Below, in pieces: positions 1 through 38,407 of a stretch of DNA of 38,407 nt. The notes beneath the pieces were generated by a model that was not told the DNA's origin, made no database searches, and worked only from the letters and a program-made list of their open reading frames with translations. The position numbers and the translations under genes were made by a program. The first letter of the stretch is position 1. The number at the start of each line of letters is the position of its first letter. The stretch is from Kiritimatiellia bacterium (GTDB lineage: Bacteria; Verrucomicrobiota; Kiritimatiellia; CAIQIC01; Lenti-01): positions 1-38,407 of the forward strand of contig JAZQOP010000231.1 in NCBI GenBank assembly GCA_045627965.1, written 5' to 3'.

Positions 1-156
1 CCCGTTCGGAGAGCGGGCCCTGCCGAATGCCTCCATTTCACAAAAATTCCATCGAAAATCCGTCCTCGGGCTTCGCGAGAGGCGTTTGCCCGAGGCATTG
101 CAAGGAGGTTGCCGTCCTTCCGTCCGATTCCAACGGGCCACTATATTCCTCGAAGA

Positions 157-210
157 GCCCAAATCTCGCCCAAAACTCGCAAAATCCCGAGCGTTCCGCC
201 ATAATCTCAC
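157..210 (-). repeat. Intergenic repeat, copy A (54 nt)
   Basis: 157-170 and 181-210 are identical to 307-320 and 321-350; copy A has an extra 10 nt (171-180). Minus strand reads GTGAGATTATGGCGGAACGCTCGGGATTTTGCGAG... Confidence 0.85.
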
Positions 211-306
211 TCCGCAACCCGCCCCAAAACCGCCCCTCAGCCGCCTCCCGGCCGCCACTCATCCGTCCTTTCCCCTCACACCATCCCCTCCCCCGCCCCG
301 CCAAGC

Positions 307-350
307 GCCCAAATCTCGCCAAAATCCCGAGCGTTCCGCCATAATCTCAC
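307..350 (-). repeat. Intergenic repeat, copy B (44 nt)
   Basis: Exact 14 + 30 nt match to copy A, direct orientation, ~150 nt away. Confidence 0.85.
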
Positions 351-397
351 AAGGGATGGCGGGGGGGGATGGAAGAAACACAGGCGGCGGGGGGGAC

Positions 398-427
398 AAA
401 AAAAGGCGCTCCCTTGCGAGGAGCGCC
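398..427 (-). terminator. Intrinsic terminator after rpsG
   Basis: Minus strand: GGCGCTCC-TCGCAAG-GGAGCGCC hairpin (405-427) followed by TTTTTTT (398-404), 24 nt after the rpsG stop. Confidence 0.8.
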
Positions 428-450
428 AATGTGTGGGACCCGGGGACGGA

Positions 451-918
451 CTACCAGCGGTAGTGGGCGAACGCCTTGTTCGCGGCGGCCATCTTGTGGG
501 TGTCGTCGCGCTTCTTGATGCAGTTGCCCTGTCCCTTGTAGGCGTCGACGATTTCGCCGGCCAGCGCCTTCTGCATGGAAGCGCCCTTGCGGCCGCGGGA
601 ATAGTCGAGAATCCAGCGCAGGGCCATCGAGGTCTGGCGGACGGCCGGGACTTCGACGGGGACCTGGTAGGTGGCGCCGCCGATACGGCGGGACTTGACC
701 TCGACCTTGGGCTTGATGTTCTCCAAGGCCTGCTGGAAGACCTGCAGGGGATCCTCGTTCGTGGCCTGCTTGATCTCGTCCAGGGCGCCGTAGACGGTGC
801 GCTGGGCGGTGGACTTCTTGCCGCACCACATGAGGATGTTGATCAGATGGGTGACGAGCTCGCTGCCATAGCGGGCGTCCGGAGCGAATTCGCGGGTTTC
901 AGCTTTGCGCCTTCTCAT
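451..918 (-). CDS. rpsG: 30S ribosomal protein S7
   Basis: 155-aa ORF with typical S7 sequence ([27 protein letters not shown]-terminus), directly after rpsL. Confidence 0.97.
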
Positions 919-930
919 GGTCCACTCCTC

Positions 931-1314
931 CTACTTCTTGGCGGCCTTCGGGCGCTTCGTCCCGTACTTGGAGCGGCCGCGGCGGCGGGATTCGATCCCG
1001 AGGCAGTCGAGCGTGCCGCGAACAATGTGGTAGCGGACGCCAGGGAGGTCCTTCACACGGCCGCCACGCACGAGCACCATCGAGTGCTCCTGCAGGTTGT
1101 GGCCTTCGCCGGGGATGTAGGCGGTGACTTCCTGGCCGTTCGTCAGACGAACACGCGCAACCTTGCGGAGGGCGGAGTTCGGCTTCTTGGGGGTCATGGT
1201 CTTGACAAGCAGGCAGACGCCGCGGCGCTGCGGACACTTTTGAAGCGCGGGCGACTTGCGCTTCGCGCGGAGCGGCGTGCGGCCGCTCTTGACCAGTTGG
1301 TTGATTGTCGGCAT
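931..1314 (-). CDS. rpsL: 30S ribosomal protein S12
   Basis: 127 aa starting MPTINQL, with [10 protein letters not shown] and [13 protein letters not shown] motifs. Confidence 0.98.
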
Positions 1315-1355
1315 ATTTTCTTTTTGTCCTTATGGGTTCCACACAAAACGCGCGA

Positions 1356-1384
1356 ACACTAGCAATCCGGGAGGCCTTTTGCAA
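1356..1384 (-). promoter_or_regulatory. Candidate sigma70-type promoter for rpsL-rpsG
   Basis: Minus strand TTGCAA-N17-TAGTGT, ~40 nt upstream of the rpsL ATG; weak -10. Confidence 0.3.
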
Positions 1385-1464
1385 TCCCCAAAGTGCCGGT
1401 GCGGCGACTTTCCCGCCAGGTGGCGGGGGGCGGCTGCCGGGCGGCGGCCGCCGAAAGGGTTGGG

Positions 1465-1737
1465 CTAGGCCTCGGCCGCGCCCTTGCGAAGCATCGCGCC
1501 GGCACGCGCCTTGCGGCGGATGGCGGTGTTCTTCGGGATGATGCCATGCTTGGCCGCCTTGTCGAGGACCGAGCAGAAGTCGCTGTAGGCCGCCTTCTTG
1601 GCCGCCTCGTCGGACGCCCCGACGGCGCTCACGAACTTCTTGCGCAGGGTCTTGATCTGGGACTTCGCCTGGACGTTGCGCTCGTGCGCTTTAGCGGCGG
1701 TCTTGACGCGTTTGATGGCGCTCTTGATGTTCGGCAT
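1465..1737 (-). CDS. rpsT: 30S ribosomal protein S20
   Basis: MPNIKSAIKRVK... typical S20 N-terminus. Start placed at the internal ATG (1737) preceded by GGAG; the upstream 19 codons of the tracked ORF do not look like S20. Confidence 0.93.
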   Translation of the reverse strand: MPNIKSAIKRVKTAAKAHERNVQAKSQIKTLRKKFVSAVGASDEAAKKAAYSDFCSVLDKAAKHGIIPKNTAIRRKARAGAMLRKGAAEA

Positions 1738-1813
1738 AGTGAATGCACTCCTCTTCGTCTTCGCGGGCCGCCGGGTGCGGCCGCTTCCTTGCAAATCCGT
1801 TGAAAGTCCGCTT

Positions 1814-1841
1814 ATAGTAGCGGGCTTTTTCCCGTTGTCAA
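1814..1841 (-). promoter_or_regulatory. Candidate sigma70 promoter for rpsT
   Basis: Minus strand TTGACA-N16-TACTAT, ~75 nt upstream of the rpsT ATG. Confidence 0.5.
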
Positions 1842-1944
1842 TAGCCGTTTTAGGATTTTCGGAATGTTTTTTGCGGCCTCCGCCGGGCGGGCCGGGCGGC
1901 GGCGGAGCACGAGGCGGTCCGGCGCCGCGGAGGGGGGCGGAGGC

Positions 1945-2658
1945 TCAGCGCATCTGGATCCACTGGCGCGAGGCGTAGCGGGCGCAGGCGCCTTCGGAGG
2001 GGACCGGGGCGGCCATCGGAAGGAGGGCGTCGGCCTGGAAGATGGTCGCAAAGGCCCCCTGGATGGCAACGGAAAGGGCGCCCTGCCGCCCGCCGCGCGC
2101 CCCCGGAAGCCGGAGCGCCCCCTGGTAAAGGGCGTGCCCGCGCCGATGCCGAAGCGCCCCGCCGAGGATCTTGCGCCCGGCGGCATCCAGCAAATCGAAG
2201 GCCACCGGCTCGCGGAAGCACTGCGAGGCCCCCTCCACGGACGGCCGGGACCGGTCCGCGGCATCGGGCGCGGCGGCGGGGACCGGGACGGCCTCGACGC
2301 CGGCCTGGCGGAGCGCGCCGGCCAGGGCGAGGTGGAACGTGCGGTAGGTCTCCGCCGGGTTCCAGGGGGCGTCGCCGAGGGGGTGGACGATGGAAAACGT
2401 CAGGTCGTCGTCGTGCAGGACGATCCCCCCGCCGGTGAGGCGCCGGGTGCAACGCTCGCGAAACGGGCTTTCCAGGACGGCCCGGACTTCGGCGAAGCGC
2501 TGGGCGTAGCCGAAGGTCGCGGAGGGCGCCCCGACGGGCCAGCGGTAAATGCGCAGGCAGGGGAACGGAAGGGCCGCGTCGAGCAGGGCCTCGTCGAGGG
2601 CCATCTGCCCGGCGACTTCGAGGACGGGGCTGGCCAGCAGCCGTGCGAACCGCGCCAT
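1945..2658 (-). CDS. Biotin/lipoate A/B protein ligase family protein (LplA/LipB-like)
   Basis: 237 aa from ATG 2658, with RRLTGGGIVLHDDDLTFS and GRKILGGALR motifs typical of lipoate-protein ligases. The longer tracked ORF (to 3105) overlaps topA and is rejected. Confidence 0.8.
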   Translation of the reverse strand: MARFARLLASPVLEVAGQMALDEALLDAALPFPCLRIYRWPVGAPSATFGYAQRFAEVRAVLESPFRERCTRRLTGGGIVLHDDDLTFSIVHPLGDAPWNPAETYRTFHLALAGALRQAGVEAVPVPAAAPDAADRSRPSVEGASQCFREPVAFDLLDAAGRKILGGALRHRRGHALYQGALRLPGARGGRQGALSVAIQGAFATIFQADALLPMAAPVPSEGACARYASRQWIQMR

Positions 2659-2665
2659 CGCCGAC

Positions 2666-5314
2666 CTACTCCGCCTTGCGCGACGAGGGCTTCCTGGGCG
2701 CCGGCAGGTCCAGCCCCGCGGACCGCTCGGCAAAGCCGGGGATCTGGTCGGCGTAGGAGGAAGCCATGCGGCGCAGGGCGTTGGCCTGCTTGAAGGAAAG
2801 CGTCCCGGCGCTCTCGAACTGCTTCTTGAGCGACTCGAAAAACGCCTTGTCGTCCCAGGTGCGGCCCTTGGATTCGGTCGGCTCGCGCCACTGGGCGACG
2901 TCGCCGAGCAGGGCGATGGTCGCCGCCAGCTTGGCCGAGACGTCGGCCGAGGCCGACGGGTCGGCGGCGGGCGCGGCTGCCCCGGATGCCGCGGCCGCGG
3001 GGGCCGACGGGGCGGCGGCGACGGCAAAGCCCAGCTCGCGCAGCTTTTCCGCGCCGCCGTCGATCTGCCCGGCGTAGCGGACGAGGATCTTGCCCAGGGC
3101 GGCAAACTGCTTGTCGCTCAGGCCGCGCCCGCCCTCGACCTGTTCGCGCAGGGAGGCGACGAAATTGGCGTCGTCGAACGTGCGGCTGCGAATCTTGCGG
3201 GGCGGGTTGAACTCCACCTTGGCGCACAAGGCCAGCGCCTGCCTGGCGCCCTCGGTCGGGGCGGCAACGGAACGCGCCTCGGGCGCGACGGACGCGACTT
3301 CGACGGCGGGCAGGTCGAGCCCGTCGAGAAGCCCGGCGGGGATCTGGTCGCGATAGATGGCCACCAGGCGCGCCAGCGCCGTCTTCTGGCGGTCGGTGAA
3401 GGCGCGCGTGGCCTCGTCATACTGGCGCTTTACGCTCTTGAAGAACTTTTCGTCGCTGTAGACCATGCGGCCGCGCGTCGTCGGGGCGCGCCAGGTCTTC
3501 ACGGCGCCGAGGGCCTCCAGGAGGCGCGCGATGTCCTCGCGCGAGGCATCCGGGCCACGCAGGGCCCCGAGCCACTGCTCGAACTGCGCATAGAAATCCT
3601 TCAGCATGCCGTGCCATTCGACGTCCCCCTCCTCGACCTGGTCGAGCTTGGCCTCCATGTCGGCCGTGAAGGCGACGTCGAAGAGCTGGCCCAGCTTCTC
3701 GACCAGGAAATCGCATACCTGCATGCCCAGCGGGCTGGGCAGGAGCGTCCGCTTCTCGCGCGTCACGTAGTCGCGGTCGAGCAGCGTCGAAATGATCTGC
3801 GCATAGGTGCTCGGGCGGCCGACGCCGTTTTCTTCTAGGGCCTTGACGAGCGACGCCTCGGTGTAGCGCGCCGGCGGCTGGGTCTCCTTGCGGTCCTGGA
3901 GCCATTCGACGACGGCCAGGGGCTCGCCTTCGGCCAGCTCGGGGAGCGACTCGACCACGTCGTCCTCGTCGCCGCCGTCGCCGTTCCCGTCCTTGCCGCT
4001 TTCGGCCATGTAGCGCTTTTCGAGCCCGCTGGCGCGCATGAAGCCCGGGAAGAGCAGCTCGCTGGCCGTCGCCCGGAAGACGGCCTCGGGCGCGTCCGGC
4101 GCCGCCGCCACCGCTTCGAGCTCCGCCGTGCGCAGGCCGATGCGCGCCGAGGACATCTGCGAAGCCATGAAGCGGCGCCAGATCAGGTCGTAGAGGCGCC
4201 ACTCGTCGTTCTCGAGCACGTCGCGGACCTCCGACGGCAGCCGCGCGGGATCGGTCGGACGGATCGCCTCGTGCGCGCCCTGGGCCGTCGAGCGGTTGCG
4301 ATAGGCGTTGGGCTTGGCGGGATAGAACTCGGGACCGAACTTCTTCAGGATGACGTCCCGGGCCTGGTCCTGGGCGGTCTTGGAAATCGTCGTCGAGTCG
4401 GTTCGCATGTAGGTGATGAAGCCGACCGTGTTGCCGTGGCCGAGCGAGACGCCTTCATAGAGCTTCTGGGCGATCTTCATCGTGCGCGACGGCGAAAACC
4501 CAAGCGCGCCGCTGGCCGCCTGCTGGAGGCTGCTGGTGATGAACGGCGGAGGCGCGTGCTTCTGGATTTCGCGCCGCAGGACGGCCTTGACCCGGAGCGT
4601 ACGCCCCGCCAGGTCGTCGGCCAGACGCCGCGCCAAGGCCTCGTCGCGGATGTCGGCCTTCTTGCCGTCGACGCGCGCCAGCCGGGCGACGAACGGAACG
4701 GCCGGCGCCACCTGCTTGGCGGCCTTCACGCCAAAGATCCAGTAGGGCTCCGGCTGGAACGCGCGGATCGCCTTTTCGCGCTCGCAGACCAGCCGCAACG
4801 CCACCGACTGCACCCGTCCCGCGCTGTTCGCCCCCCGGATGCGCCGCCACAGCACCGGGCTGACCTTGTAGCCGACGACGCGGTCGAGCACCCGGCGCGC
4901 CTGCTGGCTGTCGACGCGGCGGACGTTCAGCTCGCCCGGATGCGCAAACGCCTCGCGAATGGCCGGCGCCGTGATCTCGTTGTAGGTCACGCGGCAAAAA
5001 TGCCCGGCCGGGACCTTGCCCTTCAGGACTTCCCGCAGATGCCAGGCGATCGCCTCCCCTTCGCGGTCCGGATCGGGCGCCAGGTACACGCGGTCGGCCT
5101 CGCCCGCCAGCTTCTTCAGCTCGGCCAGCACCTTCGCGCGGCCCGGAATGTTGACATATTCCGGCTCAAACGACGGAATGCTCACCCCAAGCGACTTCTC
5201 CGGCAGGTCCCGCACATGCCCCATCGACGCCCGCACCACGAAGTCCGACCCCAGCAGCTTGTTGATGGTCTTGGCCTTGGCCGGGGATTCCACGATGACT
5301 AGATTCTTGCCCAT
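2666..5314 (-). CDS. topA: DNA topoisomerase I (type IA) with a non-zinc repeat C-terminal region
   Basis: MGKNLVIVESPAKAKTINKLLG Toprim N-terminus, ITYMRTDS active-site Tyr region. Start at ATG 5314 (GGAAAGG 9 nt upstream); ATG 5323 is an alternative. Confidence 0.95.
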   Translation of the reverse strand: MGKNLVIVESPAKAKTINKLLGSDFVVRASMGHVRDLPEKSLGVSIPSFEPEYVNIPGRAKVLAELKKLAGEADRVYLAPDPDREGEAIAWHLREVLKGKVPAGHFCRVTYNEITAPAIREAFAHPGELNVRRVDSQQARRVLDRVVGYKVSPVLWRRIRGANSAGRVQSVALRLVCEREKAIRAFQPEPYWIFGVKAAKQVAPAVPFVARLARVDGKKADIRDEALARRLADDLAGRTLRVKAVLRREIQKHAPPPFITSSLQQAASGALGFSPSRTMKIAQKLYEGVSLGHGNTVGFITYMRTDSTTISKTAQDQARDVILKKFGPEFYPAKPNAYRNRSTAQGAHEAIRPTDPARLPSEVRDVLENDEWRLYDLIWRRFMASQMSSARIGLRTAELEAVAAAPDAPEAVFRATASELLFPGFMRASGLEKRYMAESGKDGNGDGGDEDDVVESLPELAEGEPLAVVEWLQDRKETQPPARYTEASLVKALEENGVGRPSTYAQIISTLLDRDYVTREKRTLLPSPLGMQVCDFLVEKLGQLFDVAFTADMEAKLDQVEEGDVEWHGMLKDFYAQFEQWLGALRGPDASREDIARLLEALGAVKTWRAPTTRGRMVYSDEKFFKSVKRQYDEATRAFTDRQKTALARLVAIYRDQIPAGLLDGLDLPAVEVASVAPEARSVAAPTEGARQALALCAKVEFNPPRKIRSRTFDDANFVASLREQVEGGRGLSDKQFAALGKILVRYAGQIDGGAEKLRELGFAVAAAPSAPAAAASGAAAPAADPSASADVSAKLAATIALLGDVAQWREPTESKGRTWDDKAFFESLKKQFESAGTLSFKQANALRRMASSYADQIPGFAERSAGLDLPAPRKPSSRKAE

Positions 5315-5421
5315 TCCATGCATCCTTTCCTGTTTCCTAGGATTCCTGCGTCCGGCGGGCCGCCGCGAAAGCCCGAGCCTCCGCGGCCGATCCCGCATCC
5401 CGAAAAACCAAATCCGTCCCC

Positions 5422-6588
5422 TTACGCATCGTCCCCCTCCTCCGAGATGCCCGGCAGCGTCCACCGCCGCACCTCGTCCGCCAGCGCAAACTTGCGCCCC
5501 GGCAGGCGCCGGACGATGCGCTTCATCTCCAGCTGCATCGCCACCACCATCAGCTGGCCGACGTCCAGCCCCGTGCGCCGCACGACGACGTCCTGGTCGA
5601 CCTCCGGGTCGTTCCAGAGCACCTTGACGAACGCCGTCTCGACCGGCGAAAGGCGGATCTGCTGGCGCGGATCGAGCTCCTGCAGCACGCGCTGGCGCTC
5701 CGTCGGCGGAAAGAGGAACTCGAACTCCTTGAGGATGTCGTCGACGTCCTCCACCAGGCGCGCGCCGTCCTTCAGCAGCCGGTGCGGCCCCCGCGCCCCC
5801 TCCAGGTCGATGCGGCCCGGCACCGCGAACACGCTGCGCCCCTGCTCCAGCGCGTGGTCGGCCGTCTGCATCGCCCCGCTGTTCAGCCCCGCCTCCACCA
5901 CCAAGACGCCCTTCGACAAGCCGCTGATGACGCGATTGCGATACGGAAACGTCGTCCGGTCCGGCGTCCGGCCCATCGGGAACTCGCTGATGACCGCCCC
6001 GTGCCCGTCCGCAATCTCGTCCGCCAGCGCGCGGTTTTCCGGCGGATAGAGCTGGTCCAGCGCCCCGCCCAGCACCGCGACCGTCCGCCCGCCGGCCTTC
6101 AGCGCCCCGCGATGCGCCGCCGTGTCGATGCCGCGCGCCAGGCCGCTCACGATCGTGAAGCCCGCCTTCGCCGCGCCGTAGCTCAGCCGTTCCGCCTGCG
6201 CCGCGCCGTAATGCGACGCCCGCCGCGTCCCCACCACCCCAAGCGCCGTCGCATCCGACGCCGTCAGCGCCCCGCGCACATACAGGCAGAACGGCGCGTC
6301 GTAGATGTCGCGCAAAATCTGCGGATACCCCTCGTCCTCCTGCGTCACGATCCGCGCCCCGAAACGCCCCGCCAGCGCCTCCTCCGCCGCGACGTCGAAC
6401 GTTTCCGCCACCCGGCGCACCTCTTCCGCCACCTTCGCCCCCACCCCGCGGCCCGATGCCAGCCCCCCCGCCGACCCCTCCAGCCCCCCCGCTGCCGTCC
6501 CGAACGCCTGGCGCAGCGCGCGCATGCGGCTCGGACCGATCCCGACCGCGCGATTCAACGCAATCAACGCCTCGCGTTCGCTACGCAT
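5422..6588 (-). CDS. dprA: DNA processing protein DprA/Smf
   Basis: 388 aa; Rossmann-like DprA core (VVGTRRASHYG, IVSGLARGIDTAAHRGAL, GRTVAVLG); GGAGG 6 nt before the ATG. Confidence 0.92.
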   Translation of the reverse strand: MRSEREALIALNRAVGIGPSRMRALRQAFGTAAGGLEGSAGGLASGRGVGAKVAEEVRRVAETFDVAAEEALAGRFGARIVTQEDEGYPQILRDIYDAPFCLYVRGALTASDATALGVVGTRRASHYGAAQAERLSYGAAKAGFTIVSGLARGIDTAAHRGALKAGGRTVAVLGGALDQLYPPENRALADEIADGHGAVISEFPMGRTPDRTTFPYRNRVISGLSKGVLVVEAGLNSGAMQTADHALEQGRSVFAVPGRIDLEGARGPHRLLKDGARLVEDVDDILKEFEFLFPPTERQRVLQELDPRQQIRLSPVETAFVKVLWNDPEVDQDVVVRRTGLDVGQLMVVAMQLEMKRIVRRLPGRKFALADEVRRWTLPGISEEGDDA

Positions 6589-6682
6589 GGCGCACCTCCG
6601 GACCCGCCGTTACGCTGGTGATGACGATTTCCATGTTCAAAAAAGACCTGCATGCCGCGCCCCGTGGCGTCGGCGGGACGAT

Positions 6683-6711
6683 TCAATAACCCCCAAACCC
6701 CTCTTTGTCAA
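6683..6711 (-). promoter_or_regulatory. Candidate sigma70 promoter for dprA-topA
   Basis: Minus strand TTGACA-N17-TATTGA, ~95 nt upstream of the dprA ATG. Confidence 0.35.
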
Positions 6712-6724
6712 GCCAAACCGAAAA

Positions 6725-6759
6725 GAAAAGTGAACGGTCGTTTTTTCTCGACACTTTTC
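6725..6759 (-). terminator. Possible weak terminator at the island/dprA boundary
   Basis: GAAAAGTG ... CACTTTTC 8-bp stem with a 19-nt loop, followed on the minus strand by TTTTCGGTTT. The AT-rich stem and long loop make it weak. Confidence 0.25.
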
Positions 6760-6998
6760 GCCCCGAAACGCCCCTCTTGCGCCCGGCCGGGCACTTCCCG
6801 CATGGCCGCCCCTCGTCCCCGAAGAACGGGGACATTCGACAATCGATTACCTGGACGCCGGGCGGAAGTTTCCGCGCAATGGCTTGATAATCCGCATCGT
6901 CGTCATCTCCCCACGCGGTTGCGCCCTATGCCGCCACCCCGATGAGTACGGCGCGAATAACGTCTTTATGCCCATCATCCGATTCCCCTTCATCCCGG

Positions 6999-7687
6999 TC
7001 AATGGGTGGGGGGCGGGTCACCCGGAGTCCAGGCCTGCCCAGCATTCTCCTCCCACGGTCCTTCCTGCCCTTTGCGGGCCTTGAGGTTCTCAAGCCATCG
7101 TGGCATGCAAATGCCATATCCTCCGGCGGGAGCCATCCAGGCATACTCGGACAACACATCTTCGACTCTCTGCCGGGTATCCTCGTCTCCGCGCATCCCG
7201 ATCCAGTAGGCCTCCTCGAAGTCATTGAAGCGCGTCTTATCGCCGCATTTGGGGTTTGTCGCGGCTTCACGGACCCATTTCTCCCAGTTTTCCGGCATCA
7301 TGCAGATACCGATACCGACGCGGATAGCGATTTTGCGGACCGATTCATCTTCTGTCGTTCGCATCAGTTCCAGTACGAATGCGTTTTCCTTTTCGCCCCC
7401 GAAGTTTGTCAAGGCCCAAAGGGACCCCAACGCCGTCTCCCGTTCTTCCTCCGTGGCACCTTGGACAAGACCGCCCTGGATCAGCGCCATCAGATGCTCC
7501 GCCATTTCCTGTTTCGTCAGCCCCCCTCTTCGGCTAGGCGTTTCAAGTCGTCCGCCTGGCTTGGTCCGTCGGGATGCCTGCACATCAACATCGTGAGCTG
7601 TATGCACTCATCGAGCGACATCTCTTCGCCATATCCGTCCGCCACGCCGAACGCCAGAATCATCAAGGCAACCAGTAGCTTTTTCAT
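6999..7687 (-). pseudogene. Small secreted protein, reading frame broken at a G6 run (intact form ~229 aa)
   Basis: AGGAG-N6-ATG at 7687 opens MKKLLVALMILAFGVADGYG (signal peptide). That frame stops at 7517-7519, right after the C6 run 7521-7526. The tracked ORF 6999-7607 continues in another frame. Adding one G gives ...LAEEGGLTKQEMAEHL... Confidence 0.7.
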
Positions 7688-7704
7688 CTTATTCTCCTAA
7701 TGTT

Positions 7705-9021
7705 TTACCAATGTGCAGGCGTTCTCGTGCCTGTTCCAGACAAACCGACTGAAATCATCTCCGGGGAACCATGCCTCGAAAGGCCATATACCTCGCGGTT
7801 CGGCAAGTCTTCCGCATCTTGCCGAACAATTCCGTACATGAGAAGTCGTTGTAGCAACTGAGGCTGTGTCAAGCCTGGAGCATATCCTCCATTGAGGGCT
7901 TCTCCGCACCAATCTCCCGGAAGCCAAGCTTGGCGAATGGGATCATTCGGCAAAAATATGGAAGGATTGGTTGCGGGCCATGACTTGTAAATATCTGCCA
8001 AGCCGCAGGCATGTCCCAACTCATGGGCTAATGTCCTTGCACTTGCGTTACTTGCGATCGTTAGTCCAGCGGTCACATCGTTTGGCCCCCATTGTAGTCC
8101 AACATAATGGTTACTTTGGAAGTTCTCGATGCAATACACCTCGATTCCACCGGTATGGCTAGACCAAGACTGAAGTTGCCCATATTCGAGCCAATTGTCG
8201 GATGTCGATATCTCCTGCCAATCTGTTTTGTTGGTATACAGCACATTGCCCGCCAACTGGAACTCGATGCCAGCCTGTTCCCAAACCTGGTTGGCACCGG
8301 ACAAGAGGGTTTGAAAATGCGGCACGGTAGTGGCAGGATTTTGCCCGTTGTCGTCGCGGACAATGTGCAGATAGACGGGAACTGTCTTCTTTTCCAGGAT
8401 GGTCCCGTGCAGTTTGGCGGGGGCCATCGTGCTGTCCTGCACCGTGACGGCGGCCTCCCAATCCACGGGCTGCGTTCCGGCCAATTGCACCGAGCGCCCG
8501 TTCGTGCCCCCGCCGACGAACGACATCCCGGCATTCGTGCAGTTCCAGCCGATGGCCGAATCCGGAACATTCGTCGGCAGCACGGTCGCCTGGCATGTAA
8601 ACACGTGGCCAGAACTCGCGCCCGACGGATTGACGACCAACGGCGCCCCGTTCGTGTTGACATGCTCCAGACGGATGTCCAACGGCACCCACCACCCCCT
8701 TTCGATGCGGAAGGGGTTGTCGGCGTTTCCCAGGCACACTTCGTTGGGACCTCCGTTGGGCAGGTCCGGCCAATCGTACAGGGCAAAGTGGATGCTCCCG
8801 TTCGTCAGGTCCGTCACATGCTCCGTCACGTCGAGATTAGAAAGGACCTTGGCGCCCTGCGTCCAGGCCACTTGATTGCCGTCCACCGTGATGGCGTCGT
8901 CCACCAGTCCCGACAGCGTCACCTTGTGCAAAATGGCGTTGGTCCACGGGCGGTTGCCCATGACGCCGAAAGACGCAATCAGGACGGACTGGAGTGGACG
9001 GCCACGCAGTCTGATCGCCAA
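7705..9021 (-). CDS. Metzincin-like zinc metalloprotease domain (C-terminal part of a split gene)
   Basis: HELGHACGLAD (HExxHxxGxxD) followed ~50 aa later by LLMYG (Met-turn-like). No signal peptide of its own; the true start is undefined because of the frame break with 8837-9541. Confidence 0.75.
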   Translation of the reverse strand: MAIRLRGRPLQSVLIASFGVMGNRPWTNAILHKVTLSGLVDDAITVDGNQVAWTQGAKVLSNLDVTEHVTDLTNGSIHFALYDWPDLPNGGPNEVCLGNADNPFRIERGWWVPLDIRLEHVNTNGAPLVVNPSGASSGHVFTCQATVLPTNVPDSAIGWNCTNAGMSFVGGGTNGRSVQLAGTQPVDWEAAVTVQDSTMAPAKLHGTILEKKTVPVYLHIVRDDNGQNPATTVPHFQTLLSGANQVWEQAGIEFQLAGNVLYTNKTDWQEISTSDNWLEYGQLQSWSSHTGGIEVYCIENFQSNHYVGLQWGPNDVTAGLTIASNASARTLAHELGHACGLADIYKSWPATNPSIFLPNDPIRQAWLPGDWCGEALNGGYAPGLTQPQLLQRLLMYGIVRQDAEDLPNREVYGLSRHGSPEMISVGLSGTGTRTPAHW

Positions 9022-9541
9022 GATATTGATGACACAAATTCGTCCACTTGTTCGTCGTCTTCACGCTCCACCACACGTTCGACGCGGCGGGGTCCAGCCC
9101 GGCGGCGTATTCCGTGGCGTCGTCGACGCCGTCGCCGTCGGAATCCGGACTGTTCGTGCTGGTGTGCAACGCAACCGCTTCGAAGACGTCGTTCAAGCCG
9201 TCGCCGTCGCGCAACACCGTGTCCCCGCCTGCCCGGTCCGAAGAAAAAGGAACCACCCACGTCGCCAAGTTACGCTCCGCCGCCGCTGCATCCCATGACG
9301 CGGAAAACTCCTCCCAAGCCGCCGGAACATCCCCGATGTCCTGCACCACGGCCCCGTTTCCGGGCGTCATGCGCCGGAACTGGTTGCGGAGGATTTCCAG
9401 GCGCTCCGCCAAATCCTCCTCCCCTAGCACGACAGCATCTTCGAAATCGTCCGCTGCATCTCGGGACTCCGTGCCCGTGCCCGACGCGACGGCCACGCCG
9501 ACCACTATCGCCGCTCCCAATGTCCAGAAAAGACTTTTCAT
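8837..9541 (-). CDS. Secreted N-terminal fragment with calcium-binding TSP3-type repeats (probably the N-terminal part of the protease gene)
   Basis: GGAG-N8-ATG at 9541; MKSLFWTLGAAIVVGVAVASG signal peptide; DGDGLNDVFE and DSDGDGVDDATEYAAGLDP motifs. The last ~60 codons look non-protein-like and overlap the open frame of 7705-9021. Confidence 0.65.
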   Translation of the reverse strand: MKSLFWTLGAAIVVGVAVASGTGTESRDAADDFEDAVVLGEEDLAERLEILRNQFRRMTPGNGAVVQDIGDVPAAWEEFSASWDAAAAERNLATWVVPFSSDRAGGDTVLRDGDGLNDVFEAVALHTSTNSPDSDGDGVDDATEYAAGLDPAASNVWWSVKTTNKWTNLCHQYLGDQTAWPSTPVRPDCVFRRHGQPPVDQRHFAQGDAVGTGGRRHHGGRQSSGLDAGRQGPF

Positions 9542-9680
9542 GTTATTCACTCCCCACGGACGGCAGGGTAGAATCCCGAGCCCGAACTGTCAACCTAAAT
9601 TCCTCTTTTGGATTGTTAGCTGTGAGTTGTACAAAGAGACCGGACAGGGACACACTGCCCACGGGTGGGGGGCGACGAGA

Positions 9681-9714
9681 GGGCTTCTGGCACCCAATTG
9701 GGTGCCAGAAGCCC
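9681..9714. repeat. 34-bp perfect palindrome
   Basis: GGGCTTCTGGCACCCAATTGGGTGCCAGAAGCCC equals its own reverse complement (checked base by base); 140-173 nt upstream of the ATG at 9541. Confidence 0.95.
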
Positions 9715-9864
9715 GAGCGTCGATCCCTACCCATCATGTGCTTGCACAACCTGCCCCCATCCGCCGCGGAACGCAAACGCCAATTGACCATGGAGAAGCG
9801 TTTGCAGATCGAATGCCTCTACAACCGGAACCTGCGTCTCCTCTATTTTGCCGCCTTCCCCCTC

Positions 9865-9896
9865 GTGAGATTATGGTGGAACATTGGGGTTTTTGC
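9865..9896 (+). repeat. Intergenic repeat, copy C (inverted relative to A/B)
   Basis: GTGAGATTATGGTGGAACATTGGGGTTTTTGC matches the reverse complement of 179-210 at 27 of 32 positions. A second related piece, GGATTTTGCGAATTCGTAGGCGG, lies at 10031-10053. Confidence 0.75.
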
Positions 9897-10202
9897 ATTT
9901 CTTCTGGCTCGATGGGACCAGCTTGAGGCAACCATTCGGCGGCCCTGCGGCAGGGCGCAATCGGGACCGAAGGCGGCCCGCCCGGAAATCGGGCCCTACC
10001 GAAAGAGGCCGAAATGGAACACGGATTCGAGGATTTTGCGAATTCGTAGGCGGGGCGAATGGGAAAACCAGCATGGACCGTCATTTGGGAATCATGCGGA
10101 AAGACGCAGGGGAGCCGAATTCCCCCCGCTCAGCCTTTTGCCGCGCCCATTCCAGCAAAGCCCTGTTCCTCCGGGGCGGGGCCACCCATCTGGCGGCAGG
10201 AC

Positions 10203-10236
10203 AAAAAAAGGCGCACCCTTTTGGGTGCGCCTTTTT
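10203..10236 (-). terminator. Bidirectional intrinsic terminator after secY
   Basis: GGCGCACCC-TTTT-GGGTGCGCC hairpin (10210-10231) flanked by A7 (10203-10209) and T5 (10232-10236), 19 nt after the secY stop. Confidence 0.85.
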
Positions 10237-10254
10237 CGCTCTGCAGGGACCGGA

Positions 10255-11601
10255 CTAGCGGCGGCTGCGGAGGTGGCCCTTGCGGAGGAATCCGTCGTAG
10301 TGGCGCGTCACCAGGTGCGACTCGACCTGGCGCATCGTGTCGAGCATGACGCCGACGATGATGAGCAGGGACGTGCCGCCGAAGAACTGCGCAACCAAGG
10401 GCGGAATTTTCAGCATGGCATTCAGGATGATCGGCAGGACGGCGATGATCGTCAGAAAGATGGCGCCGGCCAGGGTGATGCGGGTCATGGTCTTGTCCAG
10501 AAACTCCGCGGTGGGCTTGCCGGGGCGGATGCCCGGGACGTAGCCGCCGTACTTCTTGAGGTCGTCCGCGATCTGGACGGGGTGGAACTGCGTGGCCACC
10601 CAGAAGTAGGAGAAGAACAGGATCATGAGCCCGTAGACCGTGATGTAGAAGAACGACGCCTCGCGCACCAGGTGGGTCTGGGCGAACGCCTTCGTGGCGG
10701 GAATCCATTCCAGGACCTTGCCGATGAACATCAAGATCGCCGAGGCGAAGATGATGGGCATGACGCCGGAGTAGTTCACGCGCAGCGGCATGTACGTGCT
10801 CTGCCCGCCGTAGGTCTTGCGGCCGACGACGCGCTTGGCGTACTGGACCGGTATCTTCCGCTGTGCCTGCGTCACCGCGACCACCCCGGCAATGACCAGG
10901 AAGGCCAGCACGACGATGACCACCAGCTTGAAGATGTTGGCGTCGCCCGTGCGGAACATCGCGACCGTCTGCTCGATGGCGCCCGGAAGGCGGCTCACGA
11001 TGCTGACGGTGATGATCAGGGAGATGCCGTTGCCGATTCCGCGGGCCGTGATCTGCTCGCCGAACCACATCAGCAGCATCGTGCCCGTGGTCATCGCCAT
11101 CACGCCGAGCAGCAGGAACGGAACCCGGTCCAGCAGGACGATCCGCTCCCCTTCCATCGCCTGGAGGCCGAGGGCCCCCGGGTTCAGCAGGGCGGCCGCG
11201 AAGCCAATGCCCTGCACAAGGCAGAGGAAGACAGTCAGATAGCGTCCGTACTGGATGATCTTCTGGCGGCCGCTGTCGCCTTCGCGGGCCAGCCGCTCCA
11301 GCGAGGGAATGACCGCCGTCATCAGCTGCAGGATGATGGAGGCGCTGATGCTGGGCATGATGCCGAGGGCGCCGACGGCGGCCGCCGTCAACGCACCCCC
11401 GCTGAACAGGTCCAGCAGACCCAGGAAGCCCACGCCACCGTTCTGCGTCATGCGGTCGACGATGCCCTGGAGGGCGACGACATCCACGCCGGGCAGCGGG
11501 ATCACCGCCAGCATACGGCAGAGGAACAGCATGGCGCACGTGAAGAAGATGCGCTGGCGAAGCTCCGGGATCTTGAGCGAATTGGAAAAGGCGGAAAGCA
11601 T
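10255..11601 (-). CDS. secY: Preprotein translocase subunit SecY
   Basis: 448 aa, multi-pass membrane protein with typical SecY sequence, positioned after rplO. Confidence 0.97.
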   Translation of the reverse strand: MLSAFSNSLKIPELRQRIFFTCAMLFLCRMLAVIPLPGVDVVALQGIVDRMTQNGGVGFLGLLDLFSGGALTAAAVGALGIMPSISASIILQLMTAVIPSLERLAREGDSGRQKIIQYGRYLTVFLCLVQGIGFAAALLNPGALGLQAMEGERIVLLDRVPFLLLGVMAMTTGTMLLMWFGEQITARGIGNGISLIITVSIVSRLPGAIEQTVAMFRTGDANIFKLVVIVVLAFLVIAGVVAVTQAQRKIPVQYAKRVVGRKTYGGQSTYMPLRVNYSGVMPIIFASAILMFIGKVLEWIPATKAFAQTHLVREASFFYITVYGLMILFFSYFWVATQFHPVQIADDLKKYGGYVPGIRPGKPTAEFLDKTMTRITLAGAIFLTIIAVLPIILNAMLKIPPLVAQFFGGTSLLIIVGVMLDTMRQVESHLVTRHYDGFLRKGHLRSRR

Positions 11602-11623
11602 CTAAGCTCCTTTCGTCAAGGGC

Positions 11624-12088
11624 CTAGGCGTTTTCAGGCTTCTCTTCTTCGGCGCCGATGACGACGCAGGTACCGCCGGCCGCCTCGATCTTCGCCTTGG
11701 CAGAGGCGGAGAAGGCGTGGGCGACGACCTTGCGGGCTTCGGCGACTTCGCCGCCGCCGAGGATCTTGACCAGGTCCTTCTTGGAAATGCGGCCGGCCTC
11801 GAACAGGGCGGCAGGCGTGATGTCGCCCTTGATCGTCACCGCCAGCTCGCCGATGTTGAGGGCGGCGAACTCGACGCGGTTGGGGCTGGTGAAGCCGCGC
11901 TTCGGGATGCGACGGATCAGCTTCATCTGGCCGCCTTCGAACAGGGGCTTGTGCTTGTGGCCGGTACGGCTCATCTGGCCCTTGTTGCCCTTGCCGGAAG
12001 TGCGGCCGGCGCCGGAGGACTCGCCGCGGCCGACGCGCATGCGCGCGGTCTTGGCGCCCTTGACGTTCTTCAGTTCGTTCAACTTCAT
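11624..12088 (-). CDS. rplO: 50S ribosomal protein L15
   Basis: 154 aa; GRGESSGAGRTSGKGNKGQ and IPKRGF motifs. Confidence 0.96.
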   Translation of the reverse strand: MKLNELKNVKGAKTARMRVGRGESSGAGRTSGKGNKGQMSRTGHKHKPLFEGGQMKLIRRIPKRGFTSPNRVEFAALNIGELAVTIKGDITPAALFEAGRISKKDLVKILGGGEVAEARKVVAHAFSASAKAKIEAAGGTCVVIGAEEEKPENA

Positions 12089-12098
12089 GGAAAACTCC

Positions 12099-12605
12099 TT
12101 ACTGGCGCAGGGCCAGGGTTTCTTCGCGGGAACGGAGCTGCAGAAGCCCGTCCATGGTGGCCTTGACGACGTTCAGCGCGCCGCCCGCGCCAAGGCTCTT
12201 GGCCAGGACGTCGCGGACGCCGGAGAGGTCGAGGACGGCGCGGGCGCCGCCGCCGGCGATGACGCCGGTACCCTTGGACGCAGGCTTGAGCATGACGCGC
12301 GAGGCGCCGCAGCGGCCGATGACCTCGTGCGGGATGGTGCGGTCGTTCAGGACGATCTTGACCATCGCGCGGCGGGCCATGTCCGTCGCCTTGCGGATCG
12401 CATCGGCGTTTTCGCGGGCCTTGCCGAGCGCGTAGCCGACCTGGCCGTTGCCATCGCCGACCACGACGAGCGCGGAAAAGCTGAACCGGCGGCCGCCCTT
12501 GACGACCTTGGCGCAGCGGTTGACCTGCACGACGCGCTCCTGGATGCCGTCGGTCTTCTGGAAGTCGTCGGACTTCCGTTCACGTTTGCGGATTTCTTCT
12601 GCCAT
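12099..12605 (-). CDS. rpsE: 30S ribosomal protein S5
   Basis: Start at internal ATG 12605 with AGGAGGA upstream; VNRCAKVVKGGRRFSF and GVIAGGGARAV motifs. Confidence 0.95.
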   Translation of the reverse strand: MAEEIRKRERKSDDFQKTDGIQERVVQVNRCAKVVKGGRRFSFSALVVVGDGNGQVGYALGKARENADAIRKATDMARRAMVKIVLNDRTIPHEVIGRCGASRVMLKPASKGTGVIAGGGARAVLDLSGVRDVLAKSLGAGGALNVVKATMDGLLQLRSREETLALRQ

Positions 12606-12618
12606 GGGGGCTATCCTC

Positions 12619-12975
12619 CTAGAAAACGAGACCGGCTTCGCGGGCGGCGTCGGCCAGGGCGCGAAGACGCTTGCTGTAGACGAAACCGCCACGGTCGAAC
12701 ACCACGGTCGTGATGCCCTTGGCCTTGGCGGCGGCCGCGGCGGCGGCCCCGAGGGCCTTCGCCGTCTCGGCGTTCAACGGGGCGCCCTTGAGCTCGCCGG
12801 CGAGCGTGGACGCCGACGCGAGGGTCTGGGCGGCCGTGTCGTCGATGAACTGGACGTAGGCGTGCTTGTTGGACAGGAAGACGCTCATGCGGGGGCGCTC
12901 GGCCGTCCCGCTCACCTTGCGGCGGAGGCGGAGGTGCCGACGGACGCGATAATCCTTGAGATTCTTGACTTTCAT
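12619..12975 (-). CDS. rplR: 50S ribosomal protein L18
   Basis: 118 aa; RPRMSVFLSNKHAYVQ and VVFDRGGFVYSKRLRALADAAREAGL. Confidence 0.96.
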   Translation of the reverse strand: MKVKNLKDYRVRRHLRLRRKVSGTAERPRMSVFLSNKHAYVQFIDDTAAQTLASASTLAGELKGAPLNAETAKALGAAAAAAAKAKGITTVVFDRGGFVYSKRLRALADAAREAGLVF

Positions 12976-13511
12976 TATGCCACCGTCTTTCCGGCCTTGC
13001 GGCGCACGTGCTCATCCTTGTAGCGAATCCCCTTGCCCTTGTAGGGCTCGGGCGGGCAGAAGGCGCGGATACGGGCCGCGACCTGTCCGACCAGCTGCTT
13101 GTCGATGCCTTCGACCTTGAGGTTGACGCCGTCGGTCACGGTGACCTTCACGCCGTCGGGGACCACGTAGTCGATGGGGTGGGAGAAGCCCACGTTCATG
13201 TTCAGCGCCTGGCCGCTGATGGAGGCGCGGTAGCCGACGCCCTGGATCTCGAGCTCGCGGGCATAGCCGGACACGACGCCGACGACCATGTTCTCGACGA
13301 GGGCGCGGATGGTGCCGTGGGAGGCGCGGGACTGCTTGTCGTCGCCCTTGCGGGTGACGGTGAGGACGCCGTCCTGGACGGACACCTCGATGAAGGCGGG
13401 GACCGCGAGGGTCAGCTCGCCCTTGGGGCCCTTGACGGCGACAGAGCCGTCGGCCACGGAAACGCTAACCGCCTGGGGCAGCGTCAACGGTTTCTTGCCA
13501 ATACGGGACAT
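12975..13511 (-). CDS. rplF: 50S ribosomal protein L6
   Basis: MSRIGKKPLTLP start at ATG 13511; TAATG overlap with rplR. Confidence 0.96.
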   Translation of the reverse strand: MSRIGKKPLTLPQAVSVSVADGSVAVKGPKGELTLAVPAFIEVSVQDGVLTVTRKGDDKQSRASHGTIRALVENMVVGVVSGYARELEIQGVGYRASISGQALNMNVGFSHPIDYVVPDGVKVTVTDGVNLKVEGIDKQLVGQVAARIRAFCPPEPYKGKGIRYKDEHVRRKAGKTVA

Positions 13512-13528
13512 TGTTTCGACCTTTCTGG

Positions 13529-13927
13529 TTACCAGACCTGGCAAAGCACTTCGCCGCCGACGTTGGCCGCACGGGCTTCGCGATCGGACATGATGCCGCG
13601 GCTGGTGCTGAGGACTGCGGTGCCCAGGCCGCCACGGACGCGCGGGACGTCGGCGGCGCCGACGTAGCGGCGCAGGCCGGGCTTCGACACGCGGTGGATC
13701 GCCTGGATCACGGGTTTGTCTTCACGATCGTACTTGAGCGTCAGACGGAGGGTCTTCTTGCCGTCGGAGAGGCCTTCGGCGGTCTCGGCGATGTAGCCTT
13801 CCTTCTTCAGCGTGCGGGCGATTTCCGCCTTCAGGCGGGAATGGCTCATCTCGACGGCCGGCAGGCCGGCGCGGCTGGCGTTGCGGATGCGGGTGAGCAT
13901 GTCCGCGATAGGATCAGAGCAACTCAT
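13529..13927 (-). CDS. rpsH: 30S ribosomal protein S8
   Basis: 132 aa; DPIADMLTRIRNA N-terminus, GGEVLCQVW C-terminus. Confidence 0.97.
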   Translation of the reverse strand: MSCSDPIADMLTRIRNASRAGLPAVEMSHSRLKAEIARTLKKEGYIAETAEGLSDGKKTLRLTLKYDREDKPVIQAIHRVSKPGLRRYVGAADVPRVRGGLGTAVLSTSRGIMSDREARAANVGGEVLCQVW

Positions 13928-13939
13928 CTTCTTTCCTCC

Positions 13940-14125
13940 CTACCAACTGGCTTTCACCACGCCGGGGATCTTGCCTTCGGAGGCGAGCTCGCGGAAGCAG
14001 ATGCGGCACAGCTGGAACTTGCGGATGTAGGCGCGGGAACGGCCGCACCGACGGCAGCGACGATAGGAACGGACGCCGAACTTCGGGTCGCGCTCCGCCT
14101 TCTTAATCCAAGAAATCTTGGCCAT
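13940..14125 (-). CDS. rpsZ: 30S ribosomal protein S14, zinc-binding type Z
   Basis: 61 aa with CRRCGR ... CRICFRE (two CxxC pairs), ends KASW. Confidence 0.95.
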
Positions 14126-14141
14126 ATTCTCCTAGCCTTTC

Positions 14142-14681
14142 CTATACGTTGGCGAAGGGCATGCCCAGGAGCTTGAGCAGCTCCTTGGCGTCTGCGTCGG
14201 TCTTCGCCGTGGTTACGATTGTGATGTCCATGCCCTGGACGCGCTTGACCTTGTCGGCCTCGATCTCGGGGAACAGGCTCTGCTCCTTCAGGCCCATCGT
14301 GTAGTTGCCGCGCCCGTCGAAGGACTTCGGGGGGATGCCGCGGAAGTCGCGGATGCGGGGCAGCGTCGCGTGGATGAGGCGCTCGAGGAACTCGTACATG
14401 CGCTCGCCGCGGAGGGTGACCTTCGCGCCGATCGCCATGCCTTCGCGCAGCTTGAAGTTCGAGATGCTCTTCGTCGCCTTCGTGATGGCGGGGCGCTGGC
14501 CGGTGATCTTCGCGATATCGTCCGCCGCCGCCTTCAGCGCGTCGCGGTCCACCAGCGAGTTGACGCCGATGTTGACGACGATCTTCGACAGCTTCGGGAT
14601 GTCCATGACGGACGGGAACTTGCCCGAATCCTTCAGGGCCTTGACGACCTCGTTGTTGTACTTGTCTTTCAGGACAGACAT
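14142..14681 (-). CDS. rplE: 50S ribosomal protein L5
   Basis: 179 aa; typical L5 ([31 protein letters not shown]). Confidence 0.97.
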
Positions 14682-14684
14682 GGC

Positions 14685-14948
14685 TTACTCCTTCTCCTTC
14701 TTCTCCGCCTTCGTGACGACGGCGAGGTTGGACACCGCGATCGGGGCCTCGCGCCGGACGATGCCGCCGTTCGGGTTGTCGTTGCTCTTGCGGAGGGTCT
14801 TGGTGACGAAGTGCAGGCCTTCGACCAGGGCGCGCCCGGTCTTGGGATACACCTTGAGGACCTTGCCGGTCTTCTTGCCTTCGGCGTCGGCGCCGGAAAT
14901 GGCGCGGACGATGTCGCCGCGGCGGACGTGCAGCTTGGGCTTGTTCAT
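14685..14948 (-). CDS. rplX: 50S ribosomal protein L24
   Basis: Start at internal ATG 14948 (TGATG overlap with the rplN stop); 87 aa with KOW-like RRGDIVRAISGADAEGKKGKVL. Confidence 0.93.
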   Translation of the reverse strand: MNKPKLHVRRGDIVRAISGADAEGKKTGKVLKVYPKTGRALVEGLHFVTKTLRKSNDNPNGGIVRREAPIAVSNLAVVTKAEKKEKE

Positions 14949-15313
14949 CAGAGGACCTCCGGGGCCAGGGAAATGACCTTCATGTAGTTCATGTCGCGAA
15001 GCTCGCGGGCGACAGGGCCGAAGATGCGGCTGCCGCGCGGGTTCTTCTGGTCGTCGATCAGGACGACCGCGTTGTGGTCGAACTTCAGCGTCGAGCCGTC
15101 GGGGCGGTGGATCGGGGCCGCGGTCCGGACGATGAGGGCCTTGTGGACCTCGCCCTTCTTGACCATGCCCACGGGCTGGCACTCGCGGATCGAGACCTTG
15201 ATGATGTCGCCGATCCCGGCGACCGTCTTGCGCTGGCCGAGGACCTTGATGCACTTGGCCAGGCGCGCGCCGGTGTTGTCCGCGACCGGCAGTTCGGTTT
15301 CCATCTGGATCAT
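14948..15313 (-). CDS. rplN: 50S ribosomal protein L14
   Basis: 121 aa; [16 protein letters not shown] and [10 protein letters not shown] motifs. Confidence 0.98.
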
Positions 15314-15591
15314 GCCTTCACCTCGCTCCCTTCGGCGCGGCCGATGATCTCGACCAGGCGCCAGCGCTTGGTCTTGCTCAGCGGACGGGTCTCGGCGACG
15401 ACGACCTTGTCGCCCTTCTTCGCCTCGTTCTTCTCGTCATGGACGTAGTATTTCTTGCTGCGGCGCAGGATCTTGCCATACACCGGATGCGTGATGCGGC
15501 GCTCGGCCGAGACCACCACGGTCTTGTTCATGGCATCGCTCACCACGATGCCCACGCGCTGTTTGCGTGTGTTGGTGCGTTCTTCGCTCAT
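15310..15591 (-). CDS. rpsQ: 30S ribosomal protein S17
   Basis: 93 aa; [29 protein letters not shown]; ATGA overlap with rplN. Confidence 0.96.
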
Positions 15592-15595
15592 ATCG

Positions 15596-15790
15596 TTATG
15601 CTTCCTTCTTGGCCTCGTTGAGGACGGTGCGGATGCGGGCGACCTCGCGGCGCGCGAACCGCAGCTGGACAGGCTTCTCGAGCTGCCCGGTGGCCTTCTG
15701 CTGGAGCAGCTTGGCCAGCTCGGCCTCGGCTTCGACGAGCCGCTGGGCCTGCTCTTCGGCGCTCAAATCCCGGATTTCCTTCGCTTTCAT
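15596..15790 (-). CDS. rpmC: 50S ribosomal protein L29
   Basis: 64 aa from internal ATG 15790: [13 protein letters not shown]... Confidence 0.93.
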
Positions 15791-15819
15791 GGATGTCGTC
15801 TCCTTCGGTTCGGGGGGGG

Positions 15820-16239
15820 TTACAGGACGACGCCGCGGCGGACGAACTGGGTGCGGATCGGCAGCTTCGTGGCCGCCAGGCGCAGGCATTCGACGGCCTG
15901 GGCCTCGGGGACGCCGTCCATCTCGAAGAGGATGCGGCCGGGGCGGACGACGGCGACCCATCCCTCGATGGCGCCCTTGCCCTTGCCCATGCGGACTTCC
16001 AGCGGCTTCTTCGAATAGGACTTGTCGGGGAAGATGCGGATCCAGAGCTTCCCTTTGCGCTTCATGGCGCGGTTCATGGCGACGCGGCACGCCTCGATCT
16101 GGATGTTCGTGATCCAGCAGCGTTCCATCGTGCGCAGGCCGTATTCGCCGAACGCCAGGGTGTTGCCGCTCATCGAGTTCCCCTTGCAGGAACCGCGCTG
16201 GCTCTGGCGATACTTCACTCGTTTAGGCATGAGGGGCAT
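15820..16239 (-). CDS. rplP: 50S ribosomal protein L16
   Basis: 139 aa; [40 protein letters not shown] 16230 is an alternative start. Confidence 0.96.
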
Positions 16240-16903
16240 GGCTTCTCTCCTTTCGGGCGGGACGGGCGGCGGCGACGGGGCCGTCGGGGTTCTGGCAGAT
16301 CCAGCACTTCACGCCGATCTTGCCGGCCATCGTGTTGGCTTCGGCGAAACCGTACTGGACATCCTCGCGGAGCGTCTGCAGCGGGACCTTGCCCTGCATG
16401 TAGTGCTCGGTGCGGGCCAGCTCGGCGCCGCCGAGGCGGCCGCACGCCTGGACGCGGATGCCCAGCGCGCCGTTTTCCATCGCCAGCTGCATCGCGCGCT
16501 TCATGGCGCGGCGGAAGGCGATGCGGCGCTCCAGCTGCGAGGCGATCGACTCGGCCACGAGCTGCGCGTTGGTGTCGATGTTGCGGACTTCCTGGATGTC
16601 GATGTAGACTTCCTTGCCGGTCTTCTCGGTGATCTCCTGGCGGACGGCGTCGGTCCCCTCGCCCTTGTGGCCGATGAGGACGCCCGGGCGGGCGGAGAAG
16701 ATCTTGATGCGGACGCGGTTCTGGTGGCGTTCGATGACGACGTCGGAAACGCCGGCTTCCTTCAGCTTCTTGCTGATGATCTTACGGATGACCAAGTCCT
16801 CGTGCAACATGTCGCCGAACGACTTCTTGTCCGCATACCAGCGGCTCTTCCACTCCTTGTGGACCGCCATGCGGAAACCGATCGGATTTACTTTCTGGCC
16901 CAA
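16223..16903 (-). CDS. rpsC: 30S ribosomal protein S3
   Basis: 226 aa; [12 protein letters not shown]-terminus, KH domain, [17 protein letters not shown]. Confidence 0.97.
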
Positions 16904-16928
16904 TGTGTGCCTCCTATCCCTTGTAAGG

Positions 16929-17291
16929 TTACTTCTTCGACGGCTTTTCGGTCGTCAGGGTCACGCTGATGTGGCTCGTCTTCTTGCGGATCGACGCGGC
17001 GGAACCGCGCGCCCGGGGCCAGTACCTGGGGAAGGTCGGGCCGTTGTCGACCGTCGCCGACGCCACATACAGGTCGTCGGCCGACAGCTCGGCGTTGTTC
17101 TCTGCGTTCGCGACGGCGGACTTCAGCGTCTTGCCGATGCACTCGGCCGCCTTGCGCTTGTTCAGCTCGACGACGCGAAGGGCCTCGGCCACGCTCAGGC
17201 CCGTGATGGCCCTGGCGAGGTCGCGCGCCTTCATCGGCGAGAGGCGGACGAACTTGGTCGTCGCCTTGAGGTTTTTGCTTTCGCTTTCCAT
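16929..17291 (-). CDS. rplV: 50S ribosomal protein L22
   Basis: 120 aa; FVRLSPMKARDLARAI and VDNGPTFPRYWPRARG. Its GGAAGG SD lies inside the last codons of the upstream ORF. Confidence 0.96.
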   Translation of the reverse strand: MESESKNLKATTKFVRLSPMKARDLARAITGLSVAEALRVVELNKRKAAECIGKTLKSAVANAENNAELSADDLYVASATVDNGPTFPRYWPRARGSAASIRKKTSHISVTLTTEKPSKK

Positions 17292-17292
17292 G

Positions 17293-18075
17293 TCATTTTC
17301 CTTCCGTACCGGTCGACCGGGCGAGGACCGCCCGGTCCCCGGCCTGGGGCCCGTCCCCGTCCGCGACCTTTTCGATGATCGCGCCGGAGACCGTCTCTCT
17401 CACATCGACAACCCGGAGGCTGGCCACCTTGCGACGGCCCCGCAGAACGACGAGCGGGAGGCCGTAGCACACGCCGTGGCGCGCCCCTTGGTCGACGACC
17501 GCCAGGCCCAGGTCCTCGTTGACGTCCAGGACGCGGCCCTCGACGGGCCGGTCCGTGGACGCCGCCTCGGCGGGGGCGGGCATCCCGGTTGCCGCGTGGG
17601 CGTCCAGGGCCGCCATCGCTTCCGCGAGGCGCCGTCCCATCCGTTCCAGCCTGGCGTCCTTCCGTGCCGCCTCCTCGCGGAGGGCGGCCACCTCGGAGCC
17701 AAGCCGGGTCGCGGCGGAGCGAGCCTCGCCGGCCAGCAATTCCAGCAGATCGTCCGAGCCTTCCGTCATGTTTCCGCGGGGGGGGCGATGTCCGCCCGCG
17801 GCGCCCGGGTCCGAGGTGTCCTCCACCTCTTCCGTTCGCGCGGACTGCACCGTTCTCGCGGTCGTCTCCGCCTTCTCCGGGACCGCCGTGTGGGCCTTTT
17901 CGGGCCCGTTTTCCACTGATTCCGGGAGGGAATACGTCGGCATGATGGCCGGCTGTTCCGTAATCAAATCACTTTTCCATCGCCAACGCAAGCCAAAAAA
18001 TACGCCTGCGCCGGCGGTCGCTCCGAGGAGCAGGGCCAGGGCGATGGGCCAGGCCCTGCCGTCGGAGCGGTGCAC
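17293..18075 (-). CDS. Hypothetical membrane-anchored coiled-coil protein inserted between rpsS and rplV
   Basis: GAGGA-N6-GTG start 19 nt after the rpsS stop; TGA stop 1 nt before the rplV ATG. Third codon positions are strongly G/C-rich in this frame. Predicted parts: TM helix (WPIALALLLGATAGAGVFFGL), acidic/Pro-rich linker, Ala/Arg/Glu-rich helix, ~75-aa beta-rich C-terminal domain. Confidence 0.8.
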   Translation of the reverse strand: MHRSDGRAWPIALALLLGATAGAGVFFGLRWRWKSDLITEQPAIMPTYSLPESVENGPEKAHTAVPEKAETTARTVQSARTEEVEDTSDPGAAGGHRPPRGNMTEGSDDLLELLAGEARSAATRLGSEVAALREEAARKDARLERMGRRLAEAMAALDAHAATGMPAPAEAASTDRPVEGRVLDVNEDLGLAVVDQGARHGVCYGLPLVVLRGRRKVASLRVVDVRETVSGAIIEKVADGDGPQAGDRAVLARSTGTEGK

Positions 18076-18094
18076 CGTGCGTCCTCGGCAGCGA

Positions 18095-18379
18095 CTACTT
18101 GAGGGCGACGGTCTTGTCCGTAGCCGCGCCGTGGTGGCGGAAGGTACGGGTGGGGGCGAACTCGCCCAGGCGGTGGCCGACCATGTTTTCCGTGACGAAA
18201 ACGTTGGTGAAGACCTTGCCGTTGTGGACGTTGAAGGTGTGGCCCACGAACTCGGGCAGGACCATGCTGCGGCGCGACCAGGTCTTGATCGGCAGCTTCT
18301 TCCCGCTCTTGTTCATCGCGTCGACCTTCTTCATCAGGTGGTCTTCGACGTACGGGCCCTTCTTGATGGAACGACTCAT
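18095..18379 (-). CDS. rpsS: 30S ribosomal protein S19
   Basis: 94 aa; [38 protein letters not shown]. Confidence 0.98.
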
Positions 18380-18382
18380 GGC

Positions 18383-19210
18383 TTACTTCTTTCTGCGTTG
18401 GACGATGAACTTGCGGGAGGGCTTGCGCGGGTTGCGCGTCTTCTTGCCCTTGGCGAGCTGGCCCCACGGCGAGACGGGGTGTCCGCCGCCGGAGGAGCGG
18501 CCTTCGCCGCCGCCCATGGGGTGGTCGACCGGGTTCATGGCCACGCCGCGGACGGTCGGGCGGATGCCCTTCCAGCGCTTGCGGCCGGCCTTGCCCATGG
18601 AGATGTTCTCGTGCTCGAGGTTGCCGACCTGGCCGATCGTGGCCAGGCAGCGGACGCTCACCTTGCGGATTTCGCCGGAAGGCAGGCGCAGCTGGGCGTA
18701 CTCCTCGTCGCGGGCGGCGATCTTGACGATCATGCCGGCGCTGCGGGCGATCTTCGCGCCGCCGCCGGGGATCATCTCGATGCAGTGGACGCTCATCGAC
18801 AGGGGGATGGCGGAGAGCGGGAGGGCGTTGCCCACGGCGGGCTCGGCCTTCGGGCCGCTCATGACCTTGTCGCCGACCTTCAGGCCGTCGGGGGCGAGGA
18901 TGTAGCGCTTTTCGCCGTCGGCATAGGCCAGGAGGGCCAGCCGCGCGCTACGGTTGGGATCGTACTCGATCGCCTGCACCGTCGCGGGGATGTCGAACTT
19001 CTGGCGCTTGAAATCGACCAGGCGGAGGAACTTCTTGTGGCCACCGCCGCGATGGCGGATGGTGATGCGGCCCTGGGCGTTGCGCCCGGCCGTGGACTTC
19101 TTGATGGTGACCAGACGGCGTTCCGGGCGCTTCTTGCTCACGCCGTCGAAATCCGACAGCGTGGTGAAGCGCAGGCTGGCCGTCCTCGGCTTGTATTTCT
19201 TCAGACCCAT
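18383..19210 (-). CDS. rplB: 50S ribosomal protein L2
   Basis: 275 aa; [35 protein letters not shown]. Confidence 0.98.
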
Positions 19211-19222
19211 GGGGAACCTCGC

Positions 19223-19501
19223 TTATGCCAAATCGATGGTGTTGCCGTCCTGCAGGGTGACGACCGCGCGCTTCCAGTCGGAAGTGCGGCCCGGCACCCG
19301 GTTGCGACCGACGCGCTTGGCCTTGCCCTTGCGCACCATCGTCCGGACGTCCTTGACCTTGACGTTGAACTGCTTCTCGACGGCGGCGCGGATCTGCATC
19401 TTGTTCGCGTCGCTGCCGACCTCGAAAAGGTACTGGTTGTCGGCCTGCTGGAGGCGCGTGCCCTTTTCGGTGACCAGAAGCTTCTTGATAATCGTCTGCA
19501 T
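19223..19501 (-). CDS. rplW: 50S ribosomal protein L23
   Basis: 92 aa; position between rplD and rplB, typical L23 sequence. Confidence 0.94.
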   Translation of the reverse strand: MQTIIKKLLVTEKGTRLQQADNQYLFEVGSDANKMQIRAAVEKQFNVKVKDVRTMVRKGKAKRVGRNRVPGRTSDWKRAVVTLQDGNTIDLA

Positions 19502-19507
19502 GGCTGT

Positions 19508-20140
19508 TTACTCCTTCCCGCCGACGCGCTCCGCCAGGGCGTCGAGGCCCGCGGCATCCGTCAGGACCACCGGGTAGCGGAGCATCTGGTAGGTGTTGAC
19601 CTGCTCGGCCGTCGTGACTTCCGCGTTGGGCAGGTTGCGGGCGGCGAGGTTCAGGCTCTTGCTGGACTGCGCGACGATGAAGAGCGTCGAGCGCCCCTCG
19701 GCCACCTTCTTCATCAGGGGGCCCAGGTTGCGGGTCTTCGGCTCGATCTCGGCCAGGCCCTCCGCCACCGACACGGCGCCAGAGACGATCTTGTCCGACA
19801 GCGCGCGCTGGAAGGCGAGGGCGACGACCTTCTTGTTGACCTTCTTCGAGTAGTCGCGGGGATGGGGCCCGAACACGACGCCGCCGCCGCGGAGGACGGG
19901 GGAACGCCGCGAGCCCTGGCGCGCGTTGCCGGAGCCCTTCTGCTTGTAGGGCTTGCGGCCGCCGCCGGAGACGTCGGAACGCTTCTTGGTGGACGCCGTG
20001 CCGGCGCGAAGGCCCGCGCGGTACGCCGTGACGACGTCGAGGACGGCCTGGTCGCCGCGCTCGGTCTCGAGCAGATCGTCGGAGAATTCCTTTTCGCCGA
20101 TGCTCTCGCCGGCGAGATTGTAGACTTTGATGGTGCTCAT
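19508..20140 (-). CDS. rplD: 50S ribosomal protein L4
   Basis: Start at internal ATG 20140 ([12 protein letters not shown]); 210 aa; [19 protein letters not shown] motif. Confidence 0.95.
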
Positions 20141-20145
20141 GTCGG

Positions 20146-20775
20146 TTACGCCTTCTTGATAGCCTTGCGAACCATCACGATGCCGCCGTTCGGTCCCGGG
20201 ACCGCGCCCTCCAGGAGGATGGCGTTGTCTTCCGGCATGACCTTCACGACGCGCAGGTTCTGGGTCGTAATGTCGTCCGAGCCCATCTGGCCCGGCATCT
20301 TCTTGTTCCTGAACACGCGGGCCGGCCACTCGCGGTTGCCGATGGAACCCGGCTTGCGGGTCCAGGCGCCGCCGTGCGTCTCGCGGCCGCCGCGCATCTT
20401 GAAGCGGCGGATGACGCCCTGGAAGCCGCGCCCCTTCGTGCGGGCCAGCACGTCGACGAACGCGACGCCTTCGAACACCGACGCGTCGAACACGTCGCCG
20501 ACCTTGGCGTCGTCGCCCTCGGCCAGGCGGACTTCGCGAAGCACGCGCTTCGGGCTCACGCCGGCCTTCTCGAAATGCTTGACCTGGGCTTTGGCCAGGC
20601 GCTGCGGCTTCTGGTCCTCGTAGCCGAGCTGGACCGCCTCGTAGCCGTCCGTCTCGCTCGTCTTGCGCTGGACGACGGAGCAGGGCCCGACCTGGACGAC
20701 CGTCACCGGCACCTGGACGCCGTTGTCGTCATAGATGCGGGTCATGCCCACCTTGCGACCGATAAGTGTCTTCAT
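20146..20775 (-). CDS. rplC: 50S ribosomal protein L3
   Basis: 209 aa; [24 protein letters not shown]. Confidence 0.97.
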
Positions 20776-20789
20776 GCTGGTCGCCTCCT

Positions 20790-21095
20790 CTACAGACGGA
20801 TCTGGATGTCGACGCCGGCCGGCAGGTTGAGCTTCTTGAGCTCGTCCACCGTCTTGGCAGTCGGGTCAATGATGTCGATGATCCGCTTGTGCGTGCGGAT
20901 CTCGAACTGTTCCATGGACTTCTTGTCCGCGTGAACGCTGCGGTTCACGGTGTACCGTTCGATGCGGGTGGGCATCGGGATGGGCCCGGCCACCTGGGCG
21001 CTGGTACGCTTCGCGGTATCGACGATGTCCTGGGCCGACTGGTCCAGCATCCGATGGTCGAATGCCCGAAGGCGAATTCTGATGCGTTGTTTCAT
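20790..21095 (-). CDS. rpsJ: 30S ribosomal protein S10
   Basis: Start at internal ATG 21095; 101 aa [20 protein letters not shown]... Confidence 0.96.
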
Positions 21096-21132
21096 GCGTA
21101 TTTCTTTCGGTTCGACAATGATCCTTGGCGAT

Positions 21133-21159
21133 GGCCGGGCGGCTCTCCCGCCGCCGGCC
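21133..21159 (-). promoter_or_regulatory. Stable stem-loop in the S10 operon leader
   Basis: Minus strand GGCCGGCGGC-GGGAGA-GCCG(C)CCGGCC, 38-64 nt upstream of the rpsJ ATG; no U-tract follows. Confidence 0.3.
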
Positions 21160-21248
21160 TGCACGCCAATGCGCCCTTGTGTCAAAGAACGCCCGACTCC
21201 ACGGCCGCGCCAGCCTACAGGACGGCCGCAACCGCAAAATCGGCGCGT

Positions 21249-21276
21249 ATTCAAGCACATTTTGTCCGAAAGTCAA
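21249..21276 (-). promoter_or_regulatory. Candidate sigma70 promoter of the S10 operon
   Basis: Minus strand TTGACT-N16-TTGAAT with TGc extended -10, preceded by the A/T-rich GAGAAATTTTTGCGATTTTTGCGG; would give a ~150-nt leader. Confidence 0.4.
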
Positions 21277-21428
21277 CCCCTTTCCGCAAAAATCGCAAAA
21301 ATTTCTCGCCCTCGCCGGAAAAAGTGGTAGTTTTAGGTCCACGGACGCCGTCGGGCGTCCTGAAGTAAGTAGACGATGATGCTCCCCCTTCGAACAGCCC
21401 CCATGACGGACAGGAAGGAAGCCTAGCG

Positions 21429-22859
21429 ATGGTCTTCAACTCGCTGGTCTTCCTTGTGTTCTTTGCGATCGTCTACGTGGCGTACCGTCTGCTGCCGCAT
21501 CGCGGGCAGAACGTGCTGATCCTCGTATCGAGCTACATCTTCTACGGCTGGTGGGACTGGCGGTTCTGCGGGCTGATCGCCTTGACGAGCCTCTGCTCCT
21601 GGGGCAGCGGCCTTGCCATCGGGCATTTCCGGCGGAGAGGGGCGTCCAGGGCCGCCTGGTGGTCCTGCGCGGCGAACGTCGGGCTGAACCTCGGCATCCT
21701 CGGCGTCTTCAAGTACTACGACTTCTTCGCCTCCAGCGCAGCCGCGGCGGCCGCCGCCCTGGGCTGGACGGCGGATGTCCCGCTCCTCCGCGTCATCCTG
21801 CCGGTCGGGATCAGCTTCTACACGTTCCAGGCGCTGAGCTACACGCTGGATGTCCACCGTGGCCAGATGCGGCCCACGCGGAACGCGGTCGACTTCTGCG
21901 CGTTTGTCGCCTTCTTTCCCCAGCTGGTCGCCGGCCCCATCGAACGCGCCAGCAACCTGCTGCCGCAGATCGAGAACCCGCGGACCGTCACGCCGGAAGG
22001 GACCCGGGAAGGGATTTGGCTCGTCGCGTGGGGCCTTTTCAAGAAGTGCGTCATCGCGGACAACCTGGCCGTCCTGGTCGACGGCGTGTTCAACGGCGGC
22101 GGCACGGCGACGGCGGGCGGGGCGGCCTGCCTGCTGGCGGTCTATGCGTTCGCCTTTCAGATCTACTGCGACTTTTCGGGCTACAGCGACATCGCCCGCG
22201 GCCTGGCCAAAATGATGGGCGTCGACCTGATGCTCAACTTCAACAACCCCTATTTCGCCCTCAATCCGAAGGACTTCTGGGCGCGCTGGCACATCAGCCT
22301 CTCGACGTGGCTCCGCGACTACCTCTACATTCCGCTCGGCGGCAACCGGCGCGGCGCGGCGCGCAAATACGCCAACCTCTTTCTCACGATGCTGCTGGGC
22401 GGGCTGTGGCACGGGGCGGCCTGGACATTCGTCGCCTGGGGCGCGTTCCATGGCGCCCTGCTCGTCGCCTACCATGCCTGGACGTCGTGGATGGGCTTCG
22501 GCAAGGGGCGCGTGGATTCGGGCCGGTGCGTCTGGCTGCGCCGGATCGCCATGTTCAACCTGGCCTGCGTCGGATGGCTCTTCTTCCGCGCCGAAACGAT
22601 TGCGCAGGCCTGGTCGATGCTGGGCGCGATCTTCGGCCGCTGGGCCTGGGATGCGCAGGCAGCGAACATCCTGTGCGCGACCATCCTCTTCGCCGCGCCC
22701 CTGTGGGCCGTGCAGGCCCTGCAGGTCGCCAGCGGGCGCCTGGATGCGCCGCGGCGCCTTTCGCCGGTTCCCAGAATCGCCCTTTGGATCGTCATGGCCG
22801 TCGGATTCCTTCTGTTCGGGAACACGGGCGGCGGGGCCTTCATCTATTTCCAGTTCTGA
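21429..22859 (+). CDS. MBOAT family membrane-bound O-acyltransferase (AlgI/PatA/DltB-like)
   Basis: 476 aa, polytopic; MVFNSLVFLVFF N-terminus, SFYTFQALSY, DFWARWHISLSTWLRDYLYIPLGGNR and LLGGLWHG (conserved His) motifs. Confidence 0.9.
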   Translation: MVFNSLVFLVFFAIVYVAYRLLPHRGQNVLILVSSYIFYGWWDWRFCGLIALTSLCSWGSGLAIGHFRRRGASRAAWWSCAANVGLNLGILGVFKYYDFFASSAAAAAAALGWTADVPLLRVILPVGISFYTFQALSYTLDVHRGQMRPTRNAVDFCAFVAFFPQLVAGPIERASNLLPQIENPRTVTPEGTREGIWLVAWGLFKKCVIADNLAVLVDGVFNGGGTATAGGAACLLAVYAFAFQIYCDFSGYSDIARGLAKMMGVDLMLNFNNPYFALNPKDFWARWHISLSTWLRDYLYIPLGGNRRGAARKYANLFLTMLLGGLWHGAAWTFVAWGAFHGALLVAYHAWTSWMGFGKGRVDSGRCVWLRRIAMFNLACVGWLFFRAETIAQAWSMLGAIFGRWAWDAQAANILCATILFAAPLWAVQALQVASGRLDAPRRLSPVPRIALWIVMAVGFLLFGNTGGGAFIYFQF

Positions 22860-24094
22860 TGCGCACATTGACCCCAGAAGACCGGATTGTCCGCGACGTC
22901 GAAAGGAGATTCCTTCGGCGCTGGGGGTGGTGCATGCCCGTCCTGGGCATCCTGGCCGCGGGGCTTCTGGGCGACGGCTTCTGGGGCTGGGTCGATTCAT
23001 CCGTCCCCGGCCGCTGGTTCGACTGGGGCCGCGCATTCGGTCCGGCAGGACTGGCGCTGGGCGTCGCGGGCCTCCTGTTCGCCGGCGCGTGGCGCCTGCT
23101 GGTTGGTCGGAAAGGCGGTTTCGCCGTCGTGGCGCCGTGCGCGCTGGCGGGGCTGCTGGCCGTCGAATGCGCCGTCCGGCTCTCCACGCCCCAGGCCGCC
23201 TTCTGGCTGGCCGTGCGCAGCCGGCTCGGCGAGCAGCCCTTCATGCGCGAGGTTTGCTACGTGCGCCTGGAGGAAGCCGCCGGGCGCATGGATTCCGCCC
23301 CGGCCGTCGTGGTCATCGGCTCCAGCCAGGTGCTCAACGGCGTCGACGTTCCCGCCCTGGACGAAGCCCTGCGCCCCGAGCGCCGGGCCATCCGCCGCGC
23401 CATGTTCGGCATGACCCCGCTCAAGGCCCTCTGCATGCGCGCCTACTTCCCGTTCCGGCCCGGCGACCTCTGCGCCACGATGCTTTCCGAATTTGATTTC
23501 ACCAACCAGGAGGAATTCCCTGCCGACTGGTTCCGCCCCTACGCCTCGTGGCGGACGCTCCCCGACGTCCTGTCCTGCATGGGCGCCCGCACCTGCCGGG
23601 CCCATTGGCGCCAGGCCGTCGACGGCGCCATGGCCGCCACATGGGAGCTTTGGCGCATGCGCGACGGGGCCCGCGAAATCGCCTTCCACGCCGTCGGCCG
23701 CGAGGCTGCAGCGGATGCCGCCTCCGCCGGTTCGACATCGGCAAGCGGCGCCGCCCTCGCCGCCGAAAAGGCGCGGGGCCCCTTGCAACGCGCGGCGGCC
23801 GAGGAGAAGGCCTTTGTCCGGCTGACGGAACGGCTGCAGGCGGATGGCGTCCGTTTCGTCGTCTTCGAAGGCGACGTCCATCCCGCCATCCAATCCGCCT
23901 TCCGCGTCGCCGAAAAGCGGCGGATCCGCGCCTGGCTGCAAGGCTTCGGCTCCGCCTCCTTCCGCTATGTCCCGATCGACGAGCTGGGGCTTTCCTTCGA
24001 CCTTGGCGACTGGAAGGACATGACCCACCTCAGTTCGACCGGGCGCGCAAAGTTCACCTGGGCCATGGCCGCTACGCTCCAGTCGGAACCTTAG
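22859..24094 (+). CDS. Membrane-anchored SGNH/DltD-like partner of the MBOAT protein
   Basis: TGATG overlap with the MBOAT stop. About 3 N-terminal TM helices, then VVVIGSSQV (block I Ser) and DMTHLSSTG (DxxH) near the C-terminus. The family call is an inference from these motifs. Confidence 0.6.
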   Translation: MRTLTPEDRIVRDVERRFLRRWGWCMPVLGILAAGLLGDGFWGWVDSSVPGRWFDWGRAFGPAGLALGVAGLLFAGAWRLLVGRKGGFAVVAPCALAGLLAVECAVRLSTPQAAFWLAVRSRLGEQPFMREVCYVRLEEAAGRMDSAPAVVVIGSSQVLNGVDVPALDEALRPERRAIRRAMFGMTPLKALCMRAYFPFRPGDLCATMLSEFDFTNQEEFPADWFRPYASWRTLPDVLSCMGARTCRAHWRQAVDGAMAATWELWRMRDGAREIAFHAVGREAAADAASAGSTSASGAALAAEKARGPLQRAAAEEKAFVRLTERLQADGVRFVVFEGDVHPAIQSAFRVAEKRRIRAWLQGFGSASFRYVPIDELGLSFDLGDWKDMTHLSSTGRAKFTWAMAATLQSEP

Positions 24095-24138
24095 GCTCCG
24101 CGGGCGGGCGGCTTCGCGGGGGGCGGGCCAAAGGGGGC

Positions 24139-25680
24139 ATGGCGGCGGCAATTTGGATTGACGGCGAAGGCGGATGGTGGCAGGGTGGCGGGGTTGTGAG
24201 GAAAACAATCCAGCATACGCAGGCCGTCCTCGAGAAGCTGCCGACGCTTCCCGACCAGCCGGGCTGCTACCTGATGCGCAACCGGCAGGGGCGCATCATC
24301 TACATCGGGAAGGCGACGTCGCTGCGGTCGCGGGTCGGCTCCTATTTCCACCCGTCGACGTTCGCGAAGGCGGACCCGAAGCTGCGGTCGCTCATCCGGT
24401 CGATCGATTCGTTCGACTTCATTCCGCTCAGGACGGAGCCGGAGGCGGCGCTGACGGAGTCGCGGCTGATCAAGGAATACCGGCCGCGCTACAACATCCT
24501 GCTGAAGGACGACAAGCGCTTTCCGATGCTGCGGCTGCACCCGGGGGAGGCCTGTCCGCGGCTTGAGGCGGTGCGGTTGCGGAAGGATGACGGGGCGCGC
24601 TACTGGGGGCCGTTCACCTCGTCGTCGGCGGCGTGGGCGACGCTGGAGTTCGTGCAGCGGCACTTCGGGCTGCGGACGTGCGCGGTGCGCGTCCCGGGCG
24701 AGGAGGAGCACAAGCACTGCCACAACGACATCCTGCGGTTCTGCGCGGCGCCGTGCCTGCGTCCCGAGGACTACGGGGAACGGGTGGCGGAGGCGTGCGC
24801 CTTCCTCGACGGGGACCGTCTGGACGTGCTGAAGGCGCTGCGGGGCGACATGGAGGCGGCGGCGCAGGCGCAAGACTTCGAGAAGGCGGCGGCGCTGCGG
24901 GACACGTATCTGCTGCTGCTGCGGGCCATCCGCCAGCGGACGCTCGCGCAACGGACGCCCCAGCTGAAGGCCGAGGCGGCGGCGGAAGGGCTGGCGGCGC
25001 TGGCGGCGGCGGCGGGGCTGCGCGGGCCGCCGCACCGCATCGAATGCTACGACATTTCGAACATTTCGGGGACGTTGTCGGTGGCATCGGGGGTCGTGTC
25101 GATCGACGGGGTGCCGTCGCCGCAGTTCTACCGGATGTATCGGATCAAGACGGTCGAGGGGGCGAACGATCCGGCATCGATGGCCGAGGTCATCGGACGG
25201 CGTGCGCGGCGTGCGCAGGAGGACCCGGAGAAGTCGCCGATGCCCGACCTGGTGATCGTGGACGGCGGCATTACGCAACTGCGGGCGGCGCGGGCGGCGC
25301 TGGATGCGCTGGGGTTCCGGGAGCAGGCGCTCGTGGGACTGGCGGAGCGCTTCGAGGAGCTCTACCACGATGTCGAAAACAAGCGGCCGCCGATCCGGTT
25401 CGAGCGGGGGTCGCCGGCGCTGCACGTGCTGCAGGCGATCCGCGACGAGGCGCACCGCTTTGCGCTGACCTACCACCGGAAGCTGCGGGCGCGGAAGATC
25501 CGGGAGTCGGTGCTGGACGACATCCAGGGGGTGGGGCCGGCGCGGAAGGCGGCGCTGCTGCGGCATTTCGGGAGCATGGGGCCCATCCGCGAGGCGGGCG
25601 TGGCGGAGCTGGGGGCCTGCCCGGGCATCGGGCCGGTGTTCGCGGAACAGCTGTGGGCGGCGCTGCATCCGGGGGGATAG
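24139..25680 (+). CDS. uvrC: Excinuclease ABC subunit C
   Basis: GIY-YIG (PGCYLMRNRQGRIIYIGKATSLRSRV, YNILLKDDKRFP), UVR motif (DFEKAAALRD), C-terminal HhH. Start uncertain: ATG 24139 or GTG 24196. Confidence 0.92.
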   Translation: MAAAIWIDGEGGWWQGGGVVRKTIQHTQAVLEKLPTLPDQPGCYLMRNRQGRIIYIGKATSLRSRVGSYFHPSTFAKADPKLRSLIRSIDSFDFIPLRTEPEAALTESRLIKEYRPRYNILLKDDKRFPMLRLHPGEACPRLEAVRLRKDDGARYWGPFTSSSAAWATLEFVQRHFGLRTCAVRVPGEEEHKHCHNDILRFCAAPCLRPEDYGERVAEACAFLDGDRLDVLKALRGDMEAAAQAQDFEKAAALRDTYLLLLRAIRQRTLAQRTPQLKAEAAAEGLAALAAAAGLRGPPHRIECYDISNISGTLSVASGVVSIDGVPSPQFYRMYRIKTVEGANDPASMAEVIGRRARRAQEDPEKSPMPDLVIVDGGITQLRAARAALDALGFREQALVGLAERFEELYHDVENKRPPIRFERGSPALHVLQAIRDEAHRFALTYHRKLRARKIRESVLDDIQGVGPARKAALLRHFGSMGPIREAGVAELGACPGIGPVFAEQLWAALHPGG

Positions 25681-25724
25681 GGGCGCGGCGGGCGGCAGCG
25701 CGGGCCCCGGCACGCGGCAGGCCG

Positions 25725-26513
25725 CTAGCCGACGAGCGGGGCGAGCTTTTCGAAGGCCTCGACGGCGCCGAGCGGCAGGAAGATGTCGGTGACGCCGTGC
25801 TGCGTGTAGGCGGTGGGCCCGGGGTTGATTTCGATGATGGTGGCGCCGTGGCGCCTGGCGGCGGGGGGGACGGCGGCGGCCGGGTAGACGACGCCCGAGG
25901 TGCCGACGAGGACCATGCAATCGGTCGCGGCGGCTTCGCGGTCGGCGCGCTCCATGGCGGCGAGGGGGATGTTTTCGCCGAAGAAGATGAAATCGGGCTT
26001 CAGGAGGCCGCCGCAGAGGGGGCAAACGGGGAGGGCGGGCTCGGGAGGGAGGGCCTCGTGCAGGGGGAAGGTCCGCGAGCAGGCCAGGCAGGTCAGGGTG
26101 CGGCAATGGCCGTGGTATTCGACGAGTTCGGTCGAGCCGGCGGCGGCATGGAGGCCGTCGATGTTCTGGGTGACGGTGCAGGCCAGGCGGCCCTCGGCCT
26201 CCCAGCGGGCGAGCGTCCTGTGGGCGAGGTTGGGCTGTGCGGCGGGGCGACCGCCCGTGCCGAGGAAGGCGGTGAAGAGCGCGCGGATGGCCGGCCAGGA
26301 ATCCTGGGGGCGCCGGGTAAAGACGTCGAGGTCGAGGATGTCGGGGTCGTAGGATTCCCAGACGCCGCCGGGGCCGCGGAAGGGGGGGATGCCGCTTTCG
26401 ACGCTGATGCCGGCGCCCGTGAAGGCGGTCAGGTGCCGCGCAGCGGAAATGGCGCGGGCGGCGGCGGCGAGGCGGGCCTGCAGTTCGTCGTCAGGGATCT
26501 TGGCATCCGTCAT
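25725..26513 (-). CDS. cobB: NAD-dependent protein deacylase, Sir2/CobB family
   Basis: 262 aa from ATG 26513 (AGGAGG 6 nt upstream). GAGISVESGIPPFRG, TQNIDGLH, HG, and Zn ribbon CLAC...CPLCGG. Confidence 0.9.
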   Translation of the reverse strand: MTDAKIPDDELQARLAAAARAISAARHLTAFTGAGISVESGIPPFRGPGGVWESYDPDILDLDVFTRRPQDSWPAIRALFTAFLGTGGRPAAQPNLAHRTLARWEAEGRLACTVTQNIDGLHAAAGSTELVEYHGHCRTLTCLACSRTFPLHEALPPEPALPVCPLCGGLLKPDFIFFGENIPLAAMERADREAAATDCMVLVGTSGVVYPAAAVPPAARRHGATIIEINPGPTAYTQHGVTDIFLPLGAVEAFEKLAPLVG

Positions 26514-28848
26514 GTCCATCCTCCTGGGCCAGGCGGCCCGATTCGTCGATCCACGTCGGTTGCGTCCGCTCCACGGGGCACGGGGGAAGCGACGCGAGGA
26601 ACTTCCGTCCGTACCATTTTCCGGCCAGCCGGGGATCGAGGACGACGACGGTGCCGCGGTCGTCGGCCGAGCGGACCAGGCGCCCGAAGCCTTGGCGGAA
26701 CTTGAGGATGGCCTCGGGGAGGGAGAAGTCGACGAAAGAGCTGCCGCCGCGCTCCTCGATGCGGCGCATGCGGGCCGCGACGACGGGCTGGTCGGGGACG
26801 GCGAAGGGCAGGCGCGTGATGATGACGGTCGAAAGGGCGGGCCCCTTGACGTCGACGCCCATCCAGAAGCTGTCGAGGCCGAAGAGGACGTAGGGGCGGT
26901 CGGCGCGGCGGAAGAGGTCCAGCATCTGCGACCTCGGCATCGAGCCGTCCTGGAGGATGGGTACGAGGCCGGCGTCCTCGAGGGGGCCACGCAGGAGGTC
27001 GGCGACGCGGCGGAGGAGGTCGGCGGAGGTGAAGAGGGCGAAGGTGCGGCCCTGCGAAGCGGCGGCGTGGCGGAGGATGCCGCCGGCGACGGCGGCGGCA
27101 TAGCCGCGGGCGTCGGAGGGGTCCGGGCCGCCGGCGGCGGCGAGGAGGCGGACCTGGCGGGGATAGTCGAAGGGCGAGCCGAGGCAGAGCATCCGGCAGT
27201 CGTCCGGCGCGCCGAGGCGGCGGCGGCAGTAGTCGAGCTTGCCCTCGACCGCGAGCGTGGCGCTGGCCAGGACGATGGTGCCGTAGGGGCCGAAGAACTC
27301 CTCGCGCAGGATGGGGGCGACCTCGATCGGGGCCGAATGCAGGACGGTCGATCGGCGCTTGCCCTCGCGTTCCAGCCAGTAGACGTGGTCGGCCAGGTTC
27401 TGGCCGAGGAACTGGTCGAGCTCCGTCGCCATGCCGTCGACGGTGGCGCGCAGGCCGCGGAGCTCGGCGGCGGTTTCGTCGTCCTCGCGGTCGAGGTAGG
27501 TGCGGGCGAGCTCCTGGAGCTTGGCCGAAAGGCGGGCCATCGTCTCGGGGACGGACGACTCGACCGAAAGCGGGCCGCGGAGCGTCAGCTGCATGTCGCG
27601 CGGGCCGAAGTGCGCGGCCTCCTCGATGGCGCGGAAGAGGTTCGGGACGGCCTCCCAGAGGCGGGTGACCAGGTGGGCGGCGTCGCCCTGGCGGAGGAGG
27701 CCGAGGAGGCCCTTGCCCGTATCGGGGACGAAGAGGCGGCGCATCCAATACTTGAACGCCGCGAGCGAAATGCGCAGCCCGAGGTGGTCGCTGGCGACGT
27801 CCTCGACGGTGTGGGCCTCGTCGAGGACCACGGCGGCCACCGACGGCAGGAACCCCGGACCCGACATCCGGATGGCCATGTCCGAAAACAGGATGTGGTG
27901 GTTGACCACGAGCAGGTCCGCCTCGCGGATGCGTTCGCGGGCGCGCTGGAAGAAGCAGTTCTTGCGGAACGGGCATTTCTTGCCCATGCAGTTGTCGCGC
28001 TCGGCGCAGACGGAGGCCCAGACGTCGGACGACGGGGCCGGCGAAAGCTCCTGCTGCGAGCCTTCGCGGGCGTTGGCGGCCCAGCCCAGGATGCGGTCGA
28101 GCTCGAGGCGGCCGGGCGAGGAAAAGAGCTCCTGCTGGCCTTTCGTCGCGCGCTGGAGCCGACGGCGGCAGAGGTAGTTCGAGCGCCCTTTGACGAGGAC
28201 GGCGCGGAAGGCCAGGCCGAGCGTCGCCTGGAGCAGGGGCAGGTCCTTGTTCATCAGCTGCTCCTGGAGGGCGATCGTATAGGTCGAGACGAGGACCTTC
28301 TCCTTGACCTGGAGCGAATGCATCAGCAGGGGGACGAGATAGGCCAGGCTCTTGCCGACGCCCGTGCCCGCCTCCACCAGGAGCGTCCCCCCCGCCTCCA
28401 GCGTATCGGCCACCGCCATGGCCATCGCCTCCTGCTGGGGACGCACCTCGAAGCGGAAGCGCCCGTCGTCCGGCGCGCCGCCGCCGGCCAGGACCGACAG
28501 GGCGCCGCCGGAGCCCAGGACGCCCTTGACCAGGTCGCCCAGCGGGCGCCCGCCCCGGGCGGCGTCTTCGCGGCGGCGGCGTGCCGCGCGCCCGGCGACG
28601 GTGGAGGGCGGAGGCTCGTCGTCCACGTAGTCGCCGACCGCCTCCCAGACGTCGCGGCCGGCGGGCGGCGGGAACGGCGGCGGCGCGGCGACGGAATCCT
28701 GCACGAACGTCCGGACCTCGCCCATCGACGAGATTTCCTCGGCCGGCTCGACGGAATGCGCGCAAACAGGCCGGTCCGGGCCCTTGGTTTCCGAACGTTT
28801 GTTCGTGCTCTTCCGCCCTACACGGCGATCGGGCTTGTCCCCGGACAT
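26491..28848 (-). CDS. dinG: DinG/Rad3-family ATP-dependent helicase with Fe-S cluster
   Basis: 785 aa; Walker A EAGTGVGKS, four Cys (CAERDNCMGKKCPFRKNC), DEAH box VVLDEAH. Low-complexity ~130-aa N-terminus. Confidence 0.88.
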   Translation of the reverse strand: MSGDKPDRRVGRKSTNKRSETKGPDRPVCAHSVEPAEEISSMGEVRTFVQDSVAAPPPFPPPAGRDVWEAVGDYVDDEPPPSTVAGRAARRRREDAARGGRPLGDLVKGVLGSGGALSVLAGGGAPDDGRFRFEVRPQQEAMAMAVADTLEAGGTLLVEAGTGVGKSLAYLVPLLMHSLQVKEKVLVSTYTIALQEQLMNKDLPLLQATLGLAFRAVLVKGRSNYLCRRRLQRATKGQQELFSSPGRLELDRILGWAANAREGSQQELSPAPSSDVWASVCAERDNCMGKKCPFRKNCFFQRARERIREADLLVVNHHILFSDMAIRMSGPGFLPSVAAVVLDEAHTVEDVASDHLGLRISLAAFKYWMRRLFVPDTGKGLLGLLRQGDAAHLVTRLWEAVPNLFRAIEEAAHFGPRDMQLTLRGPLSVESSVPETMARLSAKLQELARTYLDREDDETAAELRGLRATVDGMATELDQFLGQNLADHVYWLEREGKRRSTVLHSAPIEVAPILREEFFGPYGTIVLASATLAVEGKLDYCRRRLGAPDDCRMLCLGSPFDYPRQVRLLAAAGGPDPSDARGYAAAVAGGILRHAAASQGRTFALFTSADLLRRVADLLRGPLEDAGLVPILQDGSMPRSQMLDLFRRADRPYVLFGLDSFWMGVDVKGPALSTVIITRLPFAVPDQPVVAARMRRIEERGGSSFVDFSLPEAILKFRQGFGRLVRSADDRGTVVVLDPRLAGKWYGRKFLASLPPCPVERTQPTWIDESGRLAQEDGHDGCQDP

Positions 28849-28862
28849 GCGGCCCCCCTTTC

Positions 28863-30002
28863 CTATTCGGCGGCGGAGTCCGCGGGCGCCTCGGCGGCGG
28901 GGGCCAGCGATTCCTCGGCCAGGGAGACGTCCACCTCCGGGACATCCCCAGCGGGGGCGGCGGCGGGAGCGGCCTCGCCGTCCTCCGGCGGGTTCAGGAC
29001 GGCGAGGGAGCCGTCGAAGCGGATGTTCGCCTTGGCGCGCAGGGACTCGATGAATTCGTGGCCGATGCGGCGCTGCTCATCGCTGCGGAGGCGGGCGACC
29101 AGCCGATCCTTGACCGTGTCGAACGGGGCGACCTGCTCGTCGAGGTCCTCCTCGGCCTTGATGACGTGGAACCCGACGCCCGTCTCGACGATTTCGCCGA
29201 TTTCGCCCAGTTCCTGGGAGTAGAGGGCCTCCTCGAAGGCCGGGTCTTCGCGGCCTTTCGGGATGAGCCCGAGCTCGCCGCCGCGGGAGGCGCTCACGCA
29301 GTCGGAGGTTTCGCGGGCCAGCTGGGCGAAGTCGGCGCCCTTGAGCAAGGCGTCGCGGACGCCCTCGATCTTCTTGCGGGCGGCGGCGCGTTCCTCGTCG
29401 GTGGCGGCGGAGCTGACGCGGACCAGGATGTGGGCGGCGGTGCGGCCGGCCGGCTGGGTGAACATCTGGATATTTTCGTCGTAGAACTTGCGGGCGGTCT
29501 CCTCGGTGATGGCGGCCTGGGCGGCGGCGACCTCGTCATGCAGGAGGCGGTTGCGGAAGATGTCCAGCTTGAGATTGGCTTCGAGCTGCTCCATGGTGAG
29601 GTTGTTCTCGGCGAGCATGATCGCCATGGCGTCCTCGTTCTGCATGTGGCCGAAGAGCTGCTGCTTGGCGGCGGCGATCTCGTCGGAGGAGACCGTGGCG
29701 TTCTGGCGTTCCATCTCGGCCTGGACGAGCTGGCGGGTGATCAGGCTGTCGAGGACGCGGACGAGGTTGGCGTTGCGGCGGCGGTTCAGGTCGTCCTCGG
29801 AAAGCCCCGCAGGCAGCTGGCGCTCGAACTTGGCGAGGTCGGCCATGACCTGGGCGCGCGTGAAGTCGGCGTTGTCGATGTGCAGTACAATCTCGGAGGC
29901 CGGATCGTTCGGGACGACCACCTCGGCCTCCTTCTTGCCGCAACCGCACAACGCAACCGAAACGGCCAGGCCGCCCATCATCAGCATCGAAATCCGCTTC
30001 AT
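28863..30002 (-). CDS. Parvulin-type peptidyl-prolyl isomerase (PrsA/SurA-like), probable lipoprotein
   Basis: Start at internal ATG 30002: MKRISMLMMGGLAVSVALCGCG signal/lipobox-like. PpiC domain AAHILV ... GGELGLI ... GFHVIK. Confidence 0.85.
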   Translation of the reverse strand: MKRISMLMMGGLAVSVALCGCGKKEAEVVVPNDPASEIVLHIDNADFTRAQVMADLAKFERQLPAGLSEDDLNRRRNANLVRVLDSLITRQLVQAEMERQNATVSSDEIAAAKQQLFGHMQNEDAMAIMLAENNLTMEQLEANLKLDIFRNRLLHDEVAAAQAAITEETARKFYDENIQMFTQPAGRTAAHILVRVSSAATDEERAAARKKIEGVRDALLKGADFAQLARETSDCVSASRGGELGLIPKGREDPAFEEALYSQELGEIGEIVETGVGFHVIKAEEDLDEQVAPFDTVKDRLVARLRSDEQRRIGHEFIESLRAKANIRFDGSLAVLNPPEDGEAAPAAAPAGDVPEVDVSLAEESLAPAAEAPADSAAE

Positions 30003-30160
30003 ACGTGCACTCCATCCGGCCGGGTTCGGGCGAAGGACCATCCGACGCCGTCCCGCCGTGCGGCCCATCATCCCCATTCCGTCCGCGAAAATCAAGGCGG
30101 AAAGATGGCCCCCCCGCAGAAAGGTCCGCCGCCCGGCCGGGCGGCCCCGGGGATTTGCGC

Positions 30161-30189
30161 TTGCCTTCGCGCGCGTGTGGGCGTAGGAT
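30161..30189 (+). promoter_or_regulatory. Candidate sigma70 promoter for the 30219 cassette
   Basis: TTGCCT-N17-TAGGAT, 30 nt upstream of the ATG. Confidence 0.3.
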
Positions 30190-30218
30190 TGCGGGGTCCA
30201 TAGGGAGAATTACCAGCC

Positions 30219-31484
30219 ATGCGTCGCATCCTTTTCCGAAGTTTCCTGTTCTGCCTCGTCGCCGCCCTGCTCATCGGGGCGTTCTATGCGTGGCGCGCCT
30301 ACGACGCCTGCCGCACGGCGATAGGCGGCTACAAGCACCTGCGCTACCTGCTCGAATCGGGCGAGACGCTCGAAGGCGAACCGGCCGACGAAGTGCTCTC
30401 CGACGACTACCTGATGAGCCTGTTCGGGAACAACCCCGAGCTGGTCGAGCGGCTGAAGTCGATCGTCGACCTGGGAATGGCCACCGACGAATCGCTGAAG
30501 ACGGGCGAAGTCACGGCAATGATCGTCACCTACCAGAAGGTCGAAGGCGAAATCCGCGACGCGGCGATCTACGTGCTGGGCGGGTTCTCCGACCCGAAGC
30601 ATTCGCGCATGGGCTTCCACACGTCCGGCTACTTCCAGCAGGAGCTCGACCCCGGCCTGTGGCTGACGGGCACCACCGTCATGAACCTGTTCGGCCGCGA
30701 CATCGTCGTGTTCTGCGAGAAGGAGAAGGCCGAGCAGCACATGGCGCTGCTCTACGACCTGCTCAACGGCGGGATCATGCCGCTGGCCTCGAAGATCATC
30801 GACTCGCCGCTGCACTACTCGATCGTCATCCCCTCGCCCAAGCAGATCGCTCCGCCCAACCTGCGCAACCACCTGCAGACCGTCTTCATCACGGGAACGA
30901 TGGAACCGGACCAGTCGGAGACCGAGATCCGCTTCATCACGGGCAACCCCCTGAAGGCCTCGCACGTCCACTCCATCCTCAAGGACATGCTGTCCATGGC
31001 GCGCATGACGTTTCACGACCGCTTCAGCGGCTATGTCAAGAAGCGCTCCTGGGGCACGCAGGACGACATGTGGTGGGCGACGGAATACGTCTCGCTGATC
31101 GACAGCTCGAAGCTGGTGCTCTCGCCCGACATGGTCAGCCTGCGCTTCCGCTACGACCGGGCGCAGAACAACGCCGTGCTCAAGACCATCGAGCGCGCCG
31201 GCCGCGACCTGGCCGCGCAGCGGGCCTTCGCGATCGCCGGCGAGCTACCGTGGGAGTTCGTCTATGCCCAGAAGGACAACGACTCGGGCGCCTACTGGTC
31301 GAAGGAGCACCTCGACGGCCCCGAATGGCCCCTGGGCGAGGAAGGCCTCCCGACGCCCGGCTCCATCGCCGCCAAGGCCGAGCGCGAACGCCTGGCCGCC
31401 GAAAAGGCCGCCGAAAAGGAGCGCCAGCGCCAGGAGAAGGAAGAAAAGGCCCGCCAGGCCGCCCAGCCCGGACAGGAGGCCTGA
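30219..31484 (+). CDS. Hypothetical membrane-anchored protein with a charged Lys/Glu-rich tail
   Basis: 421 aa; N-terminal TM (FLFCLVAALLIGAFYAW); I recognise no family motif; C-terminus AERERLAAEKAAEKERQRQEKEEKARQ. Confidence 0.75.
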   Translation: MRRILFRSFLFCLVAALLIGAFYAWRAYDACRTAIGGYKHLRYLLESGETLEGEPADEVLSDDYLMSLFGNNPELVERLKSIVDLGMATDESLKTGEVTAMIVTYQKVEGEIRDAAIYVLGGFSDPKHSRMGFHTSGYFQQELDPGLWLTGTTVMNLFGRDIVVFCEKEKAEQHMALLYDLLNGGIMPLASKIIDSPLHYSIVIPSPKQIAPPNLRNHLQTVFITGTMEPDQSETEIRFITGNPLKASHVHSILKDMLSMARMTFHDRFSGYVKKRSWGTQDDMWWATEYVSLIDSSKLVLSPDMVSLRFRYDRAQNNAVLKTIERAGRDLAAQRAFAIAGELPWEFVYAQKDNDSGAYWSKEHLDGPEWPLGEEGLPTPGSIAAKAERERLAAEKAAEKERQRQEKEEKARQAAQPGQEA

Positions 31485-31487
31485 TCC

Positions 31488-32903
31488 ATGGACCGCCGCC
31501 GCCTTTCCGCCCTTGCCCTCGCGGGCCTCCTGGCGCTGCCGCTGGCCGCCCTGGCCCGTCCGTTCGACGTCCGCGTCCTGTCCGCCACCAACGTCTACCA
31601 GCTGGCTCCGGTCGTCGCCGACTCGGGCCTCATCGCCTGGATCCAGCGGAGCAAGCTGGGCGACGACGGCGACGACGGAGCCCAGTCGCGCACCGACGTG
31701 CTGGTTTCCGACAACGGCGCCGAGCCGGTCAACATCACGAAGGACGACCCGGCGCTGGCCGGGCGCATGTCCACGCCGTCGGTCTGCGGGCAGGCCGTCG
31801 CCTTTTCCGTGCAGATCGTCCCCGGGAACCCGGGCGGCCCCGAATTCAAGCTGGTCCTGCCCGAGCTCGACGAAAAGATGCAGCAGATGGAGGACGACTA
31901 CCCGACGCTCTTCGGCGAGACGCCGCCCTCTTCGGCGACCATCGCGCAGATCGACGCCGACACGCCCGAGGCGGCCGCCATCCCCGAGGGGGCCGCCGAC
32001 GCGGAGCCGGAGCTCGACGAGAACGGCGAGCCCATCGTGAAGCCCATTGCCGCCCCGCCGCGCCAGAACTGGCGCGCCGGCATGGGCAACAGCCTGTCCA
32101 TCGCCCTCTACGAAAACGGCCAAATCGAGTTCCTGACGCCGACGAACCAAGGCTTTTCCATCCCGGCGCTGGGCGAGAAGCACGTCGCCTGCCTTTGCGC
32201 GCGCGGCTGGCCCTACGGCTACGAGATGGTCACCTACGACCGCGAGCAGAAGGCCCTCACGCAGCTGACGACCAACTTCTTCTACGTCGCCTGCCCCGTC
32301 ATGTCGGGCCACCGCCTCGCCTTCCAGGGGTGGGACGGCAACGACTACGAAATCTTCGTCCACGACTTCGACACGGGCGTCACCACGCAGATCACCGACA
32401 ACACCTTCGACGACACCGACCCCGCCCTGGACGGCGACACCCTCGGCTGGATCGGCCACCCCCTCGTCACCGCCGAAATCTTCATGTACGACTTCGAGTC
32501 CCAGTCCGTCCGCAAGCTCTCGGACTCCTCGACGACGGCCAACACGCACCTTTCGGTCTGGGACGGGAAGGCCGTCTGGCAGGCCTACGACGACGAGGGC
32601 GCCGACTCCGAAATCTACTACTACGACGGCAAGCGCATCATCAAGCTGACGTCCAACATCTGGGACGACACCGACCCGTGCATCCGCGACGGCGTCATCG
32701 CCTGGGTGTCCTACGTGGACCTCGGCGACGCCGAAATCATGGCCCTCGACCTTTCCGACAACATCCCCGTCCAGATCACCGACAACGCCTCCGACGACCT
32801 CCACCCGTGCACCGCGCGCTCCATGGTCGTCTGGCAGTCCGACACCGACGACGGGCATTCCCTGATCTGCATCGCCACGCCCCACGTCGACGGCAAGCCC
32901 TAG
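31488..32903 (+). CDS. Secreted repeat protein, probable beta-propeller
   Basis: 471 aa; signal peptide MDRRRLSALALAGLLALPLAALA. At least 4 repeats of the pattern EI..YD....(I/L)T.N..DD..P......(I/V).W in the C-terminal half. Confidence 0.8.
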   Translation: MDRRRLSALALAGLLALPLAALARPFDVRVLSATNVYQLAPVVADSGLIAWIQRSKLGDDGDDGAQSRTDVLVSDNGAEPVNITKDDPALAGRMSTPSVCGQAVAFSVQIVPGNPGGPEFKLVLPELDEKMQQMEDDYPTLFGETPPSSATIAQIDADTPEAAAIPEGAADAEPELDENGEPIVKPIAAPPRQNWRAGMGNSLSIALYENGQIEFLTPTNQGFSIPALGEKHVACLCARGWPYGYEMVTYDREQKALTQLTTNFFYVACPVMSGHRLAFQGWDGNDYEIFVHDFDTGVTTQITDNTFDDTDPALDGDTLGWIGHPLVTAEIFMYDFESQSVRKLSDSSTTANTHLSVWDGKAVWQAYDDEGADSEIYYYDGKRIIKLTSNIWDDTDPCIRDGVIAWVSYVDLGDAEIMALDLSDNIPVQITDNASDDLHPCTARSMVVWQSDTDDGHSLICIATPHVDGKP

Positions 32904-32956
32904 CGGCCGAAGCCACGCGCGGCGGACGTCCCTTTTGCAAACGCGGACGGAACACC

Positions 32957-34579
32957 ATGAAAACCATCGATTCCAACTACTTGGTCATTGGCGCAGGCCT
33001 GGCCGGCCTTTCCGCTGTCCTGCAGCTGGCGAGCAGCGGCAAGAAGATCGTCCTTTGCGCCAAGCGCGACCTGAACGAATCGAACTCGTCGCACGCGCAG
33101 GGGGGCATCGCGGTGCCCATCGCGCCGGGCGACACCATCGACGCGCACCTGCAGGACACGCTGGTCGCGGGGGCGGGCATCACCAACCCGGAGGCGGCGC
33201 GCGACATCATCGCGGCGGGGGCGGAGCGCATCGCGGCGCTTGAAAAGTGGGGCGTGCACTTCGAGCGGAAGCCGGCGCATCCGCGCGAGCACGACGCCGA
33301 ATACGACCTGGGGCGCGAAGGCGGGCACTCGGCGCGGCGCATCCTGCACTCCGGCGACATCACGGGCGCCGACGTCATCCGCGTCCTGGCCGAACGCGTC
33401 CGCGAACTGCCGAACGTCGAAATCCACGACCATTACATCGCCATCGACCTCATCACGACGTCGTGGCTGAAGATCCCCGGCGAGAACGCCTGCATCGGGT
33501 GCTACTTCCTGGACATGGAGACCTCCGAGGTCCTGGCCGTGCGCGCGCCGCACACCGTGCTGGCGACGGGCGGGGCCGGCAAGGTCTACCTCTACACGTC
33601 GAACCCCGACGCGGCCACCGGCGACGGGGTCGCCATGGCCTGGCGCGCGGGGCTGCCGGTGCGGAACATGGAGTTCGTCCAGTTCCACCCGACCTGCCTC
33701 TACCATCCCGAGGCCAAGTCCTTCCTCATCTCCGAGGCCGTGCGCGGCGAAGGCGCCCGGCTGCTCAACGCGGCCGGCGAACGCTTCATGGAGCGCTACG
33801 ACAAGCGGCTCGAGCTCGCGCCGCGCGACATCGTGGCCCGGGCCATCGACCACGAGATGAAGACCCGCGGCGACGCGTGCGTCTACCTCGACATCACGCA
33901 CCGCCCGGCCCGGTTCCTCAAGAAGCGCTTCCCGAACATCTACGCCCGCTGCAAGCAGTTCGGCTTCGACCTGACGCGCCAGCCGCTGCCCGTCGTCCCG
34001 GCCGAGCACTACTTCTGCGGCGGCGTCGAGGCGGACACCTTCGGGCGCACCGCGATGGCGGGCCTCCACGCGGTCGGCGAAGTCGCCTGCACGGGCCTCC
34101 ACGGCGCGAACCGCCTGGCCTCCAACTCGATGCTCGAGGCGCTCGTCTGCGGCCACCGCGCCGCCGTCGACATCCTCGAGCACCCGATCGCACGCCGCAA
34201 GACCCGCATCCCCGCCTGGACGATCGGCAACGCGGTCCCCTCCGACGAAGCCGTCGTCGTCGCCCACAACTGGGACGAGGTCCGCACCGTCATGTGGGAC
34301 TACGTTGGCATCGTCCGCACCAACCGGCGGCTGGCGCGCGCGCTCCGGCGCATCTCCACCCTGCGGCGCGAAATCCGCGCCTACTACCGCGACTACCTGA
34401 TCACGGCCGACCTGCTGGAGCTGCGCAACATCGCGGCCGTCGGCGAGCTGGTCATCCGCAGCGCCATGCTCCGCCGCGAATCGCGCGGCCTGCACTACAC
34501 GCTCGACTATCCCCTCCCCGTCCCGGCCATGGCGCGCGACACCATCATCCAGGACCTCCCCGGCGGCGGCGCCGTCTAG
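32957..34579 (+). CDS. nadB: L-aspartate oxidase
   Basis: 540 aa from ATG 32957; FAD motif VIGAGLAGLSA, SSHAQGGIA, and typical succinate dehydrogenase/fumarate reductase flavoprotein-like core (HGANRLASNSMLE). Confidence 0.93.
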   Translation: MKTIDSNYLVIGAGLAGLSAVLQLASSGKKIVLCAKRDLNESNSSHAQGGIAVPIAPGDTIDAHLQDTLVAGAGITNPEAARDIIAAGAERIAALEKWGVHFERKPAHPREHDAEYDLGREGGHSARRILHSGDITGADVIRVLAERVRELPNVEIHDHYIAIDLITTSWLKIPGENACIGCYFLDMETSEVLAVRAPHTVLATGGAGKVYLYTSNPDAATGDGVAMAWRAGLPVRNMEFVQFHPTCLYHPEAKSFLISEAVRGEGARLLNAAGERFMERYDKRLELAPRDIVARAIDHEMKTRGDACVYLDITHRPARFLKKRFPNIYARCKQFGFDLTRQPLPVVPAEHYFCGGVEADTFGRTAMAGLHAVGEVACTGLHGANRLASNSMLEALVCGHRAAVDILEHPIARRKTRIPAWTIGNAVPSDEAVVVAHNWDEVRTVMWDYVGIVRTNRRLARALRRISTLRREIRAYYRDYLITADLLELRNIAAVGELVIRSAMLRRESRGLHYTLDYPLPVPAMARDTIIQDLPGGGAV

Positions 34580-34604
34580 GCCCCGCTTCGCGCCGCCCTC
34601 CCGG

Positions 34605-34631
34605 ACGCGTTTCCACGCAATGGAAACGTGT
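34605..34631. terminator. Hairpin between convergent nadB and GH13 genes
   Basis: ACGCGTTTCCA-CGCA-TGGAAACGTGT stem-loop (one G-U pair), followed by TTTCGG on the plus strand. Confidence 0.4.
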
Positions 34632-34646
34632 TTCGGCGCGGGGGCG

Positions 34647-36755
34647 TCAGGGCAGCGGCAGGGGGAAGTAGGGGAACGGGTCGACGATCTGCTCGACGTA
34701 GTGGTCGACCGACGGGACGTAGAGAGCGGGGACCTCCACGCCGGGCGCGGCAGGGCCGTCCGCGAGCTCCGGCAGGTCGGGCAGCGTGCACCGCGCGACC
34801 ACCTTCATGTTCGGGCGGGCCGGCGGGACGGGCGATAGGATGACCGTCGACCACGGGGCCAGGTCGAGCGGGATGGCGTTCTGGCGCGCCGGCAGCTGGA
34901 AGCCGTCGCCGACCGCCGGCCCGAAGGCCTTGAAGTCGGGGTCGTAGTCCGGGCGCGCGGAGGTGAAATGGCAGAACCAGGCGCGCGGGGCCGAGGAGGA
35001 GGAGGCGTCGGCGACCGGCAGGCGGACGGGGTGCTGCTTCAGGGCGTTCGTGGAAAAGTTGTGGACGACGAGCGTCGAGGCGCCGGCGGGGCCGGAGGCG
35101 TCGGGCTGGCGGCGGCCGTAGGCGAGGACCTTGGATTCGGGGTCGGCCTGCAGGATGGCGATTTCGTCGCCGAGAAGGCCCGGCGTGGCGCCCGTCAGGT
35201 TGCGCCGCAGGGCCGCCAGATGGGCGTTGGCCTGGACCAGGCCGCGGCGCGGGCCGCGGACGGAGCCCCACTCGAAGGCCGCCGTGTCGGAAAAATCGCG
35301 CACGTCGTGGCCCTCGAAGCCCTGGAGATACATCGGCGTGCCCGGGACCGTCATCACGACGGCGTTCGCCATCAAGGACAACGCGCGCGCACGCGTAGAG
35401 GCCGGGTTGACGGGGTCGATGCAGGCCGGAAGGCGGTGGTGGCCGTTGAGGTCGCCGGCGGAATCGTGGCACTCGGAGAACTGGATCCAGCCCGGTTCGA
35501 GGCGGGCCAGGACGGCGGCGAAGGAGGCGACGTCCTTGCGGGCGTCCGGCATCGCGAGGAAGTCGGAGAGCGTGGCTTGGAAGGCGGAATGCCACTGGGC
35601 GTCGAAGCCGACGCCGCCGTTGTCGTAGGCGTGGTCCTCGGCGATGCGGATGGCGCGGGGGAAGCGGGCCGCCATCCAGGCGTTGACCTCGCGCAGGAGC
35701 CTGTCGCCGTCGGCGTTCGCCTCGCCGGCGTTGCCGGGGGTGTAGCGGATGTTGTAGACGCTGTCCCAGCGGAAGCCGTCGAGGCGGTATTCCTCCAGGA
35801 ACATGCGGATGTTCGCCAGGATGAAGTCGCGGACGCCGGCCTTGGAGTAGTCGGGGCGCGGGCCCCATTCGGTTTCGGCGAGGGAGGGGTCGGAGTAGAA
35901 GTAGGGGCCTGGGCCGCCGTCGACGTCGAACTGCCAGGCGGCGACCTGGTCCGGGCCGTAGTGGTTGTGGACGACGTCGAGCAGGACCGCGATGCCGTTG
36001 GCGTGCGCCGCCGCGACAAATTCGCGGAAGTCGTCGGGCGTGCCCAGCGAGGACTCGATGGCGAAGAGGTCGCCCGGGTTGTAGCCCCAGGAGCGCTCGC
36101 CCGGAAATTCGCAGACGGGCATCAGCTGGATGGCGTTGATGCCGAGCCCCTTGAGGTAGGGCATGGCCTTCGACGCCCGCAAAAAGGCCGACTTGCCGCC
36201 CGGGATGTCGCGCACAAACGTGTCGAGGTGCATTTCGTAGATGACCATTTCGCGCAGGGGGGGCGTCTTCCAGGCGGAGGCCGCCGCGCCGGGGCGGACG
36301 GGCCCCGCCGAACGCGTGGCGGGCGCGGCCGCCGCCATCCGCGCCGCCCAGTCGAACTTCTGCGGCTCGACGACGATCGCCTTGTTTTCGCCCGGCGAGA
36401 CGCGCCGCGCGGCCGGGTCGCGCCGGAGAAGGCGGCCGTCGAAGAGATACTGGTAGGCGTCGCCGTCGCGCGCCCGCGGGCTCGTCGCCGTCCAGTAGCC
36501 CGGGTGCTTCGGGTCGGGCTGCATCTGGAGGGGCTTCCAGCCCGTGAAATCGCCCTTCAGCACCGCCGAATGCGCGTTCGGCGCCCATACGCGGAAGGTC
36601 GCCTGGCGCCCCGCGGCCGAGCCGACGACCGTGGCGCCGATGCGCGGGACCTCGTCGCCGGCGACGACGGCGTCCGCCCGCGCGTCCGGCGGCCCGGCGA
36701 GGAGCAGCGCGGCGGCGGCGGCGGCAAGGGCGGAAAGGCGGCGGGCGGCGTTCAT
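34647..36755 (-). CDS. Secreted GH13 alpha-glucan-active enzyme with an N-terminal CBM48-like domain (branching enzyme/TreZ-like)
   Basis: 702 aa; signal peptide. FRVWAPNA...GDFTGW (CBM48-like); GH13 regions DVVHNH, GFRWDSV, IAEDH, ECHDS. Confidence 0.85.
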   Translation of the reverse strand: MNAARRLSALAAAAAALLLAGPPDARADAVVAGDEVPRIGATVVGSAAGRQATFRVWAPNAHSAVLKGDFTGWKPLQMQPDPKHPGYWTATSPRARDGDAYQYLFDGRLLRRDPAARRVSPGENKAIVVEPQKFDWAARMAAAAPATRSAGPVRPGAAASAWKTPPLREMVIYEMHLDTFVRDIPGGKSAFLRASKAMPYLKGLGINAIQLMPVCEFPGERSWGYNPGDLFAIESSLGTPDDFREFVAAAHANGIAVLLDVVHNHYGPDQVAAWQFDVDGGPGPYFYSDPSLAETEWGPRPDYSKAGVRDFILANIRMFLEEYRLDGFRWDSVYNIRYTPGNAGEANADGDRLLREVNAWMAARFPRAIRIAEDHAYDNGGVGFDAQWHSAFQATLSDFLAMPDARKDVASFAAVLARLEPGWIQFSECHDSAGDLNGHHRLPACIDPVNPASTRARALSLMANAVVMTVPGTPMYLQGFEGHDVRDFSDTAAFEWGSVRGPRRGLVQANAHLAALRRNLTGATPGLLGDEIAILQADPESKVLAYGRRQPDASGPAGASTLVVHNFSTNALKQHPVRLPVADASSSSAPRAWFCHFTSARPDYDPDFKAFGPAVGDGFQLPARQNAIPLDLAPWSTVILSPVPPARPNMKVVARCTLPDLPELADGPAAPGVEVPALYVPSVDHYVEQIVDPFPYFPLPLP

Positions 36756-36771
36756 CGGGGCTCCTTTGTCG

Positions 36772-38358
36772 TCAGGGGACGTGGTCGACGAGGGTCGCGG
36801 GCATGTCCATCAGCTTCCGGGGCTTGGCGAGGGCGGCCAGCAGGCGCGTACCCGAAAAGACGCGGATGCGGTAGCCGTAGTATTCCGTCGTGGCCGCGCG
36901 GCCGCGGCCGACCAGGCTGCGCGGGATGACGTAGGTGAAGTCGGCCAGCTCGGCCGTCCGCGCCTCCGTCCCGGGCGGGACCTTGGCCATCACGGGCGAG
37001 TCCGGGACCAGCGCCTGCGACGCGACGATCTCGCCCTCCGCCGTGCGGTCGAAGAACTCGATGTAGACCTGCAGGCTGGCGCCCCCCGGGAAGGGGCCCG
37101 CGGGAAACTCCAGCGCCGTCCGCAGCACGCGCATCTCGGCGACGTCGCCGTTCGCGGGGTCGGGGAGCTTCTGGACCTCGGGCGTGCGGATGCGCACCAG
37201 CGAGCCGCCCGGCACCTCCGCCCCGCCCGCCCCGCCGCCGCCGGAGCGCGCCAGCGCCAGCGCCGCCTCGACGCGGGCGATCTCCCCCTCGGCCCGGAGG
37301 CGGAACGCGCTGTCCGCCGGCGAAAGCCCCTTGAGCTGCCGCCAGCGCACGAGCGCCTCGGTCAGCTTGCCCTGGCGCTCCAGGATGCGCGCGTGCTGCT
37401 CGTAGGCCGGCAGGAAGCCGGGCGCCGCCTTGTGGATCTCGCCCAGCAGGCGCAGCGCCTCCGCGTAGTCCGCGAACTGCGCCGCGGCATCGGCCTGGGC
37501 CAGCATCCGCTGCGCCTCGGCGATGCGCGGATCCGCCGACGACACCTGCGGCAGGTTCTCCAGGGCCGTCTCGGAGGTCGCCGGCTCGAAGTTCGCGTCG
37601 TGCAGGACCGCCATGGCCACGACCGTGGCGTTCGTCTCCGCCGCCAGGTCGGCCTGCGGGTCGGCGGCCAGCTTCTCCGCCGCCGCCGCCACCTCCTCGC
37701 GGCGGGCGACCACCTCTGCGGACAGCTCGCCCGGCATCGAGACGATCGCCGTCTTCTCCTTCGCCGGTGCCGGGGCCGCCGGCGCGGGCGCCGCCTCCGC
37801 GGGCGCCGCCGCGGCACCCGCCGACGCCCCCCCTGCGACGGTTGCCGCCTCCTCCAGGCGCAGGGCTTCCGCGCGGGCGGCGTCCGCCGCCTCGGTCGCG
37901 GGCGTCACCAAAAGCCGCGCCCAGGCGAACAGGAACCAGATCAGCGCGGCCTCCGCCACGACCAGGCAGATCGACACCAGCACGCCCAGCGGCTGCACCG
38001 CCCCGTGGTCGACCTTGCCCTTGCGCGCCAGGCGGCGCTTCTCCTCCCGCTCGCCGACTTCGCCCGCGCCGACGCTAAAGCGGATCCGCGTCGCGCCCAC
38101 CTCCAGGATGTCGCCCTCGCGCAGCAGGCGGTCGCCTTCCAGGGGGAGGCCGTTGACCTTCAGCGACGCGTCCGGCGACAGCGTGCAAACGAACACGCCC
38201 GCCGCGTTCTCCTCCATCCGGAAGTGGCGCCCCGCCAGCGCCGCCTCGCCCGACAGCGACAAATGGCAATCCGGATCCCGCCCCACGACCAGGAGCGACT
38301 GCCGGACCGCCAGCGAGCGCCCCGCATAACGGCCTGTCTGGAAGATCAAGCGATACAT
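36772..38358 (-). CDS. FHA domain-containing membrane protein with a TPR-like region
   Basis: 528 aa; N-terminal FHA (LLVVGRDPDCHLSL...GRHFRM...NGLPL...GDILEVG), one TM helix (VLVSICLVVAEAALIWFLFAWA), Ala/Pro linker, helical repeat region, C-terminal beta-rich domain. Confidence 0.8.
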   Translation of the reverse strand: MYRLIFQTGRYAGRSLAVRQSLLVVGRDPDCHLSLSGEAALAGRHFRMEENAAGVFVCTLSPDASLKVNGLPLEGDRLLREGDILEVGATRIRFSVGAGEVGEREEKRRLARKGKVDHGAVQPLGVLVSICLVVAEAALIWFLFAWARLLVTPATEAADAARAEALRLEEAATVAGGASAGAAAAPAEAAPAPAAPAPAKEKTAIVSMPGELSAEVVARREEVAAAAEKLAADPQADLAAETNATVVAMAVLHDANFEPATSETALENLPQVSSADPRIAEAQRMLAQADAAAQFADYAEALRLLGEIHKAAPGFLPAYEQHARILERQGKLTEALVRWRQLKGLSPADSAFRLRAEGEIARVEAALALARSGGGGAGGAEVPGGSLVRIRTPEVQKLPDPANGDVAEMRVLRTALEFPAGPFPGGASLQVYIEFFDRTAEGEIVASQALVPDSPVMAKVPPGTEARTAELADFTYVIPRSLVGRGRAATTEYYGYRIRVFSGTRLLAALAKPRKLMDMPATLVDHVP

Positions 38359-38407
38359 GACGCCCCCAACCCTACCATCCCCGCCCCGCCCCCTGCAAGC
38401 CCGCTCG

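Follow-up and report, generated by a model that had tools for sequence, protein, structure and literature searches.

A conserved gene for a predicted exported coiled-coil and β-barrel protein between rpsS and rplV in the S10 operon of Kiritimatiellia and Verrucomicrobiae

Introduction

Few gene orders in bacteria are as well conserved as that of the S10 operon, whose rpsS-rplV junction is normally uninterrupted. Non-ribosomal genes are known from the spc operon, in which secY, adk, map and infA are embedded. The Verrucomicrobiota, among them the Akkermansia and Kiritimatiella lineages, occur in large numbers in soil, in the gut and in the ocean, and little is understood of the biology of their envelopes.

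Several envelope proteins are relevant to the gene described below. MreC (Pfam PF04085, NCBIfam PRK13922 models), which is encoded in an mreB-mreC(-mreD) cluster, has an N-terminal anchor, a periplasmic coiled coil with a conserved E-N motif and then a six-stranded β-barrel; it has two such barrels in tandem, which form the PBP2-binding core. FlgT and TsaP possess periplasmic barrels for protein-protein docking, and both build rings around outer-membrane machines (bioRxiv 10.1101/2020.05.29.123786). The barrels of FlgT, of the F1-β N-terminus and of PAP have already been linked to one another in a review (PMC4446572).

Here, we describe an ORF of 260 residues, for which X is our working name, that lies between rpsS and rplV in a 38,407-nt window, by which we mean the whole stretch of DNA analysed.

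Results

The original prediction placed a GTG-initiated ORF in the rpsS-rplV junction, and this ORF is present as described (Table 1). Both of its borders, when read from the sequence, agree with that account. Upstream, 19 nt (TCGCTGCCGAGGACGCACG) separate the TAG of rpsS from the GTG of X, and the GAGGA in this spacer ends 6 nt before the GTG. Downstream, X ends in ...GAA GGA AAA TGA C ATG, where the TGA (17293-17295) stands 1 nt before the ATG of rplV and the rplV Shine-Dalgarno falls within the last codons of X; the stop of X and the start of rplV are spaced identically in the related loci L021-L026. At the position corresponding to rpsS, Pfam Ribosomal_S19 was found in related loci L001, L021, L025 and others. 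No terminator-like or promoter-like sites were seen flanking X on the coding (minus) strand, and neither Rfam nor tRNA scanning of the window gave a match, leaving the spacer without an RNA feature to explain it. X shares the strand of its neighbours, with gaps of 19 nt and 1 nt and no intervening terminator or promoter site, which fits the predicted transcription within the S10 operon and coupling to rplV.

Table 1. Positions of X, its neighbours and its predicted parts in the window.
Feature	Position	Strand	Basis
X: 260-aa ORF, GTG start, TGA stop; predicted exported coiled-coil and β-barrel protein of an unnamed family	17293..18075	-	homologues, purifying selection
rpsS (ribosomal protein S19), upstream neighbour of X	18095..18379	-	translation; tblastn; Pfam Ribosomal_S19 in related loci
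rplV (ribosomal protein L22), invariable downstream partner of X	16929..17291	-	ORF list; loci survey
rpsS-X spacer, 19 nt, with Shine-Dalgarno-like GAGGA	18076..18094	-	read from sequence
rplV Shine-Dalgarno GGAAGGA within the last codons of X	17299..17305	-	read from sequence
X residues 9-29, hydrophobic signal anchor (WPIALALLLGATAGAGVFFGL)	17989..18051	-	AF2 helix 8-39
X residues 30-103, disordered acidic/Pro-rich linker	17767..17988	-	pLDDT 32-45
Juxtamembrane KSDLIT in the X linker	17959-17976	-	homologue alignment
Clade-conserved KAETTARTVQSAR motif in the X linker	17836-17874	-	homologue alignment
X residues 108-162, coiled-coil stalk	17590..17754	-	AF2, heptad analysis
X residues 179-252, six-stranded β-barrel	17320..17541	-	domain model, Foldseek

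The gene was followed through related genomes, in part by a metagenome scan that used the barrel alignment as the query. In all 101 loci with downstream DNA, the next gene after X on its strand is rplV, and rpsS lies immediately upstream of X in 84 of the related loci (tblastn). Over the 101 loci the median X-rplV gap is 9 nt, with 65 of them having gaps of 15 nt or less, and where the operon is split, X remains with rplV. The sampled loci span Kiritimatiellia and Verrucomicrobiae; in the planctomycete Planctopirus, which lacks the insert, rpsS (Plim_0481) and rplV (Plim_0482) are consecutive. Far from being a local oddity, the insertion is fixed across Kiritimatiellia and Verrucomicrobiae. 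Our literature search, which covered inserts in the S10 operon of Verrucomicrobia or other PVC bacteria as well as PVC signature proteins, found no description of it, and a search for Akkermansia Tn-seq work gave nothing of use. In Verrucomicrobium spinosum, VSP_RS22560 (~785 nt), a counterpart of X by position and length only, was called essential by TraDIS, with an insertion index of 0.0013 that is below those of rpsS and rplV (PMC12283558 supplement). This call could stem from polarity on rplV and the genes that come after it.

We found 26 homologues of 36-99% identity that have the invariant barrel residues in common. The family as a whole comprises 2,401 representatives at 50% clustering (E ≤ 1e-3), or 4,328 proteins at E ≤ 1e-5. 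The dN/dS ratio is 0.08-0.22 in Verrucomicrobiae pairs; in the Kiritimatiellia comparisons it is 0.16-0.39 for the barrel and 0.65-0.97 for the N-terminal part (anchor plus linker), and it is 0.17-0.52 for the coiled coil. Because of this conservation and these ratios, X is a genuine coding gene, as had been predicted, and it is under purifying selection in the coil and barrel. The codon-position argument originally offered for coding does not hold. X is indeed G/C-rich at third positions (GC3 of 0.83, vs 0.90-0.95 in the flanking ribosomal genes), but this is no proof of coding since the antisense ORF at 16969-17919 equals it with 0.84.

The four-part architecture envisaged earlier, namely anchor, linker, helix and β domain, is matched by the AlphaFold2 model, which has a helix at residues 8-39, low confidence at 40-100, a long helix at 104-162 (pLDDT 96-98) and a β domain at 179-251 (pLDDT 93-96). 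Modelled alone, the barrel retains a pLDDT of 87 and a pTM of 0.76; only 8 residues follow it, and there is a single barrel only. Its invariant residues (G197, G201, G205, V225, R226, G231, A232 and D247, with the VVDVRE and GDR motifs included) are retained down to ~25% overall identity. The coil has its heptad a-positions at 136/143/150/157 and d-positions at 132/139/146/153, and the hydrophobic periodicity is family-wide. It is probably a parallel dimer, as judged by the Asn at a-position 129, which is conserved in 14/20 family members and is Val in the window protein.

An N-terminal hydrophobic segment is present in 148/170 family members, many of which have AxA-type cleavage sites, and a lipobox-like motif occurs in 31. 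The anchor type varies between clades, the window protein having a signal anchor where relatives have a cleavable signal peptide or a lipobox, and a fixed inner-membrane tether role is therefore unlikely. In the transmembrane variants, the positive charges favour an N-in/C-out orientation. Since many relatives have cleavable signal peptides or lipoboxes, the product is predicted to be exported, with the coil and barrel extracytoplasmic.

Regarding family membership, searching Pfam, NCBIfam and the PDB with the sequence of the window protein returned noise only (HupF/HypC, E 0.22; TIGR03165, E 0.096) and X reached no curated family threshold, in line with the earlier view that no family could be assigned. 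A full-length PDB profile search of the X family was dominated by coiled-coil noise (bZIP, BST2); for this reason, the barrel was searched alone. Its best PDB profile match was TsaP (E 0.013; comparison structure PDB 3jc8, FlgT-like CI/CII domains), followed by a MexC-like PAP (E 0.12). By Foldseek, the barrel best matched FlgT (8z5n, TMq 0.67, E 9e-4; 3w1e, TMq 0.66), and the N-terminal barrels of F1 α/β were returned at TMq 0.6-0.65. Pfam FlgT_C (PF16538) matches 7/22 X members, all below threshold (at best 20.9 bits and E 5e-4, vs a gathering cut-off of 27), and gave no match in the window protein itself. The modelled C-terminal domain has a fold like those of FlgT-C, TsaP and the F1 barrels, but no curated family. 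In this clade, many members are cocci that lack motility (PMC5148204), which excludes a flagellar role of X for them.

Discussion

With moderate confidence, we lean towards reading X as a phylum-specific, MreC-like periplasmic scaffold encoded in the S10 operon, which is expressed below the level of its ribosomal neighbours, docks onto an envelope machine and is tied to the growth rate. In this model, X would be a housekeeping gene whose protein family had not been named before, and its place between rpsS and rplV would have been fixed in an ancestor shared by Kiritimatiellia and Verrucomicrobiae (phylum Verrucomicrobiota as broadly defined by GTDB). Translation of X would begin at its own GAGGA/GTG start and proceed at a rate below that of its ribosomal neighbours, and the TGA-C-ATG junction would couple rplV translation to X in the window's lineage. 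The protein would be inserted N-in/C-out by the signal anchor, whereas relatives would rely on a signal peptide that is cleaved or on anchoring as lipoproteins. On the periplasmic side, a flexible linker, a coiled coil of roughly 55 residues and one six-stranded barrel of the MreC / FlgT-C / TsaP type would form a dimeric scaffold, whose barrel might dock onto a machine of the cell envelope, much as MreC does onto PBP2, or TsaP and FlgT onto outer-membrane rings. The likely target would be a peptidoglycan-synthesis or outer-membrane complex. We infer the scaffold function, the envelope role and the periplasmic partner; an association with the envelope is favoured by the distant two-barrel relative in Omnitrophota, which lies within an lgt ... 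murA-mreB-mreC-(mreD-like)-PBP2-rodA cluster. We further propose that the supply of X is tied to growth rate because the gene resides in a ribosomal operon; the earlier suggestion that X may link ribosome synthesis to the envelope is likewise inferential.

The original prediction loosely likened the layout of X to those of MreC and RodZ. No resemblance to RodZ was seen; the resemblance to MreC is weak but recurring, and raises the question of whether X is a divergent MreC, i.e., an elongasome scaffold that binds and activates the class-B PBP of the Rod complex. Indeed, anchor, coiled coil and β-barrel come in the same layout, and the NCBIfam MreC models match 9/22 X members in a co-linear alignment that covers the coil and the start of the barrel. 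Pfam MreC (PF04085) matches the relative P0100 at E 0.033 (14.4 bits vs 28), Foldseek also returns the MreC model 9a5z_B, and among ~4,300 X relatives, all others being named "hypothetical protein", one (IMG record P0298) carries an automated MreC label. An hhalign comparison of X with the MreC alignment gave a probability of 91% (E 1e-6) over 81 columns of coil and barrel start, a score that owes much to the coil, the X barrel alone giving only 32%. However, the NCBIfam matches reach 13-21 bits where the cut-offs stand at 243-505, and for the window protein itself no MreC match was obtained at E ≤ 10. In addition, X has one barrel where MreC has two, and in many members cleaved signal peptides or lipoboxes replace the transmembrane anchor. 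The genomic context points the same way. V. spinosum also has a canonical, essential mreC beside mreB (VSP_RS17760), MreC is reported to be generally present in verrucomicrobia (PMC5147048), and none of the 100+ loci sampled has X beside mreB. The Omnitrophota relative, too, has a canonical mreC 3.5 kb away. We reject X as the sole MreC replacement, given that canonical MreC occurs alongside the positional counterpart in V. spinosum and the distant relative in Omnitrophota, and we regard the broader reading as a divergent MreC as quite unlikely.

A different rationale for the S10 location would be abundance, with X acting as an envelope brace or spacer similar to Braun's lipoprotein (Lpp) and made at ribosomal-protein-like levels. 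The combination of an exported coiled coil and a terminal domain, the mid-operon site with tight spacing to both neighbours, and the existence of lipobox-bearing variants would all suit such a role, and the original prediction had likewise assumed expression in stoichiometry with the ribosomal proteins. The codon usage argues otherwise. The CAI of X is 0.47, the lowest of 28 in-frame window genes scored, against 0.62-0.84 in the ribosomal proteins, and its arginine codons are split 9/9 between CGC and CGG where the ribosomal proteins have 194/9. Although codon usage is a weak guide to the expression level of a single short gene such as X, the low CAI together with the GTG start makes ribosomal-protein stoichiometry unlikely. 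The anchor type, moreover, differs among clades, and the domain searches detected no peptidoglycan-binding or outer-membrane-insertion module in X. An Lpp-like brace is, in our judgement, very unlikely.

The adjacency to rplV, which is kept when the operon breaks, and the essential call for the V. spinosum counterpart could also be accommodated if X were tethered to the membrane, faced the cytoplasm and, by binding ribosomes or S19/L22, acted directly in translation or ribosome assembly. This we consider highly improbable. The cleavable signal peptides and lipoboxes found family-wide, on which we reject a cytoplasmic ribosome-binding role, and the charges of the transmembrane variants, which favour N-in/C-out, would place the coil and barrel on the other side of the membrane; its fold matches the periplasmic modules of FlgT, TsaP and MreC, and the domain searches found no RNA-binding or ribosome-binding domain. 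Finally, that the ORF is mainly a cis-acting spacer, encoding a near-functionless protein and retained because rplV translation became locked into coupling with it, would agree with the rplV Shine-Dalgarno inside X, the short gaps in most of the 101 loci and the near-neutral N-terminal part, but is hardly credible against the purifying selection on coil and barrel, the residues invariant at such low identity, and the gaps of 90-127 nt in many Verrucomicrobiae, where translational coupling is therefore impossible and X is nonetheless retained at a dN/dS of ~0.1.

Returning to X as a periplasmic scaffold, the synteny, the purifying selection and the TraDIS call of the positional counterpart indicate that it is likely to be important to its host. 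A stronger version, in which X is essential phylum-wide and was wired into the S10 operon hundreds of millions of years ago, with operon output directly setting the capacity for cell-wall or envelope growth, is unlikely in our view. If true, X would be a built-in growth-rate coupler of ribosome and envelope synthesis, a task that other bacteria perform by regulation. Export of X during its translation might, in addition, anchor the S10 mRNA at the membrane.

These considerations make X a natural test case for the coupling of envelope growth to ribosome production, and a scaffold of MreC/FlgT-like type that has escaped annotation might bring to light a new component of envelope biogenesis. A lineage-specific gene for a predicted exported protein at one internal S10 junction is, in addition, a clean genomic synapomorphy for Kiritimatiellia and Verrucomicrobiae. 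There is also a database gap to be filled, with thousands of X proteins named only as hypothetical and covered by no Pfam or NCBIfam model.

How, then, does X compare with the described systems? First, X shares with MreC the order of anchor, coiled coil and six-stranded barrel; the E-N motif of the coil falls within the co-linear hhalign alignment, and in both the barrel opens with an '(I/L)D.G..(D)G(I/V)..G' turn. The rest of the X barrel does not align to MreC, the second barrel of the PBP2-binding core has no equivalent, and many X members would be soluble periplasmic proteins or lipoproteins, unlike MreC. Likewise, the gene adjoins rplV (101/101 loci), never mreB or mreD. Second, the six-stranded C-domain of FlgT is superposable on the modelled X barrel. 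The barrels of FlgT and TsaP are periplasmic, and for X such a location is a prediction from the signal peptides, lipoboxes or signal anchors of 148/170 members; X lacks the LysM domain of TsaP and the N/M domains of FlgT, and adds a coiled-coil stalk. Third, the N-terminal barrel of the F1/V1-ATPase α/β subunits has the same topology as that of X, with an rmsd of 2.7-3.1 Å over 75-80 residues. This, like the similarity to the PAP barrels, is a resemblance of fold only (12-22% identity) in a different cellular context, and X has neither the ATPase domain of F1/V1 nor the lipoyl or hairpin domains of MFP/PAP proteins. Last, a membrane protein gene in a ribosomal operon, which the original prediction considered unusual, has its precedent in the same window, where secY lies in the spc operon (10255-11601). 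Both secY and, by its operon setting, X appear to be genes for membrane- or secretion-related proteins co-transcribed with those for ribosomal proteins; secY, however, is universal, linked to translation and located near the operon end, whereas X is lineage-specific and lies midway along the S10 operon.

Gene position and conservation

The S10-spc ribosomal cluster runs contiguously on the minus strand of the window, with rpsJ near 21.1 kb at one end and secY at 10.3 kb at the other, and within it a 260-aa ORF with a GTG start (hereafter X) lies between rpsS and rplV (Table). Reading of the window DNA bore out the coordinates and junction details of the original prediction. Thus, 19 nt separate the rpsS TAG from the GTG of X, including a GAGGA that ends 6 nt before it, and because X ends in GAA GGA AAA TGA, followed by a single C and the rplV ATG, the rplV Shine-Dalgarno (GGAAGGA) lies within its last codons. 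Scanning the coding strand around X revealed no terminator-like or promoter-like sites, and no Rfam families or tRNAs were found in the window. The G/C-rich third codon positions, previously taken as support for real coding, turned out to be a weak argument: GC3 is 0.83 in X and 0.90–0.95 in the neighbouring ribosomal genes, and the antisense ORF overlapping rplV and X reaches 0.84. In this sequence, at 67.5% GC, long shadow ORFs with high GC3 are frequent.

Features of the window, of the X protein and of related loci
Feature	Position	Strand	Remark
rpsL-rpsG	451–1314	-	about 20 kb from the S10 operon start
rpsT	1465–1794		beside rpsL-rpsG
Low-GC stretch	7000–10000		directly 3' of secY; GC 0.56–0.61, about 0.68 overall
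ORF in low-GC stretch	7705–9021	-	weak Reprolysin_3
rpsN	13940–14125	-	short 61-aa form, two CxxC pairs (RCRRCGR...LCRIC), zinc-ribbon S14 type
rplV	16929–17291	-	downstream neighbour of X
Antisense ORF	16969–17919	+	316 aa
X	17293–18075	-	260 aa, GTG start
KAETAxxxVQSAR motif	17836–17874	-	X residues 68–80
KSDLIT	17959–17976	-	juxtamembrane motif, window version
rpsS	18095–18379	-	upstream neighbour of X
MBOAT acyltransferase gene	21429–22859	+	divergent, upstream of rpsJ (stretch 20790–22859)
Two adjacent ORFs	30219–32903	+	421 and 471 aa
X helix	residues 8–39		hydrophobic core 9–29 (AlphaFold2)
X low-confidence region	residues 40–100		AlphaFold2
X single long helix	residues 104–162		pLDDT 96–98
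X six-stranded beta domain	residues 179–251		pLDDT 93–96
Split-operon loci L002/L003	1438–2741		
Split-operon locus L030	1733–3141		
P0167 cluster (locus L109)	1968–10755		lgt - rluD-like - P0167 - hypothetical 254 aa - murA-like - mreB - mreC - (mreD-like) - PBP2 - rodA

Elsewhere in the window, no str operon or tuf lies upstream of the S10 operon. The genes adk/map/infA/rpmJ/rpsM normally lie 3' of secY; here the spc-alpha cluster appears to be interrupted after secY, possibly by foreign DNA, and the ORFs of the low-GC stretch have no firm Pfam match. The 421- and 471-aa ORFs, which have no Pfam match at 1e-5, show CAI values (0.77 and 0.81) as high as those of ribosomal proteins and, on codon usage, may encode highly expressed unknown proteins.

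The position of X upstream of rplV is ancient and essentially invariant across Kiritimatiellia and Verrucomicrobiae, and its residence in the S10 operon is more general than the original prediction knew. Homologues occupy the rpsS-rplV junction in close relatives and in distant ones (L001, L004). Scanning a single genome for each GTDB species gave 16 loci, whose MAGs carry the labels Kiritimatiellia, Verrucomicrobia, Verrucomicrobiae, 'PVC group' and unclassified 'bacterium'; 15 have the order rpsS-X-rplV, and the remaining one (L018) begins inside X, with only the downstream rplV visible. The arrangement was the same in 80 further loci retrieved from metagenomes with the barrel motif, and four additional family members from the representative search likewise sit at this junction. 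rplV follows X on the same strand in all 101 loci having downstream DNA (median gap 9 nt; ≤15 nt in 65), and rpsS precedes it in 84 (median gap 15 nt). In a sub-clade (L002/L003 and L030) the break in the S10 operon falls precisely at the rpsS-X junction. X is the first gene of the rplV-rpsC-... unit there, and the opposite-strand gene upstream of it is either MTHFR or a PtsN/HTH-like ORF, one case each; X thus travels with rplV, not rpsS. Across these loci, ribosomal protein L2 shares 53–83% identity with that of the window, so the phylogenetic span is deep; the window itself groups with Kiritimatiellia MAGs at 80–83%.

Many soil Verrucomicrobiae loci (L011–L019, L083, L086, L088, L092, L099 and similar, one with an NCBI Chthoniobacterales label) have an X-rplV spacer of 90–127 nt, not 0–15 nt. 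Translational coupling to rplV therefore does not hold for every locus, and a further element may lie inside the spacer.

The family is unannotated. A search of 5.8 billion proteins recovered 26 homologues (36–99% identity), all of them unnamed and lacking a Pfam domain. In a profile search, 2,401 of 1.84 billion cluster representatives matched at E≤1e-3 (452 at E≤1e-10), and a Verrucomicrobiae-type profile matched 4,328 proteins at E≤1e-5, among which the names listed were all 'hypothetical protein' except for one automated IMG 'MreC' label. In the family alignment the N-terminus varies, the helix is conserved and the C-terminal domain (~75 aa) is strongly conserved, with invariant residues including G197, G201, G205, R212, D224, R226, G231, A232, G246, D247 and R248. 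Between Verrucomicrobiae pairs, dN/dS (Nei-Gojobori) is 0.08–0.22, similar to that of rplV in the same pairs. In Kiritimatiellia the value for whole X is about 0.5, dividing into 0.65–0.97 for anchor and linker, 0.17–0.52 for the coil and 0.16–0.39 for the barrel; selection therefore acts on the protein, chiefly on its C-terminal half.

Published data from cultured species bear on the same junction. The supplementary tables of the TraDIS study on V. spinosum (PMC12283558) place VSP_RS22560 between rplV (VSP_RS22555) and rpsS (VSP_RS22565) and class it as essential, its insertion index (0.00127389) being below those of rpsS (0.0108) and rplV (0.0154). The index equals 1/785, which implies a length of about 785 nt for the gene, and from its position and length we infer that it is homologous to X. 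Polar effects on the downstream ribosomal genes could explain the essential call. The planctomycete Planctopirus limnophila has rpsS (Plim_0481) directly beside rplV (Plim_0482) (PMC12283558 supplement), and the insert is therefore absent.

Predicted architecture and fold

The structure of X was modelled by AlphaFold2 on the family alignment. An N-terminal hydrophobic segment is present in 148 of the 170 family members that reach 140 aa, and most of those without it resemble truncated gene calls. Anchor type is not conserved: many members have textbook cleavable signal peptides (...VLA-EE, ...ARA-QA, ...VDA-AD), 31 have a lipobox-like motif, and in TM-anchored variants positive charge is usually greater on the N-terminal flank, which fits an N-in/C-out orientation. 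From these export signals and flank charges, the conserved coil and barrel are predicted to be periplasmic. X is a real, conserved protein and is predicted to be exported.

The heptads of the long helix are regular (a = 136/143/150/157, d = 132/139/146/153). At a-position 129, 14 of 20 members have Asn, and the window protein has Val; Asn at an a-position specifies parallel dimers in model coiled coils. A '[R/G/S]-S-L-[K/T/M/N]' motif, 5–10 residues past the TM helix, occurs in TM-type members (P0005–P0172); it is present in 42/148 family members versus 4% of background windows. The KAETAxxxVQSAR motif, nearly invariant in Kiritimatiellia homologues and absent from Verrucomicrobiae versions, may serve as a site of binding or processing; the linker around it is otherwise disordered and evolves almost neutrally.

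Structure and profile comparisons point to a barrel of MreC/FlgT-C type carried by an MreC-like stalk. The barrel-only model (pLDDT 87, pTM 0.76) matches FlgT best (8z5n, TMq 0.67, E 9e-4; 3w1e, TMq 0.66), followed by the N-terminal barrels of F1/V1-ATPase subunits (TMq 0.6–0.65, rmsd about 3 Å), and the full-length model also matches the MreC model 9a5z_B. Against PDB profiles the barrel matched TsaP best (E 0.013) and a MexC-like adaptor next (E 0.12). FlgT-C, TsaP CI/CII, F1-beta N-terminal and adaptor barrels have already been linked (bioRxiv 10.1101/2020.05.29.123786; PMC4446572). Sub-threshold matches were obtained to Pfam FlgT_C in 7/22 members (best 20.9 bits) and to NCBIfam MreC models in 9/22, the latter always co-linear over the coil and barrel start. 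When the family was aligned by hhalign with 24 canonical MreC proteins, the probability was 91% (E 1e-6, 81 columns), pairing E-N coil motifs and the 'IDKGxxDGI' / 'LDxGxRxGVRxG' turn; for the barrel alone it was 32%.

That X is a divergent MreC proper would accommodate these alignments but is disfavoured: its one barrel, sub-threshold scores and different genomic home place it outside the curated MreC and FlgT_C families. MreC is reported in verrucomicrobia generally (PMC5147048), and in V. spinosum a canonical, essential mreC (VSP_RS17760) coexists with the positional counterpart of X.

Expression and possible function

With the 18 ribosomal genes of the window as reference, the CAI of X is 0.47, that of the ribosomal genes 0.62–0.84 and that of nine other validly scored genes 0.51–0.81. 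For Arg, X uses CGC and CGG equally (9 each), the ribosomal genes 194 CGC and 9 CGG. Low CAI, CGG use and the GTG start argue indirectly that X is co-transcribed with its neighbours yet translated less, which makes the stoichiometric expression with ribosomal proteins put forward originally unlikely. An abundant Lpp-like brace is disfavoured too.

We propose that X would be a dimeric periplasmic scaffold docking onto an envelope machine, its supply tied to growth by residence in the S10 operon. The machine may be that of peptidoglycan synthesis, as hinted by the MreC resemblance and by the neighbourhood of an Omnitrophota relative. This distant protein (P0167, 381 aa, two tandem barrels) is the sole relative found away from the junction; its lgt...mreB-mreC-(mreD-like)-PBP2-rodA cluster, in which the murA-like gene belongs to the EPSP_synthase family and the mreD-like gene has no Pfam match, ties the broader family to genes of the cell wall. 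Many cultured clade members are cocci or ovoids, Gram-negative, with a peptidoglycan-containing wall (PMC5148204), so any role of X is not restricted to rod-shape maintenance. A cytoplasmic ribosome factor would suit the operon, but is disfavoured beside the predicted export, as is a mere coupling spacer beside the selection on the protein. The finding is experimentally tractable in V. spinosum.

Comparison with known systems

Literature searches found no paper describing an rpsS-rplV insertion, and a fixed place for the family within the S10 operon seems not to have been described before. The building blocks of X are of known kinds. With MreC it shares the coiled-coil stalk and the barrel start, and it differs from MreC in having a single barrel and another genomic home.
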